In this document: in pieces, positions 1 to 64,000 of the stretch
Numbering within the stretch: position 1 is the first letter of the stretch
How the letters are laid out: each line of letters starts with the position of its first letter
The notes under the pieces: generated by a model
What the model was told of the DNA's origin: nothing
Database searches by the model: none
What the model saw: the letters and a program-made list of their open reading frames with translations, nothing else
Made by a program: the position numbers and the translations under genes
Source: a virus
UHGV virus genome: UHGV-0038498
Strand: one strand, 5' to 3'
DNA: 64,000 nt

Positions 1-87
1 GTATCCGGTTATGCAGTTCGCTTTAACTCTCTGACTCCGGAACAGCAGCGCGACGTTATCGCTCGTACCTTTACTGAGAGCTTGTAA
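1..87 (+). CDS. 3' end of upstream CDS (partial, hypothetical)
   Basis: Open frame from window edge to TAA 85-87; stop overlaps next ATG (TAATG). Confidence 0.5.
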   Translation, partial: VSGYAVRFNSLTPEQQRDVIARTFTESL

Positions 88-308
88 TGGCAAAGATAAT
101 TATTGAAGGTTCTAAAGATGTGTTAAATGCTTTCGCAGAATGGTTTAGTAATTCAGGCGAACAGCAATTTAATGAAGCGTGGAATATGGGTGATATTGAT
201 GGAATTTATCCTACGACAGAAATTTCTGTTCAAGGATATGGCATTCATGAACCTATTCGTTTAGTTGAATATGATTTATGTACTGGTGAGGAAGTAGAAT
301 ATGATTGA
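87..308 (+). CDS. hypothetical protein (73 aa), vs.x-region small ORF
   Basis: ORF track; stop overlaps next start (ATGATTGA). Confidence 0.55.
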   Translation: MAKIIIEGSKDVLNAFAEWFSNSGEQQFNEAWNMGDIDGIYPTTEISVQGYGIHEPIRLVEYDLCTGEEVEYD

Positions 309-567
309 AGACATTAAAGGTTATAAGCCGCACACTGAAGAGAAAATCGGTAAAGTGAATGCTATCAAAGATGCTGAAGTTCGTTTAGGACTTATCTTTG
401 ATGCTTTATATGATGAATTCTGGGAAGCACTGGATAATTGTGAAGACTGTGAATTCGCGAAGAATTATGCTGAAAGCCTCGATCAGTTAACTATTGCTAA
501 AACGAAACTCAAAGAAGCTAGTATGTGGGCTTGTCGTGCTGTGTTACAACCAGAGGAAAAATATTAA
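301..567 (+). CDS. hypothetical protein (88 aa)
   Basis: ORF track; translationally coupled to neighbours. Confidence 0.55.
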
Positions 568-845
568 TGGCACAATTGCTATCAGGTTTTGGTACTCATT
601 ATTATGCAGCAGACCGTCGTGTATCTGTTGCTCCTAAGAAAATTCAAAGTCTTGATGACTTCCAAGAAGTAGTCCGTAAAGCTTTCCAGGATTATGCACG
701 TTATCTTAAAGAAGATTCACAAGACTGTCTAGAAGAAGATGAAATTGCTTACTACGAGCAGCGTCTTGAACAGCTTAAAAACCTACATGAGGTTCGTGCA
801 GAAGTTTCAAAGTCTATGAATAAATTGATTAGATTTAAAGAATAA
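567..845 (+). CDS. hypothetical protein (92 aa)
   Basis: In-frame ATG at 567 overlapping previous TAA, GAGG upstream; track ORF 525 begins at a non-ATG codon. Confidence 0.55.
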
Positions 846-880
846 CTGTTTACTTTTCCTCTTGACTGTGGTATAATTTT
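845..880 (+). promoter_or_regulatory. T4-type early promoter (regB)
   Basis: GTTTAC -35, 18-bp spacer, TGGTATAAT extended -10. Confidence 0.65.
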
Positions 881-904
881 TCTATCAGTTAAGAGGAGAA
901 TAAC

Positions 905-1366
905 ATGACTATCAACACAGAAGTTTTTATCCGTCGAAATAAGCTTCGTCGTCACTTTGAGTCGGAGTTTCGTCAAATTAACAATGAGATTCGTGAGGCA
1001 TCAAAAGCAGCAGGGGTCTCATCGTTTCATCTAAAATATTCTCAGCATCTTCTTGATCGTGCAATTCAACGGGAGATTGATGAGACATATGTTTTTGAAT
1101 TATTCCACAAAATAAAAGACCATGTTTTAGAAGTTAATGAATTCCTGAGTATGCCTCCACGTCCTGACATTGACGAGGATTTTATTGATGGGGTTGAATA
1201 TCGTCCTGGACGTTTAGAAATCACAGATGGAAATCTTTGGCTTGGATTTACGGTTTGTAAACCTAATGCGAAGTTCAAAGACCCGTCACTTCAGTGCAGG
1301 ATGGCAATTATCAACAGTCGTCGTTTACCAGGAAAGGCTTCTAAAGCAGTAATTAAAACTCAATGA
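905..1366 (+). CDS. regB: RegB site-specific endoribonuclease
   Basis: 153 aa, start MTINTEVFIRRNKLRRHFESEF matches T4 RegB as recalled; early promoter directly upstream. Confidence 0.9.
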   Translation: MTINTEVFIRRNKLRRHFESEFRQINNEIREASKAAGVSSFHLKYSQHLLDRAIQREIDETYVFELFHKIKDHVLEVNEFLSMPPRPDIDEDFIDGVEYRPGRLEITDGNLWLGFTVCKPNAKFKDPSLQCRMAIINSRRLPGKASKAVIKTQ

Positions 1367-1373
1367 GGTAAGC

Positions 1374-1919
1374 ATGAGAAAAGCACTACTCGCTGGTCTA
1401 TTGGCCATTTCAATGATGGCACATAGCTCCGAGCATACTTTCAGTAATGTCCAACTCGATAACATGCGTTACGCATATCAATTCGGGGAACAATTTTCTA
1501 AGGATGGAAAATATAAAACACACAAAAATATCCATAAGAGCGGATTGGGTCATATAATGGCTGCTATTTTATGGCAAGAAAGCTCTGCCGGAGTTAATTT
1601 AAAATCTAAACCAAAGCATCATGCCTATGGAATGTTCCAAAATTATTTGCCGACCATGCGAGCAAGAGTTAAGGAACTTGGTTATAATATGACCGATGCT
1701 GAAATAAAAAGAATGTTGAATAAACGGTCCAATTCAGCTTCCTGGGCGTACATTGAACTTTCTTATTGGTTAAATATACATAAGGGCGATATAAGAAAAG
1801 CAATATCCTCTTATAATTCGGGATGGAATGTTAAAGCAGGTTCTAAATATGCTTCTGAAGTCCTAGAAAAGGCTAATTACCTTAAAAATAATAAACTTTT
1901 GGAAATAGTAAATGACTAA
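1374..1919 (+). CDS. secreted lytic transglycosylase-like protein (SLT motifs), T4 vs.1-like
   Basis: N-terminal signal peptide; E-S (WQESSAG), GMFQ and YNSG motifs typical of SLT domain. Confidence 0.7.
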   Translation: MRKALLAGLLAISMMAHSSEHTFSNVQLDNMRYAYQFGEQFSKDGKYKTHKNIHKSGLGHIMAAILWQESSAGVNLKSKPKHHAYGMFQNYLPTMRARVKELGYNMTDAEIKRMLNKRSNSASWAYIELSYWLNIHKGDIRKAISSYNSGWNVKAGSKYASEVLEKANYLKNNKLLEIVND

Positions 1920-2253
1920 AATTTTGGTTTTATGTATAGGATTAATTTCATTTTCTGCGTTAGCAGATACATCATATACTGAAATTAGAGAGTATGTAAA
2001 CCGTACTGCCGCGGATTATTGTGGGAAAAATAAAGCATGCCAAGCTGAATTTGCGCAGAAATTAATATATGCATATAAAGACGGAGAAAGAGATAAATCA
2101 AGCAGATACAAAAATGATACATTGTTAAAACGATATGCTAAAAAGTGGAATACTTTAGAATGTTCAATTGCGGAGGAGAAAGATAAAGCCGCTTGTCATT
2201 CAATGGTTGACCGTTTAGTAGATTCTTATAATCGAGGATTGAGTACTAGATGA
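1912..2253 (+). CDS. small secreted protein (113 aa), position of T4 vs
   Basis: ORF with signal-peptide-like N-terminus (LISFSALA); synteny. Confidence 0.55.
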   Translation: MTKILVLCIGLISFSALADTSYTEIREYVNRTAADYCGKNKACQAEFAQKLIYAYKDGERDKSSRYKNDTLLKRYAKKWNTLECSIAEEKDKAACHSMVDRLVDSYNRGLSTR

Positions 2254-2729
2254 TTGTAAAATATATCAAGGGCGATATTGTCGCCCTATTTCTTCAAGGT
2301 AATATTATTGCGCACGGGTGCAATTGCTTCCACACAATGGGCTCTGGCGTAGCAGGTCAATTAGCAAGAGCCTATCCCAAAATTTTAGAAATAGATAAAA
2401 CCACTACCGAGTACGGTTCTCGTGATAAATTAGGCGATATGTCTATTGTTTTTAAACATAGTCCTACAGGATTTGGTATATGCTATAACCTGTATACGCA
2501 ATACGAACCGGGTCCTAATCTTGATTATGGTGCTTTAGTAAACTGCATGATAGAATTAAATCTACAGGCAGAAACCCTTTTGTTTAAACCAGTAATTTAC
2601 ATTCCACGCATAGGTTGCGGTATTGCTGGTGGTGATTGGGATAAGGTTTCTAAATTAATCGACATGTTTACTCCTGATATTGATTTAATAGTGGTGGATT
2701 ATGAAAGTACATTACCCGCATCCGTTTGA
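2250..2729 (+). CDS. macrodomain protein, TARG1/DarG-like putative ADP-ribosyl hydrolase
   Basis: 159 aa; motifs GDIVAL..IAHGCNCFHTMGSGVAGQ and IPRIGCGIAGGDWDKV align to TARG1/OARD1 blocks. Confidence 0.65.
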   Translation: MIVKYIKGDIVALFLQGNIIAHGCNCFHTMGSGVAGQLARAYPKILEIDKTTTEYGSRDKLGDMSIVFKHSPTGFGICYNLYTQYEPGPNLDYGALVNCMIELNLQAETLLFKPVIYIPRIGCGIAGGDWDKVSKLIDMFTPDIDLIVVDYESTLPASV

Positions 2730-2913
2730 TCCTAAAAACAAAGTGGAAATTATTCGTCAATGGGAACGCATTTGCCGTACTAAATGCCCAATTAATAGTC
2801 CACATGATGTAAATAAAGACTATATTGGAACATTCGTTGAATATACCTTTATTGATAAGAAAGGTCGTAAACAACACGTAGAAGAATATTGCTTAAAGGT
2901 TACATGGTTATGA
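2701..2913 (+). CDS. hypothetical protein (70 aa)
   Basis: ORF track; overlaps neighbours. Confidence 0.45.
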   Translation: MKVHYPHPFDPKNKVEIIRQWERICRTKCPINSPHDVNKDYIGTFVEYTFIDKKGRKQHVEEYCLKVTWL

Positions 2914-3116
2914 GCCAAACTAGTATTCTTAAAAATGCTCATTGTGAAAAGTGTAAATGGCCGGTTGTTTTTGCTTTATGTAATGATGAAATGGCTTGTG
3001 ATTTCGATTATTGGTGCTATTGTTCTAATAAAGGATGCATCAATCATAAAGGTGAAGGATTTTATTCAGGATTTTATCCTTATCCTGATTTCGTTAAAGA
3101 AGGTAAACCAAAATGA
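2904..3116 (+). CDS. Cys-rich small protein (putative Zn-binding)
   Basis: 8 Cys in 70 aa (CEKCKW..CNDEMAC..CYCSNKGC); ATG at 2904/2910, track start 2889 is TTG. Confidence 0.5.
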   Translation: MVMSQTSILKNAHCEKCKWPVVFALCNDEMACDFDYWCYCSNKGCINHKGEGFYSGFYPYPDFVKEGKPK

Positions 3117-3289
3117 ATAGTTTTGAGCTACAATATGAAGTGTTACGTGAACTTGATAATTTGATTGAACTAGCTGTTAATAAAGGTTTTGCCATTGGAA
3201 TTGGCCAAAAAGATACTGATCATTTAACTATGGAAATATTTAAGCAAAAGCGAATTATTTTAAAACTTTTGGGGATTGACATATTGTGA
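3113..3289 (+). CDS. hypothetical protein (58 aa)
   Basis: ATG overlapping previous TGA (ATGA); below track size cutoff, hand-translated. Confidence 0.4.
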   Translation: MNSFELQYEVLRELDNLIELAVNKGFAIGIGQKDTDHLTMEIFKQKRIILKLLGIDIL

Positions 3290-3471
3290 GCCTAAGCAAA
3301 GAACAAAAAGACAGACTGTTTTCTCTTATTCATGAAGTTATGGATAAAAACAATGAATTGGAAAAAGTTTGTGATGAATGCGGTCCTTTTAATACCGACG
3401 AATACGAAGAACTGTGTAAAGATTTCGACGATAAAGAACAAGAACTTATTGATTATATAAATTCCTTATGA
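3286..3471 (+). CDS. hypothetical protein (61 aa)
   Basis: ORF track; GTG start overlapping preceding stop. Confidence 0.45.
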   Translation: MSLSKEQKDRLFSLIHEVMDKNNELEKVCDECGPFNTDEYEELCKDFDDKEQELIDYINSL

Positions 3472-3656
3472 TTACTCGCGAACAAAAGAATGAAATACGA
3501 TTTTTAATCAGCGAAATTGTTAGTTTAGAACGAGATTTATCTTTTGAAGCGGCTTCAGATTATGGAGATGCTGAAACATATTACGAATTAGTAAAATCTA
3601 TCGATAAAGCTGAAAATGATTTAGAAACATATTTAGAAAATTTAACTAAGGACTAA
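3468..3656 (+). CDS. hypothetical protein (62 aa)
   Basis: ORF track; immediately upstream of tk. Confidence 0.5.
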   Translation: MITREQKNEIRFLISEIVSLERDLSFEAASDYGDAETYYELVKSIDKAENDLETYLENLTKD

Positions 3657-3657
3657 G

Positions 3658-4239
3658 ATGGCGAGTTTAATTTTTACTTATGCAGCAATGAATGCTGGAA
3701 AATCTGCTTCTCTTTTGACTGCTGCACATAATTATAAAGAACGCGGAATGGGTGTATTAGTTCTTAAACCTGCTATTGATACTCGCGATTCTGTCTGTGA
3801 AGTCGTTTCTCGCATTGGAATTAAACAGGAAGCGAATATTATTACGGATGATATGGATATTTTTGAGTTCTATAAATGGGCTGAAGCACAAAAAGATATT
3901 CATTGTGTATTTGTAGATGAAGCCCAGTTTTTAAAAACTGAACAGGTGCATCAATTAAGCCGAATTGTTGATACATATAATGTTCCTGTTATGGCTTATG
4001 GTCTAAGGACTGATTTCGCTGGAAAATTATTTGAAGGTTCTAAAGAACTTTTGGCGATTGCAGATAAACTTATTGAACTAAAAGCAGTTTGTCATTGTGG
4101 TAAAAAAGCTATTATGACAGCTCGATTAATGGAAGATGGAACACCAGTTAAAGAAGGTAATCAAATCTGTATTGGTGATGAAATTTATGTTTCTTTGTGT
4201 AGAAAACATTGGAATGAATTAACTAAAAAGCTCGGTTAG
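3658..4239 (+). CDS. tk: thymidine kinase
   Basis: 193 aa; P-loop NAGKSASL, VDEAQF, C-terminal Cys pairs; matches T4 Tk length. Confidence 0.92.
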   Translation: MASLIFTYAAMNAGKSASLLTAAHNYKERGMGVLVLKPAIDTRDSVCEVVSRIGIKQEANIITDDMDIFEFYKWAEAQKDIHCVFVDEAQFLKTEQVHQLSRIVDTYNVPVMAYGLRTDFAGKLFEGSKELLAIADKLIELKAVCHCGKKAIMTARLMEDGTPVKEGNQICIGDEIYVSLCRKHWNELTKKLG

Positions 4240-4248
4240 TGCAAAAGT

Positions 4249-4256
4249 TATAAATA
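4249..4256 (+). promoter_or_regulatory. late promoter TATAAATA (rI region)
   Basis: Exact TATAAATA about 30 nt upstream of ATG 4282. Confidence 0.5.
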
Positions 4257-4281
4257 GGTTTATCTAACTAAAGGGGTATAT

Positions 4282-4494
4282 ATGCTACAATTAACTGAAA
4301 AGCAACTTCGCAATCTTACTGTTCTTCAATTAGATGAAATTCGTAGGGAAGTTGGAAATATCATTTCAGCTTTGCGTCGAGAAGTATCACTCAACCAATC
4401 TCCGGCAGACTATACTAGATTGCGAAATTTTGAAAAATACCTTGATAAAGTTAAGGCCGTGCATCGGCATAAAGTAAATACAGGACAAAAATGA
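4282..4494 (+). CDS. hypothetical protein (70 aa), T4 rI.-1 position
   Basis: ORF track; TATAAATA late promoter 4249-4256 upstream. Confidence 0.6.
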
Positions 4495-4506
4495 TAGGAG
4501 GCCTTT

Positions 4507-4800
4507 ATGGCCTTAAAAGCAACGGCACTATTTGCCATGCTAGGATTAGCATTTGCTTTATCTCCACCGATTGAAACGAATGTCGATCCTCATTTTGATA
4601 AATTTATGGAATCTGGTATTAGACACGTTTATATGCTTTTTGAAAATAAAAGCGTAGAATCATCTGAACAGTTCTATAGTTTTATGCGAACGACTTATAA
4701 AAATGACCCGTGCTCTTCCGATTTTGAATGTATAGAGCGCGGCGCGGAGATGGCACAATCATACGCTAGAATTATGAACATTAAATTGGAGACTGAATGA
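4507..4800 (+). CDS. rI: lysis inhibition regulator rI (antiholin)
   Basis: 97 aa, MALKATALFAML...IMNIKLETE matches T4 RI as recalled; N-terminal signal-anchor. Confidence 0.9.
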   Translation: MALKATALFAMLGLAFALSPPIETNVDPHFDKFMESGIRHVYMLFENKSVESSEQFYSFMRTTYKNDPCSSDFECIERGAEMAQSYARIMNIKLETE

Positions 4801-5183
4801 AATTCAGCGACTTTTCACAAAGTGGAAAACCTTCAAAGGCAGATGAATACTTAGGTTTATTAATGGCTGCACAAGCTTATTTTCATTCTGCACATTTTGA
4901 AACTAAAAGTTATGCTAGACACAAAGCATACGATTTTATTTTCTCTGAGTTGCCAGATTTGATTGATAAATTTGGTGAGCAATATTTGGGGTATTCTGGT
5001 AGAAAATACACGCCTTCTATTCCAGATGCCAGTAAACTTCCTACCGACACAATTAAAATGATTGATCGCATACTAGACCAATCTAACAGCATTTACAAAG
5101 AAATGCCTCCAGCCATTCAAAGCACGATAGATGATATTACTGGAATGTTTTACCAGAGTAAGTATCTTCTTTCCCTCGAATAA
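4797..5183 (+). CDS. hypothetical protein (128 aa), rI.1-like
   Basis: ORF track; followed by UUCG terminator. Confidence 0.6.
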
Positions 5184-5188
5184 CAATA

Positions 5189-5212
5189 GTCTCCTTCGGG
5201 AGACTTTTTTCA
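5189..5212 (+). terminator. intrinsic terminator, UUCG tetraloop
   Basis: AGTCTCC-TTCG-GGAGACT then T6. Confidence 0.7.
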
Positions 5213-5214
5213 TT

Positions 5215-5255
5215 TTACCGGTTTACTTTCCATTTGAGCTGTGATACTATACAAC
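5215..5255 (+). promoter_or_regulatory. T4-type early promoter, cassette shared with 45542-45582
   Basis: TTTTTCATTTTACCGGTTTACTTTCCA repeated verbatim at both sites downstream of a UUCG terminator. Confidence 0.6.
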
Positions 5256-5278
5256 CATCGGATAAAGAGGAGAACATC

Positions 5279-5467
5279 ATGAAAATTGAAGCACTTAATC
5301 AAGAAGGAAATATCTACGTTATCATTAATGGTGATTTTTTCGTCGACATGGATGAAGTTACTAGTGAAGAACTTGTAGAACTTCTTAAGAAACGTTATGA
5401 TATGTGTGATGAAGCTGCAACTCATATGGCGTGTGCAATATTCTCTCTTTCATATGTGGTGGAATAA
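5279..5467 (+). CDS. hypothetical protein (62 aa)
   Basis: First ATG after early promoter 5215-5255 with GAGGAG SD. Confidence 0.55.
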
Positions 5468-5670
5468 TGATTAGTATTGAACAAGCAGATAAAATTAAAG
5501 AATTGGTAGCTTTAATTCGCAAAGCAGATGAGGAACTTAGTGACTTTGCTTGGTTTTCGTCGGGCATTGCAAATAAAGGTGCTGAAGAACTTGAAGCTAA
5601 AGTTGATAATGCTGTAGAAGCTTTAGACATGTTTCTTGATGAAATTATCGATCACAATACGAGAGTTTAA
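5467..5670 (+). CDS. hypothetical protein (67 aa)
   Basis: ATG overlapping previous TAA (TAATG). Confidence 0.5.
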   Translation: MISIEQADKIKELVALIRKADEELSDFAWFSSGIANKGAEELEAKVDNAVEALDMFLDEIIDHNTRV

Positions 5671-5672
5671 GT

Positions 5673-5867
5673 ATGCTAACACGTGAACAGTTTGAAAAAA
5701 TCATTAAATTAGCACGTGATATTGAAATAGATTCATACCAATTGGCAGTTGAGCATTGTGAAGGATATTCATACGATGGTATAGAAGCAGCTAAAAAGGA
5801 TTTGGATAAATCCAAAGCTAAGTTAGTTCAATATCTTGAAATGATTAGGTGGAATAATGAAAACTGA
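5673..5867 (+). CDS. hypothetical protein (64 aa)
   Basis: ORF track. Confidence 0.5.
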   Translation: MLTREQFEKIIKLARDIEIDSYQLAVEHCEGYSYDGIEAAKKDLDKSKAKLVQYLEMIRWNNEN

Positions 5868-6030
5868 AAAGCAGATGTTTTTAATGAAGCTAATTGAAGA
5901 ATATGCTAATGCAGTTTCTGACTATGAGTATTCTGCTCGAGAAAGAGGTACAGCTTTCGCAAAGGAAGAAATGAAAATCATGGTTGATGCTCACACAAAG
6001 CTTCAGAATTTTATTGAAAACGTCATTTAA
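5857..6030 (+). CDS. hypothetical protein (57 aa)
   Basis: Hand-translated (below track cutoff); ATG overlaps previous stop. Confidence 0.4.
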   Translation: MKTEKQMFLMKLIEEYANAVSDYEYSARERGTAFAKEEMKIMVDAHTKLQNFIENVI

Positions 6031-6068
6031 CGGTTTACAAGTTGGCAAGGTTATGGTATAGTAATCTT
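6028..6068 (+). promoter_or_regulatory. T4-type early promoter
   Basis: GTTTAC ... TGGTATAGT; imperfect inverted repeat flanks -10. Confidence 0.55.
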
Positions 6069-6197
6069 GTCAACTGCCAAGGAGAAGAGAATGAAAGTTT
6101 TGTTTGTTGTGTATGTGATGATTCAATATAATTACCCGATGTTTACTTATAATCTGGTGAACAACATTATTGATATTATTCAAAGGAGTATGTAATT

Positions 6198-6764
6198 GTG
6201 AGTGAGTCAAAGAGAATCAATATGAAACGATTAGTATTAGAAGTTAGTCCACTTTTTGGCGAATTGGCTATAGAAAAAGTAAATAACATGTATCGTTTGA
6301 CGCAAGAAGACGATATGCTATATTTTACGCCTAGTGAAATCATTCATTTAACCCAAATTGAATATCCTTATACTGATAAAATAGTAAGCATCAATGATGA
6401 GCACAAAATTCATTTTTATTCTTCATGCCCAGGATTTAATATTAAAAGTGAGTCAATGTGTTTATCAGTTATCCATTGGGACAGTTTTATAGATAAGATT
6501 AAATATTTTTATTATTCTAATGAAAGAAAACATAGTTTAAAATGGTTTAAAAAATGCAATGCTATTATTACTAACGCTTGCGATCAGTGCGATCAAAATG
6601 ATGAAACTGTTTTAAACGTATCAAAATGTTATGAAGATGGAGATGTCTTAACTATTCGTCAAATTGATGATTTTCGATCGCATATTGTCACATTTACCAA
6701 AGACGAAGCTATTGCGCTAAAGACTTATCTTGATTCTGTCATTCCAACTATGATTTCAAAGTGA
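6198..6764 (+). CDS. hypothetical protein (188 aa), paralogue of 6771-7292
   Basis: GTG start 9 nt after AAGGAG; C-terminus EAIALKTYLDSVIPTM resembles next ORF. Confidence 0.55.
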   Translation: MSESKRINMKRLVLEVSPLFGELAIEKVNNMYRLTQEDDMLYFTPSEIIHLTQIEYPYTDKIVSINDEHKIHFYSSCPGFNIKSESMCLSVIHWDSFIDKIKYFYYSNERKHSLKWFKKCNAIITNACDQCDQNDETVLNVSKCYEDGDVLTIRQIDDFRSHIVTFTKDEAIALKTYLDSVIPTMISK

Positions 6765-6770
6765 GGAAAT

Positions 6771-7292
6771 ATGTTTATTTCAAGTGGAAGTGGTTTAATT
6801 CGCGTTGAATTTAAAAATGACATCTTCTTTATTCAAGGAGATGATATTATTAAAATGAGTTATGATGAAATTAAGAAAATTTGTAATGCTCTTGAAAATC
6901 ATGGAAAGGTGAATGCTGTCATTGATATTGGCGATTTATGGGTGACACTTTATGAAATATCCGAAGGATTTAACATTGAAGATGAAAACAACATCTTAGC
7001 TATTGATAAAAGAAGTGATTTGTTTGATGTGTTAAAAGTTTATGAACAGTCAAACGGTGGAAGAAAAGCTGTATTAGTTTATCAACAACCACATTCATGT
7101 GGAACTGCTTCAATCATTTCAAATATTGAAGGCGAAGTTGATACTTACATGTGTGTTTTAAAGGCTGGCGGTGACCGTCATCCAGATTTTGTTTCTATTC
7201 GCCAAAACGGTGAAGAAATTTCATTGTCAAAATCAGAAGCTGAGGCTATGATTAAGTATTTAACATACGTTACACCTTCAATGAAAGGATGA
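6771..7292 (+). CDS. hypothetical protein (173 aa), paralogue of 6198-6764
   Basis: C-terminus EAEAMIKYLTYVTPSM shared with preceding ORF. Confidence 0.6.
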   Translation: MFISSGSGLIRVEFKNDIFFIQGDDIIKMSYDEIKKICNALENHGKVNAVIDIGDLWVTLYEISEGFNIEDENNILAIDKRSDLFDVLKVYEQSNGGRKAVLVYQQPHSCGTASIISNIEGEVDTYMCVLKAGGDRHPDFVSIRQNGEEISLSKSEAEAMIKYLTYVTPSMKG

Positions 7293-7756
7293 TTATGATT
7301 ATTAATGAAAACTCTTGGCATTATAAATTATTCAAAATGTTTAACGACGAATGGAAACGACCTAAGACATTGTGTGCATACTTTTGGTCTATTGTTATTC
7401 CTACATTTTTCGTTTCTTTTTTCGGATGTACTATACTCGCAGGTCTAACTATTATCTGTGCAGAAATCATACAGAAATGGCTTATTTTTGGTAGTTTATG
7501 GACTCTTATTCCATCAGCATTTATACTTGCCATTTTGCTTGTTTTACTTATTATTGGTTCATTTGTTATTCCTGCACAACTGCATGAAAAATATAAAGAT
7601 TATAAATGGAAAAAGGATTATGCTTTACATGTAGAAAATATTGATAGGGCGTATAAAGGTTTACCTCCTATTCAACCCAAGAAATCTATTATCGTCGAAT
7701 TTTTAAAAGCGCGTAAAGCTAAAGTATGTCCTGTTATTGAATATAAGGCTGAATGA
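7289..7756 (+). CDS. small integral membrane protein (155 aa)
   Basis: Two or three strongly hydrophobic segments; ATGA overlaps both sides. Confidence 0.6.
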   Translation: MIMIINENSWHYKLFKMFNDEWKRPKTLCAYFWSIVIPTFFVSFFGCTILAGLTIICAEIIQKWLIFGSLWTLIPSAFILAILLVLLIIGSFVIPAQLHEKYKDYKWKKDYALHVENIDRAYKGLPPIQPKKSIIVEFLKARKAKVCPVIEYKAE

Positions 7757-8766
7757 TGAAAACAGTAATGAAAAGCTATTTTGGTAGTCATCTTTATGGA
7801 ACTTCTACTCCAGAATCTGATGTAGATTTTAAAGAAATCTTTGTTCCTCCTGCTCGCGACATTCTTATTGGAAATGTTAAAGAGCATATGAGTAAAAACA
7901 CTAACAACACATCATCTAAAAACACTAAAGATGATATTGACCATGAACTATACAGTCTTAAATATTTCTTTAAATTAGCAGCAGATGGTGAAACTGTAGC
8001 ATTGGATATGCTCCATACTCCACCTGAGTTAGTGGTTAAATCTGATTTGCCTGATGTATGGAAGTTTATTCAAGACAATCGTTCTCGTTTTTATACGACT
8101 AACATGAAATCCTATTTAGGATATGTTCGCAAGCAAGCTTCTAAATACGGCGTCAAGGGTTCTCGTTTGGCCGCATTGCGCGATGTATTGAAAGTAGTTA
8201 ATCAAATCCCCGATCAGTGGGTTGATTATCAAGAAGGAATCCCTGATAGACTTCGTCGTACTAAGGTAGAAGATATCAAACACAGACTCCCTGAAAACGA
8301 GTTCTGTGAATGGGTATTCCATAATCATGAGAAAACAGGCCCACAAACGTTCTACACTGTGTTGGGTCGTAAATATCAGACAACACTTTCTCTTATTGAA
8401 CTTAAGCAATCTTTGAATAAACTTGATGCCGAATACGGTGAACGCGCTCGTAAGGCTGAAGCGAATGAGGGCATTGACTGGAAAGCTCTGAGTCATGCTT
8501 GTCGTGGTGGACTCCAACTATTGGAAATTTACAAAACTGGTGACTTAGTCTATCCACTTCAAGACGCTCCATTTATTCTCGACGTGAAGCTGGGTAAACA
8601 CCCATTTAAAACTGTTCAAGAGTTTTTGGAAGATGTGGTCGATCAAGTAGAAGCAGCATCCATTGAAGCTTCTAAGAACGGTATGCAGCAAAAAGTAGAC
8701 ATGGGTTTCTGGGATGACTTCCTTGAGAGGGTTTATCTTGAAAACCACCGAAGTTATTATAAATGA
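7753..8766 (+). CDS. Pol-beta-superfamily nucleotidyltransferase-like protein
   Basis: 337 aa; N-terminal GS-x10-DVD motif (SYFGSHLYGTSTPESDVDF); terminator follows. Confidence 0.6.
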   Translation: MMKTVMKSYFGSHLYGTSTPESDVDFKEIFVPPARDILIGNVKEHMSKNTNNTSSKNTKDDIDHELYSLKYFFKLAADGETVALDMLHTPPELVVKSDLPDVWKFIQDNRSRFYTTNMKSYLGYVRKQASKYGVKGSRLAALRDVLKVVNQIPDQWVDYQEGIPDRLRRTKVEDIKHRLPENEFCEWVFHNHEKTGPQTFYTVLGRKYQTTLSLIELKQSLNKLDAEYGERARKAEANEGIDWKALSHACRGGLQLLEIYKTGDLVYPLQDAPFILDVKLGKHPFKTVQEFLEDVVDQVEAASIEASKNGMQQKVDMGFWDDFLERVYLENHRSYYK

Positions 8767-8768
8767 TA

Positions 8769-8793
8769 GGGAGCCTTCGGGCTCCCTTTTTTA
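8769..8793 (+). terminator. intrinsic terminator, UUCG tetraloop
   Basis: GGGAGCC-TTCG-GGCTCCC then T6. Confidence 0.75.
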
Positions 8794-8798
8794 TTTCA

Positions 8799-8850
8799 AA
8801 ATTTTTTCACAAAACGGTTTACAAGCATAAAGCTTTATGGTACTATACAA
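8799..8850 (+). promoter_or_regulatory. early promoter cassette, copy A
   Basis: A/T-rich UP element, GTTTAC, TGGTACTAT; 50 bp downstream identical to copy at 36009-36058. Confidence 0.65.
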
Positions 8851-8880
8851 CTATCAACTGATACGGATTTGGAGAATAAA

Positions 8881-9849
8881 ATGAAAACTGTAACTATCAA
8901 TAAGGGTATCTACTTCGGTAAAGAAATCTCTGGAACTTTTGAGCTCTTAGGCGAATGGTTCCCAGATAATGCTCCGGTAGATGCACAAGGAGATGGTAAA
9001 GTTTTTGTTGAAATTGACGGTAAACGTCGCGGTGTTTGGGTTTACAAATCAGATATTTCATATGATGGTGTAAAGGTTGAAGAAGTTAAAGAATCGTATG
9101 AAGATATGAAAACCCGCATTAATAAAAGATTTAATGTTATGGGAATGATGACGAATGGTATTATTAATGGAAATATTCGTTCATTAATTATCTCTGGCGC
9201 AGCAGGTATTGGTAAAACGTATTCTTTAGATAAAGCTTTGAATAAAGCAAATGATATTGGATACATTGAATATAAAAGCATTAATGGTAAAATCTCTGGT
9301 ATTGGTCTTTATGAGCAGCTTTGGAATAATCGTGAAGAGAATTCTGTCCTTTTGATTGATGATGTGGATGTTTTCTCTGATATGGACATTCTTAATCTTC
9401 TAAAAGCTGCTCTGGACACCGGAGAGACCCGTAAAGTCTGCTGGAGCACTGCGTCTTCTTACTTAGAAGAAAAAGGCATTGAGCGTGAGTTTGAATTTAA
9501 AGGAACGATTGTTTTTATCACAAACGTTGACATTGACCGCGAATTAGACCGTGGTACTAAACTTGCTCCACATTTACAAGCATTAGTGTCCCGCTCAGTT
9601 TATTTGGATTTGGGTGTTCACACTAATGAAGAAATTATGGTCAGGGTTGAAGATGTTATTCTTTCAACTGACATGATGCAAAAGCGCGGTCTTTCTGATG
9701 AAGAAACTTATAAAGCATTATCATGGATGAAAGTTAATGTTAACCGTTTGCGCAATGTTTCACTGCGTACTGCTCTTTATCTTGCTGACTTTATTATGAC
9801 CGACAAAAACGGTTGGGAAGAAATCGCTGAGGTTACTCTTCTGAAATAA
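8881..9849 (+). CDS. P-loop ATPase (AAA-like)
   Basis: Walker A GAAGIGKT, Walker B VLLIDDVD; first ATG after promoter cassette with GGAG SD. Confidence 0.65.
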   Translation: MKTVTINKGIYFGKEISGTFELLGEWFPDNAPVDAQGDGKVFVEIDGKRRGVWVYKSDISYDGVKVEEVKESYEDMKTRINKRFNVMGMMTNGIINGNIRSLIISGAAGIGKTYSLDKALNKANDIGYIEYKSINGKISGIGLYEQLWNNREENSVLLIDDVDVFSDMDILNLLKAALDTGETRKVCWSTASSYLEEKGIEREFEFKGTIVFITNVDIDRELDRGTKLAPHLQALVSRSVYLDLGVHTNEEIMVRVEDVILSTDMMQKRGLSDEETYKALSWMKVNVNRLRNVSLRTALYLADFIMTDKNGWEEIAEVTLLK

Positions 9850-9950
9850 TTCATAAGAGGACTTCTATGACAAAAAGGCAGTTCAGAAATAGATTATATG
9901 GACTGCCATTAAAAAGATGACTAGAATTAAACTGGTGAATGGAGGTAGTG

Positions 9951-10253
9951 ATGTTATACTCAAAGGCTCGTGAAATTTACGAAACTAAAATTAAAGAAGC
10001 AGTATTTCAGTTCGCAACGACAATGCGATGGACAAATGACTGGGAGTATTCAAAAAATCATAAGAAGCCCATGGTGACAAGAAAGGCTCATATGTTAGTG
10101 TTAATAGACCGTGAGCAGATTAAAGCCCGAGAAGCCCTCCAGAATCATAAAAAGGCTGCCTTTGAATGGTTTATGGATAACACTGCTCCTGAGACCAAGA
10201 AAGCGGTAAGTGCATGGTTCAGTGGAAAAAATTGTGAAAGAAGTTTCTTTTAG
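9951..10253 (+). CDS. hypothetical protein (100 aa)
   Basis: ATG 9951 preceded by GGAGG; track start 9939 also ATG. Confidence 0.5.
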   Translation: MLYSKAREIYETKIKEAVFQFATTMRWTNDWEYSKNHKKPMVTRKAHMLVLIDREQIKAREALQNHKKAAFEWFMDNTAPETKKAVSAWFSGKNCERSFF

Positions 10254-10292
10254 TGGTTTACAAGACTGTTCCTCTGTGGTACTATACAACTA
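10250..10292 (+). promoter_or_regulatory. early promoter cassette with stem-loop arms
   Basis: GTTTACAAGACTGTTCCTCTGTGGTACTAT; arms GTTCCTC/GAGGAAC. Confidence 0.6.
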
Positions 10293-10313
10293 TCAACTAC
10301 GGAGGAACACAAA

Positions 10314-10841
10314 ATGAACGCTAAAGATATTTTCAACTTGGTAAATTACAACGATGGTAAATTTAAATCTGAAGCGCAAAGCAAGTTCTTTAACGACATC
10401 TCAATCGGAGGTGAAATCACTGTTGATGGAGGACAAATTTACAAATCCCGTTGGAATTGGATCGTTATTATTGATGAGATCGGTATTGTAGAAATTTACA
10501 AAAATACGAATAAAAATCGTACATTGCACTGGTCTCGTGATACTAACGAACAGTACAAAAAGGATAAAGCATCTAAATTATCTCGTATAACTCAAGAAGA
10601 TATTGAGTTTATCAAGAAAGATATTTTAATGTATGATAACTTAATTGCTGAAGAGCAAGCTGTTATTGATAAATTTGACGAGATTAAAGCTTCTCGTGAA
10701 ATTCCTGATTTTATGAAAGAATCAGTAAATGAACGATACACTCTCATTTCAGAGCGTATTGAAACTTACAAAAAGCAAAGAGCTGAACGCCAAAATACTC
10801 TTCGGAAGTTTGAAGAACGGTTAAAGACGGTACTCGCATAA
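10314..10841 (+). CDS. hypothetical protein with C-terminal coiled coil (175 aa)
   Basis: Early promoter plus ACGGAGGA SD upstream; heptad-rich C-terminus. Confidence 0.6.
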   Translation: MNAKDIFNLVNYNDGKFKSEAQSKFFNDISIGGEITVDGGQIYKSRWNWIVIIDEIGIVEIYKNTNKNRTLHWSRDTNEQYKKDKASKLSRITQEDIEFIKKDILMYDNLIAEEQAVIDKFDEIKASREIPDFMKESVNERYTLISERIETYKKQRAERQNTLRKFEERLKTVLA

Positions 10842-10896
10842 CCGCTTTATACCAAGGATGGTATAATGGTTTTAAGCCCTTTTAATTGAGATTATT

Positions 10897-11304
10897 ATGA
10901 AACAGTTGATAATTAAAAGATTGAATTTATTGATATGTTGTTTATGTGTAGTAATTGCATATGGTTATTACGCAATTAATGATTATATGCATTATAAAGA
11001 TTATGATGTTACTGTAGTTAATACCATTACAGGAACACAAGGAAAAGGGTCTAGTTTATCGTTTATTGCCGTATATGAACTCAAAGATGGTTATAGATTT
11101 AGTGAATATATTTCCCCAGAGATGTATTCTTCAATAGAAAAAGGTGATAATATTACTGTAAGTTTACGTCCTTTCGACGTAAAACAGACATTGTTTGATA
11201 ATATTGTTTGGTTCTTTGGAATGGTATTAGTTCAATCTGTGTGTGGTGCTTATATAGTCTGTTCCATCTTATTCTGTATATTTAGTAAAATTGAAATTGA
11301 GTGA
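10897..11304 (+). CDS. membrane protein (135 aa)
   Basis: Hydrophobic N- and C-terminal segments. Confidence 0.55.
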   Translation: MKQLIIKRLNLLICCLCVVIAYGYYAINDYMHYKDYDVTVVNTITGTQGKGSSLSFIAVYELKDGYRFSEYISPEMYSSIEKGDNITVSLRPFDVKQTLFDNIVWFFGMVLVQSVCGAYIVCSILFCIFSKIEIE

Positions 11305-11311
11305 GGAAAAT

Positions 11312-12202
11312 ATGTCAGTAGTAATTAATAATGTCAATGCAGTAATTAAATCTTTAGTTAATAAAAAAATGATGAATGAATGGACTGTATTTCGCCGTGC
11401 AGAGCCAGATAAATTTTTTCATAGATTTAACCCAACTTTGGATTTGAATGTTATCGACAGAGATGTTCATGCAGAAATTTTAGATAAGTTTAAAGTTGAT
11501 ATTGGATTTGGATTAGAAAAACATTTGCAGCGAACAAATGGGTCTGGAATGAGTTTATCTAATCGCATTATGAAAGCCCTTAATAAAATTGGAGCATTGT
11601 CTCGTATTAACGCGAGTGAAATCCTTCGTAATTATAATAAAGGATATGACCTTTATGGTCGACTAATGCCGAAATTATCATTCGATCAAATGATTGCGGA
11701 TTTGTGGGAAAATCAACGACGATTATTAGCATTAGGCGCTCGATTAGCTAAAGGTCTAGATAAACAAATGATTTTTAAGACCAATAATACAGAAGACCTT
11801 AAATGCTTTAAATTTAGTATTCGTGGCGATGATTATTACATCAGAGCTCACTCTACAGATTATGTTAATATGGGGCATCATCTCTGTTTAGCTTTTGAAG
11901 TTTTAAAAGAAGCTGGAACATTAGAATATTCATCTGGTGCAAAATGCCCTATTGGTTCAAGTTGTATTTTAATTTATCGCCCGAATGAATCTAGTTCAAC
12001 TACATTGCCTACAAAACCTGTGCCAGTTCGTAGTAACGAAAAACATTCTGAACAAATTGATTATTTTAATAAACAGATTGAAGAGCTGAATATTTCTATT
12101 CAACAATATGATGATGAAATTTTTAGACTATCTGGATTGAGTAGTAAAGCTAAATCTGAGCGTGAAAAGTTAATTAAAATTGTTGATTTACTTAAATCTT
12201 AA
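11312..12202 (+). CDS. coiled-coil-tailed hypothetical protein, paralogue family member 1
   Basis: ATG with GAGGAAAA SD; globular N-domain plus C-terminal heptad repeat. Confidence 0.6.
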   Translation: MSVVINNVNAVIKSLVNKKMMNEWTVFRRAEPDKFFHRFNPTLDLNVIDRDVHAEILDKFKVDIGFGLEKHLQRTNGSGMSLSNRIMKALNKIGALSRINASEILRNYNKGYDLYGRLMPKLSFDQMIADLWENQRRLLALGARLAKGLDKQMIFKTNNTEDLKCFKFSIRGDDYYIRAHSTDYVNMGHHLCLAFEVLKEAGTLEYSSGAKCPIGSSCILIYRPNESSSTTLPTKPVPVRSNEKHSEQIDYFNKQIEELNISIQQYDDEIFRLSGLSSKAKSEREKLIKIVDLLKS

Positions 12203-12210
12203 GGAACACC

Positions 12211-13233
12211 ATGAAAACTCGTTCTCAAATTGAAGATATGGTTCGTAACGCCAGCTATACTCGTGATGTTATGACATTTTTGTGCCAAAATAATTTAGAC
12301 CCTGATAAAGTTAATCGTGTTATTCATCACTTTAAGTATACGAATAGCAGTGAATGGGTGCGTAATTTTAGTAAAGCGGGGTATATTACACAAATGACTG
12401 CTCGTGAGCAGCTCACCGATTTCTGTAAAACTATTGATTATAAAAATCCTCTATTTGTTCAAGGCGTTGGTCAAAGTAAGGTCGATTTATCATCTGGATT
12501 TTTCAATCCAAATCATTATCGTATTGAATGGAGATTTATTGCTCTATTCCGTAGACAATTAAAGCAAATTTTATCAACTGCGAGTCGATTAAAAGGTTCT
12601 GACATTAACTTAAAGAACCTGAAATTTGATGGTTATACTCTTCAGATGGAAGTAAGACCATTAAAAGAAAATAACAGAACTGCACGAATTAGCTTTAAAC
12701 CTAATACAAAAAATTCTCTTTCAATTTGCGAATGCCTTAAATCACAGTTGACAGAAGCATTTAAGTATATGGATGTTGTTGCCGCTGTTCAGTCTAAGAT
12801 TTTACCTCGTTTTGAGCGATTTAAATTAGACACAACAACGTATGAACTTGATATGATCGTTTCATTTAAATACGATTTTTTGAGAAAGGACGAAGTCCCG
12901 CAAGAGAAAAAGCAGGAAGTGCAGGATATCTTAAATTTATCCAATTACTCATCAAACGATCCTAAATTTTGGATGTATAGTTCAGGTAATAATGATGCAT
13001 GGAAATTCAATAAAGTGAATTTTCTTCCTGTTGAAAATCCGAGTCTTAAACCTGTTGAAAAATGGCATGCAGATGCGATTGAGAAGTCTATCAAGGCAGT
13101 AGATGATGAACTCGTTAAAGCAACTAATGAAGTGTTAGAAGCTGAAAAGGTGTTAGAACAAGCACAATCAAGAGTTCAAAATCTGACAAAACAACGTTCT
13201 AAACTGAACAATGCACTAAATGCACTGAACTAG
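12211..13233 (+). CDS. coiled-coil-tailed hypothetical protein, paralogue family member 2
   Basis: 340 aa; motif FRRQLKQILSTASRLKG; C-terminal leucine heptads ...LNNALNALN. Confidence 0.65.
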   Translation: MKTRSQIEDMVRNASYTRDVMTFLCQNNLDPDKVNRVIHHFKYTNSSEWVRNFSKAGYITQMTAREQLTDFCKTIDYKNPLFVQGVGQSKVDLSSGFFNPNHYRIEWRFIALFRRQLKQILSTASRLKGSDINLKNLKFDGYTLQMEVRPLKENNRTARISFKPNTKNSLSICECLKSQLTEAFKYMDVVAAVQSKILPRFERFKLDTTTYELDMIVSFKYDFLRKDEVPQEKKQEVQDILNLSNYSSNDPKFWMYSSGNNDAWKFNKVNFLPVENPSLKPVEKWHADAIEKSIKAVDDELVKATNEVLEAEKVLEQAQSRVQNLTKQRSKLNNALNALN

Positions 13234-13268
13234 TTTACTTTGCCACAAGGATGTGGTATAATGTTCTT
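13228..13268 (+). promoter_or_regulatory. T4-type early promoter with CCACAAGGATGTGG spacer element
   Basis: GTTTAC, spacer inverted repeat CCACA/TGTGG, TATAAT. Confidence 0.6.
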
Positions 13269-13290
13269 ACTTTCTACTGAGGAGATTATT

Positions 13291-14292
13291 ATGACTCGTA
13301 ACGAATATATCAAATCATTCAATAGCGTTATTGATGATAAAGTTAAACCCATGTCTAGTCAGAATGCTGTTCTTTCTATTATCAATCAATGGCTCAGCAG
13401 TATTGATGCAAGTATTGTTTCTTCCAGTAAATTTATTCATGAAGTTCGTGAAATTTCTAGCCGCGTAGATAAAGATGATATTAAGATAACCTTTAAAGGG
13501 TCTCGTCTTCTTTCATATTTGGTTAATCGGGATATTCTTGGTAATTTTGGGAAAGAAATTAAACGAACTAAAGGTGTAATAGGATACAATTGGTTCGGTG
13601 ATGTTAATTCTTATCATCTTAATATTAAAGAAGACCCTAAGAATATTTTTACTCGTCGTTGGATTAGTAATTTCAGACTTTTCAAGAAGCAACTTTTAAA
13701 ATCAGCTTCTAAATTATGTTATGGTGATTATCGTCAAATTCATCCTTTGGCTTCTGATATGATTATCGTAAAAGAATATGAGCTTGATAAAAATAAAGTA
13801 GCTATTTTTGTGAATTATGAATTTTTTACACCAGAAGCTAACCAAAGGAATATTAATAAATTTTTCTCAATTGCTAGCACTATAACTCATCAATTAGAAA
13901 CGGCTTTGGATTGTATGGAAACTGTAAAAAGTATTCATACATATCCTTTCAAAAATATGTGTGGTTGGGAAGGATATAAAATTATAGTTAGTCTCCGTGA
14001 AGTAAAGTGTGCGTACTCACCGACTAATAAAGAAATTTACCAACAAAAATGTGATGAAATTGTGAATACTCCTAAAGAAGAAACTACCCTTGAGGAACTA
14101 ATGGATAATCTTGACGATTCGCCTGAACCGCTAGAAATTCGTCCAGAAGTTATTGCACTAGAAAAAGCTTATAAAGAAGTTCTAGAAATTTCTAATAAAG
14201 CGCAGAAAGAATATGAACAGGCTAAAAGGATTTGGGAAGAATCTGTTAATCGTCTTGATCGTCTTGAACAAGCTTTACAGTTAATTAAGTAA
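13291..14292 (+). CDS. coiled-coil-tailed hypothetical protein, paralogue family member 3
   Basis: ATG after own early promoter and GAGGAG SD; motif FKKQLLKSASKLCYG. Confidence 0.65.
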   Translation: MTRNEYIKSFNSVIDDKVKPMSSQNAVLSIINQWLSSIDASIVSSSKFIHEVREISSRVDKDDIKITFKGSRLLSYLVNRDILGNFGKEIKRTKGVIGYNWFGDVNSYHLNIKEDPKNIFTRRWISNFRLFKKQLLKSASKLCYGDYRQIHPLASDMIIVKEYELDKNKVAIFVNYEFFTPEANQRNINKFFSIASTITHQLETALDCMETVKSIHTYPFKNMCGWEGYKIIVSLREVKCAYSPTNKEIYQQKCDEIVNTPKEETTLEELMDNLDDSPEPLEIRPEVIALEKAYKEVLEISNKAQKEYEQAKRIWEESVNRLDRLEQALQLIK

Positions 14293-14344
14293 TTTAAAGC
14301 CAAGGATGGCTTGGAGCATAAATCATTAACTAAGTGAGAAGAAT

Positions 14345-15274
14345 ATGAAAACTCGTAAACATTATATTGATTATTTTGACAGTCTTATTACTAAACACCG
14401 TAATTATCAGATCGGACACAGAGCAGTAATCAATAATATTCTTCGTGATTTCCTTCAATATGTTGGCCAGGAAAATCATATCTGTAAAGATACTCAAAAC
14501 GCCTATTCTCATTCATTGGGCAATTTGCTTGAATGGTTTAAACGTTCTCGTATGTTATCTTCTACTGTAGCTCGCGATAACATTAAAAACTTTATGAAGC
14601 CGAGCTTCATTAAATCTGCAACATCTATAACCGATTTGGTTGAATTTACTATTGTTAACGATGTTAAAAAGACCCACTTGGCTGATTGGTTATCTACCAT
14701 TCCTGAAACTAAATTTGCTGATAAATTTGCTTGTCAATTCAATGACCAAGTGAATATGCTTTTTAAGCATGCTCGCAAACTATTTACTGCTGGTGATGAC
14801 CGTACAAATACAGTTCATGTTAAGGATTGGGTTATTGCTGATGAAGTAACACACAAGCCAGGTGGTTCATCAGTGTTAATTAATATCCAGGTTCCTTATT
14901 ATTACTCACGTAATCTTGGCACCATGAACTCTAAAGAAATTAATAAGCACAACAAAACTATTCGTTCGTTGTCTTATAAACTCCGCATGATGTTAAAAAT
15001 CATGGACGTAGTAGAAATATATGACGAAATCGAAGATAATGGTTCAATGTTATACAGTTCACGTATTCTAATTAAACTGAAGAACCCTAATACATATAAG
15101 ACAGTTGTAAAAGAGCCTAAAGTAGAAAAGATTGATAACTTGAGCGAAGAACGTGAATATCTCAATGCTCGTTTGATTGAAGTTGAAGCCCAGATTGCCG
15201 AACACACCAAATTGTTAAAAGCTCTTAATGCAAAAGCAAATGGTTTACGTAATGCTATTGAGGTATTGAAATGA
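14345..15274 (+). CDS. coiled-coil-tailed hypothetical protein, paralogue family member 4
   Basis: 309 aa; C-terminal coiled coil ...LLKALNAKANGLRNAIEVLK. Confidence 0.6.
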   Translation: MKTRKHYIDYFDSLITKHRNYQIGHRAVINNILRDFLQYVGQENHICKDTQNAYSHSLGNLLEWFKRSRMLSSTVARDNIKNFMKPSFIKSATSITDLVEFTIVNDVKKTHLADWLSTIPETKFADKFACQFNDQVNMLFKHARKLFTAGDDRTNTVHVKDWVIADEVTHKPGGSSVLINIQVPYYYSRNLGTMNSKEINKHNKTIRSLSYKLRMMLKIMDVVEIYDEIEDNGSMLYSSRILIKLKNPNTYKTVVKEPKVEKIDNLSEEREYLNARLIEVEAQIAEHTKLLKALNAKANGLRNAIEVLK

Positions 15275-15639
15275 AAAAGCGTCTATTAGAAGATATTGCC
15301 GAAGCTTCAGATTTTCCTGAATGGACTCCATGCGCTGGGTTTGATAAAGGACTGTTAGTTACTGACGATTTAGATTTTAAACCTCCAGCCTGGGATGCTA
15401 TTATGGCTATGGTTGAACGTCGCGAAAGGGCTTCTAAAAACGTTCCTAATTGTCCTGAATGCGGTACTGAACAGGTTCAATTAATTAACTGGCGTAAACC
15501 GGAACTTGAATATAAATGCCGTCATTGTAAACACAAATTTAGCAAGCATGCTCCGGAAATGGTTAAATTACCTGACTCTACTGAGTTCTTTAAAGAACTT
15601 GCGAGTGTTCAACCAATGCCTAATAATATTTTGGATTAA
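15271..15639 (+). CDS. zinc-ribbon protein (122 aa)
   Basis: CPECG-x18-CRHCKHKF four-Cys ribbon. Confidence 0.55.
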   Translation: MKKRLLEDIAEASDFPEWTPCAGFDKGLLVTDDLDFKPPAWDAIMAMVERRERASKNVPNCPECGTEQVQLINWRKPELEYKCRHCKHKFSKHAPEMVKLPDSTEFFKELASVQPMPNNILD

Positions 15640-15660
15640 AAATGACAAAGCGTAAAGAAT

Positions 15661-15882
15661 ATGGAGACTGCTGAAAAGGCAGTCCGTGAATTAGCAATAG
15701 CGTATTATAATGAACATGGTAAATTTCCTGATAGATACAGCGTGCTTAAATCTGCTTTAACTCGTTCATATAAAAATATGCTATCAGAAGTAAGTGATAT
15801 TATATACAAACATAAAGAACAAACGGGCCAAAGTCTTGATTACGACGAGACTTTTAAACAAGTACTAGGAATTAAGGAATAA
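15661..15882 (+). CDS. hypothetical protein (73 aa)
   Basis: ORF track; directly upstream of nrdC. Confidence 0.5.
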
Positions 15883-15883
15883 T

Positions 15884-16147
15884 ATGTTTAAAGTATATGG
15901 TTATGATAGCAGCATCCATAAATGTGTGTATTGCGATAATGCAAAACGTCTTTTGACCGTGAAGAAACAGCCGTTTGAATTTATCAACATTATGCCGGAA
16001 AAAGGTGTTTTTGATGATGAGAAAATCGCTGAGCTTCTGACGAAACTGGGTCGTGATACTCAAATTGGTTTGACGATGCCTCAGGTATTTGCTCCTGATG
16101 GAAGTCATATTGGCGGATTTGACCAATTGCGGGAATACTTTAAATGA
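15884..16147 (+). CDS. nrdC: glutaredoxin/thioredoxin NrdC
   Basis: 87 aa; CVYC redox motif; matches T4 NrdC as recalled. Confidence 0.9.
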   Translation: MFKVYGYDSSIHKCVYCDNAKRLLTVKKQPFEFINIMPEKGVFDDEKIAELLTKLGRDTQIGLTMPQVFAPDGSHIGGFDQLREYFK

Positions 16148-16359
16148 TGCTCGAAGGAACTGATTATATCCATGACTACCGCGGAAGCGCGGTATATGTA
16201 GGTGATGAAGTTGCAGTTTACTATGGGTATGGAACTTTGATGACAGCCAAGGTTATTCAAATTAAAAATAATCGTGCTAAACTCGAAGTTTATTATTCTA
16301 ACGGTGAAAAGTCTATTTCTAAATGGAAATACGGCGATTGTATGGTCAAACTGGGGTAA
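16144..16359 (+). CDS. hypothetical protein (71 aa)
   Basis: ORF track; ATGA overlap with nrdC. Confidence 0.5.
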   Translation: MMLEGTDYIHDYRGSAVYVGDEVAVYYGYGTLMTAKVIQIKNNRAKLEVYYSNGEKSISKWKYGDCMVKLG

Positions 16360-16361
16360 AT

Positions 16362-16532
16362 ATGATTTACGATATTAGCGTATCAAGAACTCCGTCAATG
16401 GTTACTATTCCAGCTGAAGAATTAGATCGTCTTCAGAAAATTGAAGAGCTTCTTTGGGAAATTGAATCTGATTTGCCATCAGGACTAGAATCCTGGATTG
16501 ATTACGAAGAACTTAATAAATTGCGAAATTAA
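16362..16532 (+). CDS. hypothetical protein (56 aa)
   Basis: First ATG in frame of track ORF 16323. Confidence 0.4.
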   Translation: MIYDISVSRTPSMVTIPAEELDRLQKIEELLWEIESDLPSGLESWIDYEELNKLRN

Positions 16533-16542
16533 TTGGTGACAA

Positions 16543-16863
16543 ATGACTATTGAAAATAAATTAGATGTTGATGCAGTTCTGAGTGAAATCATCGAAGACC
16601 ATGATGCATTTTCAGAAAATTATGATTTCGATTTTTCGGATTATCTTAAACCTATCGAAATAGAAGACTGGGTGCAAGATGGTAAATGCCAATATCGTCA
16701 GTGTGTTTATTTTAGTCCAAAACATAACGTTCATGTGTCTGTAAATGAATCTCGTTCAGGTTCTTACCATTCTGACTGGTATTATGCAGTTCCGACTGTT
16801 GAACTAGTCGAGCCCCGTGAACGTGTAGTAACTCAGACAGTACGAGAATGGATTACGCTATAA
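16543..16863 (+). CDS. hypothetical protein (106 aa)
   Basis: ORF track. Confidence 0.5.
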   Translation: MTIENKLDVDAVLSEIIEDHDAFSENYDFDFSDYLKPIEIEDWVQDGKCQYRQCVYFSPKHNVHVSVNESRSGSYHSDWYYAVPTVELVEPRERVVTQTVREWITL

Positions 16864-16986
16864 AACCTTGGTGGGCGGCTAGATGGGAAACAGTAGAGCC
16901 AGAGCCGGAAGAACCGGTTTACACCGATGAAGAAACAGTATATAATGAACCGACGATAAATGACTTAATTGATATGGAGATGGGAC

Positions 16987-17433
16987 ATGATTACAGTAGA
17001 TAAGTGGTTTAGAATTAATCGTGCTGATAAAGGGTTGTGTAATTACTGGCCTGAACTTAGTGCAGGTACTGTCTTTAAAGTTCGTGAACTTGCAAAAGAA
17101 TGTGAAGATGACATAGAACCTGATACTGGAATTATTGAAATTGAACTTTCTGATGGAAAGATTATTAACATCTACGATAAGCCAATTACGTATTGGTGCT
17201 TGTGGAATACTGAATCAGCAGAAAATGGCGAAATTGAAGAAGTTGTAGAACGAACTGATCAAGTTCTTCATAAACCTAAAGCTGGATTTCAGGGTGAACG
17301 TATTTCATATGCATTAGCTAAATTAGCTGCACAAGAAAATAATGATGGTTATGAAGGAAATTTGATGCAAGCTGCAGCAGAATATATTGAATGGCTTGAA
17401 ACTCAAATTTCTTTTTCTGACCGAGCGTTTTAA
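16987..17433 (+). CDS. hypothetical protein (148 aa), position of T4 pin
   Basis: In-frame ATG of track ORF 16969; identity with Pin not verified. Confidence 0.45.
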   Translation: MITVDKWFRINRADKGLCNYWPELSAGTVFKVRELAKECEDDIEPDTGIIEIELSDGKIINIYDKPITYWCLWNTESAENGEIEEVVERTDQVLHKPKAGFQGERISYALAKLAAQENNDGYEGNLMQAAAEYIEWLETQISFSDRAF

Positions 17434-17450
17434 TACTTGAAATAATAAAT

Positions 17451-17479
17451 ACCCTTATCTATTTAAGGTAAGGGTTTTA
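17451..17479 (+). terminator. hairpin upstream of gene 49
   Basis: ACCCTTA ... TAAGGGT stem then TTTT, 3 nt before ATG of 49. Confidence 0.45.
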
Positions 17480-17481
17480 TT

Positions 17482-17955
17482 ATGTTATTGACTGGCAAAT
17501 TATACAAAGAAGAAAAACAAAAATTTTATAATGCACAAAATGGTAAATGCTTAATTTGCCAACGAGAACTAAATCCTGATGTTCAAGCTAATCACCTTGA
17601 CCATGACCATGAATTAAATGGACCAAAAGCAGGAAAGGTACGTGGATTGCTCTGTAATCTTTGCAATGCAGCGGAAGGTCAAATGAAGCACAAATTTAAT
17701 CGTTCTGGCTTAAAGGGACAAGGCGTTGATTATCTTGAATGGTTGGAAAATTTACTTACTTATTTAAAATCCGATTACACCCAAAATAATATTCACCCTA
17801 ACTTCGTTGGAGATAAATCAAAGGAATTTTCTCGTTTAGGAAAAGAGGAAATGATGGCTGAGATGCTTCAAAGAGGATTTGAATATAATGAATCTGACAC
17901 TAAAACACAATTAATAGCTTCATTTAAGAAGCAGCTTAGAAAGAGTTTAAAATGA
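17482..17955 (+). CDS. 49: endonuclease VII (Holliday junction resolvase)
   Basis: 157 aa, MLLTGKLYKEEKQKF...CNLCNAAEGQ matches T4 gp49; hairpin upstream. Confidence 0.93.
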   Translation: MLLTGKLYKEEKQKFYNAQNGKCLICQRELNPDVQANHLDHDHELNGPKAGKVRGLLCNLCNAAEGQMKHKFNRSGLKGQGVDYLEWLENLLTYLKSDYTQNNIHPNFVGDKSKEFSRLGKEEMMAEMLQRGFEYNESDTKTQLIASFKKQLRKSLK

Positions 17956-19769
17956 CAATTGAAAAAGAAATTGAAGGATTGATTCATAAAACTAATAAAG
18001 ACCTTTTAAACGAGAATGCTAATAAAGATTCTCGTGTTTTTCCAACTCAACGGGACCTTATGGCTGGTATTGTGTCTAAACACATTGCCAAAAATATGGT
18101 CCCGTCTTTTATTATGAAAGCGCATGAAAGCGGAATTATTCATTTCCATGATATTGATTATTCCCCTGCTCTTCCATTTACTAATTGCTGTTTAGTAGAT
18201 TTAAAAGGAATGCTTGAGAACGGATTTAAGCTCGGTAATGCACAGATTGAAACTCCTAAATCAATCGGCGTTGCTACTGCAATTATGGCACAAATTACTG
18301 CACAGGTTGCTTCTCATCAATATGGCGGAACGACTTTTGCGAATGTAGATAAAGTACTTTCTCCTTATGTTAAACGCACCTATGCAAAACATATTGAGGA
18401 TGCAGAAAAATGGCAAATCGCTGATGCGTTGAATTATGCCCAATCTAAAACAGAAAAAGACGTATACGATGCATTCCAAGCTTATGAATATGAAGTAAAT
18501 ACTCTCTTTAGTTCAAACGGACAAACGCCTTTTGTAACAATTACATTTGGTACGGGAACTGACTGGACTGAACGAATGATTCAGAAAGCAATTCTGAAAA
18601 ATCGTATTAAAGGCCTTGGTCGCGATGGGATAACTCCTATTTTCCCTAAACTTGTTATGTTCGTTGAAGAAGGCGTTAATCTTTATAAAGACGATCCGAA
18701 CTATGATATTAAGCAGCTTGCTCTAGAGTGCGCAAGCAAAAGAATGTATCCTGATATTATTTCAGTTAAGAATAATAAAGCTATCACGGGTTCATCTATT
18801 CCTGTTTCTCCAATGGGTTGCCGCAGTTTCTTGAGCGTATGGAAAGATTCGACTGGTAATGAAATTCTTGATGGACGTAATAATCTTGGCGTTGTAACAC
18901 TGAATCTTCCTCGCATTGCGTTAGATTCTTATATTGGAACACAATTCAATGAACAGAAATTTGCCGAATTGTTCAATGAACGAATGGATTTGTGTTTTGA
19001 AGCTTTAATGTGTAGAATTAGTTCCTTAAAAGGAGTTAAAGCGACTGTTGCTCCTATTCTTTACCAAGAAGGTGCATTCGGGGTTCGTCTTAAACCTGAT
19101 GACGACATAATTGAGTTATTTAAAAACGGTAGAAGTTCAGTGTCTTTAGGATACATTGGTATTCACGAATTGAATATTCTTGTCGGTCGTGATATTGGAC
19201 AGGAAATTTTAACTAAAATGAATGCTCGTCTTAAGCAGTGGACTGAAAGAACCGGTTTTGCTTTTAGCTTGTATTCTACACCTGCTGAAAACCTTTGTTA
19301 TCGCTTCTGTAAACTTGATACCGAAAAATATGGAAGTGTAAAGGATGTTACTGATAAAGGCTGGTACACTAACAGTTTCCACGTTTCAGTAGAAGAAAAT
19401 ATTACTCCGTTTGAAAAGATTTCTCGCGAAGCCCCGTATCATTTCATTGCGACAGGTGGTCACATTTCTTATGTTGAACTTCCTGATATGAAAAATAACT
19501 TAAAAGGTCTTGAGGCTGTATGGGATTATGCTGCACAACATTTAGATTATTTTGGTGTTAACATGCCAGTAGATAAATGTTTTACATGCGGAAGTACCCA
19601 TGAAATGACTCCTACTGAAAACGGATTTGTTTGTTCTATTTGTGGAGAAACTGATCCTAAAAAGATGAACACAATAAGAAGAACTTGTGGTTATTTGGGA
19701 AATCCGAACGAACGTGGATTTAATCTTGGCAAAAATAAAGAAATCATGCATAGGGTTAAACACCAATGA
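17952..19769 (+). CDS. nrdD: anaerobic ribonucleotide reductase large subunit
   Basis: 605 aa uninterrupted ORF; glycyl-radical motif RRTCGYLG near C-terminus. Confidence 0.93.
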   Translation: MTIEKEIEGLIHKTNKDLLNENANKDSRVFPTQRDLMAGIVSKHIAKNMVPSFIMKAHESGIIHFHDIDYSPALPFTNCCLVDLKGMLENGFKLGNAQIETPKSIGVATAIMAQITAQVASHQYGGTTFANVDKVLSPYVKRTYAKHIEDAEKWQIADALNYAQSKTEKDVYDAFQAYEYEVNTLFSSNGQTPFVTITFGTGTDWTERMIQKAILKNRIKGLGRDGITPIFPKLVMFVEEGVNLYKDDPNYDIKQLALECASKRMYPDIISVKNNKAITGSSIPVSPMGCRSFLSVWKDSTGNEILDGRNNLGVVTLNLPRIALDSYIGTQFNEQKFAELFNERMDLCFEALMCRISSLKGVKATVAPILYQEGAFGVRLKPDDDIIELFKNGRSSVSLGYIGIHELNILVGRDIGQEILTKMNARLKQWTERTGFAFSLYSTPAENLCYRFCKLDTEKYGSVKDVTDKGWYTNSFHVSVEENITPFEKISREAPYHFIATGGHISYVELPDMKNNLKGLEAVWDYAAQHLDYFGVNMPVDKCFTCGSTHEMTPTENGFVCSICGETDPKKMNTIRRTCGYLGNPNERGFNLGKNKEIMHRVKHQ

Positions 19770-20236
19770 ATTATGATAGATTTTATCCTTGCGATTTTGT
19801 GAATGGCCCTGGATGCAGGGTCGTTCTTTTCGTTACAGGTTGTTTGCATAAATGCGAAGGGTGTTATAATAAATCAACATGGAACGCTAGAAATGGCGTT
19901 CCATTCACTGGTGAAACACTAGAACAATTAATTGAATGTTTGAATAATGATTATATAGAAGGATTAACTATAACTGGAGGAGACCCTCTCTATCCTGATA
20001 ACCGAGATGTTATTCACTCTGTGGTTCAAACAGTAAAAAATCTTTATCCCAATAAAAGCATTTGGTTGTGGACAGGATATAAATTTGAAGATATTAAACA
20101 ACTAGAAATGCTTAAATATGTTGATGTTATTATTGATGGGAAGTATGAGAAAAATCTTCCTACCAAAAAGCTGTGGCGAGGATCAGATAATCAGCGACTT
20201 TGGTCAAATACCGATGGGGTGTGGAAACATGATTAA
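19766..20236 (+). CDS. nrdG: anaerobic RNR activase (radical SAM)
   Basis: 156 aa; CLHKCEGC cluster motif; ATGA overlap with nrdD. Confidence 0.9.
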   Translation: MNYDRFYPCDFVNGPGCRVVLFVTGCLHKCEGCYNKSTWNARNGVPFTGETLEQLIECLNNDYIEGLTITGGDPLYPDNRDVIHSVVQTVKNLYPNKSIWLWTGYKFEDIKQLEMLKYVDVIIDGKYEKNLPTKKLWRGSDNQRLWSNTDGVWKHD

Positions 20237-20351
20237 ATTGAATTATATTATGGACACTATAAATGATATGATTTTTCATTTTGGTCCAGAATTTTATTCG
20301 CAATATAGTTTAGTGCTTATCAATGCTTGGTTAATCAATTAAGGGTAAAAT

Positions 20352-20564
20352 ATGTATAAATTTCGTAAAGGTTTAGCTGATTTTCTTACAACAGTAACAT
20401 TCTTTTTGTTTATGGCAGTTGGAGCTATTTTCCTTATTCCTTTTATTGTTATATTTTTCGTGATTAGTTTGATTTCTCCAGAAAAAGGACTGTCTTCTAG
20501 CGAGTTCAATGAGCGTCTGGATAAAATTACTAATAAGCTGAATGCTGCTCTTAGTAAGGAATAG
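20352..20564 (+). CDS. small membrane protein (70 aa)
   Basis: Long hydrophobic stretch FFLFMAVGAIFLIPFIVIFFVISLI. Confidence 0.5.
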   Translation: MYKFRKGLADFLTTVTFFLFMAVGAIFLIPFIVIFFVISLISPEKGLSSSEFNERLDKITNKLNAALSKE

Positions 20565-20566
20565 TT

Positions 20567-20875
20567 GTGAAACAAAATAAGATTGAAGTCTATGGAATTC
20601 CAGATGAAGTAGGTCGTTGTCCTGGATGTCAATCAGTTACAAAACTTCTAAAGGAGCTCAATGCTCCTTTTACTTTCTATAAAGTTCTTACAAATAATGG
20701 TAAGATTGAGTATGATCGTCCACTGATTGTATCTCTTGCTAAACGCGCTGGATTCACATCTCTTAACATTCGTTATCCAGTCATTTTCATCAATGATTCT
20801 AGACAAAAGAACATTAAACACTTCAAAGAAACTCTCATTTCACTTGGATATGATAGAGATATCATAGAAGACTAA
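20567..20875 (+). CDS. nrdH: glutaredoxin-like protein NrdH
   Basis: 102 aa; CPGC active-site motif; GTG start; terminator follows. Confidence 0.75.
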   Translation: MKQNKIEVYGIPDEVGRCPGCQSVTKLLKELNAPFTFYKVLTNNGKIEYDRPLIVSLAKRAGFTSLNIRYPVIFINDSRQKNIKHFKETLISLGYDRDIIED

Positions 20876-20877
20876 GA

Positions 20878-20900
20878 CGGGCCCTCTGGGCCTTTCTTTC
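20878..20900 (+). terminator. intrinsic terminator
   Basis: GGGCCC-TCT-GGGCC then T-rich run. Confidence 0.6.
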
Positions 20901-20967
20901 TCGCATTCTGTATATTACCATTCTAAGCTATCGTTCTCTTCTTATCATTCCCTAAAATAATTTTCAC

Positions 20968-21008
20968 AAAGTTGTTTACAAGAAGTTCAAACTGTGGTAT
21001 TATTAACA
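20968..21008 (+). promoter_or_regulatory. T4-type early promoter
   Basis: GTTTACAAG...CTGTGGTATTAT. Confidence 0.55.
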
Positions 21009-21033
21009 TATGAATTGCCTTTGAGGATTTGAT

Positions 21034-21216
21034 ATGGTTGTGGTTGATAAAGAAATTAAAAAGGGACAATATTATTTTATTAATGGTAATGTTGTTCGTG
21101 TTACTTATGTAAACGGTTTTGAAGTTTATTATCTTATACTCAAGTTACATAAACAGATGATTTGTGATCGTGCCGTATTTAGTTCAGTTGCTAAGGAAAT
21201 TAAACTCCATGGGTAA
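21034..21216 (+). CDS. hypothetical protein (60 aa)
   Basis: First ORF after early promoter 20968-21008. Confidence 0.5.
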   Translation: MVVVDKEIKKGQYYFINGNVVRVTYVNGFEVYYLILKLHKQMICDRAVFSSVAKEIKLHG

Positions 21217-21502
21217 AACGTATCGTCGTAAAGACTTGAAAGTTCGTGATTATGACTATTTCGGAAAGCGTAAAGCTCCTGATGGTGTAAGTCATAAAGA
21301 TATGGTCGAAAACATTTTTCGCTCTGATAAATGGCGTAGAATGAAAGGCATCGATTCAGAAGTTAAAGATGAGCTAAATCGTCAATTACGTGGTGAAGTA
21401 AGAAAGTTGAAAAAATCAGTTTACATTGACGATGATTTTGATTACAATACTTCTCAACGAGTTGCTAAGCGTAAATCAAACGAGTGTTATCGTTATAGCT
21501 GA
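21209..21502 (+). CDS. hypothetical basic protein (97 aa)
   Basis: In-frame ATG of track ORF 21164; Lys/Arg-rich. Confidence 0.5.
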   Translation: MGKTYRRKDLKVRDYDYFGKRKAPDGVSHKDMVENIFRSDKWRRMKGIDSEVKDELNRQLRGEVRKLKKSVYIDDDFDYNTSQRVAKRKSNECYRYS

Positions 21503-21509
21503 GGAAAAT

Positions 21510-21641
21510 ATGAATATCAAACGCATGCTTTTTAAACAAGGATTATACACTTTAAATGTTGCTCCAAAAGGCGATACGACCAAGTGGTCAGTAAATGACT
21601 GGATTAAATTTATTGATGAAAATGGTAACTGGAAAATTTAA
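21510..21641 (+). CDS. hypothetical protein (43 aa)
   Basis: GAGGAAAA SD then ATG; hand-translated. Confidence 0.4.
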   Translation: MNIKRMLFKQGLYTLNVAPKGDTTKWSVNDWIKFIDENGNWKI

Positions 21642-21842
21642 ATGAATCCTGAATCTAAATTATCGCAACGAATTGCTGAAGCTCGTCGTCAGTTCTTTGA
21701 AAATATGATAGCCCAAGGTATTGATGACGAAGTTTTTCTAAACTGGTTTTGGAATCACAAATATTCAAAATGCGCAGGAGCAATATTAATATCAGCTGCA
21801 ATGATGTACGAAGGCTGGAAGGGTGCCAAAAAATTTAGCTAA
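21642..21842 (+). CDS. hypothetical protein (66 aa)
   Basis: ORF track; terminator overlaps stop. Confidence 0.5.
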   Translation: MNPESKLSQRIAEARRQFFENMIAQGIDDEVFLNWFWNHKYSKCAGAILISAAMMYEGWKGAKKFS

Positions 21843-21859
21843 GGGCTTCGGCCCTTTTG
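21842..21859 (+). terminator. intrinsic terminator, UUCG tetraloop
   Basis: GGGC-TTCG-GCCC then TTTT. Confidence 0.65.
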
Positions 21860-21893
21860 GATAATAAAATTTTAATGTAATTGAGGATAATGT

Positions 21894-22220
21894 ATGACTA
21901 TTCAAATTAAAAACGCCATCAATTCTTATGCATATGATAAAGTAGTTTCTTTGCTAGAAAAAGGTGATATTGTAACTCCTCAAATTTTGGATAAATGGGA
22001 AAAAGAGCTTCATCAGACGATGAAACAGAATGATCAGAAGATTGGGCGCAATACTGTCCGTGAATTGTTGGTTCAATATATCTTGTCAGAATTTGATGTT
22101 AAAGCTTTTGGCGTAGAATCTAAAGCTTATCAAAAGCATGAAATTTCCGATAAAACTATTCGTCGTATGAAAAATCAACGCAAGAAAAAATTTGCTGACC
22201 TGAAAATTGCTAAGGTATGA
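21894..22220 (+). CDS. hypothetical protein (108 aa)
   Basis: ORF track; GAGGA SD. Confidence 0.55.
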   Translation: MTIQIKNAINSYAYDKVVSLLEKGDIVTPQILDKWEKELHQTMKQNDQKIGRNTVRELLVQYILSEFDVKAFGVESKAYQKHEISDKTIRRMKNQRKKKFADLKIAKV

Positions 22221-22438
22221 ATATGAATGAAGCTCTTATTAACGATTTGCGTCTTGCCGGATATGAAGTAAATACAAATGGCATTGGTTTAACTCAAATT
22301 GAAGGAAATGGATTCATCCTTGAGTATGAATTTAGCCAATGGTGGTTATACGCTAATTATGGCGAATTGATTGAATACGTTGACCAGTTTGATTCGTTAG
22401 ATGCAGCTCTTGAAGCGGCTAAGTTGATGAATGTATGA
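22217..22438 (+). CDS. hypothetical protein (73 aa)
   Basis: ORF track; ATGA overlap. Confidence 0.5.
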   Translation: MNMNEALINDLRLAGYEVNTNGIGLTQIEGNGFILEYEFSQWWLYANYGELIEYVDQFDSLDAALEAAKLMNV

Positions 22439-22704
22439 AATTTATTAATATTTCTATTACTATTGAAAATTATGGAATTTTCTATGTTGACCAATACATG
22501 AAAATTTCATTTTTCCCAAATAAGACTGGTGTTGGATATTGGGAAAGCCATGTTTCTGAATTAAATGAAAGTGAATATGCTAGCACACATGAAAAGTTTT
22601 TAGACTTTTTATATCATGCTGATTTAACTAGTCATTATATAGATATTCATGAATTTAAAAAGATGATGGAGAAAGTATTCCAAGCATACTGCTTACTTAG
22701 ATAA
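22435..22704 (+). CDS. hypothetical protein (89 aa)
   Basis: ORF track. Confidence 0.5.
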   Translation: MKFINISITIENYGIFYVDQYMKISFFPNKTGVGYWESHVSELNESEYASTHEKFLDFLYHADLTSHYIDIHEFKKMMEKVFQAYCLLR

Positions 22705-22782
22705 CTGATATCCTCTATGCTTTAAGATAGATCTTCAAATATTATGATATAATAGATCTATGAATTGAGCTAAGAGGTGAAA

Positions 22783-23340
22783 ATGTCAGAAACTAAGCCT
22801 AAATATAATTACGTAAACAATAAAGAGCTTTTACAAGCTATTATTGATTGGAAAACAGAATTAGCAAATAATAAAGACCCAAATAAAGTAGTTCGTCAGA
22901 ATGATACTATCGGATTAGCCATTATGCTTATTGCAGAAGGCTTATCTAAACGTTTCAACTTTTCAGGATACACCCAATCCTGGAAACAAGAAATGATTGC
23001 AGATGGTATAGAAGCTTCTATTAAGGGGCTTCATAATTTTGATGAAACGAAATATAAAAACCCACATGCATATATAACTCAAGCTTGTTTTAATGCATTC
23101 GTCCAACGTATTAAAAAAGAACGTAAGGAAGTTGCAAAGAAATACAGTTACTTCGTTCACAATGTCTATGACAGTCGTGACGACGATATGGTTGCGTTAG
23201 TAGATGAAACTTTTATTCAAGACATCTACGATAAAATGACGCATTACGAAGAATCAACCTATAGAACACCGGGGGCTGAAAAGAAAAGTGTTGTAGACGA
23301 TTCTCCTAGTTTGGATTTTTTATATGAGGCTAACGATTAA
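22783..23340 (+). CDS. 55: late-transcription sigma factor gp55
   Basis: 185 aa from ATG 22783, [21 protein letters not shown] matches T4 gp55. Confidence 0.93.
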
Positions 23341-23542
23341 CCTCTCCGGATTCCTGGAAGAAATACCTGAAGTTGAAGCTATTCCCTATTTACTTAAAAT
23401 GTATCTCAGGGAAGTTTTAGCTCTTGACATTGATATTGATCCAGAAAATCCGTATGATACCGCTTTTAAATCTAATGGTGTAGAATTAAACTATCGGTAT
23501 CATTTAACAGATGATGATTTTTATTTTATATTAGAGAAATAA
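23324..23542 (+). CDS. hypothetical protein (72 aa)
   Basis: ORF track; overlaps end of gene 55. Confidence 0.5.
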
Positions 23543-23543
23543 T

Positions 23544-23861
23544 ATGACTGATAAACCCGAAATTAATGATGAAGTGGAAAAGCTTATTTCTTCTATTGAA
23601 GAAAAGAACCGTCTTGAAGCAGAAAGAAAAGCAAATAAGTTATTGTCTAAAAACAAACGCGAACTGAACCGTCTTTATAAGCACGCTCAGATTGCGGCTG
23701 AAAACAATAATTTTGCTCAATACGAATATGCTATCAAGAAAAGTCGGGATATTCTAAAACAGCCATATAACGATGAACTCATTAGTATTCTTTGGAAGAC
23801 TACTAGATCGCAGATTGAGGATATGATTGATGCTTACACACGTAAAATTCAAGCGTCTTAA
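23544..23861 (+). CDS. hypothetical protein (105 aa)
   Basis: ORF track. Confidence 0.5.
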   Translation: MTDKPEINDEVEKLISSIEEKNRLEAERKANKLLSKNKRELNRLYKHAQIAAENNNFAQYEYAIKKSRDILKQPYNDELISILWKTTRSQIEDMIDAYTRKIQAS

Positions 23862-24033
23862 AATTAATGCAGGATTTACTGAATCTTTGAATGGTCATCT
23901 TTGTGTGAAAATTTCTGAAAAAGAATACCATGATAGTTCAATTAAAGAAGTTAATCCTCCTATTGTAAGAGCAGACCCTAATATGAAAGTGTGGGTTGAT
24001 TCTTATCAAGTCAAAAAATGGTGGCAACTGTGA
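23830..24033 (+). CDS. hypothetical protein (67 aa)
   Basis: In-frame ATG of track ORF 23827. Confidence 0.4.
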   Translation: MLTHVKFKRLKINAGFTESLNGHLCVKISEKEYHDSSIKEVNPPIVRADPNMKVWVDSYQVKKWWQL

Positions 24034-24036
24034 AAG

Positions 24037-24210
24037 ATGAACATCCAGACTTGTGAAATAGATTATAATAAAATTCGTTCCTCTAAAGTAGAAATGATGA
24101 GGCGCTTTAAAGAGTCTCATGATAAAGCTAAAGCAGAAGGAACTATAACACATAAACGTATAAAATTTAGAAGCTCTAATGAGCCTCTGTATGGTGTATT
24201 ATGCGGATAG
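24037..24210 (+). CDS. hypothetical protein (57 aa)
   Basis: Hand-translated; hairpin follows stop. Confidence 0.35.
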   Translation: MNIQTCEIDYNKIRSSKVEMMRRFKESHDKAKAEGTITHKRIKFRSSNEPLYGVLCG

Positions 24211-24230
24211 GAGCTTCGGCTCCTATATTG
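24209..24230 (+). terminator. terminator-like hairpin, UUCG tetraloop
   Basis: AGGAGC-TTCG-GCTCCT; weak U-run. Confidence 0.5.
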
Positions 24231-24253
24231 CTTTATAAATTTTTGGTAAAATA
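24228..24253 (+). promoter_or_regulatory. putative MotA-dependent middle promoter (a-gt)
   Basis: MotA-box-like TTGCTTTA about 12 bp upstream of TAAAAT. Confidence 0.45.
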
Positions 24254-24276
24254 AACCAAAACAATGAGGATATTAA

Positions 24277-25479
24277 ATGAAAGTATGCATTTTTATGGCT
24301 CGAGGTCTTGAAGGTTGTGGCGTAACTAAATTTTCTCTTGAGCAACGTGATTGGTTTATTAAAAATGGTCATGAAGTAACTTTGGTTTATGCTAAAGATA
24401 AATCATTTACCCGTAATTGCGCGCATGATTATAAGTCATTTTCAATTCCGGTTTTATTGGCAAAAGAATACGATAAAACACTTAAGTTGGTAAATGATTG
24501 TGATATTCTAATTATCAATTCAGTTCCTGCTACTTCAGTCGAAGAAGACACTATTAATAACTATAAAAAAATTATTGATAACATTAAACCTTCGGTTCGT
24601 GTTGTAGTTTATCAACATGACCATTCTTCTCTTTCTTTGCGTCGAAATTTGGGATTAGAAGAAACTGTTCGCCGAGCTGATGTTATTTTTAGTCATTCTG
24701 ATAATGGTGATTTTAATAAAGTTCTGATGAAAGAATGGTATCCAGAAACTGTTTCACTGTTTGATGATATTGAAGAAGCACCGACCGTATACAACTTTCA
24801 GCCTCCTATGGATATTGCGAAGGTTCGATCAACCTACTGGAAAGATGTTTCTGAAATTAACATGAATGTCAACCGTTGGATTGGTCGTACGACTACATGG
24901 AAAGGTTTTTATCAGATGTTTGATTTTCACGAAAAACATCTTAAACCTGCAGGACTAAGTACTATTATGGAAGGTCTGGAACGTTCTCCAGCGTTCATTC
25001 CTATTAAAGAAAAAGGAATTCCATACGAGTATTATCGTCTTCATCAAGTAGACCAAATTAAAATTGCTCCTAATTTGCCAACGCAAATTCTCGACCGTTA
25101 TGTAAATAGCGAAATGCTTGAACGCATGAGTAAATCCGGATTTGGTTATCAGTTGAGTAAGTTGGACAAAAAATATCTACAACGTTCTTTAGAATATACT
25201 CATCTCGAGCTTGGCGCATGTGGAACAATTCCAGTATTTTGGAAATCTACTGGCGAAAATTTAAAATTCCGTGTTGATAATACTCCGTTAATTTCTCATG
25301 ATAGTGGTATCGTTTGGTTTGATGAAAATGACATGGAATCAACATTTGAGCGTATTAAAGAACTGTCATCTGACCGAGCTCTTTATGACCGTGAACGCGA
25401 AAAAGCTTATGAATTTTTGTATCAGCACCAAGATTCAAGCTTCTGCTTTAAAGAACAGTTTGACATTATTACAAAATAA
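24277..25479 (+). CDS. a-gt: DNA alpha-glucosyltransferase
   Basis: 400 aa, same length as T4 alpha-gt; MotA-box promoter upstream, terminator downstream. Confidence 0.9.
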   Translation: MKVCIFMARGLEGCGVTKFSLEQRDWFIKNGHEVTLVYAKDKSFTRNCAHDYKSFSIPVLLAKEYDKTLKLVNDCDILIINSVPATSVEEDTINNYKKIIDNIKPSVRVVVYQHDHSSLSLRRNLGLEETVRRADVIFSHSDNGDFNKVLMKEWYPETVSLFDDIEEAPTVYNFQPPMDIAKVRSTYWKDVSEINMNVNRWIGRTTTWKGFYQMFDFHEKHLKPAGLSTIMEGLERSPAFIPIKEKGIPYEYYRLHQVDQIKIAPNLPTQILDRYVNSEMLERMSKSGFGYQLSKLDKKYLQRSLEYTHLELGACGTIPVFWKSTGENLKFRVDNTPLISHDSGIVWFDENDMESTFERIKELSSDRALYDREREKAYEFLYQHQDSSFCFKEQFDIITK

Positions 25480-25496
25480 AGGGCTTCGGCCCTTTA
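25478..25496 (+). terminator. intrinsic terminator, UUCG tetraloop
   Basis: AAAGGGC-TTCG-GCCCTTT after a-gt stop. Confidence 0.65.
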
Positions 25497-25520
25497 GCTT
25501 TATACGGAGTTTGATATAAT
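25495..25520 (+). promoter_or_regulatory. putative middle promoter (gene 47)
   Basis: TAGCTTTA, 12 bp, TATAAT. Confidence 0.45.
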
Positions 25521-25659
25521 GATATTTCTTGGATATGTGATACTTTTTCTAGCGTTTTATCTATTCGCCAGAGCATGTTGGATTGGGTTCTTTAGCACTC
25601 CAGATGGATTTATTTCAATAATTTTATTTTGCATTTCAATGACGGTTCTTGATATATGA
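25519..25659 (+). CDS. small hydrophobic protein (46 aa), 47.1-like
   Basis: Hand-translated; ATGA overlap with gene 47. Confidence 0.4.
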   Translation: MIFLGYVILFLAFYLFARACWIGFFSTPDGFISIILFCISMTVLDI

Positions 25660-26675
25660 AAATTTTAAATTTAGGTGATTGGCATTTAGGTGTTAAAGCC
25701 GATGATGAGTGGGTTCAATCCATTCAGTTGGATGGAATTAAACAAGCAATAGAATATTCTAAGAAAAATGGAATTACTGTATGGATTCAATACGGCGATA
25801 TTTTTGATGTGCGAAAAGCAATCACGCATAAAACTATGGAGTTCGCTCGTGAAATAGTTCAAATGCTTGATGATGCTGGTATTACCCTACATACTGTCGT
25901 AGGAAACCATGATATGCACTTTAAAAATACTTTAACTCCAAATGCTTCTACTGAGCTTTTGGCTAAATATCCTAATGTTAAAGTATATGATAAGCCTACT
26001 ACAGTAGATTTTGACGGATGTTTGATTGATTTAATTCCTTGGATGTGTGAAGAAAATACTGGTGAAATTCTTGAACACATCAAAACTTCATCTGCTTCTT
26101 TTTGTGTTGGTCACTGGGAACTGAATGGATTTTATTTTTATAAAGGAATGAAATCTCACGGTCTTGAACCTGATTTCCTTAAGACTTATAAAGAGGTGTG
26201 GTCTGGTCACTTCCATACTATCTCTGAGGCTGCTAACGTCAGATATATTGGGACACCATGGACACTAACTGCGGGTGACGAGAATGACCCTCGTGGGTTC
26301 TGGATGTTTGATACAGAAACAGAACGAATGGAATTTATTCCAAACAACACTACCTGGCATCGTCGAATTCAATATCCATTTAAGGGAAAAATTGACTATA
26401 AAGATTTTACAAATCTATCAGTGCGTGTTATAGTAACTGAAGTAGACAAAAATCTAACGAAGTTCGAATCTGAACTAGAAAAAGTTGTGCATTCATTACG
26501 AGTTGTGTCAAAGATTGATAACTCAGTCGAGTCAGATGATAGTGAAGAAGTTGAAGTTCAATCTCTTCAGACGTTGATGGAAGAATACATTAATGCAATT
26601 CCAGACATCACTGATTCTGACCGCGAAGCACTTATTCAATATGCAAATCAGTTATATGTAGAGGCAACACAATGA
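25656..26675 (+). CDS. 47: recombination nuclease subunit gp47 (Mre11-like)
   Basis: 339 aa; GDWHLG and GNHD phosphoesterase motifs. Confidence 0.92.
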   Translation: MKILNLGDWHLGVKADDEWVQSIQLDGIKQAIEYSKKNGITVWIQYGDIFDVRKAITHKTMEFAREIVQMLDDAGITLHTVVGNHDMHFKNTLTPNASTELLAKYPNVKVYDKPTTVDFDGCLIDLIPWMCEENTGEILEHIKTSSASFCVGHWELNGFYFYKGMKSHGLEPDFLKTYKEVWSGHFHTISEAANVRYIGTPWTLTAGDENDPRGFWMFDTETERMEFIPNNTTWHRRIQYPFKGKIDYKDFTNLSVRVIVTEVDKNLTKFESELEKVVHSLRVVSKIDNSVESDDSEEVEVQSLQTLMEEYINAIPDITDSDREALIQYANQLYVEATQ

Positions 26676-26935
26676 CTTTTGATGAATTTAAAAATGTTAT
26701 GATGAGTCAGCATTTTGAATGCGAAGTAAAAGATGATATTGGGCATAAAGAAATTATTGAATACTGGTTTGAACCGCTAGAGGTTGAAGATAATTGTATT
26801 AAAAAGGTTACGGTCTGCACTGACTGGGCTGTATCTTTTAACTTCAACATTTTAGATAATGACACACCTAAATCATTACAAGATATGGCTGTATCTTGTA
26901 TTAAGGATGCATACTGTGAAGTTTTCGACATTTGA
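26672..26935 (+). CDS. hypothetical protein (87 aa)
   Basis: ORF track; ATGA overlap with gene 47. Confidence 0.5.
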   Translation: MTFDEFKNVMMSQHFECEVKDDIGHKEIIEYWFEPLEVEDNCIKKVTVCTDWAVSFNFNILDNDTPKSLQDMAVSCIKDAYCEVFDI

Positions 26936-27122
26936 CATTAACGATGAATTCGTAGCAAATATTGATTACACCGAAGAAGATTCTAGATATGTTGGAATAA
27001 TTTATATCACATCAAAAGCAGCGCAAGGTGTTGTTTGCATGGCTGAATTTGATGAATACTTTTTAGATTATGATGATATGATAGAATGGTCTAAAAGATA
27101 CATTAAAAGGAATCTTTTGTGA
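26907..27122 (+). CDS. hypothetical protein (about 71 aa)
   Basis: In-frame ATG of track ORF 26859; start uncertain. Confidence 0.4.
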   Translation: MHTVKFSTFDINDEFVANIDYTEEDSRYVGIIYITSKAAQGVVCMAEFDEYFLDYDDMIEWSKRYIKRNLL

Positions 27123-28807
27123 AGAATTTTAAACTAAACCGAGTTAGGTATCAAAATATAATGTCAGTAGGTGGAAATCCTATTGACATTCAACTAGATA
27201 AGGTTCAAAAAACTCTTATTACTGGCCGAAATGGTGGTGGTAAGTCTACTATGTTAGAAGCCATCACATTTGGGCTTTTTGGCAAGCCATTTCGTGATGT
27301 AAAGAAAGGTCAATTAATAAACAGCACAAATAAGAAAGAACTTTTAGTTGAACTGTGGATGGAATATGATGAGAAAAAGTATTATATCAAAAGAGGACAA
27401 AAACCAAACGTTTTCGAAATCACCGTTAACGGTACACGTCTTAATGAATCTGCCAGCAGTAAAGATTTCCAAGCAGAATTTGAACAGCTTATCGGAATGT
27501 CATATGCCAGTTTCAAGCAGATTGTTGTCCTTGGTACAGCAGGGTATACCCCTTTCATGGGTTTGTCGACCCCTGCGCGAAGAAAGCTTGTGGAAGACCT
27601 GCTCGAGGTAGGAACATTAGCTGAAATGGATAAGCTCAATAAAGCACTAATACGTGAATTAAATTCACAAAACCAAGTGCTTGATGTTAAAAAAGATAGT
27701 ATTATCCAGCAAATTAAAATATATAATGATAACGTTGAACGCCAGAAAAAATTAACTGGTGATAACCTTACTCGTCTACAGAATATGTATGATGATTTGG
27801 CAAAAGAAGCTAGAACGTTAAAATCGGAAATAGAAGAAGCTAATGAAAGATTAGTTAATATTGTTTTGGATGAAGACCCGACTGATGCATTTAATAAAAT
27901 CGGTCAAGAAGCATTTTTAATTAAATCAAAAATTGACTCGTATAATAAAGTCATTAATATGTATCACGAAGGTGGATTATGTCCAACCTGTTTGTCACAA
28001 TTAAGTTCCGGCGATAAAGTTGTTTCTAAAATTAAAGATAAAGTTTCTGAATGCACGCATTCGTTTGAACAGCTTTCAACACATCGTGATAATTTAAAAG
28101 TTCTTGTTGATGAATACCGAGATAATATTAAAACCCAGCAGACGTTGGCGAATGATATTCGCAATAAAAAGCAATCTTTAATCACGACTGTAGATAAAGC
28201 TAAAAAAGTTAAAGCAGCTATAGAAAAAGCATCATCCGAGTTTATTGACCATGCTGATGAAATAGCACTGCTTCAAGAAGAACTTGATAAAATTGTTAAG
28301 ACAAAAACTAATTTAGTAATGGAAAAATACCATAGAGGAATTTTGACTGATATGCTCAAAGATTCTGGTATTAAAGGTGCTATTATTAAAAAGTACATTC
28401 CATTATTTAATAAGCAGATTAACCATTATCTTAAAATAATGGAAGCGGATTATGTGTTTACATTAGATGAAGAATTTAATGAGACAATTAAATCCCGCGG
28501 TCGCGAAGATTTTAGTTATGCTTCATTTAGTCAAGGTGAAAAAGCACGAATTGATATTGCTCTTTTATTTACTTGGCGTGATATTGCTGAAAAAGTTTCA
28601 GGTGTTAAAATAAGTTGTTTATTTCTTGATGAAGTGTATGACGGTGCATTTGACGCTGAAGGTATTAAAAATGTGGCTAAAATTTTAGACGGTTTGAAGG
28701 ATACCAACTTCTTCATAATTTCGCATAAAGACCATGACCCACAGGAATATGGTCAGCACATTCAAATGGAAAAAGTTGGTAGATTTAGTTTAGCTAAGAT
28801 TAGCTAG
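27119..28807 (+). CDS. 46: recombination ATPase gp46 (Rad50/SbcC-like)
   Basis: 562 aa; Walker A GRNGGGKST, coiled-coil middle with CPTC hook; GTG start. Confidence 0.92.
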   Translation: MKNFKLNRVRYQNIMSVGGNPIDIQLDKVQKTLITGRNGGGKSTMLEAITFGLFGKPFRDVKKGQLINSTNKKELLVELWMEYDEKKYYIKRGQKPNVFEITVNGTRLNESASSKDFQAEFEQLIGMSYASFKQIVVLGTAGYTPFMGLSTPARRKLVEDLLEVGTLAEMDKLNKALIRELNSQNQVLDVKKDSIIQQIKIYNDNVERQKKLTGDNLTRLQNMYDDLAKEARTLKSEIEEANERLVNIVLDEDPTDAFNKIGQEAFLIKSKIDSYNKVINMYHEGGLCPTCLSQLSSGDKVVSKIKDKVSECTHSFEQLSTHRDNLKVLVDEYRDNIKTQQTLANDIRNKKQSLITTVDKAKKVKAAIEKASSEFIDHADEIALLQEELDKIVKTKTNLVMEKYHRGILTDMLKDSGIKGAIIKKYIPLFNKQINHYLKIMEADYVFTLDEEFNETIKSRGREDFSYASFSQGEKARIDIALLFTWRDIAEKVSGVKISCLFLDEVYDGAFDAEGIKNVAKILDGLKDTNFFIISHKDHDPQEYGQHIQMEKVGRFSLAKIS

Positions 28808-29516
28808 GTTTATATTTACAGTTATCATTATGCCATCTTGATAAATTTCCGAAAGTGGTAACTTTACCACAATGGACGCAAGTACCAGTCTTTTCAGTTT
28901 TCTTGCGTCCATTTGGATTTTTCTTGCAGAAATTTCTATGCGCTGCGATAACGCATTTCTTGCCTATCATTCCGCAGAATTCGCAGGATGTTTCTTCAAG
29001 AACGATTGCTTTAAGCCCGTTTGAGATATTATTTCTGTGTTCTTTAGACATTGGCGGTCTAACTTTAGGATTGGGATGATTTGGGCAGTTATCAAAATGC
29101 CATCGATTCATATTCCCGCTTAATCCAGACTTACCGCAATGTGGACAAGTTAGTCTTGCTTTATTAGCTACTGCATCGGACATTTTCTTTCGTGTCTCTT
29201 GGGAGAACTCTTTATTCTTTTCTATTTCCCAGAGTTTACGACGAATCCAGCCGAAAGTTTTATTGTTACGTTTAGCGTATTTCGTAGAAACTGTCATCAT
29301 GTTAGCAGCATAGACTAATTTTGGTTCAGAAGGATAAATTTTTACTAAAAGTTGATGAGCTACATAGTGCTCTTCTGGTGTTAAATCTACTAAGTTTGAA
29401 GCATCATCGCTGCCATTTAAACAGCGTGGTATAATGTGATGAGATTCAGTATAGCAATCAAGTTTTCGAGATTTAGCATTAGAGATTAACTTTTCATAAA
29501 TTAGTTTATAATTCAT
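28800..29516 (-). mobile_element. free-standing HNH homing endonuclease gene, antisense to flanking genes
   Basis: 238 aa; HNH core ESHHIIPRCLNG..N..EEHYVAHQ; three CxxCG..(RWH.DNC) Zn-knuckles; AAAGGA SD and TATAAATA on minus strand. Confidence 0.8.
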
Positions 29517-29549
29517 AACATATCCTTTTGATACAGCGAGTGATAAACA

Positions 29550-29557
29550 TATTTATA
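29550..29557 (-). promoter_or_regulatory. late promoter TATAAATA on minus strand (HNH endonuclease)
   Basis: Plus-strand TATTTATA, about 30 nt upstream of minus-strand ATG at 29516. Confidence 0.5.
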
Positions 29558-29567
29558 CGGAGGAACT

Positions 29568-29759
29568 GTGGCAGAATATTCAACTGGACAGCATCTATTA
29601 ACTATTCCTGAAATAAAACGATATATTCTGAGAAATAATTTTTCTAATGAAGAGCATATAGTTACTGAATCTATGCTTAAGAATGCATTTAAATCAGAAT
29701 ATACGAAAATAATGTCCAACAGAAATGAAGCTTGGACTGTTACTGATTATTATGACTAA
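29568..29759 (+). CDS. hypothetical protein (63 aa), 45.2-like
   Basis: GTG start after ACGGAGGA. Confidence 0.55.
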   Translation: MAEYSTGQHLLTIPEIKRYILRNNFSNEEHIVTESMLKNAFKSEYTKIMSNRNEAWTVTDYYD

Positions 29760-29768
29760 AGGTGTATT

Positions 29769-30158
29769 ATGACTAAAATTACTGTGAATTATACTGTTGA
29801 TGTAAAAGATATTCAGCCAAAACACGTGCGTTCTGAATCAAATCCACAAAACCAAAATAAAATTCGTCGAGCATGGGTTTTGTCTCTTTCTGATAACGCG
29901 ATGGAAGTTATTCAGAGCAAAATTAAATCTGCACCTGCTCGTCATGCGTATTATGAAGCTATCGATCGTGAAGTAAGCAATAAATGGATTGAACTGATGC
30001 GCAAACATACGGCAGAATCTCTAAATGCTGGTGCTAAATTTATTATGACTTCATGTGGTGAACGTCTTGAAGATGGTTATTGCGGTAATGCAGATGAGCG
30101 TCTAATTGTTGCTGCTCAAATTGTTGCGGAAACAATTGCTGCTGATTTTAATCGTTAA
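29769..30158 (+). CDS. rpbA: RNA polymerase-binding protein RpbA
   Basis: 129 aa; length and position match T4 rpbA. Confidence 0.8.
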
Positions 30159-30184
30159 TTGCTTTATTAAATTAGTTATAAAAT
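30159..30184 (+). promoter_or_regulatory. putative middle promoter (gene 45)
   Basis: TTGCTTTA then TATAAAAT. Confidence 0.5.
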
Positions 30185-30213
30185 TAAATCTCATTTGAAT
30201 TGAAGGAAATTAC

Positions 30214-30900
30214 ATGAAACTGTCTAAAGATACTACTGCTCTGCTCAAAAATTTCGCTACTATTAACTCTGGTATTATGCTTAAATCTGGTCAATTTATT
30301 ATGACTCGCGCAGTTAATGGTACAACTTATGCGGAAGCAAATATTTCTGACACTATTGATTTTGATGTAGCAATTTACGATTTGAACGGTTTTCTCGGTA
30401 TTCTGTCTCTAGTTAATGACGATGCAGAAATTTCCCAGTCAGAAGATGGAAATATTAAAATTGCTGATGCCCGTTCAACAATTTTTTGGCCAGCAGCCGA
30501 TCCGAGTACAGTAGTTGCTCCTAATAAACCGATTCCATTCCCGGTAGCATCTGTTGTTACCGAAATTAAAGCTGAAGACCTTCAACAGCTATTGCGTGTA
30601 TCTCGCGGTCTGCAGATTGATACAATTGCTATCACAGTAAAAGAAGGTAAAATCGTAATTAACGGTTTTAATAAAGTAGAAGATTCTGCTTTGACCCGTG
30701 TTAAATATTCTTTGACTCTTGGTGATTATGATGGTGAAAATACATTTAATTTCATTATCAATATGGCAAATATGAAAATGCAACCAGGAAATTATAAACT
30801 TCTGCTCTGGGCAAAAGGTAAACAAGGCGCTGCTAAATTTGAAGGTGAACATGCGAATTATGTAGTAGCTCTTGAAGCTGATTCTACCCACGATTTTTAA
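30214..30900 (+). CDS. 45: sliding clamp gp45
   Basis: 228 aa, MKLSKDTTALLKNFATINSGIMLKSGQFIM matches T4 gp45. Confidence 0.95.
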   Translation: MKLSKDTTALLKNFATINSGIMLKSGQFIMTRAVNGTTYAEANISDTIDFDVAIYDLNGFLGILSLVNDDAEISQSEDGNIKIADARSTIFWPAADPSTVVAPNKPIPFPVASVVTEIKAEDLQQLLRVSRGLQIDTIAITVKEGKIVINGFNKVEDSALTRVKYSLTLGDYDGENTFNFIINMANMKMQPGNYKLLLWAKGKQGAAKFEGEHANYVVALEADSTHDF

Positions 30901-30902
30901 TA

Positions 30903-30919
30903 GAGGGCTTCGGCCCTTT
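30903..30919 (+). terminator. intrinsic terminator, UUCG tetraloop
   Basis: AGGGC-TTCG-GCCCT then TTT, after gene 45. Confidence 0.65.
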
Positions 30920-30951
30920 ATAATTTACACTAAAACTTGAATGAGGAAATT

Positions 30952-31911
30952 ATGATTACTGTAAATGAAAAAGAACACATTCTTGAACAGAAATATCGTC
31001 CATCTACTATCGATGAATGTATTCTTCCCGCCTTTGATAAAGAAACCTTTAAATCTATTACAAGTAAAGGTAAAATTCCACATATTATTCTTCATTCTCC
31101 TTCTCCAGGAACAGGTAAAACAACTGTAGCAAAAGCATTGTGCCATGATGTAAATGCTGATATGATGTTTGTGAATGGATCAGACTGTAAAATTGATTTC
31201 GTTCGTGGTCCTTTGACTAATTTTGCTAGTGCAGCTTCATTTGATGGTCGTCAAAAAGTAATCGTTATTGATGAATTTGACCGTTCAGGGCTAGCAGAGT
31301 CTCAGCGACATCTTCGTTCCTTTATGGAAGCTTATAGTTCAAACTGTAGTATTATTATTACTGCTAACAATATTGATGGTATTATTAAACCGCTTCAGTC
31401 ACGCTGCCGAGTTATTACATTCGGTCAACCGACTGATGAAGATAAAATTGAAATGATGAAGCAGATGATTCGTCGATTGACTGAAATCTGTAAGCATGAA
31501 GGAATTGCTATAGCTGATATGAAAGTTGTAGCAGCTTTGGTTAAAAAGAATTTTCCTGATTTTCGTAAAACTATTGGTGAGCTCGATAGTTATTCATCTA
31601 AAGGTGTTTTGGATGCTGGTATTTTATCACTGGTTACTAACGATCGTGGTGCTATTGATGATGTTCTTGAATCTCTCAAAAATAAAGATGTTAAACAGCT
31701 CAGAGCTTTAGCGCCAAAATATGCAGCTGATTATTCGTGGTTCGTTGGTAAACTTGCTGAAGAAATCTATACACGCGTAACTCCGCAAAGTATTATTCGT
31801 ATGTATGAAATTGTTGGTGAAAATAACCAGTATCACGGAATTGCGGCTAATACGGAATTACATTTAGCATATCTTTTCATTCAATTGGCATGCGAAATGC
31901 AGTGGAAGTGA
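30952..31911 (+). CDS. 44: clamp loader large subunit gp44
   Basis: 319 aa from ATG 30952 ([17 protein letters not shown]); Walker [11 protein letters not shown]. Confidence 0.95.
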
Positions 31912-31912
31912 T

Positions 31913-32476
31913 ATGAGCTTATTTGAAGATGATATTCAATTAAACGAGCATCAAGTTGCTTGGTATTCAAAAGATTGGACAGCTGTCCAATCTGCTGCTG
32001 ATTCTTTTAAGGAAAAAGCTGAAAATGAATTTTTTGAAATAATTGGAGCTATTAATAATAAAACTAAATGCTCTATTGCTCAAAAAGATTATTCAAAATA
32101 CATGGTTGAGAATGCATTATCACAATTTCCTGAGTGCATGCCAGCTGTATATGCTATGAATTTAATTGGATCAGGTTTAAGCGATGAAGCCCATTTTAAT
32201 TATCTGATGGCTGCTGTTCCTCGGGGTAAAAGATATGGTAAATGGGCAAAACTGGTCGAAGATTCTACTGAAGTATTGATTATTAAGTTACTTGCTAAGC
32301 GGTATCAAGTTAATACAAATGATGCAATTAACTATAAATCAATTCTTACTAAAAATGGAAAACTTCCTTTAGTTTTAAAAGAACTAAAAGGTTTAGTCAC
32401 GGATGATTTTTTAAAAGAAGTGACTAAGAATGTAAAAGAACAGAAACAGCTCAAAAAACTAGCATTGGAATGGTAA
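31913..32476 (+). CDS. 62: clamp loader small subunit gp62
   Basis: 187 aa; immediately follows gene 44. Confidence 0.9.
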
Positions 32477-32477
32477 A

Positions 32478-32846
32478 ATGATTGAAATTACTCTTAAAAA
32501 ACCTGAAGATTTTCTGAAAGTAAAAGAAACTTTGACTCGTATGGGAATTGCTAATAATAAAGATAAAGTTCTGTATCAGTCCTGTCATATTCTTCAGAAA
32601 AAAGGACTATACTATATCGTCCATTTTAAAGAAATGCTTCGTATGGATGGCCGTCAGGTTGAAATGACAGAAGAAGATGAAGTTCGTCGTGATTCGATTG
32701 CATGGCTGTTAGAAGATTGGGGACTGATTGAAATCGTTCCTGGTCAAAGAACTTTTATGAAAGATTTAACCAATAACTTCCGAGTTATTTCTTTTAAACA
32801 GAAACACGAATGGAAACTCGTTCCTAAATATACGATTGGTAATTAA
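32478..32846 (+). CDS. regA: translational repressor RegA
   Basis: 122 aa; matches T4 RegA length and position. Confidence 0.9.
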   Translation: MIEITLKKPEDFLKVKETLTRMGIANNKDKVLYQSCHILQKKGLYYIVHFKEMLRMDGRQVEMTEEDEVRRDSIAWLLEDWGLIEIVPGQRTFMKDLTNNFRVISFKQKHEWKLVPKYTIGN

Positions 32847-32856
32847 GGCAAATTAT

Positions 32857-33093
32857 ATGACACAATCAGAGATTCAGTTTACCGAAGCTTTTCTAATATT
32901 CGAAAATCTAAAACAAACATATGGTCTGTCTTCTACCCAACTGGTTTTTGACCTCCCGGAAGATAAACAAATAGAATTCCAAAAAGAATTCCAACGATTA
33001 GTTTACCCGCACCAGCTCGCATTTCATGCGATTATCAAAACCACAAATAAAGATGGCAAGTCCGTTATATCGCGTCGCACAATAGAAATTTAA
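32857..33093 (+). CDS. hypothetical protein (78 aa)
   Basis: In-frame ATG of track ORF 32836; terminator follows. Confidence 0.5.
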   Translation: MTQSEIQFTEAFLIFENLKQTYGLSSTQLVFDLPEDKQIEFQKEFQRLVYPHQLAFHAIIKTTNKDGKSVISRRTIEI

Positions 33094-33097
33094 AGCA

Positions 33098-33119
33098 AAG
33101 GGGCTTCGGCCCCTTATTT
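33098..33119 (+). terminator. intrinsic terminator, UUCG tetraloop
   Basis: AAGGGGC-TTCG-GCCCCTT upstream of gene 43. Confidence 0.65.
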
Positions 33120-33173
33120 GGAGTATAATATATCAAGAGCCTAATAACTCGGGCTATAAACTAAGGAATATCT

Positions 33174-35870
33174 ATGAAAGAATTTTATATCTCTATCGAA
33201 ACAGTCGGAAATAACATTGTTGAGCGCTATATTGATGAAAACGGAAAGGAACGTACTCGTGAAGTAGAATATCTTCCGACTATGTTTAGGCATTGTAAGG
33301 AAGAGTCAAAATACAAAGACATTTATGGTAAAAATTGCGCTCCTCAAAAATTTCCATCAATGAAAGATGCACGAGACTGGATGAAGCGAATGGAAGACAT
33401 CGGTCTCGAAGCTCTCGGTATGAACGATTTTAAACTCGCTTACATCAGTGATACATATGGTTCAGAAATTGTTTATGACCGAAAATTTGTTCGTGTAGCT
33501 AACTGTGACATTGAGGTTACTGGTGATAAATTTCCTGACCCAATGAAAGCAGAATATGAAATTGATGCTATCACTCATTATGATTCAATTGACGACCGTT
33601 TTTACGTCTTTGACTTGTTGAATTCAATGTACGGTTCAGTATCAAAATGGGATGCAAAGTTAGCTGCTAAGCTTGACTGCGAAGGTGGTGATGAAGTTCC
33701 TCAAGAAATTCTTGACCGAGTAATTTATATGCCATTTGATAATGAGCGTGATATGCTCATGGAATATATTAATCTCTGGGAACAGAAACGACCTGCTATT
33801 TTTACCGGTTGGAATATTGAGGGATTTGACGTTCCGTATATCATGAATCGCGTTAAAATGGTTCTCGGCGAACGCAGTATGAAACGCTTCTCTCCAATCG
33901 GTCGAGTAAAATCTAAACTAATTCAAAATATGTACGGTAGCAAAGAAATTTATTCTATTGATGGCGTATCTATTCTTGATTATTTAGATTTGTACAAGAA
34001 ATTCGCATTTACTAATTTGCCATCATTCTCTTTGGAATCAGTTGCTCAACATGAAACCAAAAAAGGTAAATTACCGTACGATGGTCCTATTAATAAACTT
34101 CGTGAGACTAATCATCAACGATACATTAGTTATAACATCATTGACGTAGAATCAGTTCAAGCAATTGATAAAATTCGTGGGTTTATCGATCTAGTTTTAA
34201 GTATGTCCTATTACGCTAAAATGCCTTTTTCTGGTGTAATGAGTCCTATTAAAACTTGGGATGCTATTATTTTTAACTCACTGAAAGGTGAACATAGGGT
34301 TATTCCTCAACAAGGTTCGCACGTTAAACAGAGTTTTCCAGGTGCATTTGTGTTTGAACCTAAACCGATTGCTCGTCGATACATTATGAGTTTTGACTTG
34401 ACGTCTCTGTATCCTAGCATTATTCGCCAGGTTAACATTAGTCCTGAGACTATTCGCGGGCAGTTTAAAGTTCATCCAATTCATGAATATATCGCAGGAA
34501 CAGCTCCTAAGCCAAGTGATGAATATTCTTGCTCTCCGAATGGATGGATGTATGATAAGCACCAAGAAGGTATCATTCCAAAGGAAATCGCTAAAGTATT
34601 TTTCCAGCGTAAAGATTGGAAAAAGAAAATGTTCGCGGAAGAAATGAATGCCGAAGCTATTAAAAAGATTATTATGAAAGGTGCAGGGTCTTGCTCAACT
34701 AAACCAGAAGTTGAACGATATGTTAAGTTCAGTGATGATTTCTTAAACGAATTATCGAATTACACCGAATCTGTTCTTAATAGTCTGATCGAAGAATGTG
34801 AAAAAGCTGCTACGCTTGCTAACACAAATCAGCTGAACCGTAAAATTCTTATTAACAGTCTTTATGGTGCTCTTGGTAATATTCATTTCCGTTACTATGA
34901 TTTGCGAAATGCTACTGCTATCACAATTTTCGGTCAAGTCGGTATTCAGTGGATTGCTCGTAAAATTAATGAATATCTGAATAAAGTATGTGGAACTAAT
35001 GGTGAAGATTTCATCGCAGCAGGTGATACTGATTCGGTATATGTTTGTGTAGATAAAGTTATTGAAAAAGTAGGTCTTGACCGCTTTAAAGAACAAAATG
35101 ATTTAGTTGAATTCATGAATCAGTTTGGTAAGAAAAAGATGGAACCTATGATTGATGTTGCATATCGTGAGTTATGTGATTATATGAATAACCGCGAGCA
35201 TCTGATGCATATGGACCGTGAAGCTATTTCTTGCCCTCCGCTTGGTTCAAAGGGTGTTGGTGGATTTTGGAAAGCGAAAAAACGTTATGCTCTGAACGTT
35301 TATGATATGGAAGATAAGCGATTTGCCGAACCGCATCTAAAAATTATGGGTATGGAAACTCAACAGAGTTCAACACCAAAAGCAGTACAAGAAGCTCTCG
35401 AAGAAAGTATTCGTCGTATTCTTCAGGAAGGTGAAGAGTCTGTCCAAGAATACTACAAGAACTTTGAGAAAGAATATCGTCAACTTGACTATAAAGTTAT
35501 TGCTGAAGTAAAAACTGCGAACGATATAGCGAAATATGACGATAAAGGTTGGCCAGGATTTAAATGTCCGTTCCATATTCGCGGTGTGCTAACTTATCGT
35601 CGAGCTGTTAACGGTTTAGGTGTAGCTCCAATTTTGGATGGAAATAAGGTAATGGTTCTTCCATTACGTGAAGGAAATCCATTTGGTGACAAGTGCATTG
35701 CTTGGCCATCAGGCACAGAACTTCCAAAAGAAATTCGTTCTGATGTACTGTCTTGGATTGACTACTCAACTTTGTTCCAAAAATCGTTTGTTAAACCGCT
35801 TGCGGGTATGTGTGAATCGGCGGGTATGGACTATGAGGAAAAAGCTTCGTTAGACTTCCTGTTTGGCTGA
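33174..35870 (+). CDS. 43: DNA polymerase gp43 (family B)
   Basis: 898 aa, same length as T4 gp43; exonuclease and polymerase motifs (DTDS). Confidence 0.95.
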   Translation: MKEFYISIETVGNNIVERYIDENGKERTREVEYLPTMFRHCKEESKYKDIYGKNCAPQKFPSMKDARDWMKRMEDIGLEALGMNDFKLAYISDTYGSEIVYDRKFVRVANCDIEVTGDKFPDPMKAEYEIDAITHYDSIDDRFYVFDLLNSMYGSVSKWDAKLAAKLDCEGGDEVPQEILDRVIYMPFDNERDMLMEYINLWEQKRPAIFTGWNIEGFDVPYIMNRVKMVLGERSMKRFSPIGRVKSKLIQNMYGSKEIYSIDGVSILDYLDLYKKFAFTNLPSFSLESVAQHETKKGKLPYDGPINKLRETNHQRYISYNIIDVESVQAIDKIRGFIDLVLSMSYYAKMPFSGVMSPIKTWDAIIFNSLKGEHRVIPQQGSHVKQSFPGAFVFEPKPIARRYIMSFDLTSLYPSIIRQVNISPETIRGQFKVHPIHEYIAGTAPKPSDEYSCSPNGWMYDKHQEGIIPKEIAKVFFQRKDWKKKMFAEEMNAEAIKKIIMKGAGSCSTKPEVERYVKFSDDFLNELSNYTESVLNSLIEECEKAATLANTNQLNRKILINSLYGALGNIHFRYYDLRNATAITIFGQVGIQWIARKINEYLNKVCGTNGEDFIAAGDTDSVYVCVDKVIEKVGLDRFKEQNDLVEFMNQFGKKKMEPMIDVAYRELCDYMNNREHLMHMDREAISCPPLGSKGVGGFWKAKKRYALNVYDMEDKRFAEPHLKIMGMETQQSSTPKAVQEALEESIRRILQEGEESVQEYYKNFEKEYRQLDYKVIAEVKTANDIAKYDDKGWPGFKCPFHIRGVLTYRRAVNGLGVAPILDGNKVMVLPLREGNPFGDKCIAWPSGTELPKEIRSDVLSWIDYSTLFQKSFVKPLAGMCESAGMDYEEKASLDFLFG

Positions 35871-35882
35871 TAGAATAAATCT

Positions 35883-35904
35883 AGGGACCTCCGGGTCCCT
35901 TTTT
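35883..35904 (+). terminator. intrinsic terminator
   Basis: AGGGACC-TCCG-GGTCCCT then TTTT after gene 43. Confidence 0.7.
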
Positions 35905-35969
35905 CATACAAGTAATATAAATCTATACTTAGGAAAAATAGATGATTCTAGGTCCTGTAAATTCATTAA

Positions 35970-36022
35970 AAATTTTTTCACAAAACTGTTTACATCCCTG
36001 TTCTTCCATGGTACTATACAAC
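35970..36022 (+). promoter_or_regulatory. early promoter cassette, copy B
   Basis: Same UP element, GTTTAC and -10/5'UTR as 8799-8887. Confidence 0.65.
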
Positions 36023-36051
36023 TATCAACTGATACGGATTTGGAGAATAAA

Positions 36052-36309
36052 ATGAAAATTGTTTATGGTTGTTTAGCAGCGTGTTTAGTTGCATTAGCAG
36101 TTGTTCTAGTTGCATTAGCAGCTGTTCCATTTATTGATATTGAAAATGACACTCAGAATGTGATTGAATCTAATACTGTTATTCACATGAATGGTAAAGT
36201 ATCAACAAAAATTGATGATAATCTTCATATGAATACTAATGGAACGCTGGGTGTTCAATTAGGTAATACCTGTGTAAGCACTACTGGAGTAATTACTACT
36301 TGTATTTGA
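36052..36309 (+). CDS. small exported/membrane protein (85 aa)
   Basis: First ATG after promoter cassette; hydrophobic N-terminus CLAACLVALAVVLVALAAV. Confidence 0.55.
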   Translation: MKIVYGCLAACLVALAVVLVALAAVPFIDIENDTQNVIESNTVIHMNGKVSTKIDDNLHMNTNGTLGVQLGNTCVSTTGVITTCI

Positions 36310-36319
36310 GGAAATTGTT

Positions 36320-36700
36320 ATGAAAATCGCTATTTTGGTTATTGCATTGGGTCTTACTGGCTGCGTAGCTCAAGGACCGGTAGTAAATCAATCTGATGTA
36401 GGAAAAATTGTAAACTGTTCAAGCAAATTTTATAATCCTAATGTTAAGTGTTATAAAGAAGCTCCAAAACAGACAGTAGAACAAATGCAGGCGAATTTTG
36501 ACGAAGCTATTCGTCCAGATGAATCTGCTCAAGCATATCGTAATTCAGATGTAATTACACGCGAAGAAAAAATTGAAAACTACTGCGCCGAACTTTGGGC
36601 TAATTGGGCTAATAATTACCAATGGCGTACAGGTAAAAATGCTCCGATGGAGTATGTAGTGAATTCTTATAATTCATGTGTAAAAAATTTGACTAAGTGA
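36320..36700 (+). CDS. predicted lipoprotein (126 aa)
   Basis: Signal peptide with lipobox LTGC; GAGGAAA SD. Confidence 0.6.
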   Translation: MKIAILVIALGLTGCVAQGPVVNQSDVGKIVNCSSKFYNPNVKCYKEAPKQTVEQMQANFDEAIRPDESAQAYRNSDVITREEKIENYCAELWANWANNYQWRTGKNAPMEYVVNSYNSCVKNLTK

Positions 36701-36707
36701 GGAAAAC

Positions 36708-36959
36708 ATGGAAACTTTAGTAGCAGGTTCAATTTTTATGGTTTTAGTTTCAGGCGTGTTGGCTATCATTATATACATGCTTCCGTGGTTCATCGCCTTG
36801 ATGCGTGGGTCAAAATCGACAGTAGGAATCTTTTTCACATCTTTACTGTTTAATTGGTCAATTATTGGTTGGTTTATTACATTTATTTGGTCAATTGCGG
36901 GTGAAACTAAAAAATCTGCACAACCGAATCAAGTAATTATCATCAGAGAGAAGGAATGA
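36708..36959 (+). CDS. imm: superinfection immunity protein Imm
   Basis: 83 aa two-TM protein matching T4 Imm as recalled. Confidence 0.88.
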   Translation: METLVAGSIFMVLVSGVLAIIIYMLPWFIALMRGSKSTVGIFFTSLLFNWSIIGWFITFIWSIAGETKKSAQPNQVIIIREKE

Positions 36960-37105
36960 AAAGCAAAATTTTAGCAGTATTGCTTTTAATCTTGATGATT
37001 ATAATAAGTATATACTATAGCGTAACGGTTCCTTGTATGATTCCGACACTTATTATAGGTTGGGGTTTATTACTGTTACAAGTTAAATATGAATGTATCA
37101 ATTGA
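36956..37105 (+). CDS. small membrane peptide (49 aa)
   Basis: Hand-translated; ATGA overlap with imm stop. Confidence 0.4.
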   Translation: MKSKILAVLLLILMIIISIYYSVTVPCMIPTLIIGWGLLLLQVKYECIN

Positions 37106-37112
37106 GGTTTAA

Positions 37113-37853
37113 ATGATTAGTGACTCTATGACAGTTGAAGAAATCCGTCTTCATTTGGGGCTTGCATTAAAGGAAAAAGATTTCGTAGTTGATAAAACTG
37201 GCGTTAAAACTATTGAAATTATTGGCGCATCATTTGTAGCAGATGAACCGTTTATTTTTGGCGCTCTTAATGATGAATACATTCAGCGTGAACTTGAATG
37301 GTATAAATCTAAAAGTTTGTTTGTTAAAGATATTCCAGGTGAAACACCGAAGATTTGGCAACAGGTAGCATCTTCTAAAGGCGAAATTAACTCGAATTAT
37401 GGTTGGGCCATCTGGTCAGAAGATAACTATGCTCAGTATGATATGTGTTTAGCTGAACTTGGTCAAAATCCTGATTCTCGACGCGGTATCATGATTTATA
37501 CTCGTCCATCCATGCAGTTTGACTACAATAAAGATGGTATGTCAGATTTCATGTGTACGAATACAGTACAGTACCTGATTCGTGATAAGAAAGTCAATGC
37601 AGTAGTGAGCATGCGTTCAAATGACGTTGTCTTCGGATTCCGTAATGATTATGCATGGCAAAAATACGTACTAGATAAATTAGTATCTGATTTGAATGCA
37701 GGTGATTCAACTCGTCAGTATAAAGCAGGTTCTATTATATGGAATGTTGGAAGTCTTCATGTATATTCTCGTCATTTTTACTTGGTTGATCATTGGTGGA
37801 ATACTGGCGAAACTCATATTGTGAAAAAAGATTATAATGGTGAGTGGAAATGA
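37113..37853 (+). CDS. 42: dCMP hydroxymethylase
   Basis: 246 aa, same length as T4 gp42. Confidence 0.93.
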   Translation: MISDSMTVEEIRLHLGLALKEKDFVVDKTGVKTIEIIGASFVADEPFIFGALNDEYIQRELEWYKSKSLFVKDIPGETPKIWQQVASSKGEINSNYGWAIWSEDNYAQYDMCLAELGQNPDSRRGIMIYTRPSMQFDYNKDGMSDFMCTNTVQYLIRDKKVNAVVSMRSNDVVFGFRNDYAWQKYVLDKLVSDLNAGDSTRQYKAGSIIWNVGSLHVYSRHFYLVDHWWNTGETHIVKKDYNGEWK

Positions 37854-38692
37854 TTCAATTCGTAATTCCAAGCTATCAACGCGTAGGGGCAGTTTCTGCC
37901 CTTGATATGTTTCCGACTGATTATGAACCTCATATTGTAGTACGTGAACACGAAGAAAAAGCTTATTATGACGCTTACGGGTCTAGAGCTAAAATTATAA
38001 CTATTCCTGATGATGTTAACGGAATTGCTGGTACTCGTAAAGCAATTACTGATATGTATGCAGGTCAACGAATTTGGATGATTGATGATGATACTACTAT
38101 TCGTATGAGTTCAATGCGAAAGAAAGATGATCGTCGCTGCGTAGATAAAATTAATCAGTTAACTCGTGAACAGTTCTATGAATTGATTCAATACGTTGAA
38201 GATGCCATGGATTGCGGGTATTATCATGGTCATGCTCGTCTGCCTATTTTTAAAATTACTTCATCTTGGGGTAATTATCGTGAAAATTCATATGGATTTA
38301 CGAATACCTGGTATGACCTCGGAAAACTTACAACAGAACAAATTGGGTATGGAAAAATTGATTTATGCGAAGATATGTATGCATTTCTCAATTTAATTAA
38401 TCAAGGTTATCCGCATTTGGCCTTGTTCAAATATCTGGTTGTATCTGGAAAAGCGCAAGCTCCTGGCGGATGTAGTTCAATTCGTAGTAATTCAAAACAT
38501 AATAGAGCTCTTGAGCAAATCAATAGAGAGTTTCCAGAGCAAGCTCGTTGGAAAACATCGAATATTGAAAAGAGAAAATCGTTGGGTGAAGAAGACGAGC
38601 CATTAAAGGTTCTTCGTATGTGTGTTTCGCGCAAAGAAAAATCAGAAGCGTTTCATAAGTTTAATGCTATTCATCCAATAGCAGTTGATTAA
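37850..38692 (+). CDS. putative DNA-modifying glycosyltransferase (not T4-type beta-gt)
   Basis: 280 aa at the bgt locus; DxD-like IWMIDDDTTI; no resemblance to T4 beta-gt N-terminus as recalled. Confidence 0.6.
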   Translation: MIQFVIPSYQRVGAVSALDMFPTDYEPHIVVREHEEKAYYDAYGSRAKIITIPDDVNGIAGTRKAITDMYAGQRIWMIDDDTTIRMSSMRKKDDRRCVDKINQLTREQFYELIQYVEDAMDCGYYHGHARLPIFKITSSWGNYRENSYGFTNTWYDLGKLTTEQIGYGKIDLCEDMYAFLNLINQGYPHLALFKYLVVSGKAQAPGGCSSIRSNSKHNRALEQINREFPEQARWKTSNIEKRKSLGEEDEPLKVLRMCVSRKEKSEAFHKFNAIHPIAVD

Positions 38693-38769
38693 TGCCTAAA
38701 TTTATTGTGTTATAATTACTCTATCTTTAACCAGTGAGGAAAATATAATGTTGCCTATGGAAAAAATGA

Positions 38770-39951
38770 ATGTCTATTGCAGATTTAAAATCCCGTTTGA
38801 TTAAAGCTTCCACTTCTAAAATGACTGCTGAACTGACTACATCTAAATTCTTTAATGAAAAGGATGTAATCCGTACAAAAATCCCAATGCTTAATATCGC
38901 TATTTCTGGTGCGATTGATGGTGGTATGCAGTCTGGTTTAACCATTTTTGCAGGTCCTTCTAAACACTTTAAATCAAATATGTCTTTGACTATGGTTGCG
39001 GCGTATTTGAACAAATATCCTGACGCGGTATGTCTATTTTATGATAGCGAATTTGGTATTACTCCAGCTTATTTGCGATCCATGGGAGTTGACCCGGAAC
39101 GAGTAATTCATACACCAATTCAGTCAGTTGAACAGCTGAAAATTGATATGGTGAATCAGCTTGAAGCTATTGAGCGTGGTGAAAAAGTTATTGTATTCAT
39201 CGACTCAATCGGTAATATGGCTTCTAAGAAAGAAACGGAAGATGCCTTGAATGAAAAATCTGTGGCAGATATGACTCGTGCTAAATCACTGAAGTCATTA
39301 TTCCGTATTGTTACTCCTTATTTTAGTATTAAAAACATTCCATGCGTTGCGGTTAACCATACAATTGAAACAATTGAAATGTTTAGTAAAACCGTGATGA
39401 CAGGTGGTACAGGCGTAATGTATTCGGCTGATACCGTATTCATTATCGGTAAGCGCCAGATTAAAGATGGTTCTGATCTTCAGGGGTATCAATTTGTTCT
39501 AAATGTAGAAAAATCTCGTACCGTCAAAGAAAAAAGTAAATTCTTTATTGATGTTAAATTTGACGGTGGTATCGATCCTTATTCTGGATTGTTAGATATG
39601 GCTCTTGAATTAGGATTTGTGGTAAAACCTAAAAATGGCTGGTATGCTCGTGAATTTCTTGATGAAGAAACCGGCGAGATGATTCGCGAAGAAAAATCTT
39701 GGCGTGCAAAAGATACCAACTGCACTACATTCTGGGGTCCTTTATTTAAGCATCAACCATTCCGAGATGCTATTAAACGTGCTTATCAGTTAGGTGCTAT
39801 TGATAGTAATGAAATTGTTGAAGCTGAAGTTGATGAATTGATTAACTCAAAGGTTGAAAAATTTAAATCTCCAGAAAGTAAAAGTAAATCAGCAGCTGAT
39901 TTAGAAACTGACCTAGATCAGTTAAGTGATATGGAAGAATTTAATGAATAA
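38770..39951 (+). CDS. uvsX: RecA-like recombinase UvsX
   Basis: 393 aa; Walker A GPSKHFKS; near-identical to T4 UvsX as recalled. Confidence 0.95.
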   Translation: MSIADLKSRLIKASTSKMTAELTTSKFFNEKDVIRTKIPMLNIAISGAIDGGMQSGLTIFAGPSKHFKSNMSLTMVAAYLNKYPDAVCLFYDSEFGITPAYLRSMGVDPERVIHTPIQSVEQLKIDMVNQLEAIERGEKVIVFIDSIGNMASKKETEDALNEKSVADMTRAKSLKSLFRIVTPYFSIKNIPCVAVNHTIETIEMFSKTVMTGGTGVMYSADTVFIIGKRQIKDGSDLQGYQFVLNVEKSRTVKEKSKFFIDVKFDGGIDPYSGLLDMALELGFVVKPKNGWYAREFLDEETGEMIREEKSWRAKDTNCTTFWGPLFKHQPFRDAIKRAYQLGAIDSNEIVEAEVDELINSKVEKFKSPESKSKSAADLETDLDQLSDMEEFNE

Positions 39952-40288
39952 AGATGATTTAGATTTAGATCTAGAAATTATCGATGAATCCCCCTCTTCG
40001 GAGGGGGAAGAAGAAAGAAAAGAACGTCTTTTTAATGAATCTCTTAAGATAATTAAATCTGCCATGGAAAATGTTATCCAGGAGATTGTCATTAAACTAG
40101 AAGACGGTTCTACACACATTGTGTATGTGACAAAATTAGATTGGGTTGATGGAAAAGTCGTAATGGACTTTGCTGTTCTTGACCAAGAAAGAAAAGCTGA
40201 GTTAGCTCCTCATGTAGAAAAATGTATTACAATGCAACTACAAGATGCATTTAATAAAAGGTCAAAGAAAAAATTTAAATTCTTTTAA
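39944..40288 (+). CDS. 40: head vertex assembly chaperone gp40
   Basis: About 114 aa from ATG 39944; synteny uvsX-40-41; contains internal GC hairpin. Confidence 0.7.
   Translation: MNKDDLDLDLEIIDESPSSEGEEERKERLFNESLKIIKSAMENVIQEIVIKLEDGSTHIVYVTKLDWVDGKVVMDFAVLDQERKAELAPHVEKCITMQLQDAFNKRSKKKFKFF
39990..40007 (+). other. GC-rich UUCG-tetraloop hairpin inside gene 40 coding sequence
   Basis: CCCCCTC-TTCG-GAGGGGG, 7-bp G/C stem in AT-rich context, no U-run. Confidence 0.5.
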
Positions 40289-40297
40289 GGAGTAAGT

Positions 40298-41725
40298 GTG
40301 GTAGAAATTATTCTTTCTCATCTCATATTTGATCAAGCTTATTTTTCAAAAGTTTGGCCATATATGGATTCAGAATATTTTGAAAGTGGTCCAGCTAAAA
40401 ATACATTCAAATTAATTAAATCTCATGTTAATGAATACCATAGCGTTCCATCTATTAATGCGTTAAATGTTGCGCTAGAAAATAGTTCATTTACTGAAAC
40501 AGAATATTCTGGTGTAAAAACACTTATTTCGAAACTAGCCGATTCTCCAGAAGACCACAGCTGGTTAGTAAAAGAAACAGAAAAATATGTTCAGCAAAGG
40601 GCGATGTTTAATGCTACGTCTAAAATAATTGAAATTCAAACCAATGCTGAGCTTCCTCCGGAAAAACGAAATAAGAAAATGCCGGATGTTGGTGCTATTC
40701 CTGACATCATGCGCCAAGCATTATCAATTTCATTTGATAGTTATGTTGGTCATGATTGGATGGATGACTACGAAGCACGTTGGCTATCTTATATGAATAA
40801 AGCTCGTAAGGTTCCATTTAAACTCAAAATTCTAAATAAAATTACTAAAGGCGGAGCTGAAACTGGAACACTGAACGTTTTAATGGCCGGTGTTAACGTT
40901 GGTAAGTCATTAGGTCTGTGTTCATTAGCAGCAGATTATTTGCAGCTCGGACATAATGTTCTTTACATTTCCATGGAAATGGCAGAAGAAGTCTGTGCTA
41001 AGCGTATTGATGCTAATATGCTTGATGTTTCTCTCGATGACATTGATGACGGGCATATTTCTTACGCTGAGTATAAAGGAAAAATGGAAAAATGGCGTGA
41101 GAAATCTACTCTCGGTCGTTTAATCGTTAAACAGTATCCTACTGGTGGAGCAGACGCTAATACATTTCGATCTCTTTTAAACGAATTAAAGCTCAAGAAG
41201 AATTTTGTTCCAACAATCATTATTGTTGACTATCTGGGTATTTGTAAATCTTGCCGCATCAGAGTTTATTCAGAAAATAGTTACACAACTGTTAAAGCCA
41301 TCGCAGAAGAATTGCGTGCTCTTGCTGTTGAAACCGAAACTGTTCTTTGGACTGCAGCGCAGGTTGGTAAGCAAGCTTGGGATTCTTCTGATGTTAACAT
41401 GAGCGATATTGCAGAATCTGCCGGTCTTCCAGCAACAGCCGATTTTATGCTTGCGGTCATTGAAACCGAGGAGTTAGCAGCTGCTGAACAACAACTAATT
41501 AAGCAAATCAAATCACGATATGGTGATAAGAATAAATGGAATAAGTTTTTGATGGGTGTTCAAAAAGGAAATCAGAAATGGGTAGAAATTGAGCAAGATT
41601 CTACTCCAACCGAAGTGAACGAAGTAGCAGGTTCACAGCAGATTCAGGCTGAACAGAATCGTTATCAAAGAAACGAATCCGCTCGAGCTCAGTTAGATGC
41701 TTTGGCAAATGAATTAAAATTTTAG
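40298..41725 (+). CDS. 41: replicative DNA helicase gp41 (DnaB-like)
   Basis: 475 aa, MVEIILSHLIFDQAYFSKVWPYMD matches T4 gp41; Walker A GVNVGKS; GTG start. Confidence 0.95.
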   Translation: MVEIILSHLIFDQAYFSKVWPYMDSEYFESGPAKNTFKLIKSHVNEYHSVPSINALNVALENSSFTETEYSGVKTLISKLADSPEDHSWLVKETEKYVQQRAMFNATSKIIEIQTNAELPPEKRNKKMPDVGAIPDIMRQALSISFDSYVGHDWMDDYEARWLSYMNKARKVPFKLKILNKITKGGAETGTLNVLMAGVNVGKSLGLCSLAADYLQLGHNVLYISMEMAEEVCAKRIDANMLDVSLDDIDDGHISYAEYKGKMEKWREKSTLGRLIVKQYPTGGADANTFRSLLNELKLKKNFVPTIIIVDYLGICKSCRIRVYSENSYTTVKAIAEELRALAVETETVLWTAAQVGKQAWDSSDVNMSDIAESAGLPATADFMLAVIETEELAAAEQQLIKQIKSRYGDKNKWNKFLMGVQKGNQKWVEIEQDSTPTEVNEVAGSQQIQAEQNRYQRNESARAQLDALANELKF

Positions 41726-41758
41726 TTTACAAGCCGACAAGACTATGGTATAGTAGTC
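41720..41758 (+). promoter_or_regulatory. T4-type early promoter with palindrome around -10
   Basis: GTTTACAAG; AAGACTA-tggtatag-TAGTCTT inverted repeat. Confidence 0.55.
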
Positions 41759-41783
41759 TTGTTGGTTAAATGAGGAGATTGTT

Positions 41784-41966
41784 ATGGAATTGGTAAAGGT
41801 AGTTTTTATGGGGTGGTTTAAGAACGAAAGCATGTTTACTAAAGAAATCACAATGATGAAAGATGACGTTCAATGGACTACTAATCAATATGCTGAAGTT
41901 AATAAAGCACTAGTTAAAGCTTTCATTGATGACAAGAAAGTATGCGAAGTGGATTGCCGAGGATAA
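41784..41966 (+). CDS. dmd: Dmd-like antitoxin (inhibitor of RnlA/LsoA), T4 61.5 position
   Basis: 60 aa, first gene after 41 with own early promoter; assignment from recalled T4 order. Confidence 0.6.
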   Translation: MELVKVVFMGWFKNESMFTKEITMMKDDVQWTTNQYAEVNKALVKAFIDDKKVCEVDCRG

Positions 41967-41967
41967 T

Positions 41968-42225
41968 ATGCATATTGTTTTATTTAAACCTACACCGTAT
42001 AACGTCAGGAAAAACACTCAATTCAAAGCACTTATCGCAGATACGTGGGAATTGGTATTAGATATTCCGGCAGAAGAAAGTCCTCCATTTGGTCGAGTGG
42101 AATTTATTAAGTTTGCTGTGCGCCCTACGAAGCGACAGATTCGCCAATGCAAAAGATACTTTCGTAAAATCGTCAAGTTAGAGAAACAGTTTGTAACATG
42201 TGATTATGCAGAAGTTTTAAAATAG
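41968..42225 (+). CDS. hypothetical protein (85 aa), 61.4 position
   Basis: ATG overlapping dmd stop; basic C-terminus. Confidence 0.5.
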   Translation: MHIVLFKPTPYNVRKNTQFKALIADTWELVLDIPAEESPPFGRVEFIKFAVRPTKRQIRQCKRYFRKIVKLEKQFVTCDYAEVLK

Positions 42226-42262
42226 CTGTTTACTTTTATTGGAAATTGAGATACTATATAAA
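42222..42262 (+). promoter_or_regulatory. T4-type early promoter
   Basis: GTTTAC ... GATACTATA. Confidence 0.5.
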
Positions 42263-42285
42263 CATAAATTACTGAGGAGATTATC

Positions 42286-42579
42286 ATGAAAAAATTTATC
42301 TTTGCTACAATTTTTGCTTTATCTTCTTGTGCTGCTCAGCCTGCTATGGCGGGTTATGACAAAGATTTGTGTGAATGGTCTATGACTGCAGATCAGACTG
42401 AAGTTGAAACTCAAATTGAAGCAGATATTATGAATATTGTTGAGCGTGACCGTCCTGAAATGAAAGCTGAAGTACAAAAACAGCTTAAGTCTGGTGGTGT
42501 AATGCAGTATAATTATGTTCTGTATTGCGATAAAAACTTTAATAATAAAAATATCATCGCTGAAGTGGTAGGTGAATAA
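42286..42579 (+). CDS. sp: Spackle-like periplasmic protein (T4 sp/61.3)
   Basis: 97 aa with cleavable signal peptide; own early promoter. Confidence 0.6.
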   Translation: MKKFIFATIFALSSCAAQPAMAGYDKDLCEWSMTADQTEVETQIEADIMNIVERDRPEMKAEVQKQLKSGGVMQYNYVLYCDKNFNNKNIIAEVVGE

Positions 42580-43205
42580 TGCTCTATCAAATGCACAAGT
42601 GCAAAGATACATACAAATATAAAGGTGCTCAGTGTTATATCATTAATCGTGAAAACGCGGGTCCAGGTCATTCGCATCAATCACGGTTTGTATTCGTTAA
42701 AAACAATGAAATTATAGCAGTTGCTAATTACATGCTTGTGACTAATGACGTTAATCCGGTGCCTTTTACATATTATAATCTAATGGATTTGGCGTACGAT
42801 TATAATTGGTTTAATCATGATACTTTGGCTCATATTGAAGGCGTAGGATTTGACATCTCTTATTCTAGTTACTCGTTGTGTCCTATGAGCAGAGCTCATA
42901 AAGAGCCTGAATATTTTTCATTTCGTCGGCGTGTAGATTTTGAACGCAGCACAGAGTATGTCGGTGGAATCTTTGTTAAAGATAATCGAATTACTCGCAT
43001 TATTTATCCTTTGGGCTGTGGTCAAAAAGATATTGATGTTGATTTAGACTTTACTGAAAACATCATTAATCATATTGCTTCTGTGTATTTTGATATTGAT
43101 CACAAAATTGTAATATGTGGATATGAATTACCGTCAGAAAAACAGTCTAAAGTAGATGTTTCTATTGATGACCAAATTTTTAATGCTTTTATGAATAGAG
43201 GTTAA
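42579..43205 (+). CDS. hypothetical protein (208 aa), 61.2/AdfA-like position
   Basis: ORF track; synteny only. Confidence 0.5.
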   Translation: MLYQMHKCKDTYKYKGAQCYIINRENAGPGHSHQSRFVFVKNNEIIAVANYMLVTNDVNPVPFTYYNLMDLAYDYNWFNHDTLAHIEGVGFDISYSSYSLCPMSRAHKEPEYFSFRRRVDFERSTEYVGGIFVKDNRITRIIYPLGCGQKDIDVDLDFTENIINHIASVYFDIDHKIVICGYELPSEKQSKVDVSIDDQIFNAFMNRG

Positions 43206-43206
43206 T

Positions 43207-43371
43207 ATGAAAACGTTTAAAGAATTTATTAAAGAAGATATGGTAGCTGGAGATTCAGGTGGTAATCCTGAAAATATCTCTACTGGAACAACGTCAGGCG
43301 CTGTAGTAAATAAAGGTCCTGAGCAGATTCCTAAAAAGAAAAAAGAGGAATCTAAAGAAAAAGAAGAGTAA
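43207..43371 (+). CDS. hypothetical Lys/Glu-rich protein (54 aa)
   Basis: Hand-translated; immediately upstream of primase. Confidence 0.4.
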   Translation: MKTFKEFIKEDMVAGDSGGNPENISTGTTSGAVVNKGPEQIPKKKKEESKEKEE

Positions 43372-43373
43372 AA

Positions 43374-44402
43374 ATGCCATCAATACCTTGGATTGATAAT
43401 GAGTTTGCATACCGTGCATTAGCTCATTTACCTAAATTCGCACAAGTAAATAATAGTTCAACTTTTAAATTACGGTTTAGATGCCCTGTTTGTGGAGATT
43501 CAAAAACCGACCAAAATAAAGCCCGTGGATGGTATTATGGCGATAATAATGAAGGAAATATTCATTGTTATAACTGTAACTATCATGCACCAATCGGAAT
43601 ATATTTAAAGGAGTTTGAACCTGATTTATATCGTGAGTATATCTTTGAAATAAGAAAAGAAAAAGGTAAAAGTCGTCCAATAGAAAAACCTAAAGAACTT
43701 CCTAAACAACCTGAGAAGAAAATAATTAAATCTCTTCCGTCATGCATTAGATTAGATAAACTGGCGGAAGACCATCCAATTATAAAATATGTAAAAGCTC
43801 GTTGTATTCCAAAGGATAAATGGAAATATCTTTGGTTTACAACCGAATGGCCTAAATTAGTTAATAGTATAGCGCCAGGAACATATAAAAAGGAAATACC
43901 TGAGCCTCGTCTTGTTATTCCAATTTATAATGCTAACGGAAAAGCTGAGTCTTTTCAAGGACGTGCATTAAAGAAAGATGCTCCTCAAAAATATATCACC
44001 ATCAAAGCTTATCCTGAGGCAACAAAAATTTATGGAGTTGAACGAGTCAAAGATGGTGATGTATATGTTCTAGAAGGACCTATAGATTCACTTTTTATTG
44101 AAAATGGTATAGCTATTACGGGCGGTCAATTAGACCTAGAAATTGTTCCATTTAAAGATAGACGTGTGTGGGTTTTAGATAATGAACCTCGTCACCCTGA
44201 CACTATTAAACGAATGACTAAATTGGTTGATGCAGGAGAAAGGGTTATGTTTTGGGACAAATCTCCCTGGAAATCAAAGGATGTTAATGATATGATTAGA
44301 AAGGAAGGTGCAACCCCTGAACAAATTATGGAATATATGAAAAATAATATTGCCCAAGGGTTGATGGCTAAAATGCGGCTATCTAAATATGCTAAGATTT
44401 AA
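43374..44402 (+). CDS. 61: DNA primase gp61
   Basis: 342 aa; Zn-ribbon CPVCGDS..CYNCNYH and TOPRIM-like core. Confidence 0.93.
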   Translation: MPSIPWIDNEFAYRALAHLPKFAQVNNSSTFKLRFRCPVCGDSKTDQNKARGWYYGDNNEGNIHCYNCNYHAPIGIYLKEFEPDLYREYIFEIRKEKGKSRPIEKPKELPKQPEKKIIKSLPSCIRLDKLAEDHPIIKYVKARCIPKDKWKYLWFTTEWPKLVNSIAPGTYKKEIPEPRLVIPIYNANGKAESFQGRALKKDAPQKYITIKAYPEATKIYGVERVKDGDVYVLEGPIDSLFIENGIAITGGQLDLEIVPFKDRRVWVLDNEPRHPDTIKRMTKLVDAGERVMFWDKSPWKSKDVNDMIRKEGATPEQIMEYMKNNIAQGLMAKMRLSKYAKI

Positions 44403-44599
44403 ATTAACCCAACTAAAGCAAATGCTAAATCTACGAATGTATCAAGAGTAATTACCGGAATATTAACACCATGAGCGATAGCAATTGGCGATAAAATAAA
44501 GTTCCAGAGTAAAATTCCTACCATAGCAGAAATAGTAAAAGCTATACGTTTTTTATTACCTTTTATGGCATTAACAAGTGCCATTAATTTTTGTACCAT
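44399..44599 (-). CDS. small two-TM membrane protein, antisense (66 aa)
   Basis: Minus-strand ORF with AAGGAGGA 7 nt before ATG; convergent with gene 61. Confidence 0.55.
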   Translation of the reverse strand: MVQKLMALVNAIKGNKKRIAFTISAMVGILLWNFILSPIAIAHGVNIPVITLDTFVDLAFALVGLI

Positions 44600-44670
44600 A
44601 TATCCTCCTTATTGCTTTATATATTTATTGTATAATTAATCTACTAACCCATGAATTGAAAGGAAAAATA

Positions 44671-45189
44671 ATGGCATACTTTAATGAATGTTCACAACTG
44701 ATCGAAGGCGCTGATAAAGCTCAAAATGAATACTGGGATATTCTCGGTGATGAAAAAGACCCGCTGCAGGTTATGCTTGATATGCAGAAATCTCTGCAGG
44801 TTCGTTTAGCTAAAGATAAACCTGAATATAACCGTCATCCTGATGATTTGGCTACTGCAGGCGAAGTTGTTGATTGGCTGCGTAATCAGAAAGATTATAT
44901 TGATGATGAATTCCGCGAACTACTGACTTCTCTTGGTGGTATGAGCAATGGCGAAAAAGATGCATCTGCTGTATGGAAGCCATGGAAAGCTCAACATGGT
45001 GAACGTCGTGAAACTCTGATTACTGATTTGTCTCCACAAGACCAGTTGGAAATTAAATTCGAAATGATTGATATTCTTCATTTCGTTCTGAACATGTTCC
45101 AAGGTCTCGGTCTTACAGCTGAAGAAATCTTTAAACTTTATTATCTAAAAAATGCCGAAAACTTCGCTCGTCAAGACCGAGGTTATTAA
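44671..45189 (+). CDS. 56: dCTPase/dUTPase gp56 (MazG-like)
   Basis: 172 aa from ATG 44671; length and position match T4 gp56. Confidence 0.88.
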   Translation: MAYFNECSQLIEGADKAQNEYWDILGDEKDPLQVMLDMQKSLQVRLAKDKPEYNRHPDDLATAGEVVDWLRNQKDYIDDEFRELLTSLGGMSNGEKDASAVWKPWKAQHGERRETLITDLSPQDQLEIKFEMIDILHFVLNMFQGLGLTAEEIFKLYYLKNAENFARQDRGY

Positions 45190-45223
45190 TATAAACGACA
45201 GCTTAAAAGCTGTGAGAATTTAT

Positions 45224-45231
45224 TATAAATA
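45224..45231 (+). promoter_or_regulatory. late promoter TATAAATA (soc)
   Basis: Exact TATAAATA about 30 nt upstream of soc. Confidence 0.7.
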
Positions 45232-45261
45232 GTCATGTAATTTAAATAAAAGGAGAATTAC

Positions 45262-45507
45262 ATGGCTAGTACTCGCGGTTATGTTAATATTAAAACATTT
45301 GAGCAGAAATTAGATGGAAATAAGAAAATTGAAGGAAAAGAAATTTCTGTAGCTTTCCCTCTTTATTCTGACGTTCACAAAATTTCTGGCGCTCATTATC
45401 AGACATTCCCTTCAGAAAAAGCAGCATATTCTACAGTATATGAAGAAAATCAACGTGATGCATGGATTACTGCAAACGAAGATTTGTGGAAAGTAACTGG
45501 TGAATAA
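45262..45507 (+). CDS. soc: small outer capsid protein Soc
   Basis: 81 aa MASTRGYVNIKTFEQKLDGNKKIEGKEIS matches T4 Soc; TATAAATA late promoter upstream. Confidence 0.93.
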   Translation: MASTRGYVNIKTFEQKLDGNKKIEGKEISVAFPLYSDVHKISGAHYQTFPSEKAAYSTVYEENQRDAWITANEDLWKVTGE

Positions 45508-45511
45508 ATTC

Positions 45512-45537
45512 AAGGACTCCTTCGGGAGTCCTTTTTT
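45512..45537 (+). terminator. intrinsic terminator, UUCG tetraloop
   Basis: AAGGACTCC-TTCG-GGAGTCCTT then T5 after soc. Confidence 0.75.
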
Positions 45538-45541
45538 CATT

Positions 45542-45582
45542 TTACCGGTTTACTTTCCAAAATGAGTATGATATAATAGAAT
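45542..45582 (+). promoter_or_regulatory. T4-type early promoter, cassette shared with 5215-5255
   Basis: GTTTAC ... GATATAAT. Confidence 0.6.
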
Positions 45583-45603
45583 TATCTTATAGAGGAGAGC
45601 ACT

Positions 45604-45810
45604 ATGTTAAATCGCTGGATTAAACCAAATGAAGATTTAGATATTATCATTTCACGGCATGTAATGAAGAAATATGAACTACAGCCATGGTCTACAGAAG
45701 TTGTTGTGCATTCATTTATGATGTACGCAGATGGTTCTGTTGAATTTAATGCAGAGATTCGATATGATTATGGCGAGAAGCAAGTTGAATTCAAAAGAGG
45801 CTTTTTGTAA
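45604..45810 (+). CDS. hypothetical protein (68 aa)
   Basis: ORF track; early promoter and GAGGAG SD upstream. Confidence 0.55.
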   Translation: MLNRWIKPNEDLDIIISRHVMKKYELQPWSTEVVVHSFMMYADGSVEFNAEIRYDYGEKQVEFKRGFL

Positions 45811-46148
45811 TGTTTATCTTTAATTGGTTTAAAAGTTTCTTTACGGATTTTTTCTCTACAACTCCCGGAGAAGGTGTAGTTCCTATTTCAAACGACTACC
45901 TCCCTTTAACTGTAGTTGAATATGTTTATATGGGAGATGGAACAGTAGAAGCAGTTACTATGACTTATGAAGAAGCCCAAGAATATTATAAAAATCCTTG
46001 GCGTTGGTCAACACCTACATCATCTAATACGCAGAATACACAGTCTAGTTCTGATTCATATGATACTAATGTTCCTGTTCATGTATGGACGGGCGATTCA
46101 TGTGGAAGTTCTTGTGATTCTAGTTGTTCATCTACATCTTGTGATTGA
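45810..46148 (+). CDS. hypothetical protein with Ser/Cys-rich C-terminal tail (112 aa)
   Basis: C-terminus [17 protein letters not shown]. Confidence 0.55.
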
Positions 46149-46156
46149 GGAAAATT

Positions 46157-46642
46157 ATGGAAGCGATTTTGTTTGAAATGTATATCAGCAGTAATAGTTT
46201 GTCGTTTGCTAAAGACGTTCCAATTACCGTAGCAGTAATGATTGATAAGGGTTATTGTGACCCAATGTATCTCGTAGAAAATTTCGTTTCAATGCCAGTT
46301 CCAGAAGATGCTGAAATAAAACTTAAAAAGATCGGAATTATTGAAACTGTGCCAAATATTCCATTTAGAGCAATTGAAGCATTTACTAAGTCCGAATACA
46401 TTAATGTTAGCGCAGAACAATATAATGATAATCCTTTATCTTTTTATTCGTACGATTCAGTATATGACTGGAAAATAGATAAAGGAAATAAATTTATAAT
46501 TGCAAGTGAAGATGCTTTATCATACTTTATTTCTTCTGTGTGGAATAGTTTGCATCCAAATTTGCTAAAAATTCATGAATTTGACGATGCTCCTACTATT
46601 GTTTTAGGTAAAACAAATGAAAGTTCTGAAGAAGATGCTTGA
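46157..46642 (+). CDS. hypothetical protein (161 aa)
   Basis: In-frame ATG of track ORF 46145. Confidence 0.55.
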
Positions 46643-46820
46643 ATGGTTCAATAGACCAAACTCAATGTATATTGATGATGGTTGGGTTGAACAAGCAAAT
46701 AAAGAAATGCAGAACGAATCGGAAGAATGGATGAAATCAATGATTAGTGCCGAGAAAGAAAAGAAATTAGAACGCTCAGCGCTTAAATTGATGAGAGACA
46801 TCTATGGTGATAAATCATGA
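46617..46820 (+). CDS. hypothetical protein (67 aa)
   Basis: ORF track. Confidence 0.45.
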
Positions 46821-46981
46821 ACAAGAATATGACGTTAGAAGAGGCTAAAGCTAAAGCAAATGAAGCAATGGATTTGCTTCTTAAAATTGGCAGTAAAATG
46901 ATGGAAGAAAATGAGAAATACATTCAGGACAACAAAATTCCTGACGGTCCATTAGTAGGCAAAAGGAAATCACATGATTGA
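46817..46981 (+). CDS. hypothetical protein (54 aa)
   Basis: Hand-translated; ATGA overlaps on both sides. Confidence 0.4.
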
Positions 46982-47444
46982 AGTAGCAAAACGATATTCA
47001 ATAGAATTTATGTCTAAAGAAGGTAAATCAGTAAATACACTTAATAAAAATTGCTCATTAATTATTCCTTTAGCAGAAAATCCGGATCGTTTAATTAAAG
47101 ATATAAAAGAAAGAAAATATCCAGAAAATGTTATTCTAATTATAAAGCATACTGAAGATATTTTACATAATACAGATTCACCGTTTTCTTCTTCTGAAGC
47201 TTTAACTATTAAAGGCTATAAAAGAGCTAATGAATATGGTCTTTTTGACCTGTTTGAAGACGATAAAGTTAAATTAGCTAGTCAACCTTCTAAAAGTAAA
47301 ACATTCATTATTGAAGATATTAAAGATATAAATGCATTTGTTAAGATGGTCTGGGCTCATTTTGATGTTGGACTACGCTGGAGAATGTCCGAAGAAGAAA
47401 GAAAGATTATTGAAGCTAATCGTCATTTTGGTTTTTATCGCTAG
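46974..47444 (+). CDS. hypothetical protein (156 aa)
   Basis: ORF track. Confidence 0.55.
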
Positions 47445-47452
47445 GAATTAAT

Positions 47453-47635
47453 ATGGATTTATTTGAGATGTTAGAAGATAATCATTCTACGAATATCCAG
47501 AATGATTCTAGTGATTATAAGAAAGAGTACCGTATAGTATTACAGAATTATGGAATTGAAGCCCCAGATGCTCTTCTAGAAGAACTAGCTTCATACCATC
47601 TTGACCCTCCGCCCTGGGCTCCCTGGGCAAAATAA
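47453..47635 (+). CDS. hypothetical protein (60 aa)
   Basis: ORF track. Confidence 0.45.
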   Translation: MDLFEMLEDNHSTNIQNDSSDYKKEYRIVLQNYGIEAPDALLEELASYHLDPPPWAPWAK

Positions 47636-47640
47636 TTCAA

Positions 47641-47680
47641 AAAGTTGTTTACTTTCCTTCCTAACAATGATATGATAGCT
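47641..47680 (+). promoter_or_regulatory. T4-type early promoter (modB)
   Basis: GTTTAC ... TGATATGAT. Confidence 0.5.
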
Positions 47681-47702
47681 TCTGAAGTATACGGAGGCTA
47701 TC

Positions 47703-48326
47703 ATGATTATTAATCTTGCAGATGTTGAACAGTTATCTATAAAAGCTGAAAGTGTCGATTTTCAATATGATATGTATAAAAAGGTCTGTGAAAAATTTAC
47801 TGACTTTGAACAGTCAGTTCTTTGGCAATGTATGGAAGCCAAAAAGAATGAAGCTCTTCATCAGCAGTTGAATAAAATCGTTAAAAAGCATTTAACTAAA
47901 TCACCTTATCAGCTATATCGTGGTATATCAAAATCTACAAAAGAACTCATTAAAGATTTACAAGTCGGAGAAGTGTTTTCAACGAACAGAGTAGATTCAT
48001 TTACTACTAGTTTGCATACAGCATGTGGTTTTTCTTATGTTGAATATTCCACTGAAATAATATTTCGCTTAAAAACTGATAAAGCTTTTAATTACTCTGA
48101 CCATATCAGCGATATTATACTTTCTTCTCCTAATACTGAGTTTAAGTATACATATGAAGATACTGATGGATTAGATTCAGAACGTACTGATAACTTAATG
48201 ATGATTGTACGTGAACAAGAATGGATGATTCCAATTGGAAAGTATAAAATAACTTCTATTTCAAAAGAAAAATTACACGATTCGTTTGGAACATTTAAAG
48301 TGTATGATATTGAGGTAGTTGAATGA
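47703..48326 (+). CDS. modB: ADP-ribosyltransferase ModB
   Basis: 207 aa; R-S-E motifs (LYRGISK, FSTNRVDSFTTS, REQEWMIP); matches T4 ModB length. Confidence 0.75.
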   Translation: MIINLADVEQLSIKAESVDFQYDMYKKVCEKFTDFEQSVLWQCMEAKKNEALHQQLNKIVKKHLTKSPYQLYRGISKSTKELIKDLQVGEVFSTNRVDSFTTSLHTACGFSYVEYSTEIIFRLKTDKAFNYSDHISDIILSSPNTEFKYTYEDTDGLDSERTDNLMMIVREQEWMIPIGKYKITSISKEKLHDSFGTFKVYDIEVVE

Positions 48327-48925
48327 AATATTCAGCAATGCAATTAAAAGATTTTAAAATCAAATCAATGGATGCATCTGTGCGTGCTTCTATTCGTGAA
48401 GAATTACTTTCTGAAGGATTTAATTTATCCGAAATTGAACTTTTAATTCATTGTATTACTAATAAGCCAGACGATCATTCTTGGTTAAATGAAATAATCA
48501 AATCTCGTTTGGTTCCAAACGATAAACCTCTTTGGAGAGGTGTTCCAGTTGAGACTAAACAGGTGTTAAATCAAGGAATTGATATTATTACATTTGATAA
48601 AGTAGTATCAGCTTCATATGATAAAAATATAGCTCTACATTTTGCTTCTGGATTAGAATACAACACACAAGTTATTTTTGAATTCAAAGCTCCTATGGTG
48701 TTTAATTTCCAGGAGTATGCTATAAAAGCTCTACGTTGTAAAGAATATAGTCCAAGTTTTAAGTTTCCAGATAGCCATCGCTATCGTAATATGGAATTAG
48801 TTTCAGATGAACAAGAAGTAATGATACCAGCTGGAAGTGTATTTAGAATTGCGGATAGATATGAGTATAAAAAGTATTCAACATACACTATCTATACTCT
48901 TGACTTTGAAGGATTTAATTTATAA
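48323..48925 (+). CDS. modA: ADP-ribosyltransferase ModA
   Basis: 200 aa; R-S-E motifs (LWRGVP, VVSASYDK, DEQEVMIP); paralogue of ModB. Confidence 0.75.
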   Translation: MKYSAMQLKDFKIKSMDASVRASIREELLSEGFNLSEIELLIHCITNKPDDHSWLNEIIKSRLVPNDKPLWRGVPVETKQVLNQGIDIITFDKVVSASYDKNIALHFASGLEYNTQVIFEFKAPMVFNFQEYAIKALRCKEYSPSFKFPDSHRYRNMELVSDEQEVMIPAGSVFRIADRYEYKKYSTYTIYTLDFEGFNL

Positions 48926-48975
48926 TGGAAGGACTTAGATTCATTATACCATGAAAGTTTTAAAGCATTTTTCAT

Positions 48976-49015
48976 AAAGTTGTTTACAAGCTGAAGTAAA
49001 AATGTTATAGTATAA
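48976..49015 (+). promoter_or_regulatory. T4-type early promoter
   Basis: GTTTACAAG ... TATAGTATAAG. Confidence 0.5.
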
Positions 49016-49041
49016 GTAGTTAACCCGTCCGTGAGAAAAAT

Positions 49042-49788
49042 ATGAAACTGACTAATAATCAAATTCGTAAAATTAAACGTCGTCTAGAGCATACTCAGGC
49101 ATCTGCTAAAAGACGTTCTAAAGATTTTAACTTAGACTTCAATTACATTAAGAACATTTTAGATCAGAAAGTTTGCGCTTACTCTGGAGAACCTTTTGAT
49201 AATCGTATTGAAGGAGAGAAATTATCATTAGAACGTTTTGATAATAACGTTGGATACATTAAAGGGAATGTTATTGCAGTAAAGAAAAAGTATAATACAT
49301 TTCGTTCTGATTATACTTTAGAAGAGTTGATTGAAAAGCGTGATTTATTTGCTTTGCGAATTGGTCGTTCATCTGCGAAAAAAGTTCATAAACTAAATTT
49401 AGATGAAAAGAAATGGGCTAAAATCAAAAAGACTTATAATCAAATTAAAGCTATACAGAAAAAACGTGAAAACCGAATTGAACACATTTCTCAGCTTTCT
49501 AAATTAAAACAAACCTCTGACATTAAGCTAACGATTATAGCACTCAAAGCTCGTATTGATGGTTCTCGTATAGCAGAAGGCGCTGAAGTTGTTAAATTGA
49601 ACGTTCTTCTTAAAGGCTCAGATTGGAAAACTGTGAAAAAGTTATCAGAAGCAGAAATGCAATATGATATGTGTGATAAAATTATTCAAGGTGTAGAGCG
49701 GTATCAAAACTTGTCTTTTATTGATAAACTTAAACTGAAAAGAGGATACCCGCTAAATTGTTCAATTTTTAAACTTATCCGAGGATAA
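49042..49788 (+). CDS. hypothetical basic protein (248 aa), Srd-like position
   Basis: ORF track; early promoter upstream; identity with Srd unverified. Confidence 0.55.
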   Translation: MKLTNNQIRKIKRRLEHTQASAKRRSKDFNLDFNYIKNILDQKVCAYSGEPFDNRIEGEKLSLERFDNNVGYIKGNVIAVKKKYNTFRSDYTLEELIEKRDLFALRIGRSSAKKVHKLNLDEKKWAKIKKTYNQIKAIQKKRENRIEHISQLSKLKQTSDIKLTIIALKARIDGSRIAEGAEVVKLNVLLKGSDWKTVKKLSEAEMQYDMCDKIIQGVERYQNLSFIDKLKLKRGYPLNCSIFKLIRG

Positions 49789-49789
49789 T

Positions 49790-50101
49790 ATGTTTTATGT
49801 ATATGCGATAGTTTATAGAGATAAAGATGGATTTACGGCGCCTGTTCCGCTTGATGAACATCGTCCTGCTGTATTTTTTGAAAGGGAGATTGCTGATAAA
49901 GTATTTACCACTCTTAAAGAGCAGTATCGACTAGCTTTAGGTATGGGACTTCCGAGATTAGTTGAGACTCCACGCAAGTTTTGGTTTAATAAAATAGAAG
50001 TTAAACATGTTAAGCCTGATGTAGATACACAAAGATTATATCGGCGAATTTTAGATACTGGGCGTATTGTTAGTATACCAATTGCAGGGAATTTACGATG
50101 A
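49790..50101 (+). CDS. hypothetical protein (103 aa), dda.1 position
   Basis: ORF track. Confidence 0.55.
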   Translation: MFYVYAIVYRDKDGFTAPVPLDEHRPAVFFEREIADKVFTTLKEQYRLALGMGLPRLVETPRKFWFNKIEVKHVKPDVDTQRLYRRILDTGRIVSIPIAGNLR

Positions 50102-51417
50102 CATTTGATGATTTGACCGAAGGCCAGAAAAATGCCTTTAACATCGTTATGAGGGCTATTAAAGAAAAGAAACATCATGTAACTATTAATGGACCTGCTG
50201 GTACTGGTAAGACTACTCTTACTAAGTTCATCATTGAAGCCTTAATATCTACGGGCGAAACTGGCATTATTTTAGCAGCTCCTACTCATGCAGCTAAAAA
50301 GATTCTTTCAAAACTGTCAGGGAAAGAAGCGAGTACTATTCACAGTATTCTCAAAATTAACCCGGTAACATATGAAGAAAACGTTCTTTTTGAACAAAAG
50401 GAAGTGCCAGATTTAGCTAAATGCAGAGTATTAATCTGCGACGAAGTGTCAATGTATGATAGAAAGCTATTTAAAATTCTGCTTTCAACTATCCCGCCGT
50501 GGTGTACTATAATTGGAATAGGCGATAATAAGCAAATTAGACCTGTTGACCCAGGAGAAAATACTGCTTATATCAGTCCGTTCTTTACACATAAAGATTT
50601 TTATCAGTGTGAACTCACTGAAGTTAAACGCAGTAATGCTCCTATTATTGATGTAGCTACTGATGTTCGCAACGGTAAGTGGATTTATGATAAAGTTGTT
50701 GACGGGCATGGAGTACGTGGATTTACGGGTGATACCGCTTTACGCGATTTTATGGTAAATTATTTTTCAATCGTAAAATCGCTAGATGATTTGTTTGAAA
50801 ATCGCGTAATGGCATTTACGAATAAATCTGTTGATAAGTTAAATAGCATTATTCGCAAAAAGATTTTTGAAACTGATAAAGATTTTATCGTTGGCGAAAT
50901 TATTGTAATGCAGGAACCATTAATTAAAACATATAAAATTGATGGAAAGCCTGTGTCAGAAATTATTTTTAATAACGGACAATTAGTTCGTATTATAGAA
51001 GCAGAGTATACATCAACATTTGTTAAAGCTCGTGGTGTTTCTGGAGAATATCTAATTCGTCATTGGGATTTAACAGTAGAAACTTACGGCGATGATGAAT
51101 ATTATCGTGAAAAGATTAAAATAATTTCATCTGATGAAGAGCTGTATAAGTTTAACTTATTTTTAGGTAAAACGGCAGAAACTTATAAAAATTGGAATAA
51201 AGGTGGAAAAGCTCCGTGGAGTGATTTTTGGGATGCTAAATCACAGTTTAGTAAAGTGAAAGCACTTCCTGCATCAACATTCCACAAAGCTCAGGGCATG
51301 TCTGTAGACCGTGCTTTCATCTATACGCCTTGTATTCATTATGCAGATGCTGAATTGGCTCAGCAGCTTCTTTATGTTGGTGTCACTCGTGGTCGTTATG
51401 ATGTGTTTTATGTGTGA
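50098..51417 (+). CDS. dda: Dda DNA helicase (SF1)
   Basis: 439 aa; Walker A GPAGTGKTT, Walker B LICDEVSM; matches T4 Dda length. Confidence 0.93.
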   Translation: MTFDDLTEGQKNAFNIVMRAIKEKKHHVTINGPAGTGKTTLTKFIIEALISTGETGIILAAPTHAAKKILSKLSGKEASTIHSILKINPVTYEENVLFEQKEVPDLAKCRVLICDEVSMYDRKLFKILLSTIPPWCTIIGIGDNKQIRPVDPGENTAYISPFFTHKDFYQCELTEVKRSNAPIIDVATDVRNGKWIYDKVVDGHGVRGFTGDTALRDFMVNYFSIVKSLDDLFENRVMAFTNKSVDKLNSIIRKKIFETDKDFIVGEIIVMQEPLIKTYKIDGKPVSEIIFNNGQLVRIIEAEYTSTFVKARGVSGEYLIRHWDLTVETYGDDEYYREKIKIISSDEELYKFNLFLGKTAETYKNWNKGGKAPWSDFWDAKSQFSKVKALPASTFHKAQGMSVDRAFIYTPCIHYADAELAQQLLYVGVTRGRYDVFYV

Positions 51418-51423
51418 GGATAT

Positions 51424-51684
51424 ATGATTAACATCAATTCAAAATATTTAAATCGTCTAATAGATGGTATAAAGAAGCATACTGATAAGCAAGATAACCT
51501 CAGTGTTATGGTAACAGGAGCTGAGCTCCTTTATAAGCTTAATCTTATAAGTGATACTATACTAGCAATTAAACGAATTGAAAAACAATCATATCATAGT
51601 AATACAGACACGGTAATTACATTAGATGAAAGTGTCTGTAAGCTGCTGATTAAATTTGAGGAAGCTATTCGTGGAAATAACTAA
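51424..51684 (+). CDS. hypothetical protein (86 aa)
   Basis: ORF track. Confidence 0.5.
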   Translation: MININSKYLNRLIDGIKKHTDKQDNLSVMVTGAELLYKLNLISDTILAIKRIEKQSYHSNTDTVITLDESVCKLLIKFEEAIRGNN

Positions 51685-51916
51685 AGATCAGTTTTATCTG
51701 CTTCAAGATAAAGTGAGTGAAATTTATGAAATAGCTTATAGTAAAAATCGCAAAAACGTGAAAATTGAATCAGGCAAGTTAATGCTTCAATTGGAAGAAA
51801 TTGAACGAGATTTGATTGCGTTAGAATTCTTTTGTGGTGAAGTGAAAACTGTTACAATCAGTGATTATGTTTTAGGTGAAATTAGCCATCTTTATAAGGC
51901 GGTTATTAATGATTGA
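51671..51916 (+). CDS. hypothetical protein (about 81 aa)
   Basis: GTG start inferred; resembles next ORF. Confidence 0.35.
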   Translation: MEITKDQFYLLQDKVSEIYEIAYSKNRKNVKIESGKLMLQLEEIERDLIALEFFCGEVKTVTISDYVLGEISHLYKAVIND

Positions 51917-52151
51917 ATTAAGTTTGCATCAGTTTAAATCTCTTATGGCAAATGTTAAAGCTGTCATTCAAGAAAATCCAGGACCTGATAATGTTACTAT
52001 TCGCGAAAAAGCTTTAAAGATAGTATACAGTCTTGAAGAGATACAAAAAGATATTGAATCTATGGCAAAATTTATTGATGAGCCCATTAATAAAGTTTAT
52101 ATCCAAGATTATACTGTAGGTCAAATTCGCGATTTAGCGAGGAAAATTTAA
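51909..52151 (+). CDS. hypothetical protein (80 aa)
   Basis: In-frame ATG of track ORF 51876. Confidence 0.45.
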   Translation: MIELSLHQFKSLMANVKAVIQENPGPDNVTIREKALKIVYSLEEIQKDIESMAKFIDEPINKVYIQDYTVGQIRDLARKI

Positions 52152-52834
52152 TGTTTGATTTTATTATAGATTTTGAAACAATGGGAAGCGGTGAAAAGGC
52201 AGCTGTTATTGATTTGGCTGTTATTGCCTTTGACCCTAATCCAGAAGTAGTTGAAACATTTGATGAATTAGTTTCACGCGGCATTAAAATCAAGTTTGAT
52301 TTAAAAAGCCAAAAAGGACATCGTCTTTTTACTAAAAGCACTATCGAATGGTGGAAAAATCAATCTCCTGAAGCTCGAAAAAATATTGCACCATCAGATG
52401 AAGATGTAAGCATTATCGATGGTATTGCAAAATTTAATGATTACATCAATGCGCATAATATCGATCCTTGGAAATCTCAGGGCTGGTGCCGTGGAATGTC
52501 ATTTGATTTTCCAATTTTAGTTGATCTCATTCGTGATATTCAACGTCTTAATGGTGTATCTGAGAATGAGCTTGATACGTTTAAGTTAGAACCTTGTAAA
52601 TTCTGGAATCAGCGTGATATTCGTACCAGAATTGAAGCACTTCTGCTTGTTCGTGATATGACTACATGTCCTCTTCCAAAGGGAACTTTAGATGGATTCG
52701 TTGCACATGATTCTATTCATGACTGTGCGAAAGACATCCTGATGATGAAGTATGCTTTGCGATATGCTATGGGTCTTGAAGATGCTCCGTCAGAGGAAGA
52801 GTGCGATCCTCTGTCTCTTCCAACAAAACGATAA
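52151..52834 (+). CDS. dexA: exonuclease A (DEDD 3'-5')
   Basis: 227 aa; N-terminal DFETMG exonuclease motif; matches T4 DexA length. Confidence 0.9.
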   Translation: MFDFIIDFETMGSGEKAAVIDLAVIAFDPNPEVVETFDELVSRGIKIKFDLKSQKGHRLFTKSTIEWWKNQSPEARKNIAPSDEDVSIIDGIAKFNDYINAHNIDPWKSQGWCRGMSFDFPILVDLIRDIQRLNGVSENELDTFKLEPCKFWNQRDIRTRIEALLLVRDMTTCPLPKGTLDGFVAHDSIHDCAKDILMMKYALRYAMGLEDAPSEEECDPLSLPTKR

Positions 52835-52875
52835 AAAGTTGTTTACTTCCTCGGTTAGTTGTGGTATTATAACAC
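52835..52875 (+). promoter_or_regulatory. T4-type early promoter
   Basis: GTTTAC ... TGTGGTATTAT. Confidence 0.55.
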
Positions 52876-52897
52876 CATAGCTACTGAGGATAATAAA

Positions 52898-53398
52898 ATG
52901 AAAATTTATCGTGTTGAATCATCGTTTAGTATTCTTGATTATGAAGATGCTATAACAATACGTCGAAATCTTTGTGTTCAAATAACGCCGTACAGGAGTA
53001 TAATAGATTCATGGAGCGAAGAGTGGCTATTACGTGTAGGTTATAGTAGACCTAATTTTATGCATCATAGCGATGATAATAAAAGAATTCCTGTACCACA
53101 TGAAGATAAACTATTAGTTAAAAACGCTAATATAGTAATTAATACTAAGTTCAATAAAGATTATGTTGGAGTAGAATATCATATTCCAGGATGGTTTATA
53201 GCTCTTTATCATTTTGCTTTCGCTAGCGAATATGATATGATGAGATGGTTCACACGAGAAGAGCGTGAAGAATTATCTTCTAAAGGATTTTATCTTGCTG
53301 TATACGAAGTGCCAGATGACCAAGTTATCATTGGCGGACACCAAGTAATGTTCCGTAAATCCCATGCTGAACTTGTAGATTTTATTGAAATGAGATAA
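52898..53398 (+). CDS. hypothetical protein (166 aa)
   Basis: First ATG after early promoter; GAGGA SD. Confidence 0.55.
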   Translation: MKIYRVESSFSILDYEDAITIRRNLCVQITPYRSIIDSWSEEWLLRVGYSRPNFMHHSDDNKRIPVPHEDKLLVKNANIVINTKFNKDYVGVEYHIPGWFIALYHFAFASEYDMMRWFTREEREELSSKGFYLAVYEVPDDQVIIGGHQVMFRKSHAELVDFIEMR

Positions 53399-53400
53399 TT

Positions 53401-53943
53401 ATGAAATTTAATTATAATTCTGAATACACCCCAAATCCTATAGATAAAATATTTGATATGGATATAGCAAGCATGTACGGCACTCTTGTTAAACCATTAG
53501 AAATTAAGGAAACCTTTATGACTGCTCGGACCATCGAAATTGGCAAAACCTACAAACTGGTTGAAACTGAAATTAAAACTACTGAACTAAGTTTGGGTTA
53601 TAAAGCATTGACCAGTGTTTTGGGTGAAGGTGAGTTTGCGGTTAAAAGTTTTTCAAAAAGTAATTGGCATGATAAGAATAAAGCTTATGTGATTCGAGCA
53701 CAACGCTTAGATAATGATGAAGTAATTAAAACTATAGTCTTTGAAGCAGAGCTTATCCTTTTCCAAGAATGCGATCCTACTGACCTTCTAACTCGTGCTG
53801 TAGCTATCAAAACCCCATTTATTTCGGTCTGTGGCTGGGTAACAGACCAGTGGATTGAAGATGGCGTTGAACTTCTGAACGTTGTTCATGCAGGTGATTT
53901 TAGTGTAGTACCTCGTAGTGCAGTGGTAGCTATTTTGAATTAA
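53401..53943 (+). CDS. MotB-like paralogue (180 aa)
   Basis: C-terminal block W-x-TDQWIEDGVELLNVV shared with next two ORFs. Confidence 0.55.
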   Translation: MKFNYNSEYTPNPIDKIFDMDIASMYGTLVKPLEIKETFMTARTIEIGKTYKLVETEIKTTELSLGYKALTSVLGEGEFAVKSFSKSNWHDKNKAYVIRAQRLDNDEVIKTIVFEAELILFQECDPTDLLTRAVAIKTPFISVCGWVTDQWIEDGVELLNVVHAGDFSVVPRSAVVAILN

Positions 53944-53980
53944 TAGTTTACAAACTCTTGGGACCAGAGTATAATGGTCC
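53940..53980 (+). promoter_or_regulatory. T4-type early promoter with palindrome around -10
   Basis: GTTTAC; GGACCA-gagtataa-TGGTCC perfect 6-bp inverted repeat. Confidence 0.55.
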
Positions 53981-54019
53981 TGTGGAGTATAAAATCTTTT
54001 TAACAAGTGAGAGATAACT

Positions 54020-54508
54020 ATGATTATTAATATTGGTGAATTAGCTCGTGTATCTGATAAATCCCGTTCTAAAGCAGCAGGAAAATTGGTCGAAATTGTA
54101 AGCATTCAGCTTAAACATGGCGTTAAAGATGAAGATTCTGAAGTAAAAGTGCGTATCATTCCTAAAGATGGAAAGTCTAAACCTCAGTTTGGCTATGTTC
54201 GTGCGAAATTTCTTGAGTCTGCGTTTTTGAAAGCTGTTCCTGCTAAAGGAATTGAAACGATTGATACTTCGCATGTAGGTGTAGACTTTAAGTGGAAACT
54301 CGGTCAGGCTATTAAGTTCATTGCTCCTTGTGAATTTAAATTTATCAAAGATGATGGTTTGGCTGTTTATACTCGTGCTATGTGTGCATACATTACCGAC
54401 CAGTGGGTAGAAGACGGTGTTAAGCTGTATAATGTGGTATTTTTAGGAACATACAAAGTCATTCCTGAAAGCTGGATTAAACACTATAGCAAAGCTCTCT
54501 ATGCATAA
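54020..54508 (+). CDS. MotB-like protein (162 aa)
   Basis: KOW-like N-terminus, C-terminal DQWVEDGVKLYNVV block; T4 MotB is also 162 aa, identity unverified. Confidence 0.55.
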   Translation: MIINIGELARVSDKSRSKAAGKLVEIVSIQLKHGVKDEDSEVKVRIIPKDGKSKPQFGYVRAKFLESAFLKAVPAKGIETIDTSHVGVDFKWKLGQAIKFIAPCEFKFIKDDGLAVYTRAMCAYITDQWVEDGVKLYNVVFLGTYKVIPESWIKHYSKALYA

Positions 54509-54524
54509 AGTTTAAGGAATTATT

Positions 54525-54944
54525 ATGAATATTGTAAATCTATCTACTGGTGATTACGTATATGTATCCGTTGCTTCTCGTTCTAAAGTTGCAGGAAAGC
54601 TGGTTGAAGTTCTTTCTGTAAGTGATCCAGTTTTTGGTCGTAACGAGGTTAAAGTTCGTGACGCTGATGGTAACATTGGTTATGTCTCAAGCCAATTCAT
54701 TGAGCCAGAAGAAAGCGCGTTTAAATGGAAACTTTGTTCTTCAGTTTTAGTTGTAAAAGACCATAAATTCACAATTGCGGCAGCAACAGATGGAACTCCA
54801 TGGACAACGAATCAAGTCGCTGGTTTTATTTCGGACCGTTGGGTAGAAGATGGCGTCAAGCTCTACAATATTGTTTTTGCAGGCCAGTTCATGGTAGTTC
54901 CTGAATTCCAAATTAAAAAATGGTGCGAAGCAGCTTTAGCATAA
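54525..54944 (+). CDS. MotB-like paralogue (139 aa)
   Basis: N-terminus and C-terminal DRWVEDGVKLYNIV block parallel preceding ORF. Confidence 0.55.
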   Translation: MNIVNLSTGDYVYVSVASRSKVAGKLVEVLSVSDPVFGRNEVKVRDADGNIGYVSSQFIEPEESAFKWKLCSSVLVVKDHKFTIAAATDGTPWTTNQVAGFISDRWVEDGVKLYNIVFAGQFMVVPEFQIKKWCEAALA

Positions 54945-54974
54945 ATTTGCATAAAGCTTAAAATTTTTTCATAA

Positions 54975-55035
54975 AACTATATACATCAGTAGTTGATTAT
55001 GGTACTATATCAATATCAACTACTGATACAGAAAA
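54975..55035 (+). promoter_or_regulatory. promoter/stem-loop cassette
   Basis: 11-bp perfect inverted repeat CAGTAGTTGAT...ATCAACTACTG enclosing TGGTACTAT; 3' end TTGGAGAATAAAATG shared with other cassettes. Confidence 0.5.
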
Positions 55036-55051
55036 CAACTTGGAGAATAAA

Positions 55052-55321
55052 ATGGAAAACTTAATTATCATCGAACAATCTTTCAACGATTATGGTATGG
55101 CTTATGGTTATCGTGCGATAATGGAAGATTCTCGTGGATGTGTTATCGATATTGCAGAATGTAAAGATTTACTGCAGCTTTTGAAGATTGTTCGCAAAAA
55201 TTGGGATTGTGAAAACATTAAAGCTCGTGTTGTAACGGAAGAAGAAACTGTTTTTCATGATGTAAAATTCGCCAAAGGTGCTGCTACTCTTCTGAAACGC
55301 ATCGCTCCACTGTTCAATTAA
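55052..55321 (+). CDS. hypothetical protein (90 aa)
   Basis: First ATG after stem-loop promoter cassette. Confidence 0.5.
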   Translation: MENLIIIEQSFNDYGMAYGYRAIMEDSRGCVIDIAECKDLLQLLKIVRKNWDCENIKARVVTEEETVFHDVKFAKGAATLLKRIAPLFN

Positions 55322-55334
55322 TGAGGAAATTGTA

Positions 55335-55550
55335 ATGAAACGTAAAACTGTTCAGAAATGCACTAATGACGAATTTGAAGATGTATTATTCGATCCAGAT
55401 TTGGTAGTAGTTCAAAAGGAACACACTGCTAAGTTTACTCACTTGACTTCGGTTTATGTGTATGAAAAGGTTGGTGATAAACAACCAATTTACGGTGTAT
55501 TTCGTGAAATTACTGAAGACGGTACAACTTACTGGAAGGAAATTTATTAA
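55335..55550 (+). CDS. hypothetical protein (71 aa), cef-like position
   Basis: ORF track; GAGGAAA SD. Confidence 0.5.
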
Positions 55551-55969
55551 TGGCTATTAGATTTGAAGTTAATAAATGGTATCAATTTAAAAATAAACAA
55601 GCTCAAGAAGCTTTTATTAAAGACCATACTGATAACGGAATCTATGCGCGCCGTTTAGGTATGCATCCTTTTAAAATTTTAGATGCTGACCATCTTGGTC
55701 GTCCTACTAAAATTATGTCATTTACTGGCACAATTGGATATGCAAAACATGGTGATATCCTTGATGAAAACTTTATCTGGCTTTCTACTAACGAAGCTGA
55801 GTTCTTTGATGAAGTTGAAAATCCATATCAGGCAGCTGAAGAGCAAGAGCAGGAAGAGCAAGAACAAATAGAAGATTTCACAGCATTTCCTGTCATGAAA
55901 GTTACTATTGAAAATAATGAACAGGCATGGTCCTTGTATCAGATGTTGAAAGCACACTTTAAGGAATAA
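55550..55969 (+). CDS. hypothetical protein (139 aa), goF-like position
   Basis: ORF track; acidic [10 protein letters not shown] stretch. Confidence 0.5.
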
Positions 55970-55971
55970 TT

Positions 55972-56148
55972 ATGCCAATGTATGATTATAAATGCCAATC
56001 CGAAGATTGCGGGCATGAATATGAAAAAATTAAAAAGATTTCTGAACGAGAAAATGATGTTTGCCCTAAATGTCATCGTTTGTCTACTCGTCGGCCTTCT
56101 GCTCCTAAGCATGTGAATGGTGGATTTTACGACTTACTTAAAGGGTAA
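55972..56148 (+). CDS. zinc-ribbon protein (58 aa)
   Basis: YKCQSEDCGH...CPKCH pattern; hand-translated. Confidence 0.5.
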   Translation: MPMYDYKCQSEDCGHEYEKIKKISERENDVCPKCHRLSTRRPSAPKHVNGGFYDLLKG

Positions 56149-56150
56149 TT

Positions 56151-56522
56151 ATGTTTAAAATTGGTAAGAAATATCGCATTCGTGAAGGTGAAGAACAGAA
56201 ATATCTACTTTCTGCTAGTAATAGGAATAGTTCTATTAATGCTGTAATATTGACTAGTGAATTTATCGTTGAAGATATGAAAGGTCATAATGTTACAATG
56301 ATTAGTACAGCATCTGGAAATGATGGAAAAATTCTTCATAGTTGTCAGAGTAATGTTCTAATTTATGATGAAGAATTTGACTTCTTTAAAGAAGTTTCCG
56401 AAGATTTTAATTTTGAATGTACTATTACTATGAAATCTGGTGACCCTCTTTCTTTTACAGTTAAAGATGAAAGAAGTCGCTTGAGAATTATTAGTCTTCT
56501 TCAAGCCATTAAATTTGAGTGA
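56151..56522 (+). CDS. hypothetical protein (123 aa)
   Basis: ORF track. Confidence 0.5.
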   Translation: MFKIGKKYRIREGEEQKYLLSASNRNSSINAVILTSEFIVEDMKGHNVTMISTASGNDGKILHSCQSNVLIYDEEFDFFKEVSEDFNFECTITMKSGDPLSFTVKDERSRLRIISLLQAIKFE

Positions 56523-56526
56523 AATT

Positions 56527-56787
56527 ATGAAATATATTAATCGTTCTATCGCAGCATTAGTATTAGCAGTGTCTTTAGCAGGATGTACTGATGCTGATAA
56601 TGCAACCAAAGTTTTGTCTTCAAGCGGTTTTACTAATATTGAAATCACTGGATACAATTGGTTCGGTTGCTCTGAAAATGATTTCCAACATACTGGATTT
56701 CGCGCTATTGGACCTACCGGGCAGAAAGTAGAAGGAACCGTATGTTCTGGTCTATTCTTCAAGGATTCGACTATCCGTTTTAAATAA
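56527..56787 (+). CDS. predicted lipoprotein (86 aa)
   Basis: Signal peptide with lipobox LAGC; terminator follows. Confidence 0.55.
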   Translation: MKYINRSIAALVLAVSLAGCTDADNATKVLSSSGFTNIEITGYNWFGCSENDFQHTGFRAIGPTGQKVEGTVCSGLFFKDSTIRFK

Positions 56788-56804
56788 AAGGCCTTCGGGC
56801 CTTT
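56787..56804 (+). terminator. intrinsic terminator, UUCG tetraloop
   Basis: AAAGGCC-TTCG-GGCCTTT. Confidence 0.65.
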
Positions 56805-56829
56805 AGCTTTATGATTACCGGAGTATAAT
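56804..56829 (+). promoter_or_regulatory. putative middle promoter (gene 39)
   Basis: TAGCTTTA, 12 bp, TATAAT. Confidence 0.45.
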
Positions 56830-56856
56830 ATTCCCGAAACCAAACGAGGATAAGTG

Positions 56857-58674
56857 ATGATTAAGAATGAAATTAAAATTCTGAGCGATATTGAACATAT
56901 CAAAAAGCGTAGCGGCATGTATATTGGCTCTTCTGCTAATGAAATGCATGAGCGCTTTCTGTTTGGTAAATGGGAAAGTGTTCAGTATGTACCTGGTCTT
57001 GTTAAGCTTATTGATGAAATTATCGATAACTCAGTAGATGAAGGTATTCGTACTAAGTTTAAATTCGCAAATAAAATTAACGTTACTATTAAAAACAATC
57101 AAGTAACAGTTGAAGATAACGGTCGTGGTATTCCGCAAGCGATGGTTAAAACACCTACCGGCGAAGAAATTCCTGGTCCTGTTGCTGCCTGGACTATTCC
57201 AAAAGCAGGTGGTAACTTTGGTGATGATAAAGAACGCGTCACTGGCGGTATGAATGGTGTTGGTTCTAGTTTAACTAACATTTTTTCTGTGATGTTTGTT
57301 GGTGAAACTGGCGACGGTCAAAATAATATTGTAGTTCGTTGTTCAAATGGCATGGAAAATAAATCATGGGAAGATATTCCCGGAAAATGGAAAGGAACTC
57401 GTGTTACTTTCATTCCTGATTTTATGTCATTTGAAACTAATGAGCTATCTCAAGTTTATCTTGACATTACACTAGATCGTCTCCAGACACTTGCAGTAGT
57501 TTATCCTGATATTCAATTTACCTTTAATGGTAAAAAGGTTCAGGGTAATTTTAAGAAATATGCACGCCAATATGATGAGCATGCTATTGTTCAAGAACAA
57601 GAAAATTGTTCTATTGCGGTTGGTCGTTCACCGGATGGTTTTCGTCAATTAACATACGTCAATAACATTCATACTAAGAATGGTGGCCATCATATTGACT
57701 GTGTTATGGATGATATTTGTGAAGACCTTATTCCACAAATCAAACGTAAGTTCAAAATTGATGTAACTAAAGCACGTGTTAAAGAATGTTTGACTATCGT
57801 CATGTTTGTTCGTGATATGAAAAACATGCGATTTGATTCTCAAACTAAAGAGCGTTTGACTTCTCCATTTGGTGAAATTCGTAGTCATATTCAGCTTGAT
57901 GCTAAAAAGATTTCACGCGCTATTTTAAACAATGAAGCAATTTTAATGCCAATTATTGAAGCTGCTTTGGCTCGTAAATTGGCGGCAGAAAAAGCAGCAG
58001 AAACTAAAGCAGCTAAAAAGGCTTCTAAAGCTAAGGTTCATAAACATATTAAAGCGAATCTTTGCGGTAAAGATGCTGACACGACTCTTTTCTTGACTGA
58101 GGGTGATTCTGCTATCGGATATCTTATTGATGTTCGTGATAAAGAACTTCATGGTGGTTATCCATTACGTGGTAAAGTTCTCAACAGTTGGGGTATGTCA
58201 TATGCTGATATGCTTAAAAATAAAGAACTGTTTGATATTTGCGCAATCACTGGATTAGTTCTTGGTGAAAAGGCTGAAAACTTAAATTATCATAATATTG
58301 CCATTATGACTGACGCTGACCATGATGGTCTAGGAAGCATTTATCCTTCTCTGCTCGGATTTTTTAGTAATTGGCCAGAACTGTTTGAACAAGGAAGAAT
58401 TCGCTTTGTCAAAACTCCTGTAATCATCGCTCAGGTCGGTAAAAAACAAGAATGGTTTTATACAGTCGCTGAATATGAGAGTGCCAAAGATGCTCTACCT
58501 AAACATAGCATCCGTTATATTAAAGGACTTGGCTCTTTGGAAAAATCTGAATATCGTGAGATGATTCAAAATCCAGTATATGATGTTGTTAAACTTCCTG
58601 AGAACTGGAAAGAGCTTTTTGAAATGCTCATGGGAGATAATGCTGACCTTCGTAAAGAATGGATGAGCCAGTAG
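56857..58674 (+). CDS. 39: DNA topoisomerase II large subunit gp39, unsplit (39 plus 60 equivalent)
   Basis: 605 aa continuous ORF, MIKNEIKILSDIEHIKKRSGMYIGS; GHKL ATPase motifs. Confidence 0.92.
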   Translation: MIKNEIKILSDIEHIKKRSGMYIGSSANEMHERFLFGKWESVQYVPGLVKLIDEIIDNSVDEGIRTKFKFANKINVTIKNNQVTVEDNGRGIPQAMVKTPTGEEIPGPVAAWTIPKAGGNFGDDKERVTGGMNGVGSSLTNIFSVMFVGETGDGQNNIVVRCSNGMENKSWEDIPGKWKGTRVTFIPDFMSFETNELSQVYLDITLDRLQTLAVVYPDIQFTFNGKKVQGNFKKYARQYDEHAIVQEQENCSIAVGRSPDGFRQLTYVNNIHTKNGGHHIDCVMDDICEDLIPQIKRKFKIDVTKARVKECLTIVMFVRDMKNMRFDSQTKERLTSPFGEIRSHIQLDAKKISRAILNNEAILMPIIEAALARKLAAEKAAETKAAKKASKAKVHKHIKANLCGKDADTTLFLTEGDSAIGYLIDVRDKELHGGYPLRGKVLNSWGMSYADMLKNKELFDICAITGLVLGEKAENLNYHNIAIMTDADHDGLGSIYPSLLGFFSNWPELFEQGRIRFVKTPVIIAQVGKKQEWFYTVAEYESAKDALPKHSIRYIKGLGSLEKSEYREMIQNPVYDVVKLPENWKELFEMLMGDNADLRKEWMSQ

Positions 58675-58708
58675 TTTACTTTACCACAAGGATGTGGTAT
58701 AATTAATT
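58670..58708 (+). promoter_or_regulatory. T4-type early promoter with CCACAAGGATGTGG spacer element
   Basis: GTTTAC...CCACAAGGATGTGGTATAAT, near-identical to 13228-13268. Confidence 0.6.
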
Positions 58709-58728
58709 GGGCAAATGAGGATATTGAA

Positions 58729-58932
58729 ATGAAATCATATAAAGTAAATTTAGAACTTTTTGATAAAGCAGTTCATCGAGAATATAGAATCATTCAACGC
58801 TTTTTCGATATGGGAGAAGCTGAAGAGTTTAAAAACCGCTTTAAGGATATTAGAGATAAAATTCAATCCGACACCGCAACTAAAGATGAACTACTAGAAG
58901 TTGCTGAAGTTATTAAACGCAATATGAATTAA
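58729..58932 (+). CDS. hypothetical protein (67 aa), rIIA.1-like position
   Basis: ORF track; own early promoter. Confidence 0.55.
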
Positions 58933-58942
58933 TGAGGAAATT

Positions 58943-61120
58943 ATGATTATCACCACTGAAAAAGAAACAATTCTTGGTAATGGTTCTAAATCAAAAGCAT
59001 TTAGCATTGCAGCAAATCCTAAAGTATTTAAAATTCTGTCATCTGATTTGTATACAAACAAGATTCGCGCAGTAGTCCGTGAATTGATTACCAACATGAT
59101 TGATGCCCATGCTCTCAATGGAAATCCTGAAAAATTTATCATTCAAGTTCCAGGACGATTAGATCCGCGATTTGTTTGCCGAGATTTTGGTCCGGGTATG
59201 AGCGATTTTGATATTCAAGGTGATGATAATTCTCCTGGGTTGTATAATTCATACTTTAGTTCATCTAAGGCTGAATCTAACGATTTCATTGGCGGATTTG
59301 GTTTAGGTTCTAAATCTCCGTTTAGCTATACTGATACATTTAGTATTACTTCATATCATAAAGGCGAAATTCGTGGTTATGTAGCTTACATGGATGGTGA
59401 TGGTCCGCAAATTAAACCTACATTCGTAAAAGAAATGGGTCCAGATGATAAAACTGGTATTGAAATCGTAGTTCCAGTTGAAGAAAAAGACTTTAGAAAC
59501 TTTGCTTATGAAGTTTCTTATATCATGCGACCATTCAAAGATTTGGCTATCATTAATGGTCTTGACCGCGAAATTGATTATTTTCCGGATTTTGATGACT
59601 ATTACGGTGTAAATCCAGAAAGATATTGGCCAGATCGTGGTGGATTGTATGCTATCTATGGTGGTATTGTTTATCCTATCGATGGTGTTATTAGAGACCG
59701 TAACTGGTTAAGCATCCGCAATGAAGTGAATTACATTAAGTTTCCAATGGGTTCACTTGATATTGCTCCATCACGCGAAGCTCTTTCACTAGATGATCGT
59801 ACCCGTAAAAATATTATTGAGCGTGTTAAAGAGCTTAGTGAGAAGGCATTCAATGAAGATGTAAAACGATTTAAAGAATCTACATCTCCTCGTCATACAT
59901 ACCGTGAATTGATGAAGATGGGATATTCTGCTCGAGATTATATGATTAGTAATTCAGTCAAATTTACGACTAAAAATCTGTCATATAAGAAGATGCAAAG
60001 TATGTTTGAACCTGATAGTAAACTATGCAATGCAGGAGTTGTGTATGAAGTAAATCTTGACCCTCGGCTGAAACGCATTAAGCAAAGCCATGAAACTTCA
60101 GCCATTGCATCAAGTTATCGTCTATTTGGTATTAATACAACAAAAATTAATATCGTTATTGATAATATTAAAAATCGTGTTAATATTGTCCGTGGATTAG
60201 CGCATGCGTTAGATGATAAAGAATTTAACAACACTTTGAATATTCATCACAACGAGCGTCTTCTGTTTATTAATCCGGAAGTAGAATCGCAGATTGATTT
60301 ACTCCCTGATATTATGGCAATGTTTGAAAGTGATGAAGTTAACATTCATTATTTGTCAGAAATTGAAGCTTTAGTTAAAAGTTATATTCCGAAGGCAGTT
60401 AAAAGTAAAGCTCCTCGTCCTAAAGCTGCTACTGCATTTAAGTTTGAAATTAAAGACGGGCGCTGGGAAAAAGAGGAACTGTTTACACTTACGTCAGAAG
60501 CAGATGAAATTACTGGTTATGTAGCATACATGCATCGTTCTGATATTTTCTCTATGGATGGTACTACATCGCTTTGTCATCCATCTATGAGTATTTTGAC
60601 TCGTATGGCTAATCTTATTGGCATTAATGAATTTTATGTTATTCGTCCGCTTTTGCAGAAAAAGGTAAAAGAACTTGGTCAGTGCCAATGTATTTTTGAA
60701 ACTCTGCGTGATTTATATGTAGATGCTTTTGATGCTGTAGATTATGATAAGTATGTAGGTTATTCAAGTTCAGCTAAACGATATATTGATAAAATTATTA
60801 AGTATCCTGAACTCGATTTTATGATGAAGTACTTCAGTGTAGATGAAGTTTCTGAAGAATATACTCGCCTTGGTAATATGGTTAGTTCATTGCAGGGTAT
60901 ATATTTCAACGGTGGAAAAGGTACCATCGGTCATGATATCTGGACAGTAACTAATCTTTTTGATGTATTGTCAAATAATGCTTCAAAAAACAGTGATAAA
61001 ATGGTCGTTGAGTTTACCAAGAAATTCCGTATTGTTTCCGACTTCATCGGTTATCGCAACTCTTTAAGTGATGATGAAGTTTCCCAAATCGCTAAAACTA
61101 TGAAGGCCCTTGCGGCCTAA
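58943..61120 (+). CDS. rIIA: rapid-lysis protein rIIA
   Basis: 725 aa, same length as T4 rIIA; N-terminal GHKL-like motif. Confidence 0.93.
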
Positions 61121-61131
61121 TAAGGAAAATT

Positions 61132-62070
61132 ATGTACAATATTAAATGTCTGACCAAAAACGAACAAGCTGAAATTGTCAAACTGTATTCAAGCGGTAAT
61201 TACACCCAACAGGAATTGGCTGATTGGCAAGGTGTATCGGTTGACACAATCCGTCGTGTTTTGAAAAATGCTGAAGAAGCTGAGCGCTCCAAAGTTACCA
61301 TTAGCGGTGACATTACGGTTAAAGTTAATAGCGATACAGCTATCGCTCCAGTTGCTAAATCTGACATTATTTGGAATGCATCTAAAAAATTCATTTCAAT
61401 TACTGTTGACGGTGTAACTTATAACGCAACTCCTAATACTCATTCAAACTTCCAGGAAATTCTTAATCTGCTTGTTGCAGATAAATTGGAAGAAGCGGCA
61501 CAAAAAATTAACGTTCGTCGCGCTGTTGAAAAATATATTTCTGGTGATGTTCGAATTGAAGGCGGAAGCTTGTTCTATCAAAATATTGAATTGCGGTCTG
61601 GTTTAGTTGATCGTATTCTCGATTCGATGGAAAAAGGCGAAAACTTTGAATTTTATTTTCCGTTCTTGGAAAATTTGTTGGAAAACCCGAGCCAAAAGGC
61701 GGTATCTCGACTCTTTGATTTCTTGGTAGCAAACGATATTGAAATTACGGAAGACGGCTACTTCTATGCTTGGAAAGTAGTTCGCAGTAATTACTTTGAC
61801 TGTCATTCAAATACTTTTGATAACAGTCCCGGTAAAGTAGTTAAAATGCCACGTACTCGTGTGAATGACGATGATACACAAACTTGTTCTCGTGGTCTGC
61901 ATGTGTGTTCTAAATCTTATATTCGTCACTTTGGTAGTTCAACCAGCCGAGTTGTAAAAGTTAAAGTGCATCCGCGTGATGTAGTATCAATTCCGATTGA
62001 TTACAACGATGCTAAAATGCGTACCTGCCAATATGAAGTAGTTGAAGACGTTACTGAACAATTTAAATAA
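61132..62070 (+). CDS. rIIB: rapid-lysis protein rIIB
   Basis: 312 aa, same length as T4 rIIB; terminator follows. Confidence 0.92.
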   Translation: MYNIKCLTKNEQAEIVKLYSSGNYTQQELADWQGVSVDTIRRVLKNAEEAERSKVTISGDITVKVNSDTAIAPVAKSDIIWNASKKFISITVDGVTYNATPNTHSNFQEILNLLVADKLEEAAQKINVRRAVEKYISGDVRIEGGSLFYQNIELRSGLVDRILDSMEKGENFEFYFPFLENLLENPSQKAVSRLFDFLVANDIEITEDGYFYAWKVVRSNYFDCHSNTFDNSPGKVVKMPRTRVNDDDTQTCSRGLHVCSKSYIRHFGSSTSRVVKVKVHPRDVVSIPIDYNDAKMRTCQYEVVEDVTEQFK

Positions 62071-62086
62071 GGGCTTCGGCCCTTAA
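62069..62086 (+). terminator. terminator-like hairpin after rIIB
   Basis: AAGGGC-TTCG-GCCCTT; weak U-run. Confidence 0.5.
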
Positions 62087-62098
62087 CTAAGGAAAATT

Positions 62099-62293
62099 AT
62101 GTTAGGTTATCAAGCACGAGTAAAAGAAGAATACGATCAATTAATGCTCAAAATTAATGCACTGAGCAAATTTTTAGAAAGCACAAAGTTTCTAACGATT
62201 AATGAAGTTGAGCAAGAATTACTGCTTTCACAGTTCATCTCAATGAAATCTTACGCAGATTGTTTAGAAAAAAGAATTGCACAATTCAAATAA
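62099..62293 (+). CDS. hypothetical protein (64 aa)
   Basis: ORF track; flanked by terminators. Confidence 0.5.
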   Translation: MLGYQARVKEEYDQLMLKINALSKFLESTKFLTINEVEQELLLSQFISMKSYADCLEKRIAQFK

Positions 62294-62296
62294 AAT

Positions 62297-62320
62297 AAGG
62301 GGCTTCGGCCCTTTTGTTTT
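62297..62320 (+). terminator. intrinsic terminator, UUCG tetraloop
   Basis: GGGGC-TTCG-GCCCC then TTTTGTTTT. Confidence 0.7.
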
Positions 62321-62379
62321 AAGAGAAACTATGATTTATTGTATGAATATCAGTGATTCCGTCGTAAAAGGAAAGTTTA

Positions 62380-62937
62380 ATGCAGAAAACGAATCCGGGT
62401 TTACAGAGACTATTTCACATTCCGGCATTTACCATGTCGAACAGTGACTTGACTAGTGAAATGAAGGTCAAAATTGCTGATACAGCAAGATACTCTTTAA
62501 AACAAAACCCGAACCAGGATAAAGCAGAAGTTATCGAAAGATGCCGTATCGCTGTGTACGCAGAATTTTTTGTAGCAGATTGGTTGAGCGGGTATGTTAA
62601 CAAAGGCCAAGAGGATGTTAATGATCCGTATACATACGCATGGGATGTATTGGCGCATCCAAGATACTGCGGGCTTCGTGTAGAAGTTAAGACACATCAA
62701 ACTGACTCACGTTGGATTTCTGTAACAACAGGATGCAGCGGAGAGTATCCATATGGTTCTGGAATAAATCTAGGGCCCATTCTGAATCATCAGGTCGCTG
62801 ACTGTATAATTATATTCAACACTAAAGAAATTCATCCAGGTGTCATCCAGTACACTCCGAAGTTCATCGGTGATAGAGAAGACCTTCGTAAGGTTGTAAG
62901 AAAAAGCAACTACAACGGATGGTATCTTTCCATTTAA
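62380..62937 (+). CDS. denB: endonuclease IV DenB
   Basis: 185 aa, length and position after rIIB match T4 denB. Confidence 0.75.
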   Translation: MQKTNPGLQRLFHIPAFTMSNSDLTSEMKVKIADTARYSLKQNPNQDKAEVIERCRIAVYAEFFVADWLSGYVNKGQEDVNDPYTYAWDVLAHPRYCGLRVEVKTHQTDSRWISVTTGCSGEYPYGSGINLGPILNHQVADCIIIFNTKEIHPGVIQYTPKFIGDREDLRKVVRKSNYNGWYLSI

Positions 62938-62947
62938 AAATTTTCAC

Positions 62948-62988
62948 AAAACAGTTTACATACCACAAGGACTGTGGTACTATACAAC
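62948..62988 (+). promoter_or_regulatory. early promoter cassette
   Basis: GTTTACATACCACAAGGACTGTGGTACTATACAACTATCA. Confidence 0.6.
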
Positions 62989-63010
62989 TATCAGCTACGG
63001 AGGAGTAAAA

Positions 63011-63274
63011 ATGAAATTTAAATTTTATTACGCTAAACATAAAATAACTGATGAGTTTGTGTCAGTTGAATATTCTAGCGATGATGAAGGTATGATTTAT
63101 ACTCGCTTGGGGCTATCGCACTGGGAGTCTGATACGCCTTATTTTTCAACTCCCGAAGAAATTACACGCTTAGTTAATGGTCATATGAATGACCACTGGT
63201 GTGTAATTCTTTCAGATAGTCTTAAAGCGGCTATTAATAGTAATGAAATGAAAATCGCTGAGATTGAACTATGA
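63011..63274 (+). CDS. hypothetical protein (87 aa)
   Basis: First ATG after promoter cassette with ACGGAGGAG SD. Confidence 0.55.
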   Translation: MKFKFYYAKHKITDEFVSVEYSSDDEGMIYTRLGLSHWESDTPYFSTPEEITRLVNGHMNDHWCVILSDSLKAAINSNEMKIAEIEL

Positions 63275-63454
63275 GTTCATTGTGGTGGTGTTTTATTTGG
63301 TTAATTAGTATTCCATTAATTTGTTTAACATTTACTTTTGTGATGAGGTTATTATGAAAATTTTGAATTCTGTGCTTATTGCTTGTGCGTGGTGGGTTGC
63401 GCAAGTTTCAGCGGTAGTAGTTGGTATTCACATTTATTACGAATATTTTTAAAA

Positions 63455-63495
63455 AAAGTTGTTTACAAGACTGTTCCTCTGTGGTATTATTATCC
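63455..63495 (+). promoter_or_regulatory. early promoter cassette
   Basis: GTTTACAAGACTGTTCCTCTGTGGTATTAT, near-identical to 10250-10292. Confidence 0.6.
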
Positions 63496-63518
63496 TATCA
63501 ACTACGGAGGAACAGAAA

Positions 63519-63632
63519 ATGAAAAAGATTGTTAAAGCTATATGGAATGTAGTTATAATACTAATAGTTTTGAGTATATTCCCAATCGTTTTAATGATTG
63601 ATGTATTAAACGCTTACTTTGGATTTATGTGA
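63519..63632 (+). CDS. small hydrophobic peptide (37 aa)
   Basis: Hand-translated; ATG after promoter cassette with ACGGAGGA SD. Confidence 0.4.
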   Translation: MKKIVKAIWNVVIILIVLSIFPIVLMIDVLNAYFGFM

Positions 63633-63639
63633 GGAAAAT

Positions 63640-63837
63640 ATGAAGCGTAAACGCAGTGCTTTTACATTTATTGAATGGTTTTTCGATAATATTTTTCCGG
63701 CTTTATTCATTTTCATGCTGATTTTTGCCTTAGGTTCAGTTGTAGTTGGAATTTATTTGATGGCAGTTGTCGGAATGGACATTCATCAAAATGGTTTAAA
63801 ATCTGTGGTTGAAACAATTTGGAATGGTGTAAAATGA
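63640..63837 (+). CDS. small membrane protein (65 aa)
   Basis: In-frame ATG of track ORF 63619; hydrophobic core. Confidence 0.5.
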   Translation: MKRKRSAFTFIEWFFDNIFPALFIFMLIFALGSVVVGIYLMAVVGMDIHQNGLKSVVETIWNGVK

Positions 63838-63944
63838 TAAATTTGCTGAGTGGTTGGTTTTATATTCTCATGTTTTACGTTGGTGCAAATTTTCCGTATT
63901 GGATGGGATGGTCAACAACTGCATTTGGATTTTATACTCCCTGA
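63834..63944 (+). CDS. small hydrophobic peptide (36 aa)
   Basis: Hand-translated; ATGA overlap. Confidence 0.3.
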   Translation: MINLLSGWFYILMFYVGANFPYWMGWSTTAFGFYTP

Positions 63945-63952
63945 GGTGAATT

Positions 63953-64000
63953 ATGAAAATTTTTAAAGATGTAAAAGTTGGCGAAATTTTTTGCTTAGAT
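63953..64000 (+). CDS. 5' end of CDS running off window (partial)
   Basis: ATG after GGTG; open to window end. Confidence 0.35.
   Translation, partial: MKIFKDVKVGEIFCLD

What the first reader, a model, noticed from the sequence alone, without database searches (positions are those of the whole stretch)
2250..2729. TARG1/DarG-type macrodomain (putative ADP-ribosyl hydrolase) encoded in the vs-tk interval
The 159-aa product carries GDIVAL...IAHGCNCFHTMGSGVAGQ and IPRIGCGIAGGDWDKV, which line up with the GDLF...[15 protein letters not shown] and MPRIGCGLDRLQWENV blocks of TARG1/OARD1-type macrodomains (the family that includes bacterial DarG) as I recall them. The same genome encodes two ModA/ModB-type ADP-ribosyltransferases (47703-48925). 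A phage-borne eraser could tune the phage's own ADP-ribosylation of host proteins, or reverse DarT-type ADP-ribosylation of phage DNA as an anti-defence function. I am not aware of an established function for this gene in T-even phages.
Basis: partly seen in the sequence, partly recalled or inferred. Interest (0 to 1): 0.6.

Follow-up and report, generated by a model that had tools for sequence, protein, structure and literature searches.

The report
T-even phage anti-DarT macrodomain (tk.4/adfM)

Summary

The gene sits between vs and tk.3, so it is the syntenic orthologue of T4 tk.4. A November 2025 preprint found tk.4 to be the only T4 gene needed on DarTG2-expressing hosts and named it adfM.

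Three nuances:
- This is a divergent allele, 58% identical in protein to T4's. It lies in a sharply bounded cassette within a backbone about 95% identical to T4, and it has not been tested.
- The family has an invariant Gln84 where TARG1 and DarG have their catalytic Lys. That resembles Streptomyces SCO6735, which cleaves thymidine-linked ADP-ribose on DNA without a Lys.
- PhiKZ "AdfM" belongs to a different, truly DarG-like lineage.

Erasing the phage's own Arg-linked Alt/ModA/ModB marks is unlikely. Verdict: already known, modest interest.

The parts
2250..2729 (+). CDS of the 159-aa macrodomain protein, the syntenic orthologue of T4 tk.4/adfM (window-type allele)
   Evidence: ORF. Pfam Macro 32 bits against cut-off 22. 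AF2 model pLDDT 94.3, pTM 0.89. 58% identity, E=7e-70, no gaps, to T4 NP_049723. Same position in annotated T-even records, labelled 'macro domain-containing protein', 'tk.4' or 'phosphatase'.
2250..2253 (+). ATGA overlap: the start codon of the macrodomain gene overlaps the stop codon of vs, an arrangement compatible with translational coupling
   Evidence: Read directly from the sequence. The same arrangement is annotated in T4, T6, Dhakavirus and Kanagawavirus.
2269..2287 (+). GC-rich hairpin AGGGCGAT-ATT-GTCGCCCT within codons 7-13, at the 5' edge of the allele swap; role unproven (possible attenuator or terminator)
   Evidence: Terminator-like scan hit. 8-9 bp RNA stem in both the window and T4. 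Annotated as a rho-independent terminator in OL631480. Conserved in T4, T6 and Dhakavirus, lost in Kanagawavirus. Regional fold z is only -1.3.
2313..2327 (+). Codons for H22-G23-C24-N25-C26 (the 'HxCNC' motif). N25 aligns with the catalytic-site Asn of DarG and with PhiKZ AdfM N23; by the BT1257 proxy it corresponds to SCO6735 N27
   Evidence: H22, G23, N25 and C26 are invariant in 110 of 110 family members. Profile alignment to DarG, PhiKZ and BT1257. PhiKZ N23A and SCO6735 N27S impair activity. The motif is shared with Poa1p 'IHSCNC'.
2340..2354 (+). Codons for G31-S32-G33-V34-A35, macrodomain loop 1 (phosphate/distal-ribose loop)
   Evidence: G33 and A35 are invariant. Aligns with TARG1 'GAGIA' and DarG 'GKGIA'.
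2487..2501 (+). Codons for N80-L81-Y82-T83-Q84. Q84 occupies the position of the TARG1 Lys84 and the DarG catalytic Lys
   Evidence: N80, Y82 and Q84 are invariant in 110 of 110 members. Profile alignments pair 'NlYtQ' with TARG1 'YLITK', DarG 'NFPTK' and BT1257 'NMIGQ'. SCO6735 Gln85 is essential at the equivalent position.
2604..2639 (+). Codons for P119-W130 (PRIGCGIAGGDW), macrodomain loop 2 (diphosphate-binding). A126 occupies the position of the TARG1 catalytic Asp125
   Evidence: P119 and W130 are invariant; I121, G122, G124, G127 and G128 are at least 90% conserved. Aligns to TARG1 'PRIGCGLDRLQW'. T4 has the unusual GAGIGKGNW here.
2288..2757 (+). Divergent cassette relative to T4, an allelic replacement covering the body of the macrodomain gene and the first ~55 nt of tk.3
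   Evidence: Nucleotide identity to T4: vs 95.1%, 2250-2287 100%, 2288-2729 58.7%, above 90% again from 2758. The same region is 98% identical to Ec_MI-02, which carries the window-type allele.
2701..2729 (+). 29-nt overlap between the 3' end of the macrodomain gene and the start of tk.3. It encodes a short C-terminal tail (last 4 residues pLDDT below 50) that T4's 155-aa protein lacks
   Evidence: ORF table. T4 annotation shows only a 4-nt overlap. pLDDT below 50 for residues 156-159.
1912..2253 (+). Context: vs (valyl-tRNA synthetase modifier), immediately upstream
   Evidence: PHROG 1256 E=8.6e-40; annotated records.
2701..2913 (+). Context: tk.3 homologue, immediately downstream
   Evidence: PHROG 2008 E=4.2e-41; annotations.

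Best explanation
[quoted passage not shown] It is the orthologue of T4 Tk.4/AdfM. It lies in the tightly packed, same-strand vs-tk gene block that T4 classifies as early. The hydrolase removes ADP-ribose that a host DarT2-type toxin attaches to thymidine in single-stranded phage DNA, so replication can proceed on DarTG2-positive hosts. In effect it is an orphan functional analogue of the DarG antitoxin.

The chemistry is probably the lysine-independent route described for Streptomyces SCO6735. An invariant Gln (Q84), held in place by an invariant Asn (N25), positions the distal ribose for water-mediated cleavage. This differs from the Lys-dependent mechanism of TARG1 and DarG.

Shown here: the ORF, the macro fold, the class, the active-site residues, the synteny with T4 tk.4, and the allele swap. 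Taken from the literature: the T4 knockout phenotype and the SCO6735 biochemistry. Inferred: that this 58%-identical allele does the same job, that it works by hydrolysis rather than by binding DarT, and that it is expressed early.
For: - Orthology: the gene order vs - this gene - tk.3 ... tk is the same as in T4, T6, Dhakavirus and Kanagawavirus. The protein is 58% identical to T4 Tk.4 over its full length without gaps. All 12 family-invariant residues are shared with T4.
- Function of the orthologue: tk.4 was the single significant hit in a T4 transposon library grown on DarTG2. A clean knockout sensitised T4 to DarTG2, and the gene was named adfM (bioRxiv 10.1101/2025.11.20.689424). T4 lacking adfA and adfN stays DarTG2-resistant, so another factor was already expected (PMC11825919).
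- Mechanistic precedent: SCO6735 has Gln85 in place of the Lys. Its Q85A and N27S mutants are inactive. It cleaves dT-ADPr but not dG-ADPr on DNA and rescues E. coli from DarT. Thymidine de-ADP-ribosylation was proposed as a unifying activity of the ALC1-like class (PMC9411070). The window protein has Q84 and N25 at the aligned positions, both invariant in 110 of 110 homologues.
- Independent precedent that phages use orphan macrodomains against DarT2: PhiKZ gp104 removes DarT2-made ADP-ribose from DNA in vitro (PMC13309987).
Against: - No experiment exists for this allele. It is only 58% identical to the tested T4 protein.
- For T4 itself only genetics and a structure comparison are reported. 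Enzymatic removal of ADP-ribose is described only as 'likely'.
- The protein lacks the catalytic Lys of DarG and TARG1 and the Asp of TARG1.
- It also lacks two features highlighted for SCO6735/BT1257: the longer 'mobile loop', and Val/Ile at the position where this family has an invariant Gly23. The SCO6735 mechanism may therefore not transfer exactly.
- Curated DarG models give only 27-28 bits.
- Other anti-DarT factors have active and inactive alleles (AdfA, AdfB), so a divergent allele could differ in target range.
- Early expression is inferred from T4 knowledge. No convincing promoter was found directly upstream of the gene.
Confidence: 0.72

Rival explanations
1. It neutralises DarT2 mainly by binding the toxin (interaction-inhibition, a stoichiometric antitoxin mimic) rather than by hydrolysing ADP-ribosyl-DNA. 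The allele diversity would then reflect matching to different DarT2 variants.
For: Catalytically dead SCO6735 Q85A still inhibits DarT in vitro, more strongly than DarG or TARG1 mutants. Phage AdfB and AdfA act by binding DarT. The differences between the window and T4 alleles cluster outside the active-site motifs, at residues 51-79, 101-113 and 131-155, and the cassette is swapped as a unit.
Against: Every residue lining the predicted ADP-ribose site is invariant across 110 homologues at 38-97% identity. That pattern argues for conserved catalysis or ligand binding rather than toxin-specific surfaces. The protein has no counterpart of the DarG C-terminal DarT-binding domain; it is a single 159-aa domain. 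The two modes are not mutually exclusive.
Confidence: 0.12
2. It is a small-molecule enzyme as database labels suggest: a Poa1p-like ADP-ribose-1''-phosphate phosphatase or O-acetyl-ADP-ribose deacetylase, or a degrader of ADP-ribose-derived immune signals or toxic metabolites. Any DarTG2 effect would be secondary or specific to the T4 allele.
Against: Poa1p differs at the key positions, with Ser at the Q84 column and Cys at the N80 column. The 'phosphatase' name is a transferred annotation, not a test. In T4, tk.4 was the only significant hit on DarTG2, a DNA-modifying system. The Gln/Asn pair matches the DNA-active SCO6735.
Confidence: 0.1
3. It erases or tunes the phage's own protein ADP-ribosylation or RNAylation by Alt, ModA and ModB.
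For: The same genome encodes ModB- and ModA-like ADP-ribosyltransferases at 47703..48925. Macro domains and ARTs co-occur in large phages.
Against: Alt, ModA and ModB are R-S-E ARTs that modify arginine, for example RNA polymerase alpha Arg265 (PMC8120803). The substrates reported for ALC1-like macrodomains in the papers read are Asp/Glu-linked protein ADP-ribose and thymidine-linked DNA ADP-ribose. From my own knowledge, arginine-linked ADP-ribose is removed by the unrelated ARH/DraG fold. The genes are about 45 kb apart and not co-located. The T4 screen tied tk.4 specifically to DarTG2.
Confidence: 0.04

Closest known systems
T4 Tk.4 / AdfM (anti-DarT factor Macrodomain; NP_049723; bioRxiv 10.1101/2025.11.20.689424)
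   Same: Same genomic slot (vs - tk.4 - tk.3 ... tk), same size class (159 vs 155 aa), and 58% identity over the full length with no gaps. All family-invariant residues are shared, including H22, N25, C26, D49, N80, Y82, Q84 and W130. Both give the same weak score against DarG models.
   Different: 42% of residues differ, and nucleotide identity within the cassette is 58.7% against about 95% in the flanks. The window allele keeps the family-consensus loop 2 (GCGIAGGDW), whereas T4 has GAGIGKGNW. The window protein has a 4-residue disordered C-terminal tail that overlaps tk.3. Only the T4 allele has a phenotype on record.
SCO6735 (Streptomyces coelicolor) and BT1257 (Bacteroides thetaiotaomicron): Gln-type ALC1-like macrodomains (PDB 5E3B, 2FG1/2AFC)
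   Different: The phage family lacks the roughly 5-6 residue longer 'mobile loop'; BT1257 shows a 6-residue insertion relative to the family profile. It has an invariant Gly23 where BT1257 has Ile and SCO6735 Val25. It carries the HxCNC motif and an invariant D49 that BT1257 does not share. Identity is only about 26-29%.
DarG antitoxin macrodomain (Mtb 5M3I, T. aquaticus 5M31/5M3E, T. africanus 7OMU) and PhiKZ gp104 'AdfM'
   Different: No catalytic Lys: 'LYTQ' here against 'FPTK'. No C-terminal DarT-binding domain and no DarT partner gene. DarG HMM scores are 27-28 bits against 133-138 bits for PhiKZ gp104. PhiKZ gp104 matches Mtb DarG at E=9e-25, but matches the window protein only at pairwise E about 1e-3 over 23 residues. 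The two proteins called 'AdfM' are therefore separate lineages.
Human TARG1/OARD1 (PDB 4J5R/4J5S)
   Same: Top Foldseek hit (E=1e-9, TM 0.71-0.82), with profile E=3.6e-16. TARG1 also cleaves dT-ADPr on DNA.
   Different: The Lys84/Asp125 catalytic dyad is replaced by Gln84/Ala126. Identity is about 20-22%.
Yeast Poa1p (ADP-ribose-1''-phosphate phosphatase; PDB 6LFQ-6LFU)
   Different: Poa1p has Ser at the Q84 column and Cys at the N80 column. It has a long insertion before loop 2 (180 aa). Its known substrates are small molecules.

Membership tests
Macro domain superfamily (Pfam PF01661) | Matches the curated Macro HMM above its gathering score | tested here: met
   32 bits against cut-off 22; residues 22-136 cover profile positions 2-117 of 118.
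Macro domain superfamily (Pfam PF01661) | Three-layer alpha/beta/alpha macro fold | tested here: met
Macro domain superfamily (Pfam PF01661) | Binds ADP-ribose | not testable with these tools
   Both ligand loops (GSGVA, GCGIAGG) and the GD motif are present and conserved. Binding itself needs an experiment.
ALC1-like macrodomain class (TARG1 / DarG / SCO6735 / Poa1p) | Nearest neighbours by profile and by structure are members of this class and not MacroD-, PARG- or viral-type macrodomains | tested here: met
TARG1/OARD1 subfamily | Catalytic Lys84 / Asp125 dyad | tested here: not met
   Q84 aligns with K84 and A126 aligns with D125. Q84 is invariant in 110 of 110 homologues.
DarG antitoxin (NCBIfam NF048014; PADLOC PDLC02990) | Catalytic Lys (T. 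aquaticus K80) in the FPTK motif | tested here: not met
   'NLYTQ' aligns with 'NFPTK' of the Mtb and T. aquaticus DarG chains.
DarG antitoxin (NCBIfam NF048014; PADLOC PDLC02990) | Scores as DarG with curated models; two-domain architecture with a C-terminal DarT-binding domain | tested here: not met
   NCBIfam 27.7 bits against cut-off 250; PADLOC 27.5 bits, covering only model positions 3-144 of 329. The protein is a single 159-aa domain.
DarG antitoxin (NCBIfam NF048014; PADLOC PDLC02990) | Encoded in an operon with a DarT toxin | tested here: not met
   The neighbours are vs and tk.3, with no ART adjacent. The only ARTs found were ModB and ModA at 47.7-48.9 kb, the only other region scanned.
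SCO6735/BT1257 Gln-type subclass of ALC1-like macrodomains | Gln at the TARG1/DarG Lys position, with a conserved Asn that positions it | tested here: met
   Q84 and N25 are invariant. BT1257 'NMIGQ' and 'HICN' align to the same columns. The roles of Gln85 and Asn27 are described in PMC9411070.
SCO6735/BT1257 Gln-type subclass of ALC1-like macrodomains | Mobile loop about five residues longer than in TARG1 and DarG | tested here: not met
   BT1257 carries a 6-residue insertion ('skglpp') relative to the phage family profile right after the Gln. The feature is described.
SCO6735/BT1257 Gln-type subclass of ALC1-like macrodomains | Val/Ile two residues before the Asn (SCO6735 Val25, proposed to position the catalytic water through its backbone) | tested here: not met
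   This family has an invariant Gly23 where BT1257 has Ile. Because the proposed role is backbone-mediated, the functional meaning of the difference is unclear.
T4 Tk.4/AdfM orthologous group | Same genomic position between vs and tk.3 in a T-even genome | tested here: met
T4 Tk.4/AdfM orthologous group | Full-length homology and shared invariant residues | tested here: met
   58% identity, E=7e-70, no gaps. All 12 invariant columns are shared.
T4 Tk.4/AdfM orthologous group | Required for plating on DarTG2-expressing hosts | not testable with these tools
   Reported only for the T4 allele. It needs a deletion or complementation experiment for this allele.
Poa1p-like ADP-ribose-1''-phosphate phosphatases | Close sequence relationship including the residues at the catalytic strand | tested here: inconclusive
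   The N-terminal HxCNC/GxGIA block is shared (E=1.6e-9), but Poa1p has Ser and Cys where this family has the invariant Q84 and N80. Phosphatase activity cannot be tested here.

The most novel reading that the evidence does not exclude
The T-even 'AdfM' proteins form a third, phage-centred branch of the ALC1-like macrodomains. They combine the Poa1p-type HxCNC motif with the SCO6735-type catalytic Gln, but have neither the DarG/TARG1 Lys nor the SCO6735 long loop. They would have been recruited from orphan bacterial macrodomains rather than from DarG antitoxins. The sharply bounded allele cassettes that circulate in otherwise ~95%-identical T-even backbones (window type in ~313 deposited genomes, T4/T2 type in ~224) would encode different specificities: different DarT2 variants, other base-ADP-ribosylating toxins, or toxin binding in addition to hydrolysis. 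The allele a phage carries would then be a host-range determinant.
Probability: 0.2. Interest if true: 0.5.

Novelty: already known. Interest (0 to 1): 0.3.

Why it matters
DarTG systems stop phages by ADP-ribosylating their DNA. Knowing which phage genes undo this matters for predicting host range and for choosing therapeutic phages.

For this window the main result is a clarification. The 'phosphatase' or 'hypothetical protein' between vs and tk in hundreds of T-even genomes is the adfM orthologue.

Two points could still be useful to specialists. First, the tested T4 protein and this equally common allele differ by 42% within a swapped cassette, so results from T4 should not be assumed to transfer. 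Second, T-even AdfM is a Gln-type enzyme related to SCO6735, BT1257 and Poa1p. It is not a DarG-type enzyme like PhiKZ AdfM, so the shared name covers two lineages and probably two catalytic mechanisms.

Tried and rejected
- The CmdTAC paper (mRNA ADP-ribosylation defence against T-even phages) was checked for a phage macrodomain counter-measure. It has none; macrodomains appear only in its reference list.
- ICP1 AdfB, the 'antitoxin mimic', is a 77-aa DarT binder and not a macrodomain.
- The Migulavirinae/Thoeris preprint mentions macrodomains, but they are the host ThsA effector. It is not relevant.
- I looked for the companion NADAR eraser adfN (T4 gene 30.3) in this window. By T4 map position it lies outside the region covered, so it could not be checked.
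- The hairpin at 2269-2287 was considered as an intrinsic terminator. The stem is real, but the number of terminator-like sites equals the shuffle expectation (2 found against 2.4), and the regional fold z is -1.3. I report it only as an aside.
- No convincing sigma-70-type promoter lies directly upstream. Promoter-like sites number 14, against 18.5 expected from shuffles.
- Two sandbox scripts failed because locus L002 was not synced; DNA alignment was used instead.
It was re-run without that row.
- The 'phosphatase' annotation was considered and downgraded (see rival explanations).
- The minus-strand ORF 2668..2877 (69 aa), which overlaps the gene's 3' end, was treated as spurious. It was not tested: no homology search was run on it and no annotated record was checked there.

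Full report
OBSERVATION. The window contains an ATG-initiated ORF at 2250..2729 on the + strand. Its start codon overlaps the stop codon of the upstream gene (ATGA). Its last 29 nt overlap the start of the next ORF. The window is a T-even (Tequatrovirus-like) phage genome: the first 6 kb are 97.7% identical to Shigella phage KNP5 and 96-97% identical to many T4-like phages, in reverse orientation to the deposited records. Annotated relatives give the gene order regB (site-specific RNase) - vs.1 (SLT-domain protein) - vs - this gene - tk.3 - small ORFs - tk. They label this gene 'macro domain-containing protein', 'phosphatase' or 'tk.4'. The two ORFs at 47703..48326 and 48323..48925 match the phage 'RNA polymerase ADP-ribosylase' family, so the ModB/ModA context claim is correct.

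ACTIVE SITE. Across 110 homologues (38-97% identical to the window protein), twelve positions are invariant: H22, G23, N25, C26, G33, A35, D49, N80, Y82, Q84, P119 and W130.
- Profile alignments place Q84 exactly at TARG1 Lys84 and at the Lys of the DarG 'FPTK' motif.
- A126 falls at TARG1 Asp125.
- N25 falls at the catalytic-site Asn of DarG and at PhiKZ AdfM N23.
- BT1257 also has Gln at the Lys position.
- Poa1p has Ser there and Cys at the N80 column, although it shares the N-terminal HxCNC motif.
- Relative to BT1257, the phage family lacks a 6-residue insertion right after the Gln. It has Gly where BT1257 has Ile two residues before the Asn.

The protein thus fails the defining catalytic features of TARG1 and DarG. 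It meets the Gln/Asn feature of the SCO6735/BT1257 subclass but not that subclass's long 'mobile loop' or Val/Ile25. Curated DarG models score it at only 27-28 bits (cut-off 250), against 133-138 bits for PhiKZ gp104.

RELATION TO T4. T4's own record places tk.4 (155 aa, 'phosphatase; contains A1pp phosphatase motif') in the same slot. The window protein is 58% identical to it over 154 residues without gaps (E=7e-70). At the DNA level the pattern is a cassette swap. Identity to T4 is 95.1% across vs and 100% over the first 38 nt of the gene. It falls to 58.7% across 2288-2729 and is back above 90% from about 2758, inside tk.3. Ec_MI-02, which carries the window-type allele, is 98% identical through the same stretch. 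Both alleles are common in deposited genomes. About 313 records hold the window type at 90% identity or more. About 224 hold the T4/T2 type at 90% or more, and 159 more hold it at 80-90%. Overall, 2,790 phage records from many genera encode a recognisable homologue. The window allele matches the family consensus in loop 2 (GCGIAGGDW). T4's is the unusual version (GAGIGKGNW).

WHAT IS KNOWN.
(a) A November 2025 preprint (HIDEN-SEQ, 10.1101/2025.11.20.689424) infected DarTG2-expressing E. coli with a T4 transposon library and found one significant hit, tk.4. A clean knockout sensitised T4 to DarTG2. The authors noted structural similarity to M. tuberculosis DarG and named the gene adfM. They state that enzymatic removal of ADP-ribose from DNA 'seems likely', but report no biochemistry.
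(b) Earlier work showed that T4 lacking adfA and adfN (the NADAR eraser, gene 30.3, specific for DarT1-modified guanine) is still DarTG2-resistant. It predicted a further factor (PMC11825919).
(c) PhiKZ gp104, also named AdfM, removes DarT2-made ADP-ribose from a TNTC oligonucleotide in vitro, and its N23A mutant is impaired (PMC13309987). That protein is a genuine DarG relative (E=9e-25 to 5M3I, 'FPTK' Lys present). It is only marginally similar to the window protein in a direct comparison. The two 'AdfM' proteins are therefore different lineages within the same class.
(d) SCO6735, the Gln-type enzyme, cleaves dT-ADPr but not dG-ADPr on DNA faster than DarG or TARG1, and it rescues E. coli from DarT. 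It loses all activity on Q85A and nearly all on N27S. It also inhibits DarT by binding when catalytically dead. Its authors propose a water-mediated, lysine-independent mechanism and suggest that thymidine de-ADP-ribosylation unifies the class (PMC9411070).

HOW IT MOST LIKELY WORKS. The product of 2250..2729 is probably an orphan eraser that strips DarT2-type ADP-ribose from thymidines in single-stranded phage DNA. It would use a Gln84/Asn25-dependent, lysine-independent mechanism.
- Shown here: fold, class, residues, synteny and the allele swap.
- From the literature: the T4 phenotype and the SCO6735 chemistry.
- Inferred: transfer of function to this allele, hydrolysis rather than toxin binding, and early expression.
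I put this at about 0.72.

Rivals:
- Toxin binding as the main mode (0.12). SCO6735 precedent and allele differences that lie outside the active site favour it. The invariance of the ligand site argues against it as the sole mode.
- A small-molecule role such as Appr-1''-p phosphatase or degradation of ADP-ribose-derived signals (0.10). Database labels, the Poa1p similarity and the proposal of Iyer et al. favour it. The residues at the catalytic strand and the T4 screen argue against it.
- Erasing the phage's own Alt/ModA/ModB marks (0.04). These ARTs modify arginine, which is not among the linkages reported for this macrodomain class in the papers read.

ORIGIN. A bacterial homologue (Pelagimonas, 40% identical) sits among housekeeping genes with no DarT nearby. 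The family's nearest solved relatives are orphan macrodomains (BT1257, SCO6735) rather than DarG. This is weak evidence that T-even AdfM was recruited from orphan macrodomains and not from a DarG antitoxin.

NOVELTY AND VERDICT. The macrodomain identity has been in the T4 annotation for years, and identical proteins are already labelled 'macro domain protein' in GenBank. The anti-DarTG2 role of the orthologue was published as a preprint in 2025. The finding is therefore a correct rediscovery: already known. Residual interest lies in the untested, equally common divergent allele and in the Gln-type active site. Interest is 0.3.

DEAD ENDS. See 'tried and rejected': the CmdTAC, ICP1 AdfB and Migulavirinae papers; the hairpin as a terminator; sandbox and job refusals.

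Noticed in passing
window 2269-2287 (+): A perfect 8-9 bp GC-rich hairpin (AGGGCGAT-ATT-GTCGCCCT) lies inside codons 7-13 of the macrodomain gene. This is exactly where identity to T4 drops from 100% to about 59%. One GenBank record annotates it as a rho-independent terminator. It is conserved in T4, T6 and a Dhakavirus despite a diverged upstream flank, but lost in a Kanagawavirus. Statistically it is not above chance: regional z is -1.3, and the terminator count equals the shuffle expectation.
   Followed up: partly
window 2911-3290: About 380 nt carrying two small ORFs (2889..3116, PHROG 2306; 3113..3289, PHROG 3452; both of unknown function) lie between tk.3 and the next conserved ORF. They are absent from T4 but present in Ec_MI-02, where the second ORF has itself diverged (57-83% nt identity in 30-nt windows). 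This is another indel and allele hot spot next to the macrodomain cassette.
   Followed up: partly
window 2701-2729: The macrodomain gene overlaps tk.3 by 29 nt here but by only 4 nt in T4. The extra C-terminal residues (156-159) are predicted to be disordered.
   Followed up: yes
window 1912-2253 (vs): The adjacent upstream gene vs, translationally overlapped with the macrodomain gene, was the most strongly depleted T4 gene in minimal medium in the same HIDEN-SEQ preprint. Compared with T4, the window's vs has a 6-nt deletion in its signal-peptide-like N-terminus.
   Followed up: no
literature, relating to window 2250-2729: A 2026 preprint reports RIL-seq chimeras between the host sRNA ArcZ and the T2 tk.4 mRNA, and describes tk.4 as a 'putative thymidine kinase'. 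That is a misannotation: tk.4 is the macrodomain gene, named only for its position near tk.
   Followed up: no
literature / PhiKZ gp104 versus window 2250-2729: Two independent groups gave the name 'AdfM' to phage macrodomains of different lineages. PhiKZ gp104 is DarG-type (Lys present, 133-138 bits on DarG models). T4 Tk.4 and this protein are Gln-type (27-36 bits). The shared name hides a probable mechanistic difference.
   Followed up: yes
window 47703-48925: ModB-like (207 aa) and ModA-like (200 aa) ADP-ribosyltransferase genes overlap by 4 nt. Both match PHROG 832. They are about 45 kb from the macrodomain gene and probably unrelated to it functionally.
   Followed up: partly
L003 5001-5459 (Pelagimonas phthalicica SOAP01000002.1): A 40%-identical bacterial homologue of the phage macrodomain sits among housekeeping genes (peroxiredoxin, M23 peptidase, tryptophan halogenase-like, U32 peptidase). 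There is no DarT or other ART nearby, so it is an orphan like SCO6735 and BT1257.
   Followed up: partly

Follow-up and report, generated by a model that had tools for sequence, protein, structure and literature searches.

The immediate-early promoters of phage T4 reportedly belong to a class built from an UP element, a -35 box, a TGn extension and a -10 box (Liebig and Rueger 1989; Miller et al. 2003). The same UP/-35/TGn/-10 organization has been set out as that of the T4 early promoter class (Hinton 2010, PMC2988021). Composite elements known as promoter-early-stem-loop (PeSL) cassettes have been described in the phage pairs phi1/RB49 (Arbiol et al. 2010, PMC2839356) and PST/T4 and nt-1/KVP40 (Comeau et al. 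2014, PMC4122927), and the definition that we use is that of the Fig. 3 legend of PMC4122927 and the Fig. 2 legend of PMC2839356. The commonest PeSL type has its stem-loop between the promoter boxes or overlapping them; these stem-loops were termed terminators, and translation is not discussed for them (Arbiol et al. 2010, PMC2839356). Excised mini-circles arising during infection, sought by inverse PCR on infected cells in PMC2839356, also belong to the PeSL picture. The T4 RegB/S1 target, cut between G and A, has the consensus GGAGRAYARAA (PMC3014915, PMC1702504). Efficient RegB cleavage requires GGAGAAUAAAA according to Durand et al. (2006, PMC1702504), who also report that AAUAAAA grafted behind a resistant GGAG rendered it cleavable in vivo. 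Finally, hairpins sequester the ribosome-binding sites of the T4 genes e, soc, 49 and I-TevI (McPheeters et al. 1986, reviewed in PMC3014915).

Here we analyse a stretch of 64,000 nt (the window) that is 95-99% identical to hundreds of genomes of Tequatrovirus (the T4/T2/T6 group) and belongs to that genus. Its + strand is the early-gene strand, and all coordinates below are on it. In our view a repeat in this window most probably combines a T4-type immediate-early promoter with its leader and translation-initiation region in a portable expression cassette of the PeSL type. The kind is already known from T4 early promoters and PeSL cassettes, the T4/PST pair having been published in 2014, and an earlier reading made from the sequence only was largely right in kind.

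An exactly repeated early-promoter cassette

The sequence-only reading had reported an exact 50-bp repeat at 8838-8887 and 36009-36058. The 50-mer indeed matches at these two sites only in the window, has no match in 100 dinucleotide shuffles, and is part of an identical run of 51 nt (8837-8887 and 36008-36058) at two sites 27 kb apart. The A/T-rich UP element and the GTTTAC -35 box that were said to precede both copies agree as well, in the form AAAATTTTTTCACAAAAC(G/T)GTTTACA, and the 15 nt separating the -35 box from TGG are different between the copies. For comparison, 21 early-type promoters of the + strand (20 GTTTAC-N18-TAnnnT sites and one with a degenerate -35 box) form 210 pairs, over which leader identity has a mean of 0.33 (sd 0.12) and the longest common exact run a median of 9 nt, versus 0.97 and 51 nt in the exact pair. 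Thus the repeat is real and its similarity far exceeds the generic early-promoter consensus; the case against itself that the earlier reading had named, that the repeats are no more alike than unrelated early promoters, is not what the comparison shows.

Copy 1 (8798-8887), between nrdC.11 and nrdC.10, comprises an UP region (8798-8816), the -35 box GTTTAC (8817-8822), the TG-extended -10 box TGGTACTAT (8838-8846) and a RegB/S1 site with Shine-Dalgarno (SD) sequence, GGAGAATAAAA (8871-8881), with the ATG at 8881. It is the putative promoter and leader of a 322-aa homologue of nrdC.10 (8881-9849), which has weak AAA/STAND NTPase-like matches, and it is preceded by a terminator hairpin, GGGAGCC-TTCG-GGCTCCC with a T run (8768-8787), that ends the nrdC.11 transcription unit. 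Copy 2 (35969-36058) lies downstream of gene 43 (DNA polymerase) and of the terminator hairpin that follows this gene (35883-35900), and has its UP region at 35969-35987, its -35 box at 35988-35993, its -10 box TACTAT at 36012-36017 and its RegB/S1 site and SD at 36042-36052, with the ATG at 36052. Behind it, ORF85 (36052-36309; 85 aa, hydrophobic N-terminus, phrog_4189, function unknown) sits between the cassette and imm.1 (36320-36700). A consensus scan called TTTACA-17-TACTAT with TG at both exact copies (8818-8846 and 35989-36017) and the boxes also at 10257-10285, and both copies show the sequence features of a T4-type early promoter, namely -35 and -10 boxes, a 17-bp spacer, TGn and an A/T-rich UP region. 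The -10 box is followed by a conserved start region, ACAACTATCAAC, and then by an unstructured leader of ~28 nt, and the cassette ends in GGAGAATAAAA-TG-AAA. Among the components of the PeSL composite, the AT-rich region, the -35/-10 boxes and the SD and ATG at the 3' end are present in the cassettes; the stem-loops that adjoin the exact copies are the upstream terminator hairpins, and none lies inside them.

Both copies are widely shared. The nrdC.10 cassette is identical base for base in T4, where imm.1 is driven directly by a near-identical cassette that has three extra nucleotides (ACT), a G in place of one A, and a spacer that differs in part; homologous sites in a related genome are annotated as T4 early promoters. 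In a phage collection 373 records contain the 50-mer, with 597 occurrences in all (1-3 per genome) that fall at three loci, nrdC.10, imm.1 and denB/ndd, and a scan of IMG/VR with the A-type leader pattern returned 5 loci, too few for population statistics. A perfect identity of 51 nt at a distance of 27 kb could in itself suggest a recent private duplication, a misassembly, or that the repeat encodes a structured regulatory RNA. The first two are refuted by the occurrence of the same pair in T4 and in phages that were sequenced independently and number in the hundreds. As for a structured RNA, the window has zero matches to Rfam families, the segment from spacer to ATG of the exact copies folds with no excess of structure over shuffles (z = +0.7 and +0.6), and their transcribed leader is predicted to be unstructured (-2.6 kcal/mol, z = -0.4). 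We give this group of explanations next to no credence.

Concerted evolution of the two copies was also considered, but the variants do not support it. Six genomes have the same copy 1, and copy 2 has four variants, none of which is mirrored in copy 1, so that there is no sign of continuing concerted evolution. From the genome comparison the exact pair is old and genus-wide and did not arise recently in the window; its perfect identity looks like a conserved old duplication rather than active homogenization, and the 51 identical nucleotides may mostly reflect purifying selection on that duplication.

What distinguishes the 3' end of the cassette is that GGAGAATAAAA-TG is an SD and at the same time agrees with the RegB/S1 target at every position. 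The consensus GGAGRAYARAA has exactly three matches in the 64 kb (8871, 36042 and 55042; chance expectation 0.55), all of which are the SDs of A-type cassettes, and an unpaired probability of the SD of 0.84-0.92 in the cassette's own transcript predicts that the RegB site is single-stranded. The window also encodes the endoribonuclease itself (regB, 905-1366; PF10715, E = 1.4e-68), whose predicted trans-acting targets include the GGAGAATAAAA sites of the cassettes. For T4, PMC1702504 reports moderate RegB cutting of the nrdC.8 SD, which has a B-type leader, and of the homologous promoters a figure legend of that paper mentions only those of mobD.5 and motB as mapped. From the consensus and the T4 literature we infer both promoter activity and RegB cleavage of the cassettes. 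The host sigma-70 RNA polymerase would fire the cassette right after infection, the free SD would allow efficient translation, and within minutes the phage RegB would cut the SD at the same 11 nt and turn the message off, the outcome being a short burst of a small downstream accessory protein.

Related cassettes and predicted helices around the Shine-Dalgarno sequence

The common 3' end TTGGAGAATAAAATG, which the earlier reading had noticed, is found at 55040-55054, within a full third A-type cassette (54960-55054) in the motB-cef interval. Its -35 box is degenerate (ATATAC, 54979-54984), a 13-bp hairpin (54985-54997/55015-55027) surrounds its -10 box (55003-55008), and its RegB/S1 site (55042-55052) leads to the ATG at 55052 of ORF89 (55052-55321; phrog_3720, function unknown). 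Related copies said to lie near 10250, 62948 and 63455 were located at 10243-10316, 62935-63013 and 63448-63521. The GTTCCTC...GAGGAAC arms attributed to all three occur in the first and the last only (10256 and 63461), whereas the middle one (62954) has no arms (z = -1.0). The first is the B-type cassette of nrdC.8, with -35 box at 10256-10261, -10 box at 10280-10285, ATG at 10314 and hairpin arms at 10267-10280, in the promoter spacer, and 10296-10309, which contains the SD GGAGG. The last, a second B-type cassette, has its -35 box at 63461-63466, its -10 box TATTAT at 63485-63490 and arms at 63471-63485 and 63501-63515 that bury the SD, and precedes a 37-aa ORF (ATG at 63519). In the middle one, which lies between denB and the ndd region, the UP/-35/-10 core recurs unchanged (TACTATACAACTATCA) ahead of another leader, GCTACGGAGGAGTAAAAATG, and of the ATG (63011) of ORF87 (63011-63274). 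A mobD.5-type cassette (5204-5281) with the related core TACTATACAACCATCG has an exact 29-nt 5' half, consisting of a terminator tail and the -35 box, in common with the promoter at 45531-45559. The proposed position of the cassettes at the 5' boundary of accessory genes agrees with what we find, an early promoter and 5'UTR before accessory genes of unknown function.

[quoted passage not shown] The arms fold with -20.2 kcal/mol (z = -6.1) at the first and -23.2 kcal/mol (z = -6.0) at the second, and z is ~ -6 for the stem-loops overlapping the -10 box at 10256, 63461 and 54979. Because the 5' arm is upstream of the -10 box, it is missing from the cassette's own transcript, and the helix can form in read-through RNA only. 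The predicted unpaired probability of the SD at 10256 and 63461 is 0.00 in read-through RNA versus 0.77-0.79 in the own transcript. In these two B-type cassettes, pairing of spacer and SD would thus close read-through RNA to translation and leave the own transcript open. Folded in silico, read-through RNA buries the SD, and the own transcript leaves it free, at 10256, 63461, 848, 45548, 47647 and 52841; the exact copies have no SD-sequestering helix of this kind, the SD at 8817 having an unpaired probability of 0.75 and the helix at 35988 being weak and non-significant. Over the early promoters, the duplex of each spacer with its own leader has a mean energy of -12.0 kcal/mol (partner permutation, p = 2e-4), and duplexes of -10 kcal/mol or lower occur at nine of 19 early promoters versus seven of 106 control gene starts. 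The helices are conserved. In the 10256/63461 family every change in the arms keeps the pairing, and the loop, which includes the -10 box, differs at five positions. In the helix of 6033/41725 pairing is kept in 100% of cells; it includes 3 compensatory pairs and numerous G-U pairs, a type of pair that functions on the sense strand only.

These predictions permit a tentative suggestion, which we hold to be possible but would not yet favor: at about half of the early promoters, helices between the spacer and the leader or SD, with the -10 box in the loop, might confine immediate-early translation to transcripts from the gene's own promoter. If this is true, RegB sites would be shielded in read-through RNA, the logic of the late promoters of e, soc, 49 and I-TevI would extend to early genes, and PeSL stem-loops would have a translational role and would not be terminators. 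A function of the B-type hairpins as intrinsic terminators was considered separately and is unlikely, as the stem lacks a following U-tract.

Gene gain and loss at the cassettes

The earlier reading took the cassettes for likely recombination joints that bound recently acquired modules. We compared the window with five relatives, namely T4, LF73P3, BCH953P4, KNP1 and part of ERS-1, and called breaks between HSPs of at least 85% identity and at least 150 nt, the cassette at 54979 being assigned by eye. Homology with these five breaks inside the cassettes at 8817, 35988, 54979 and 62954. LF73P3 has, at 8822|8869, an insert of 1.15 kb that holds three ORFs along with two more cassettes, and BCH953P4 has, at 8857|8871, a 66-aa ORF with its own promoter. 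ORF85 is missing from T4 and BCH953P4 (36059|36320), an indel that has only the 8-nt repeat ATGAAAAT at its flanks and not two cassettes. ORF87 is missing from T4 (63001|63242), and LF73P3 has another ORF at 62996|63003. In all five relatives the interior of ORF89 is deleted directly after ATGGAAAA (55062|55260), and a remnant stays.

The genes behind the cassettes are thus variable. ORF85, ORF87 and ORF89 are carried by 319, 371 and 261 phage records, against ~534 close relatives, so these downstream ORFs occur in roughly half to two-thirds of the relatives, and universal conservation of the downstream genes, the other outcome that would have spoken against the reading, is not observed. The description as recently acquired modules is wrong at no fewer than two of three loci. 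T4 and other relatives retain remnants of ORF89 and ORF87, so that these are losses in the relatives and not recent gains in the window. T4 has also conserved both nrdC.10 and nrdC.8.

The cassettes themselves are mosaic around a common core, TGGTACTATACAACTATCA. In T4 and LF73P3 the 5' half of the denB/ndd cassette precedes an A-type leader, in the window and KNP1 a B'-type leader, and in the LF73P3 insert the 5' half of T4 motA, with identical spacer, is joined to an A-type leader. The leaders of the T4 ndd locus and of T4 imm.1 share 38 of 39 nt, among them the ACT insert, ATGAAAATCGCT and the first imm.1 codons; in the window, an 18-nt piece of the imm.1 initiation region lies within the 3' end of ORF87. 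These mosaics provide good comparative evidence of ectopic exchange between cassettes, and 5' halves and leaders that are re-assorted across loci and phages would correspond to the chimeric cassettes of PeSL systems.

Early promoters as a class do not attract indels in this comparison. Six of the 42 distinct indel events end in an early-promoter cassette, as against 6.6 +/- 2.3 in random sets of 19 of the 125 junctions (P = 0.67), and by position there was no enrichment either, with four of 62 breakpoints in the 3.2% of bases that belong to cassettes (p = 0.13). Most gene gain and loss in the window is found at ordinary boundaries between genes, at homing-endonuclease genes and at sites like these, and 33 of the 42 events end at some gene-start zone. 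Within the class, indel ends fall in four of the six cassettes with the core TACTATACAAC(T/C)ATC versus none of the 13 other early promoters, and the repeated core is present in every cassette hit by the six cassette-associated events; the contrast of four in six with 33 of the 119 other junctions gives a Fisher p of 0.06, post hoc and for five relatives. With the same reservation that it is post hoc and from five relatives, the restriction of events to core cassettes fits homology-driven exchange.

It could be argued that function suffices to explain the repeat: selection on the UP region, -35 box, TG -10 box, start region, RegB/SD site and AUG-AAA would keep the cassettes alike, and the indels nearby would be ordinary ones. 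The absence of an overall indel enrichment at early promoters, the 33 of 42 events at gene-start zones, the ORF85 indel with ATGAAAAT only, and an invariant copy 1 into which variants of copy 2 have not been copied all agree with this. Against it, early promoters with the same function have a mean leader identity of 0.33 and the exact pair has 0.97, one and the same 5' half occurs with several leaders, and one leader with several 5' halves, whether the loci are orthologous or not, bases specific to imm.1, its first codons among them, stand in the leader of the T4 ndd locus, and breaks occur in four of the six core-sharing cassettes but in none of the 13 others. We therefore regard functional constraint alone as improbable, though it deserves to be kept in mind.

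Far less probable still is that the phage has a site-specific system of its own, similar to an integron, whose recombinase would recognize the cassette or its stem-loop and move ORF cassettes. Such a speculation was raised for PeSL stem-loops (Arbiol et al. 2010, PMC2839356), and junctions do cluster between the -10 box and the ATG. Yet no recombinase is linked to the cassettes, the positions of the junctions vary (within the core, after ATGAAAA, within the spacer), the exact copies have no conserved structure, most indels of the window are at other sites, and T4 general recombination acts on short homologies (cited in PMC2839356).

We thus return to the portable cassette as the preferred reading. 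The two exact copies would be old paralogues that have stayed nearly unchanged across the genus, and the core TGGTACTATACAACTATCA(ACT) and the common 3' end would provide homology enough for occasional ectopic recombination, which may have re-assorted halves of cassettes and inserted, swapped or deleted the adjacent downstream ORF. The reading as recombination joints has partial support, from the breaks in four cassettes and from the re-assorted halves, but none for early promoters as a class, with six events against 6.6 expected. The likeness to T4-type PeSL elements agrees with the published description and with the variable ORFs; the arms, present in two cassettes only, the gene losses in relatives and the lack of a class-wide enrichment count against it.

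Relation to described systems

If these interpretations hold, the unit of ~90 bp is a promoter, a ribosome-binding site and an RNase-mediated off-switch in one, reused before different small accessory genes and occasionally a homology patch for accessory-gene swapping. To what is known, our analysis adds the exact RegB optimum at the common 3' end, explicit mosaics, a negative test of class-wide enrichment and a clearer view of which roles are open to the hairpin arms and which are not. It tempers the PeSL model, given that most gain and loss in the 64-kb region takes place without early promoters, and it may be of use in the annotation of Tequatrovirus genomes and in the design of early-expression cassettes in engineered T4.

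From T4 early promoters the cassettes do not differ in any essential way: they share the GTTTAC(A) -35 box, the 17-bp spacer, the TG-extended -10 box and the A/T-rich upstream region, and they lie on the early strand before early genes, being unusual only in the duplicated leader and ribosome-binding region. With the T4 RegB/S1 sites, as described by Durand et al. (2006, PMC1702504) and Uzan and Miller (2010, PMC3014915), they have in common the same 11-nt GGAGAAUAAAA doubling as an early-gene SD, the predicted single-stranded state and a regB gene in the window; what sets the cassette sites apart is that their cleavage is a prediction.

The hairpins of e, soc, 49 and I-TevI are the closest functional precedent for the spacer-SD helices. 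As there, at 10256, 63461 and four to five other early promoters the promoter lies within the helix, which is predicted to bury the SD in long transcripts, and the promoter's own transcript lacks the 5' arm. The internal promoter is early here and late there, and the exact copies are excluded from the parallel. Like PeSL cassettes, those of the window are composites of stem-loop, AT-rich region, -35/-10 boxes, SD and ATG, repeated through variable regions; they fit the PST/T4 consensus TTTACW-N17-TAYWAT, and have crossovers between the -10 box and the ATG and variable small ORFs next to them. Unlike PeSL cassettes, they account for six of 42 indels without class-wide enrichment, as against 10 of 14 in the phi1/RB49 paper; the exact copies have a separate upstream terminator only and no embedded stem-loop; and where stem-loops are embedded, they have no U-tract and their 3' arm is the Shine-Dalgarno sequence.

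Early promoters other than those of the main repeat

A second exact repeat at early promoters, the 29-nt CTTTTTTCATTTTACCGGTTTACTTTCCA, occurs in the window at 5204-5232 and 45531-45559, where, at a pair of promoters distinct from those of the main repeat, it takes in the terminator tail, UP element and -35. The two promoters in this case have their 5' half in common, whereas the main exact run of 51 nt, which joins an early promoter to its leader, covers the -10 and leader. Many further early promoters in the window have a strong helix over their own -10, with minimum free energies of -12 to -25 kcal/mol (848-905, 6033-6091, 41725-41784, 45548-45604, 47647-47703, 52841-52898 and 53946-54020). 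At several of these, including the regB promoter at 848, the Shine-Dalgarno forms the 3' arm of the helix, and three compensatory base-pair changes distinguish the helices of the promoters at 6033 and 41725.

Gene-content differences and terminator hairpins

Whole-gene differences also occur away from early promoters, as in the nrdC.4 region, where a 1-kb stretch (13310-14336) is missing in LF73P3 and BCH953P4, and at an 89-aa ORF (22435-22704; the difference spans 22449-22710) missing in T4, BCH953P4 and ERS-1. Between gene 46 and the rpbA/45 region lies a 786-nt segment (28787-29574) that BCH953P4 has, and in place of which T4, LF73P3, KNP1 and ERS-1 have ~72 nt. The interval between regA and gene 43 holds a 245-nt segment with a 78-aa ORF (32847-33093), found in none of the five relatives compared; the segment runs up to a GGGGCTTCGGCCCC hairpin (33093-33122). 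Near-identical copies of a terminator hairpin family with a UUCG tetraloop, GGGCTTCGGCCC, are found throughout the window (21835-21864, 25473-25502, 30897-30926, 33093-33122, 56782-56811, 62057-62084 and 62292-62321), and one hairpin of this family is adjoined by a 207-nt insertion in KNP1 and LF73P3 (at 62366-62370).

The motB and ORF87 loci

Immediately after motB is a second MotB-like gene (phrog_1671), a 139-aa ORF (54525-54944) present in 0 of 5 relatives compared; the insert that carries it has the repeat TGCATAAAG(T/C)TTAA on both sides. At the denB/ndd locus, T4 differs by a deletion or conversion, and its right-hand junction is marked by 18 nt, AATGAAATGAAAATCGCT (63248-63265), within the 3' end of ORF87. 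These 18 nt are an exact copy of the ribosome-binding region and start of T4 imm.1.

Follow-up and report, generated by a model that had tools for sequence, protein, structure and literature searches.

The window analysed here is the whole 64,000-nt stretch of the virus genome UHGV-0038498. Between gene 46 (27119..28807, plus strand) and gene 45.2, both concerned with replication or recombination in this T4-like phage, we found a minus-strand open reading frame (ORF) that is predicted to encode a free-standing HNH homing endonuclease, hereafter called the HEG (Table 1). It lies tail-to-tail with gene 46, and an overlap of 8 nt agrees with the original prediction that the 3' end of the HEG covers the last codons of gene 46. 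The last 4-5 codons of gene 46 come from the cassette and end in …RFSLAKIS, versus …RFTVMV in T4. The span first given for the HEG, 28800-29557, proved too long on one side: the ORF of 238 aa ends at 29516, and 29517-29557 is noncoding, consisting of the 5'UTR plus the promoter.

Table 1. Features of the HEG, its upstream region and the adjoining ends of genes 46 and 45.2, in window coordinates.
Feature	Position	Strand	Basis
HEG-linked allele of the gene 46 3' end (Walker B, D-loop, H-loop, last codons)	28589..28799	+	fixed differences, record counts
Walker B codons, candidate site of recognition/cleavage in HEG-less alleles; corresponds to T4 ~33461-33487 (ACATTAATTCTTGATGAAGTGTTTGAT)	28616..28642	+	allele comparison, inference only
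Overlap of gene 46 stop and HEG stop, tail-to-tail	28800..28807	.	ORF reading and alignment
HEG coding sequence, predicted free-standing HNH homing endonuclease, 238 aa	28800..29516	-	ORF, PHROG 655
Zinc finger 3, CX2CX12HX3C, residues 213-233	28818..28880	-	aligns with I-TevIII finger II (C242/C245)
Zinc finger 2, CX2CX11HX3C, residues 178-197	28926..28985	-	regex scan; aligns with I-TevIII finger I (C211/C214)
Middle-promoter-like motif ATTGCTTTA-N12-TATTAT, antisense inside the HEG	29005..29032	+	strict motif matches
NUMOD3-like helix 2, SKEHRNNIS, residues 157-165	29022..29048	-	hhalign to I-TevIII LSEDHKKRTS
Zinc finger 1, CX2CX12HX3C, residues 124-144	29085..29147	-	regex scan; I-TevIII finger match by BLASTP
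NUMOD3-like helix 1, SQETRKKMS, residues 105-113	29178..29204	-	weak Pfam NUMOD3 match
HNH catalytic core, residues 24-54: E24, H26, H27, N41, H50, H54	29355..29447	-	alignments, MobB identity
Shine-Dalgarno AAGGA, 6 nt before the HEG ATG	29523..29527	-	sequence reading
Conserved 5'UTR element TTATC-n-GTYGC-n-GTATCRAA	29527..29546	-	invariant positions across 7 lineages
T4-type late promoter TATAAATA, 33 nt upstream of the HEG ATG	29550..29557	-	sequence reading, motif scan
Right junction, 45.2 start rebuilt as GTG GCA (T4: ATG)	29568..29575	+	alignment to empty alleles

The Shine-Dalgarno sequence and the minus-strand late promoter that had been attributed to the HEG as its own were both found at the expected places. 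The promoter sequence TATAAATA occurs 3 times in the 64 kb, against a chance expectation of 9.9; it is exact in 6 of 7 diverged lineages, the seventh having CATAAATA, and AGGA or GGAG precedes the gene in all 7. The conserved 5'UTR element has no second copy in the window and none in the T4 47-62 region. When the promoter and 5'UTR were compared with empty-site DNA, the best similarity was no better than that of shuffles; thus, the idea that the 5'UTR is an operator resembling the homing site, as for I-TevI, was rejected. A hairpin sequestering the ribosome-binding site, as in mobE or I-TevI, was also rejected, since neither the late nor the read-through 5' fold was significant (z -1.4 and -0.5). 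Downstream of the 3' end, we found one weak terminator-like site at ~300 nt, no more than expected by chance. AT skew changes sign over 28800-29400 in a strand-specific manner.

The HEG had also been described as the only sizeable minus-strand gene, which held for the ORFs tested. The three other minus-strand ORFs of at least 90 aa that were scanned (56358-56918, 49813-50178 and 20339-20632; 186, 121 and 97 aa) gave no PHROG match and, lacking a family match, were treated as spurious; two plus-strand ORFs overlapping the one of 186 aa do match PHROGs. On the plus strand inside the HEG, a middle-promoter-like motif is present in 7 of 7 Tequatrovirus copies and is not found in Bp7, Roth04 or F2. 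The window has 5 strict matches to this motif on its plus strand versus 2 on its minus strand. In fPS-90, the empty spacer carries the annotation 'predicted middle promoter'. The motif may be a substitute for a displaced spacer promoter.

The HEG product matched PHROG 655 'homing endonuclease' (E 8.6e-69), has 2304 homologues and yielded a structure model with a pLDDT of 89. The catalytic core of the original prediction (ESHHIIPRCLNGSDDASNLVDLTPEEHYVAHQ, residues 24-55) has intact ligands, H26, H27, N41, H50 and H54 being invariant in alignments of 30 and of 39 homologues. In the model, it forms a beta-beta-alpha segment in which strands 24-27 and 42-45 are followed by a helix at 47-60 (pLDDT ~96). 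The Pfam HNH (PF01844) score of the product is 16.9 bits, below the cutoff of 21.4, a threshold that is passed by its relatives P0116 (25.1) and T4 MobB (22.5); its HNH membership therefore rests on transitive homology. The class concerned is group 1 of the HNH/His-Me finger nucleases of Jablonska et al. 2017, the home of T4 MobA-E. The HNH domain shows 36-53% identity to MobB, MobC, MobD and MobE. The highest BLASTP significance was obtained with MobB (44% identity over residues 1-110, E 6e-30), and MobD (53%, E 9e-24), RB3 MobE (36%, E 2e-23) and MobC (37%, E 1e-22) were also matched. Judged from these alignments, the catalytic domain of the HEG is homologous to those of T4 MobB, MobC, MobD and MobE.

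C-terminal to this domain are three zinc modules, the number given in the original prediction; the RWHxDNC signature ascribed to them occurs in the first and third only, the middle one reading AAHRNFC. Finger 1 is modelled as a beta-beta-alpha unit with a pLDDT >90, and the ligands of finger 3 (C213, C216, H229 and C233) do not vary within the family. NUMOD3-like helix 1 corresponds to a helix at 106-117 in the model; the NUMOD3 score of the HEG product is under the curated cutoff, a threshold that many family members exceed. Residues 154-236 of the product aligned with residues 180-266 of I-TevIII, both by BLASTP (E 7e-8) and by hhalign (97.2%, E 3e-11). In I-TevIII, zinc is bound by the CX2CX12-13HX3C fingers, which are located in the dimerisation region and on which DNA binding depends (PMC1865063). 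The modules first described as zinc knuckles are, by this homology, predicted DNA-binding fingers of the I-TevIII type. The predicted HEG product is thus a modular hybrid of a Mob-type catalytic domain and an I-TevIII-type zinc-finger DNA-binding domain.

T4 has only a 55-nt spacer between genes 46 and 45.2, in agreement with the original statement that it has no endonuclease gene at this position. Among GenBank phage records, RefSeq/GenBank duplicates included, the HEG is present in 60 of ~503 from Tequatrovirus, ~88% of close relatives being without it, and in 14 of ~157 of Mosigvirus type; an IMG/VR survey returned 6 loci, none of which was filled. The empty sites are uniform, all of those sampled spanning 1084-1087 bp, and the HEG-bearing phages span several ICTV species. 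Diverged copies (55-65% identity) were also found in six other T-even lineages, at the same locus and again antisense, so that seven diverged lineages have locus, orientation and late promoter in common. The window copy and 12 of 12 other copies examined are intact. Between genera, the DNA identity of the HEG is ~68-74%, similar to that of host genes. At a distance of 1.5 kb, the flanks of filled phages differ from one another as much as those of filled-versus-empty pairs, and the 5' end of gene 46 in the window is 98% identical to four empty loci and 93-94% identical to four HEG+ loci. The cassette itself is near-identical among HEG+ genomes (0.6-3.6% divergence), within flanks that are otherwise mosaic. 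No Rfam intron, and no group I intron context, was found in 27000-31000, where the flanking genes are separate, complete ORFs; an intein context is likewise absent. The presence/absence polymorphism (60/~503) with a uniform empty allele supports the earlier reading of the HEG as a mobile insertion, and neither finding that had been named as fatal to it was made: the empty site is the commoner allele, and the catalytic residues have not degenerated. The HEG in this window is an already known gene, annotated in RB32, RB51 and ~60 other GenBank records. It has little consequence for genome annotation and conforms to what is well described for free-standing T-even endonucleases.

The differences between filled and empty loci extend beyond the ORF. 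We counted 18 fixed filled-versus-empty differences at 28616-28788 in the gene 46 tail and one on the 45.2 side, and the divergence of the tail between filled and empty loci is 9-22%, against a background of 1-3%. The tail allele of the window is at least 90% identical in 60 records and at most ~80% identical in ~930; these 60 were equated with the 60 HEG records by matching counts and not by a record-by-record join. On the 45.2 side, homology to empty alleles is back at codon 2-3, and in HEG+ alleles other sequence stands in place of the complete 55-nt spacer and of the 45.2 start codon. The putative mobile unit thus exceeds the HEG ORF and includes ~215 bp of recoded gene 46 3' end together with a new 45.2 start. 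This pattern, which comes from populations and not from crosses, is indirect evidence for co-conversion of flanking sequence with the HEG. KMB22 is a HEG-less recombinant with a HEG-type gene 46 patch, and the reciprocal recombinant, a HEG with a T4-type patch, was found in none of the 60 HEG+ records. The Mosigvirus ZQ3 is without the HEG, yet its gene 46 tail is as in the HEG+ phage F2; tail divergence is therefore not strictly tied to the HEG. In both genera, the gene 46 tail of HEG-less genomes is polymorphic for an internal patch of ~170 bp that is bounded on both sides. Roth04, F2 and Bp7 were rejected as donors of the tail, none exceeding background at the DNA level, and the protein-level likeness between Roth04 and the window allele (CLFLDEVYDGAFDAEGIKNV) thus does not argue for a recent transfer. 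With a recoded piece of gene 46 in the putative mobile unit, the 3' end of this gene is mosaic among phages that are otherwise 98% identical, which matters for gene 46 phylogeny and for engineering therapeutic T4-like phages.

Divergence on the gene 46 side next to a 45.2 side at background suggests that the HEG product would cut within the gene 46 tail. Characterised free-standing T-even endonucleases are known to cleave at a distance of hundreds of bp from the gene that encodes them, inside conserved neighbouring genes (PMC2988022). The best candidate segment covers the Walker B codons. In this segment, three independent HEG-less alleles have ACW YTR ATT CTT GAT GAR GTK TTT GAT in common and 7 of 7 HEG+ alleles deviate from this consensus at 4 positions or more, within a small sample of 11 alleles that are not phylogenetically independent as a whole. 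The TLILDEVFD codons are common to HEG-less alleles of two genera and occur in no HEG+ allele. The version carried by the window is presumably a diverged, immune form. The population pattern provides a concrete and cheap prediction of the cut position and of the natural alleles that would be immune.

Taken together, we consider it probable that the HEG encodes a hybrid, late-transcribed, free-standing HNH homing endonuclease that spreads via a cut in the gene 46 tail of HEG-less relatives. That it is active and currently mobile, where it cuts, and whether it makes a nick or a double-strand break are points that we infer; no biochemical, cleavage or cross characterisation of the product or its orthologues was found in the literature searched. 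Transcription of the HEG would be confined to the late phase, starting from its own TATAAATA promoter and running on the strand opposite to all of its neighbours. First, in a mixed infection with a HEG-less relative, the product would bind DNA via its three CCHC fingers and NUMOD3-like helices. Second, it would nick or cut the HEG-less allele, most likely within ~200 bp of the gene 46 3' end; the Walker B codons, as the candidate site, are ~165-190 bp from the insertion point. Third, the HEG+ genome would serve as the template for T4 recombination-dependent repair, by which the HEG would be copied together with the diverged gene 46 tail and the rebuilt 45.2 start. Fourth, the HEG+ genome would itself be shielded by the differing sequence of its gene 46 tail. 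The product of gene 46 is the Rad50-like subunit of the nuclease by which breaks are processed in homing. As a tentative extension, the HEG product might target the Walker B-coding segment, and at least three sharply bounded ~170-bp patch alleles of HEG-less T-even phages from two genera, that of KMB22 included, might be resistance alleles spread by patch gene conversion; the 5'UTR element might also be an operator bound by the protein's own fingers. If the patches are resistance alleles, an arms race is running inside the essential gene 46.

It is rather unlikely, but conceivable, that the homing target is instead the replaced 46/45.2 spacer or the 45.2 start, the gene 46 tail being a co-conversion relic of the original donor. 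The replacement of the entire spacer and start codon in HEG+ alleles is consistent with such a target, as are the tail that the empty allele of ZQ3 shares with F2 and the separability of patch and HEG in KMB22. However, the characterised free-standing T-even HEGs cut at a distance in conserved neighbouring genes, the bounded patch polymorphism of HEG-less genomes in both genera is as expected around a recurrent break, and the T4-type tail is absent from all 60 HEG+ records. It is unlikely that the HEG is a resident or stagnant element, that is, an old and now immobile passenger like T4 mobA and T4 I-TevIII, whose patchiness arose from ancestry, deletion and ordinary recombination next to a gene 46 tail that is merely linked DNA. 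The inter-genus divergence of the HEG parallels that of host genes, so that long vertical residence with losses could explain the inter-genus pattern; a single locus in seven lineages fits ancient residence, the frequency is only ~9-12%, and T4 has defunct HEGs as precedents (PMC2988022, PMC2790892). However, those defunct HEGs are truncated, whereas the window copy and the 12 others have their full length, the catalytic and zinc ligands do not vary, and promoter and 5'UTR are conserved; the near-identity of the cassette within mosaic flanks also argues against stagnation.

It is very unlikely that the protein is kept mainly for the benefit of the phage, with selfish spread secondary. The benefit might be the exclusion of co-infecting relatives, DNA-binding regulation via the 5'UTR element or late antisense damping of gene 46. 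The strongly conserved 5'UTR motif and the late antisense transcript, which must enter gene 46, are compatible with such roles, and I-TevI doubles as an autorepressor while HEGs cause marker exclusion (PMC2988022). Nevertheless, ~88% of close relatives manage without the HEG, and its 5'UTR has neither similarity to empty-site DNA nor significant RNA structure. Finally, the notion of a chance antisense ORF, for which the unusual orientation alone would speak, is refuted by the 2304 homologues, the family HMM match (E 9e-69), the model pLDDT of 89, the Shine-Dalgarno sequence and promoter of its own, and the strand-specific AT-skew flip.

Among known systems, RB32ORF054w (YP_802996), RB51, RB68 and ~57 other Tequatrovirus orthologues represent the same gene, with 97-99.7% DNA identity, the same locus, orientation and gene 46 overlap, and nothing material that differs. 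RB32ORF054w itself is 98% identical to the HEG and carries the annotation 'homing endonuclease, similar to mobB'; the review of Petrov et al. 2010 (PMC2993671) counts two mob-like HNH HEGs for RB32. A precedent for an endonuclease gene antisense to its neighbours is the free-standing T4 segD, which belongs to another nuclease family (GIY-YIG); a promoter specific to segD was not found, and very low transcript levels are assumed for it (PMC2988022). The HEG, in contrast, has a conserved late promoter. The T4 Mob endonucleases (MobB, MobC, MobD and MobE) are homologous to the HEG product over the N-terminal ~75-140 residues, and their genes are likewise free-standing between conserved genes; MobE is mobile and nicks the neighbouring nrdB (PMC2790892). 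However, T4 mobA-D share the orientation of their neighbours, whereas the HEG is antisense to all of its neighbours, has its own late promoter and occupies a different locus; several mob genes, mobE among them, depend on upstream promoters (PMC2988022). In addition, the C-terminal region of MobB is unrelated and carries two NUMOD1 modules (E 1e-26), whereas the HEG product has no NUMOD1 and three CCHC fingers. Each mob gene has a distinct C-terminal region (PMC2988022), and the absence of NUMOD1 thus does not exclude the HEG from the broader Mob family. The C-terminal counterpart is I-TevIII of the phage RB3 nrdB intron (Robbins et al. 2007, PMC1865063), in which a NUMOD3-like helix and two CX2CX12-13HX3C fingers are homologous to the HEG product. 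I-TevIII is encoded within an intron and has 269 aa and two fingers, whereas the HEG is a free-standing gene for a protein with three fingers and 238 aa. The HNH residues lie at equal positions (H26, H27, N39/41 and H48/50), and no significant pairwise similarity between the two HNH domains was obtained by BLASTP or hhalign. Zinc binding, dimerisation and double-strand breakage that leaves 2-nt 3' overhangs are properties known only for I-TevIII (PMC1865063). The label 'similar to mobB' thus conceals an apparent domain swap, a Mob-type nuclease with I-TevIII-type fingers, and the homology to I-TevIII supplies a characterised model for the DNA binding of the HEG product.

The window is the early/middle-gene arm of a Tequatrovirus phage, its plus strand being the complement strand of T4, and the genes run along it in the order a-gt, 47, 46.2, 46.1, 46, 45.2, rpbA, 45, 44, 62 and 43 onward. 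The homing endonuclease gene (HEG) lies on the opposite strand; its last 8 nt, with the stop codon, are also the last 8 nt of gene 46. The original prediction of an antisense gene was borne out by the ORF, the Shine-Dalgarno (SD) sequence, the promoter and a flip in the sign of AT skew over the ORF; in addition, three of the other minus-strand ORFs of at least 90 aa were scanned and had no family match, while both plus-strand ORFs overlapping the largest of the three had one. Within the predicted span of 28800-29557, only 28800-29516 is coding, and 29517-29557 is 5'UTR and promoter; similarly, the three predicted zinc modules are all present, but only two end in RWHxDNC.

Features of the HEG locus (window positions unless marked as residues of the HEG product)
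Feature	Position	Strand	Remark
Gene 46	27119-28807	plus	
Gene 46 tail tract	28589-28799		last ~215 bp of gene 46
Internal patch	28590-28758		~170 bp
Walker B codons	28616-28642 (window-equivalent)		leading candidate site; T4 about 33461-33487
HEG ORF	28800-29516	minus	238 aa; between 46 and 45.2
Strict MotA-type (middle-promoter-like) candidate motif	29005-29032	plus	inside HEG, antisense
AAGGA		minus	6 nt from HEG ATG
TTATC-n-GTYGC-n-GTATCRAA	29527-29546	minus	5'UTR element between promoter and SD
TATAAATA late promoter	29550-29557		precedes HEG
Gene 45.2	29568	plus	start
CX2CX11-12HX3C motifs	residues 124-144, 178-197, 213-233		

The motif TATAAATA is rarer in the 64 kb than expected by chance (3 copies against ~10), and thus the copy before the HEG is not background. 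The HEG is antisense to the early/middle transcription of the arm, which leaves its own late promoter as the only source of expression. Other T4 endonucleases are restricted to late expression by RBS-sequestering hairpins; no such hairpin was detectable at the HEG, whose orientation achieves the same restriction. The 5'UTR element is found nowhere else in the window, and no structure was predicted for it; it does not vary among the seven lineages, though their coding DNA is only ~68-74% identical. The 46/45.2 spacer, which is removed by the cassette (the HEG plus linked flanking DNA), carries the annotation 'predicted middle promoter' in phage fPS-90; the MotA-type candidate inside the HEG is present only in Tequatrovirus copies.

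The HEG product matched PHROG 655 ("homing endonuclease") with an E value of 9e-69. Its Pfam HNH and NUMOD3 matches fell below threshold, and relatives of the protein passed both cutoffs. Residues 1-110 showed 44% identity to T4 MobB, 37% to MobC, 53% to MobD and 36% to RB3 MobE, and H26, H27, N41, H50 and H54 were invariant in alignments of 30 and 39 homologues. In the C-terminal half, two NUMOD3-like helices accompany three CX2CX11-12HX3C motifs, and each motif was modelled with high confidence as a beta-hairpin and a helix (overall pLDDT 89). I-TevIII of phage RB3 carries two zinc-binding CX2CX12-13HX3C fingers, which are needed for DNA binding and lie within its dimerisation region (PMC1865063). 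Residues 154-236 aligned to I-TevIII 180-266 in BLASTP (E 7e-8) and hhalign (97.2% probability, E 3e-11). Homology of the N-terminal part to Mob proteins and of the fingers to I-TevIII makes the product, as judged from sequence, a modular hybrid that combines a nuclease of Mob type with fingers of I-TevIII type.

In T4, the HEG position is taken by a 55-nt spacer. The region matched 654 phage records, and only 60 of the ~503 Tequatrovirus-level records contained the HEG. The empty-site span was 1084-1087 bp in every empty site sampled, and all six IMG/VR loci were empty. The filled genomes span several ICTV species (RB32, ecomg28 and zeezeethirty by direct inspection, with further RefSeq phages among the region matches). 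Outside the cassette, filled genomes were as diverse among themselves as filled-versus-empty pairs, and the 5' end of gene 46 in the window showed 98% identity to four empty loci versus 93-94% to four filled ones; cassette divergence among filled genomes was only 0.6-3.6%. In addition, copies with 55-65% protein identity, likewise antisense, were found at this locus in six other lineages, namely Bp7 (Dhakavirus), Klebsiella phage Roth04, Mosigvirus-like F2, Yersinia phage MHG19 and two metagenomic T-even contigs. All six were intact. Six of the seven lineages have TATAAATA as the promoter, and the remaining one has CATAAATA. The HEG was present in 14 of ~157 Mosigvirus-type records. This presence and absence among relatives, together with the invariant HNH residues, supported the original interpretation as a mobile free-standing homing endonuclease. 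One matching record, PV654520.1 'Pseudomonas phage vB_PSGBLB0006' (142 kb), shared 98-99% identity with E. coli T4-like phages over the region, and its host label or assembly may be wrong.

Homology to empty alleles broke off within the final 4-5 gene 46 codons and resumed at codon 2-3 of 45.2, whose start is rebuilt as GTG GCA in filled alleles. The gene 46 tail, which codes for Walker B, the D-loop and the H-loop of the Rad50-like gp46, showed 9-22% filled-versus-empty divergence against a 1-3% background, and about half of its codon changes were non-synonymous. The fixed differences were asymmetric, with 18 in the tail and one on the 45.2 side. With the tail alone as query, 60 records matched at ≥90% identity and about 930 others at 60-80%, the former equal to the number of HEG-bearing records as totals rather than record by record. 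At least two gene 46 alleles existed among empty genomes, differing solely in the internal patch, which is flanked by identical sequence on either side; Mosigvirus empties were polymorphic for the same patch with an identical left edge. For example, the HEG-less Mosigvirus phages ZQ3 (locus L019) and AV112 (L020) were 97-100% identical elsewhere and 26-29% different in the patch, and the tail of filled F2 (L013 2022-2160) also occurred in ZQ3. Gene 46 of Bp7 (L011 803-2303) is annotated as two pieces, and its translation shifts frame at Walker B, where the polymorphic patch starts; this could be a sequencing error or real damage.

The cleavage sites of free-standing T-even endonucleases typically lie within a conserved neighbour, hundreds of bp away from the endonuclease gene itself (PMC2988022). 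Because of this arrangement and the pattern of tail and patch alleles, we infer that HEG-less alleles probably carry the recognition or cleavage site in their gene 46 tail, a reading drawn from a small, non-independent allele set. The leading candidate would be the Walker B codons: T4, locus L004 and AV112, HEG-less phages of two genera, share ACW YTR ATT CTT GAT GAR GTK TTT GAT (TLILDEVFD), and these codons differed in 7 of 7 filled alleles. The HEG-linked tail would then be the immune version. It is possible that the target lay instead in the spacer replaced by the insertion, as the occurrence of the filled-type Mosigvirus tail without the HEG in ZQ3 would allow. Phage KMB22 (L026, OR539217, 1501-1772) would discriminate between a patch and a spacer target: it is a natural HEG-less recombinant with a T4-type spacer and a HEG-type Walker B patch, its crossover falling in the conserved H-loop segment. 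None of the 60 HEG-bearing records showed the reciprocal combination of HEG and T4-type patch.

Other elements were observed around gene 46. In N2, G28 and RB68, a second, co-oriented homing endonuclease gene lies between 46.1 and 46 (L014 450-1304, L015 450-1304 and L018 451-1304), which gives gene 46 an endonuclease gene on either side. Diversity was raised (5-8%) in all groups in the first 150 bp of gene 46 (27119-27268), which may be a footprint of the gene between 46.1 and 46. In F2, an 'HNH endonuclease' gene lies directly upstream of gene 46 (L013 1-546), at the place of 46.1 and 46.2 in other phages. Between rpbA and gene 45, N2 carries an additional 295-aa ORF (L014 4356-5243), absent from the window and the other loci. 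Elsewhere in the window, a gap of only ~416 bp (23861-24277) separates ORFs matching a-gt.2 and a-gt, where T4 has mobB, which seems absent judging from the ORF list; a single 606-aa ORF (56854-58674) stands in the place where mobA separates the split topoisomerase genes 39 and 60 of T4, and from ORF length the gene seems unsplit.

RB32ORF054w, annotated "homing endonuclease, similar to mobB", is the same gene, and RB51, RB68 and dozens of newer records carry it as well; Petrov et al. 2010 lists RB32 with two mob-like HNH genes (PMC2993671), and our literature search found no paper characterising this gene. The HEG fits the definition of a Mob-type free-standing HNH endonuclease in catalytic domain and genomic setting but departs from it in orientation, promoter use and DNA-binding domain; the C-terminus of MobB consists of NUMOD1 modules, and the C-terminal half of the HEG product has no MobB counterpart. 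It has the DNA-binding module in common with I-TevIII, but not the intron context. For an antisense free-standing endonuclease the T4 precedent is segD, for which no promoter was found (PMC2988022). Thus, the HEG is already known at the annotation level and is in line with established biology, and the modest additions are that the fingers are assigned to the I-TevIII type, that the cassette extends into a recoded gene 46 tail, and that the cut site and naturally immune alleles are predicted in a testable way.
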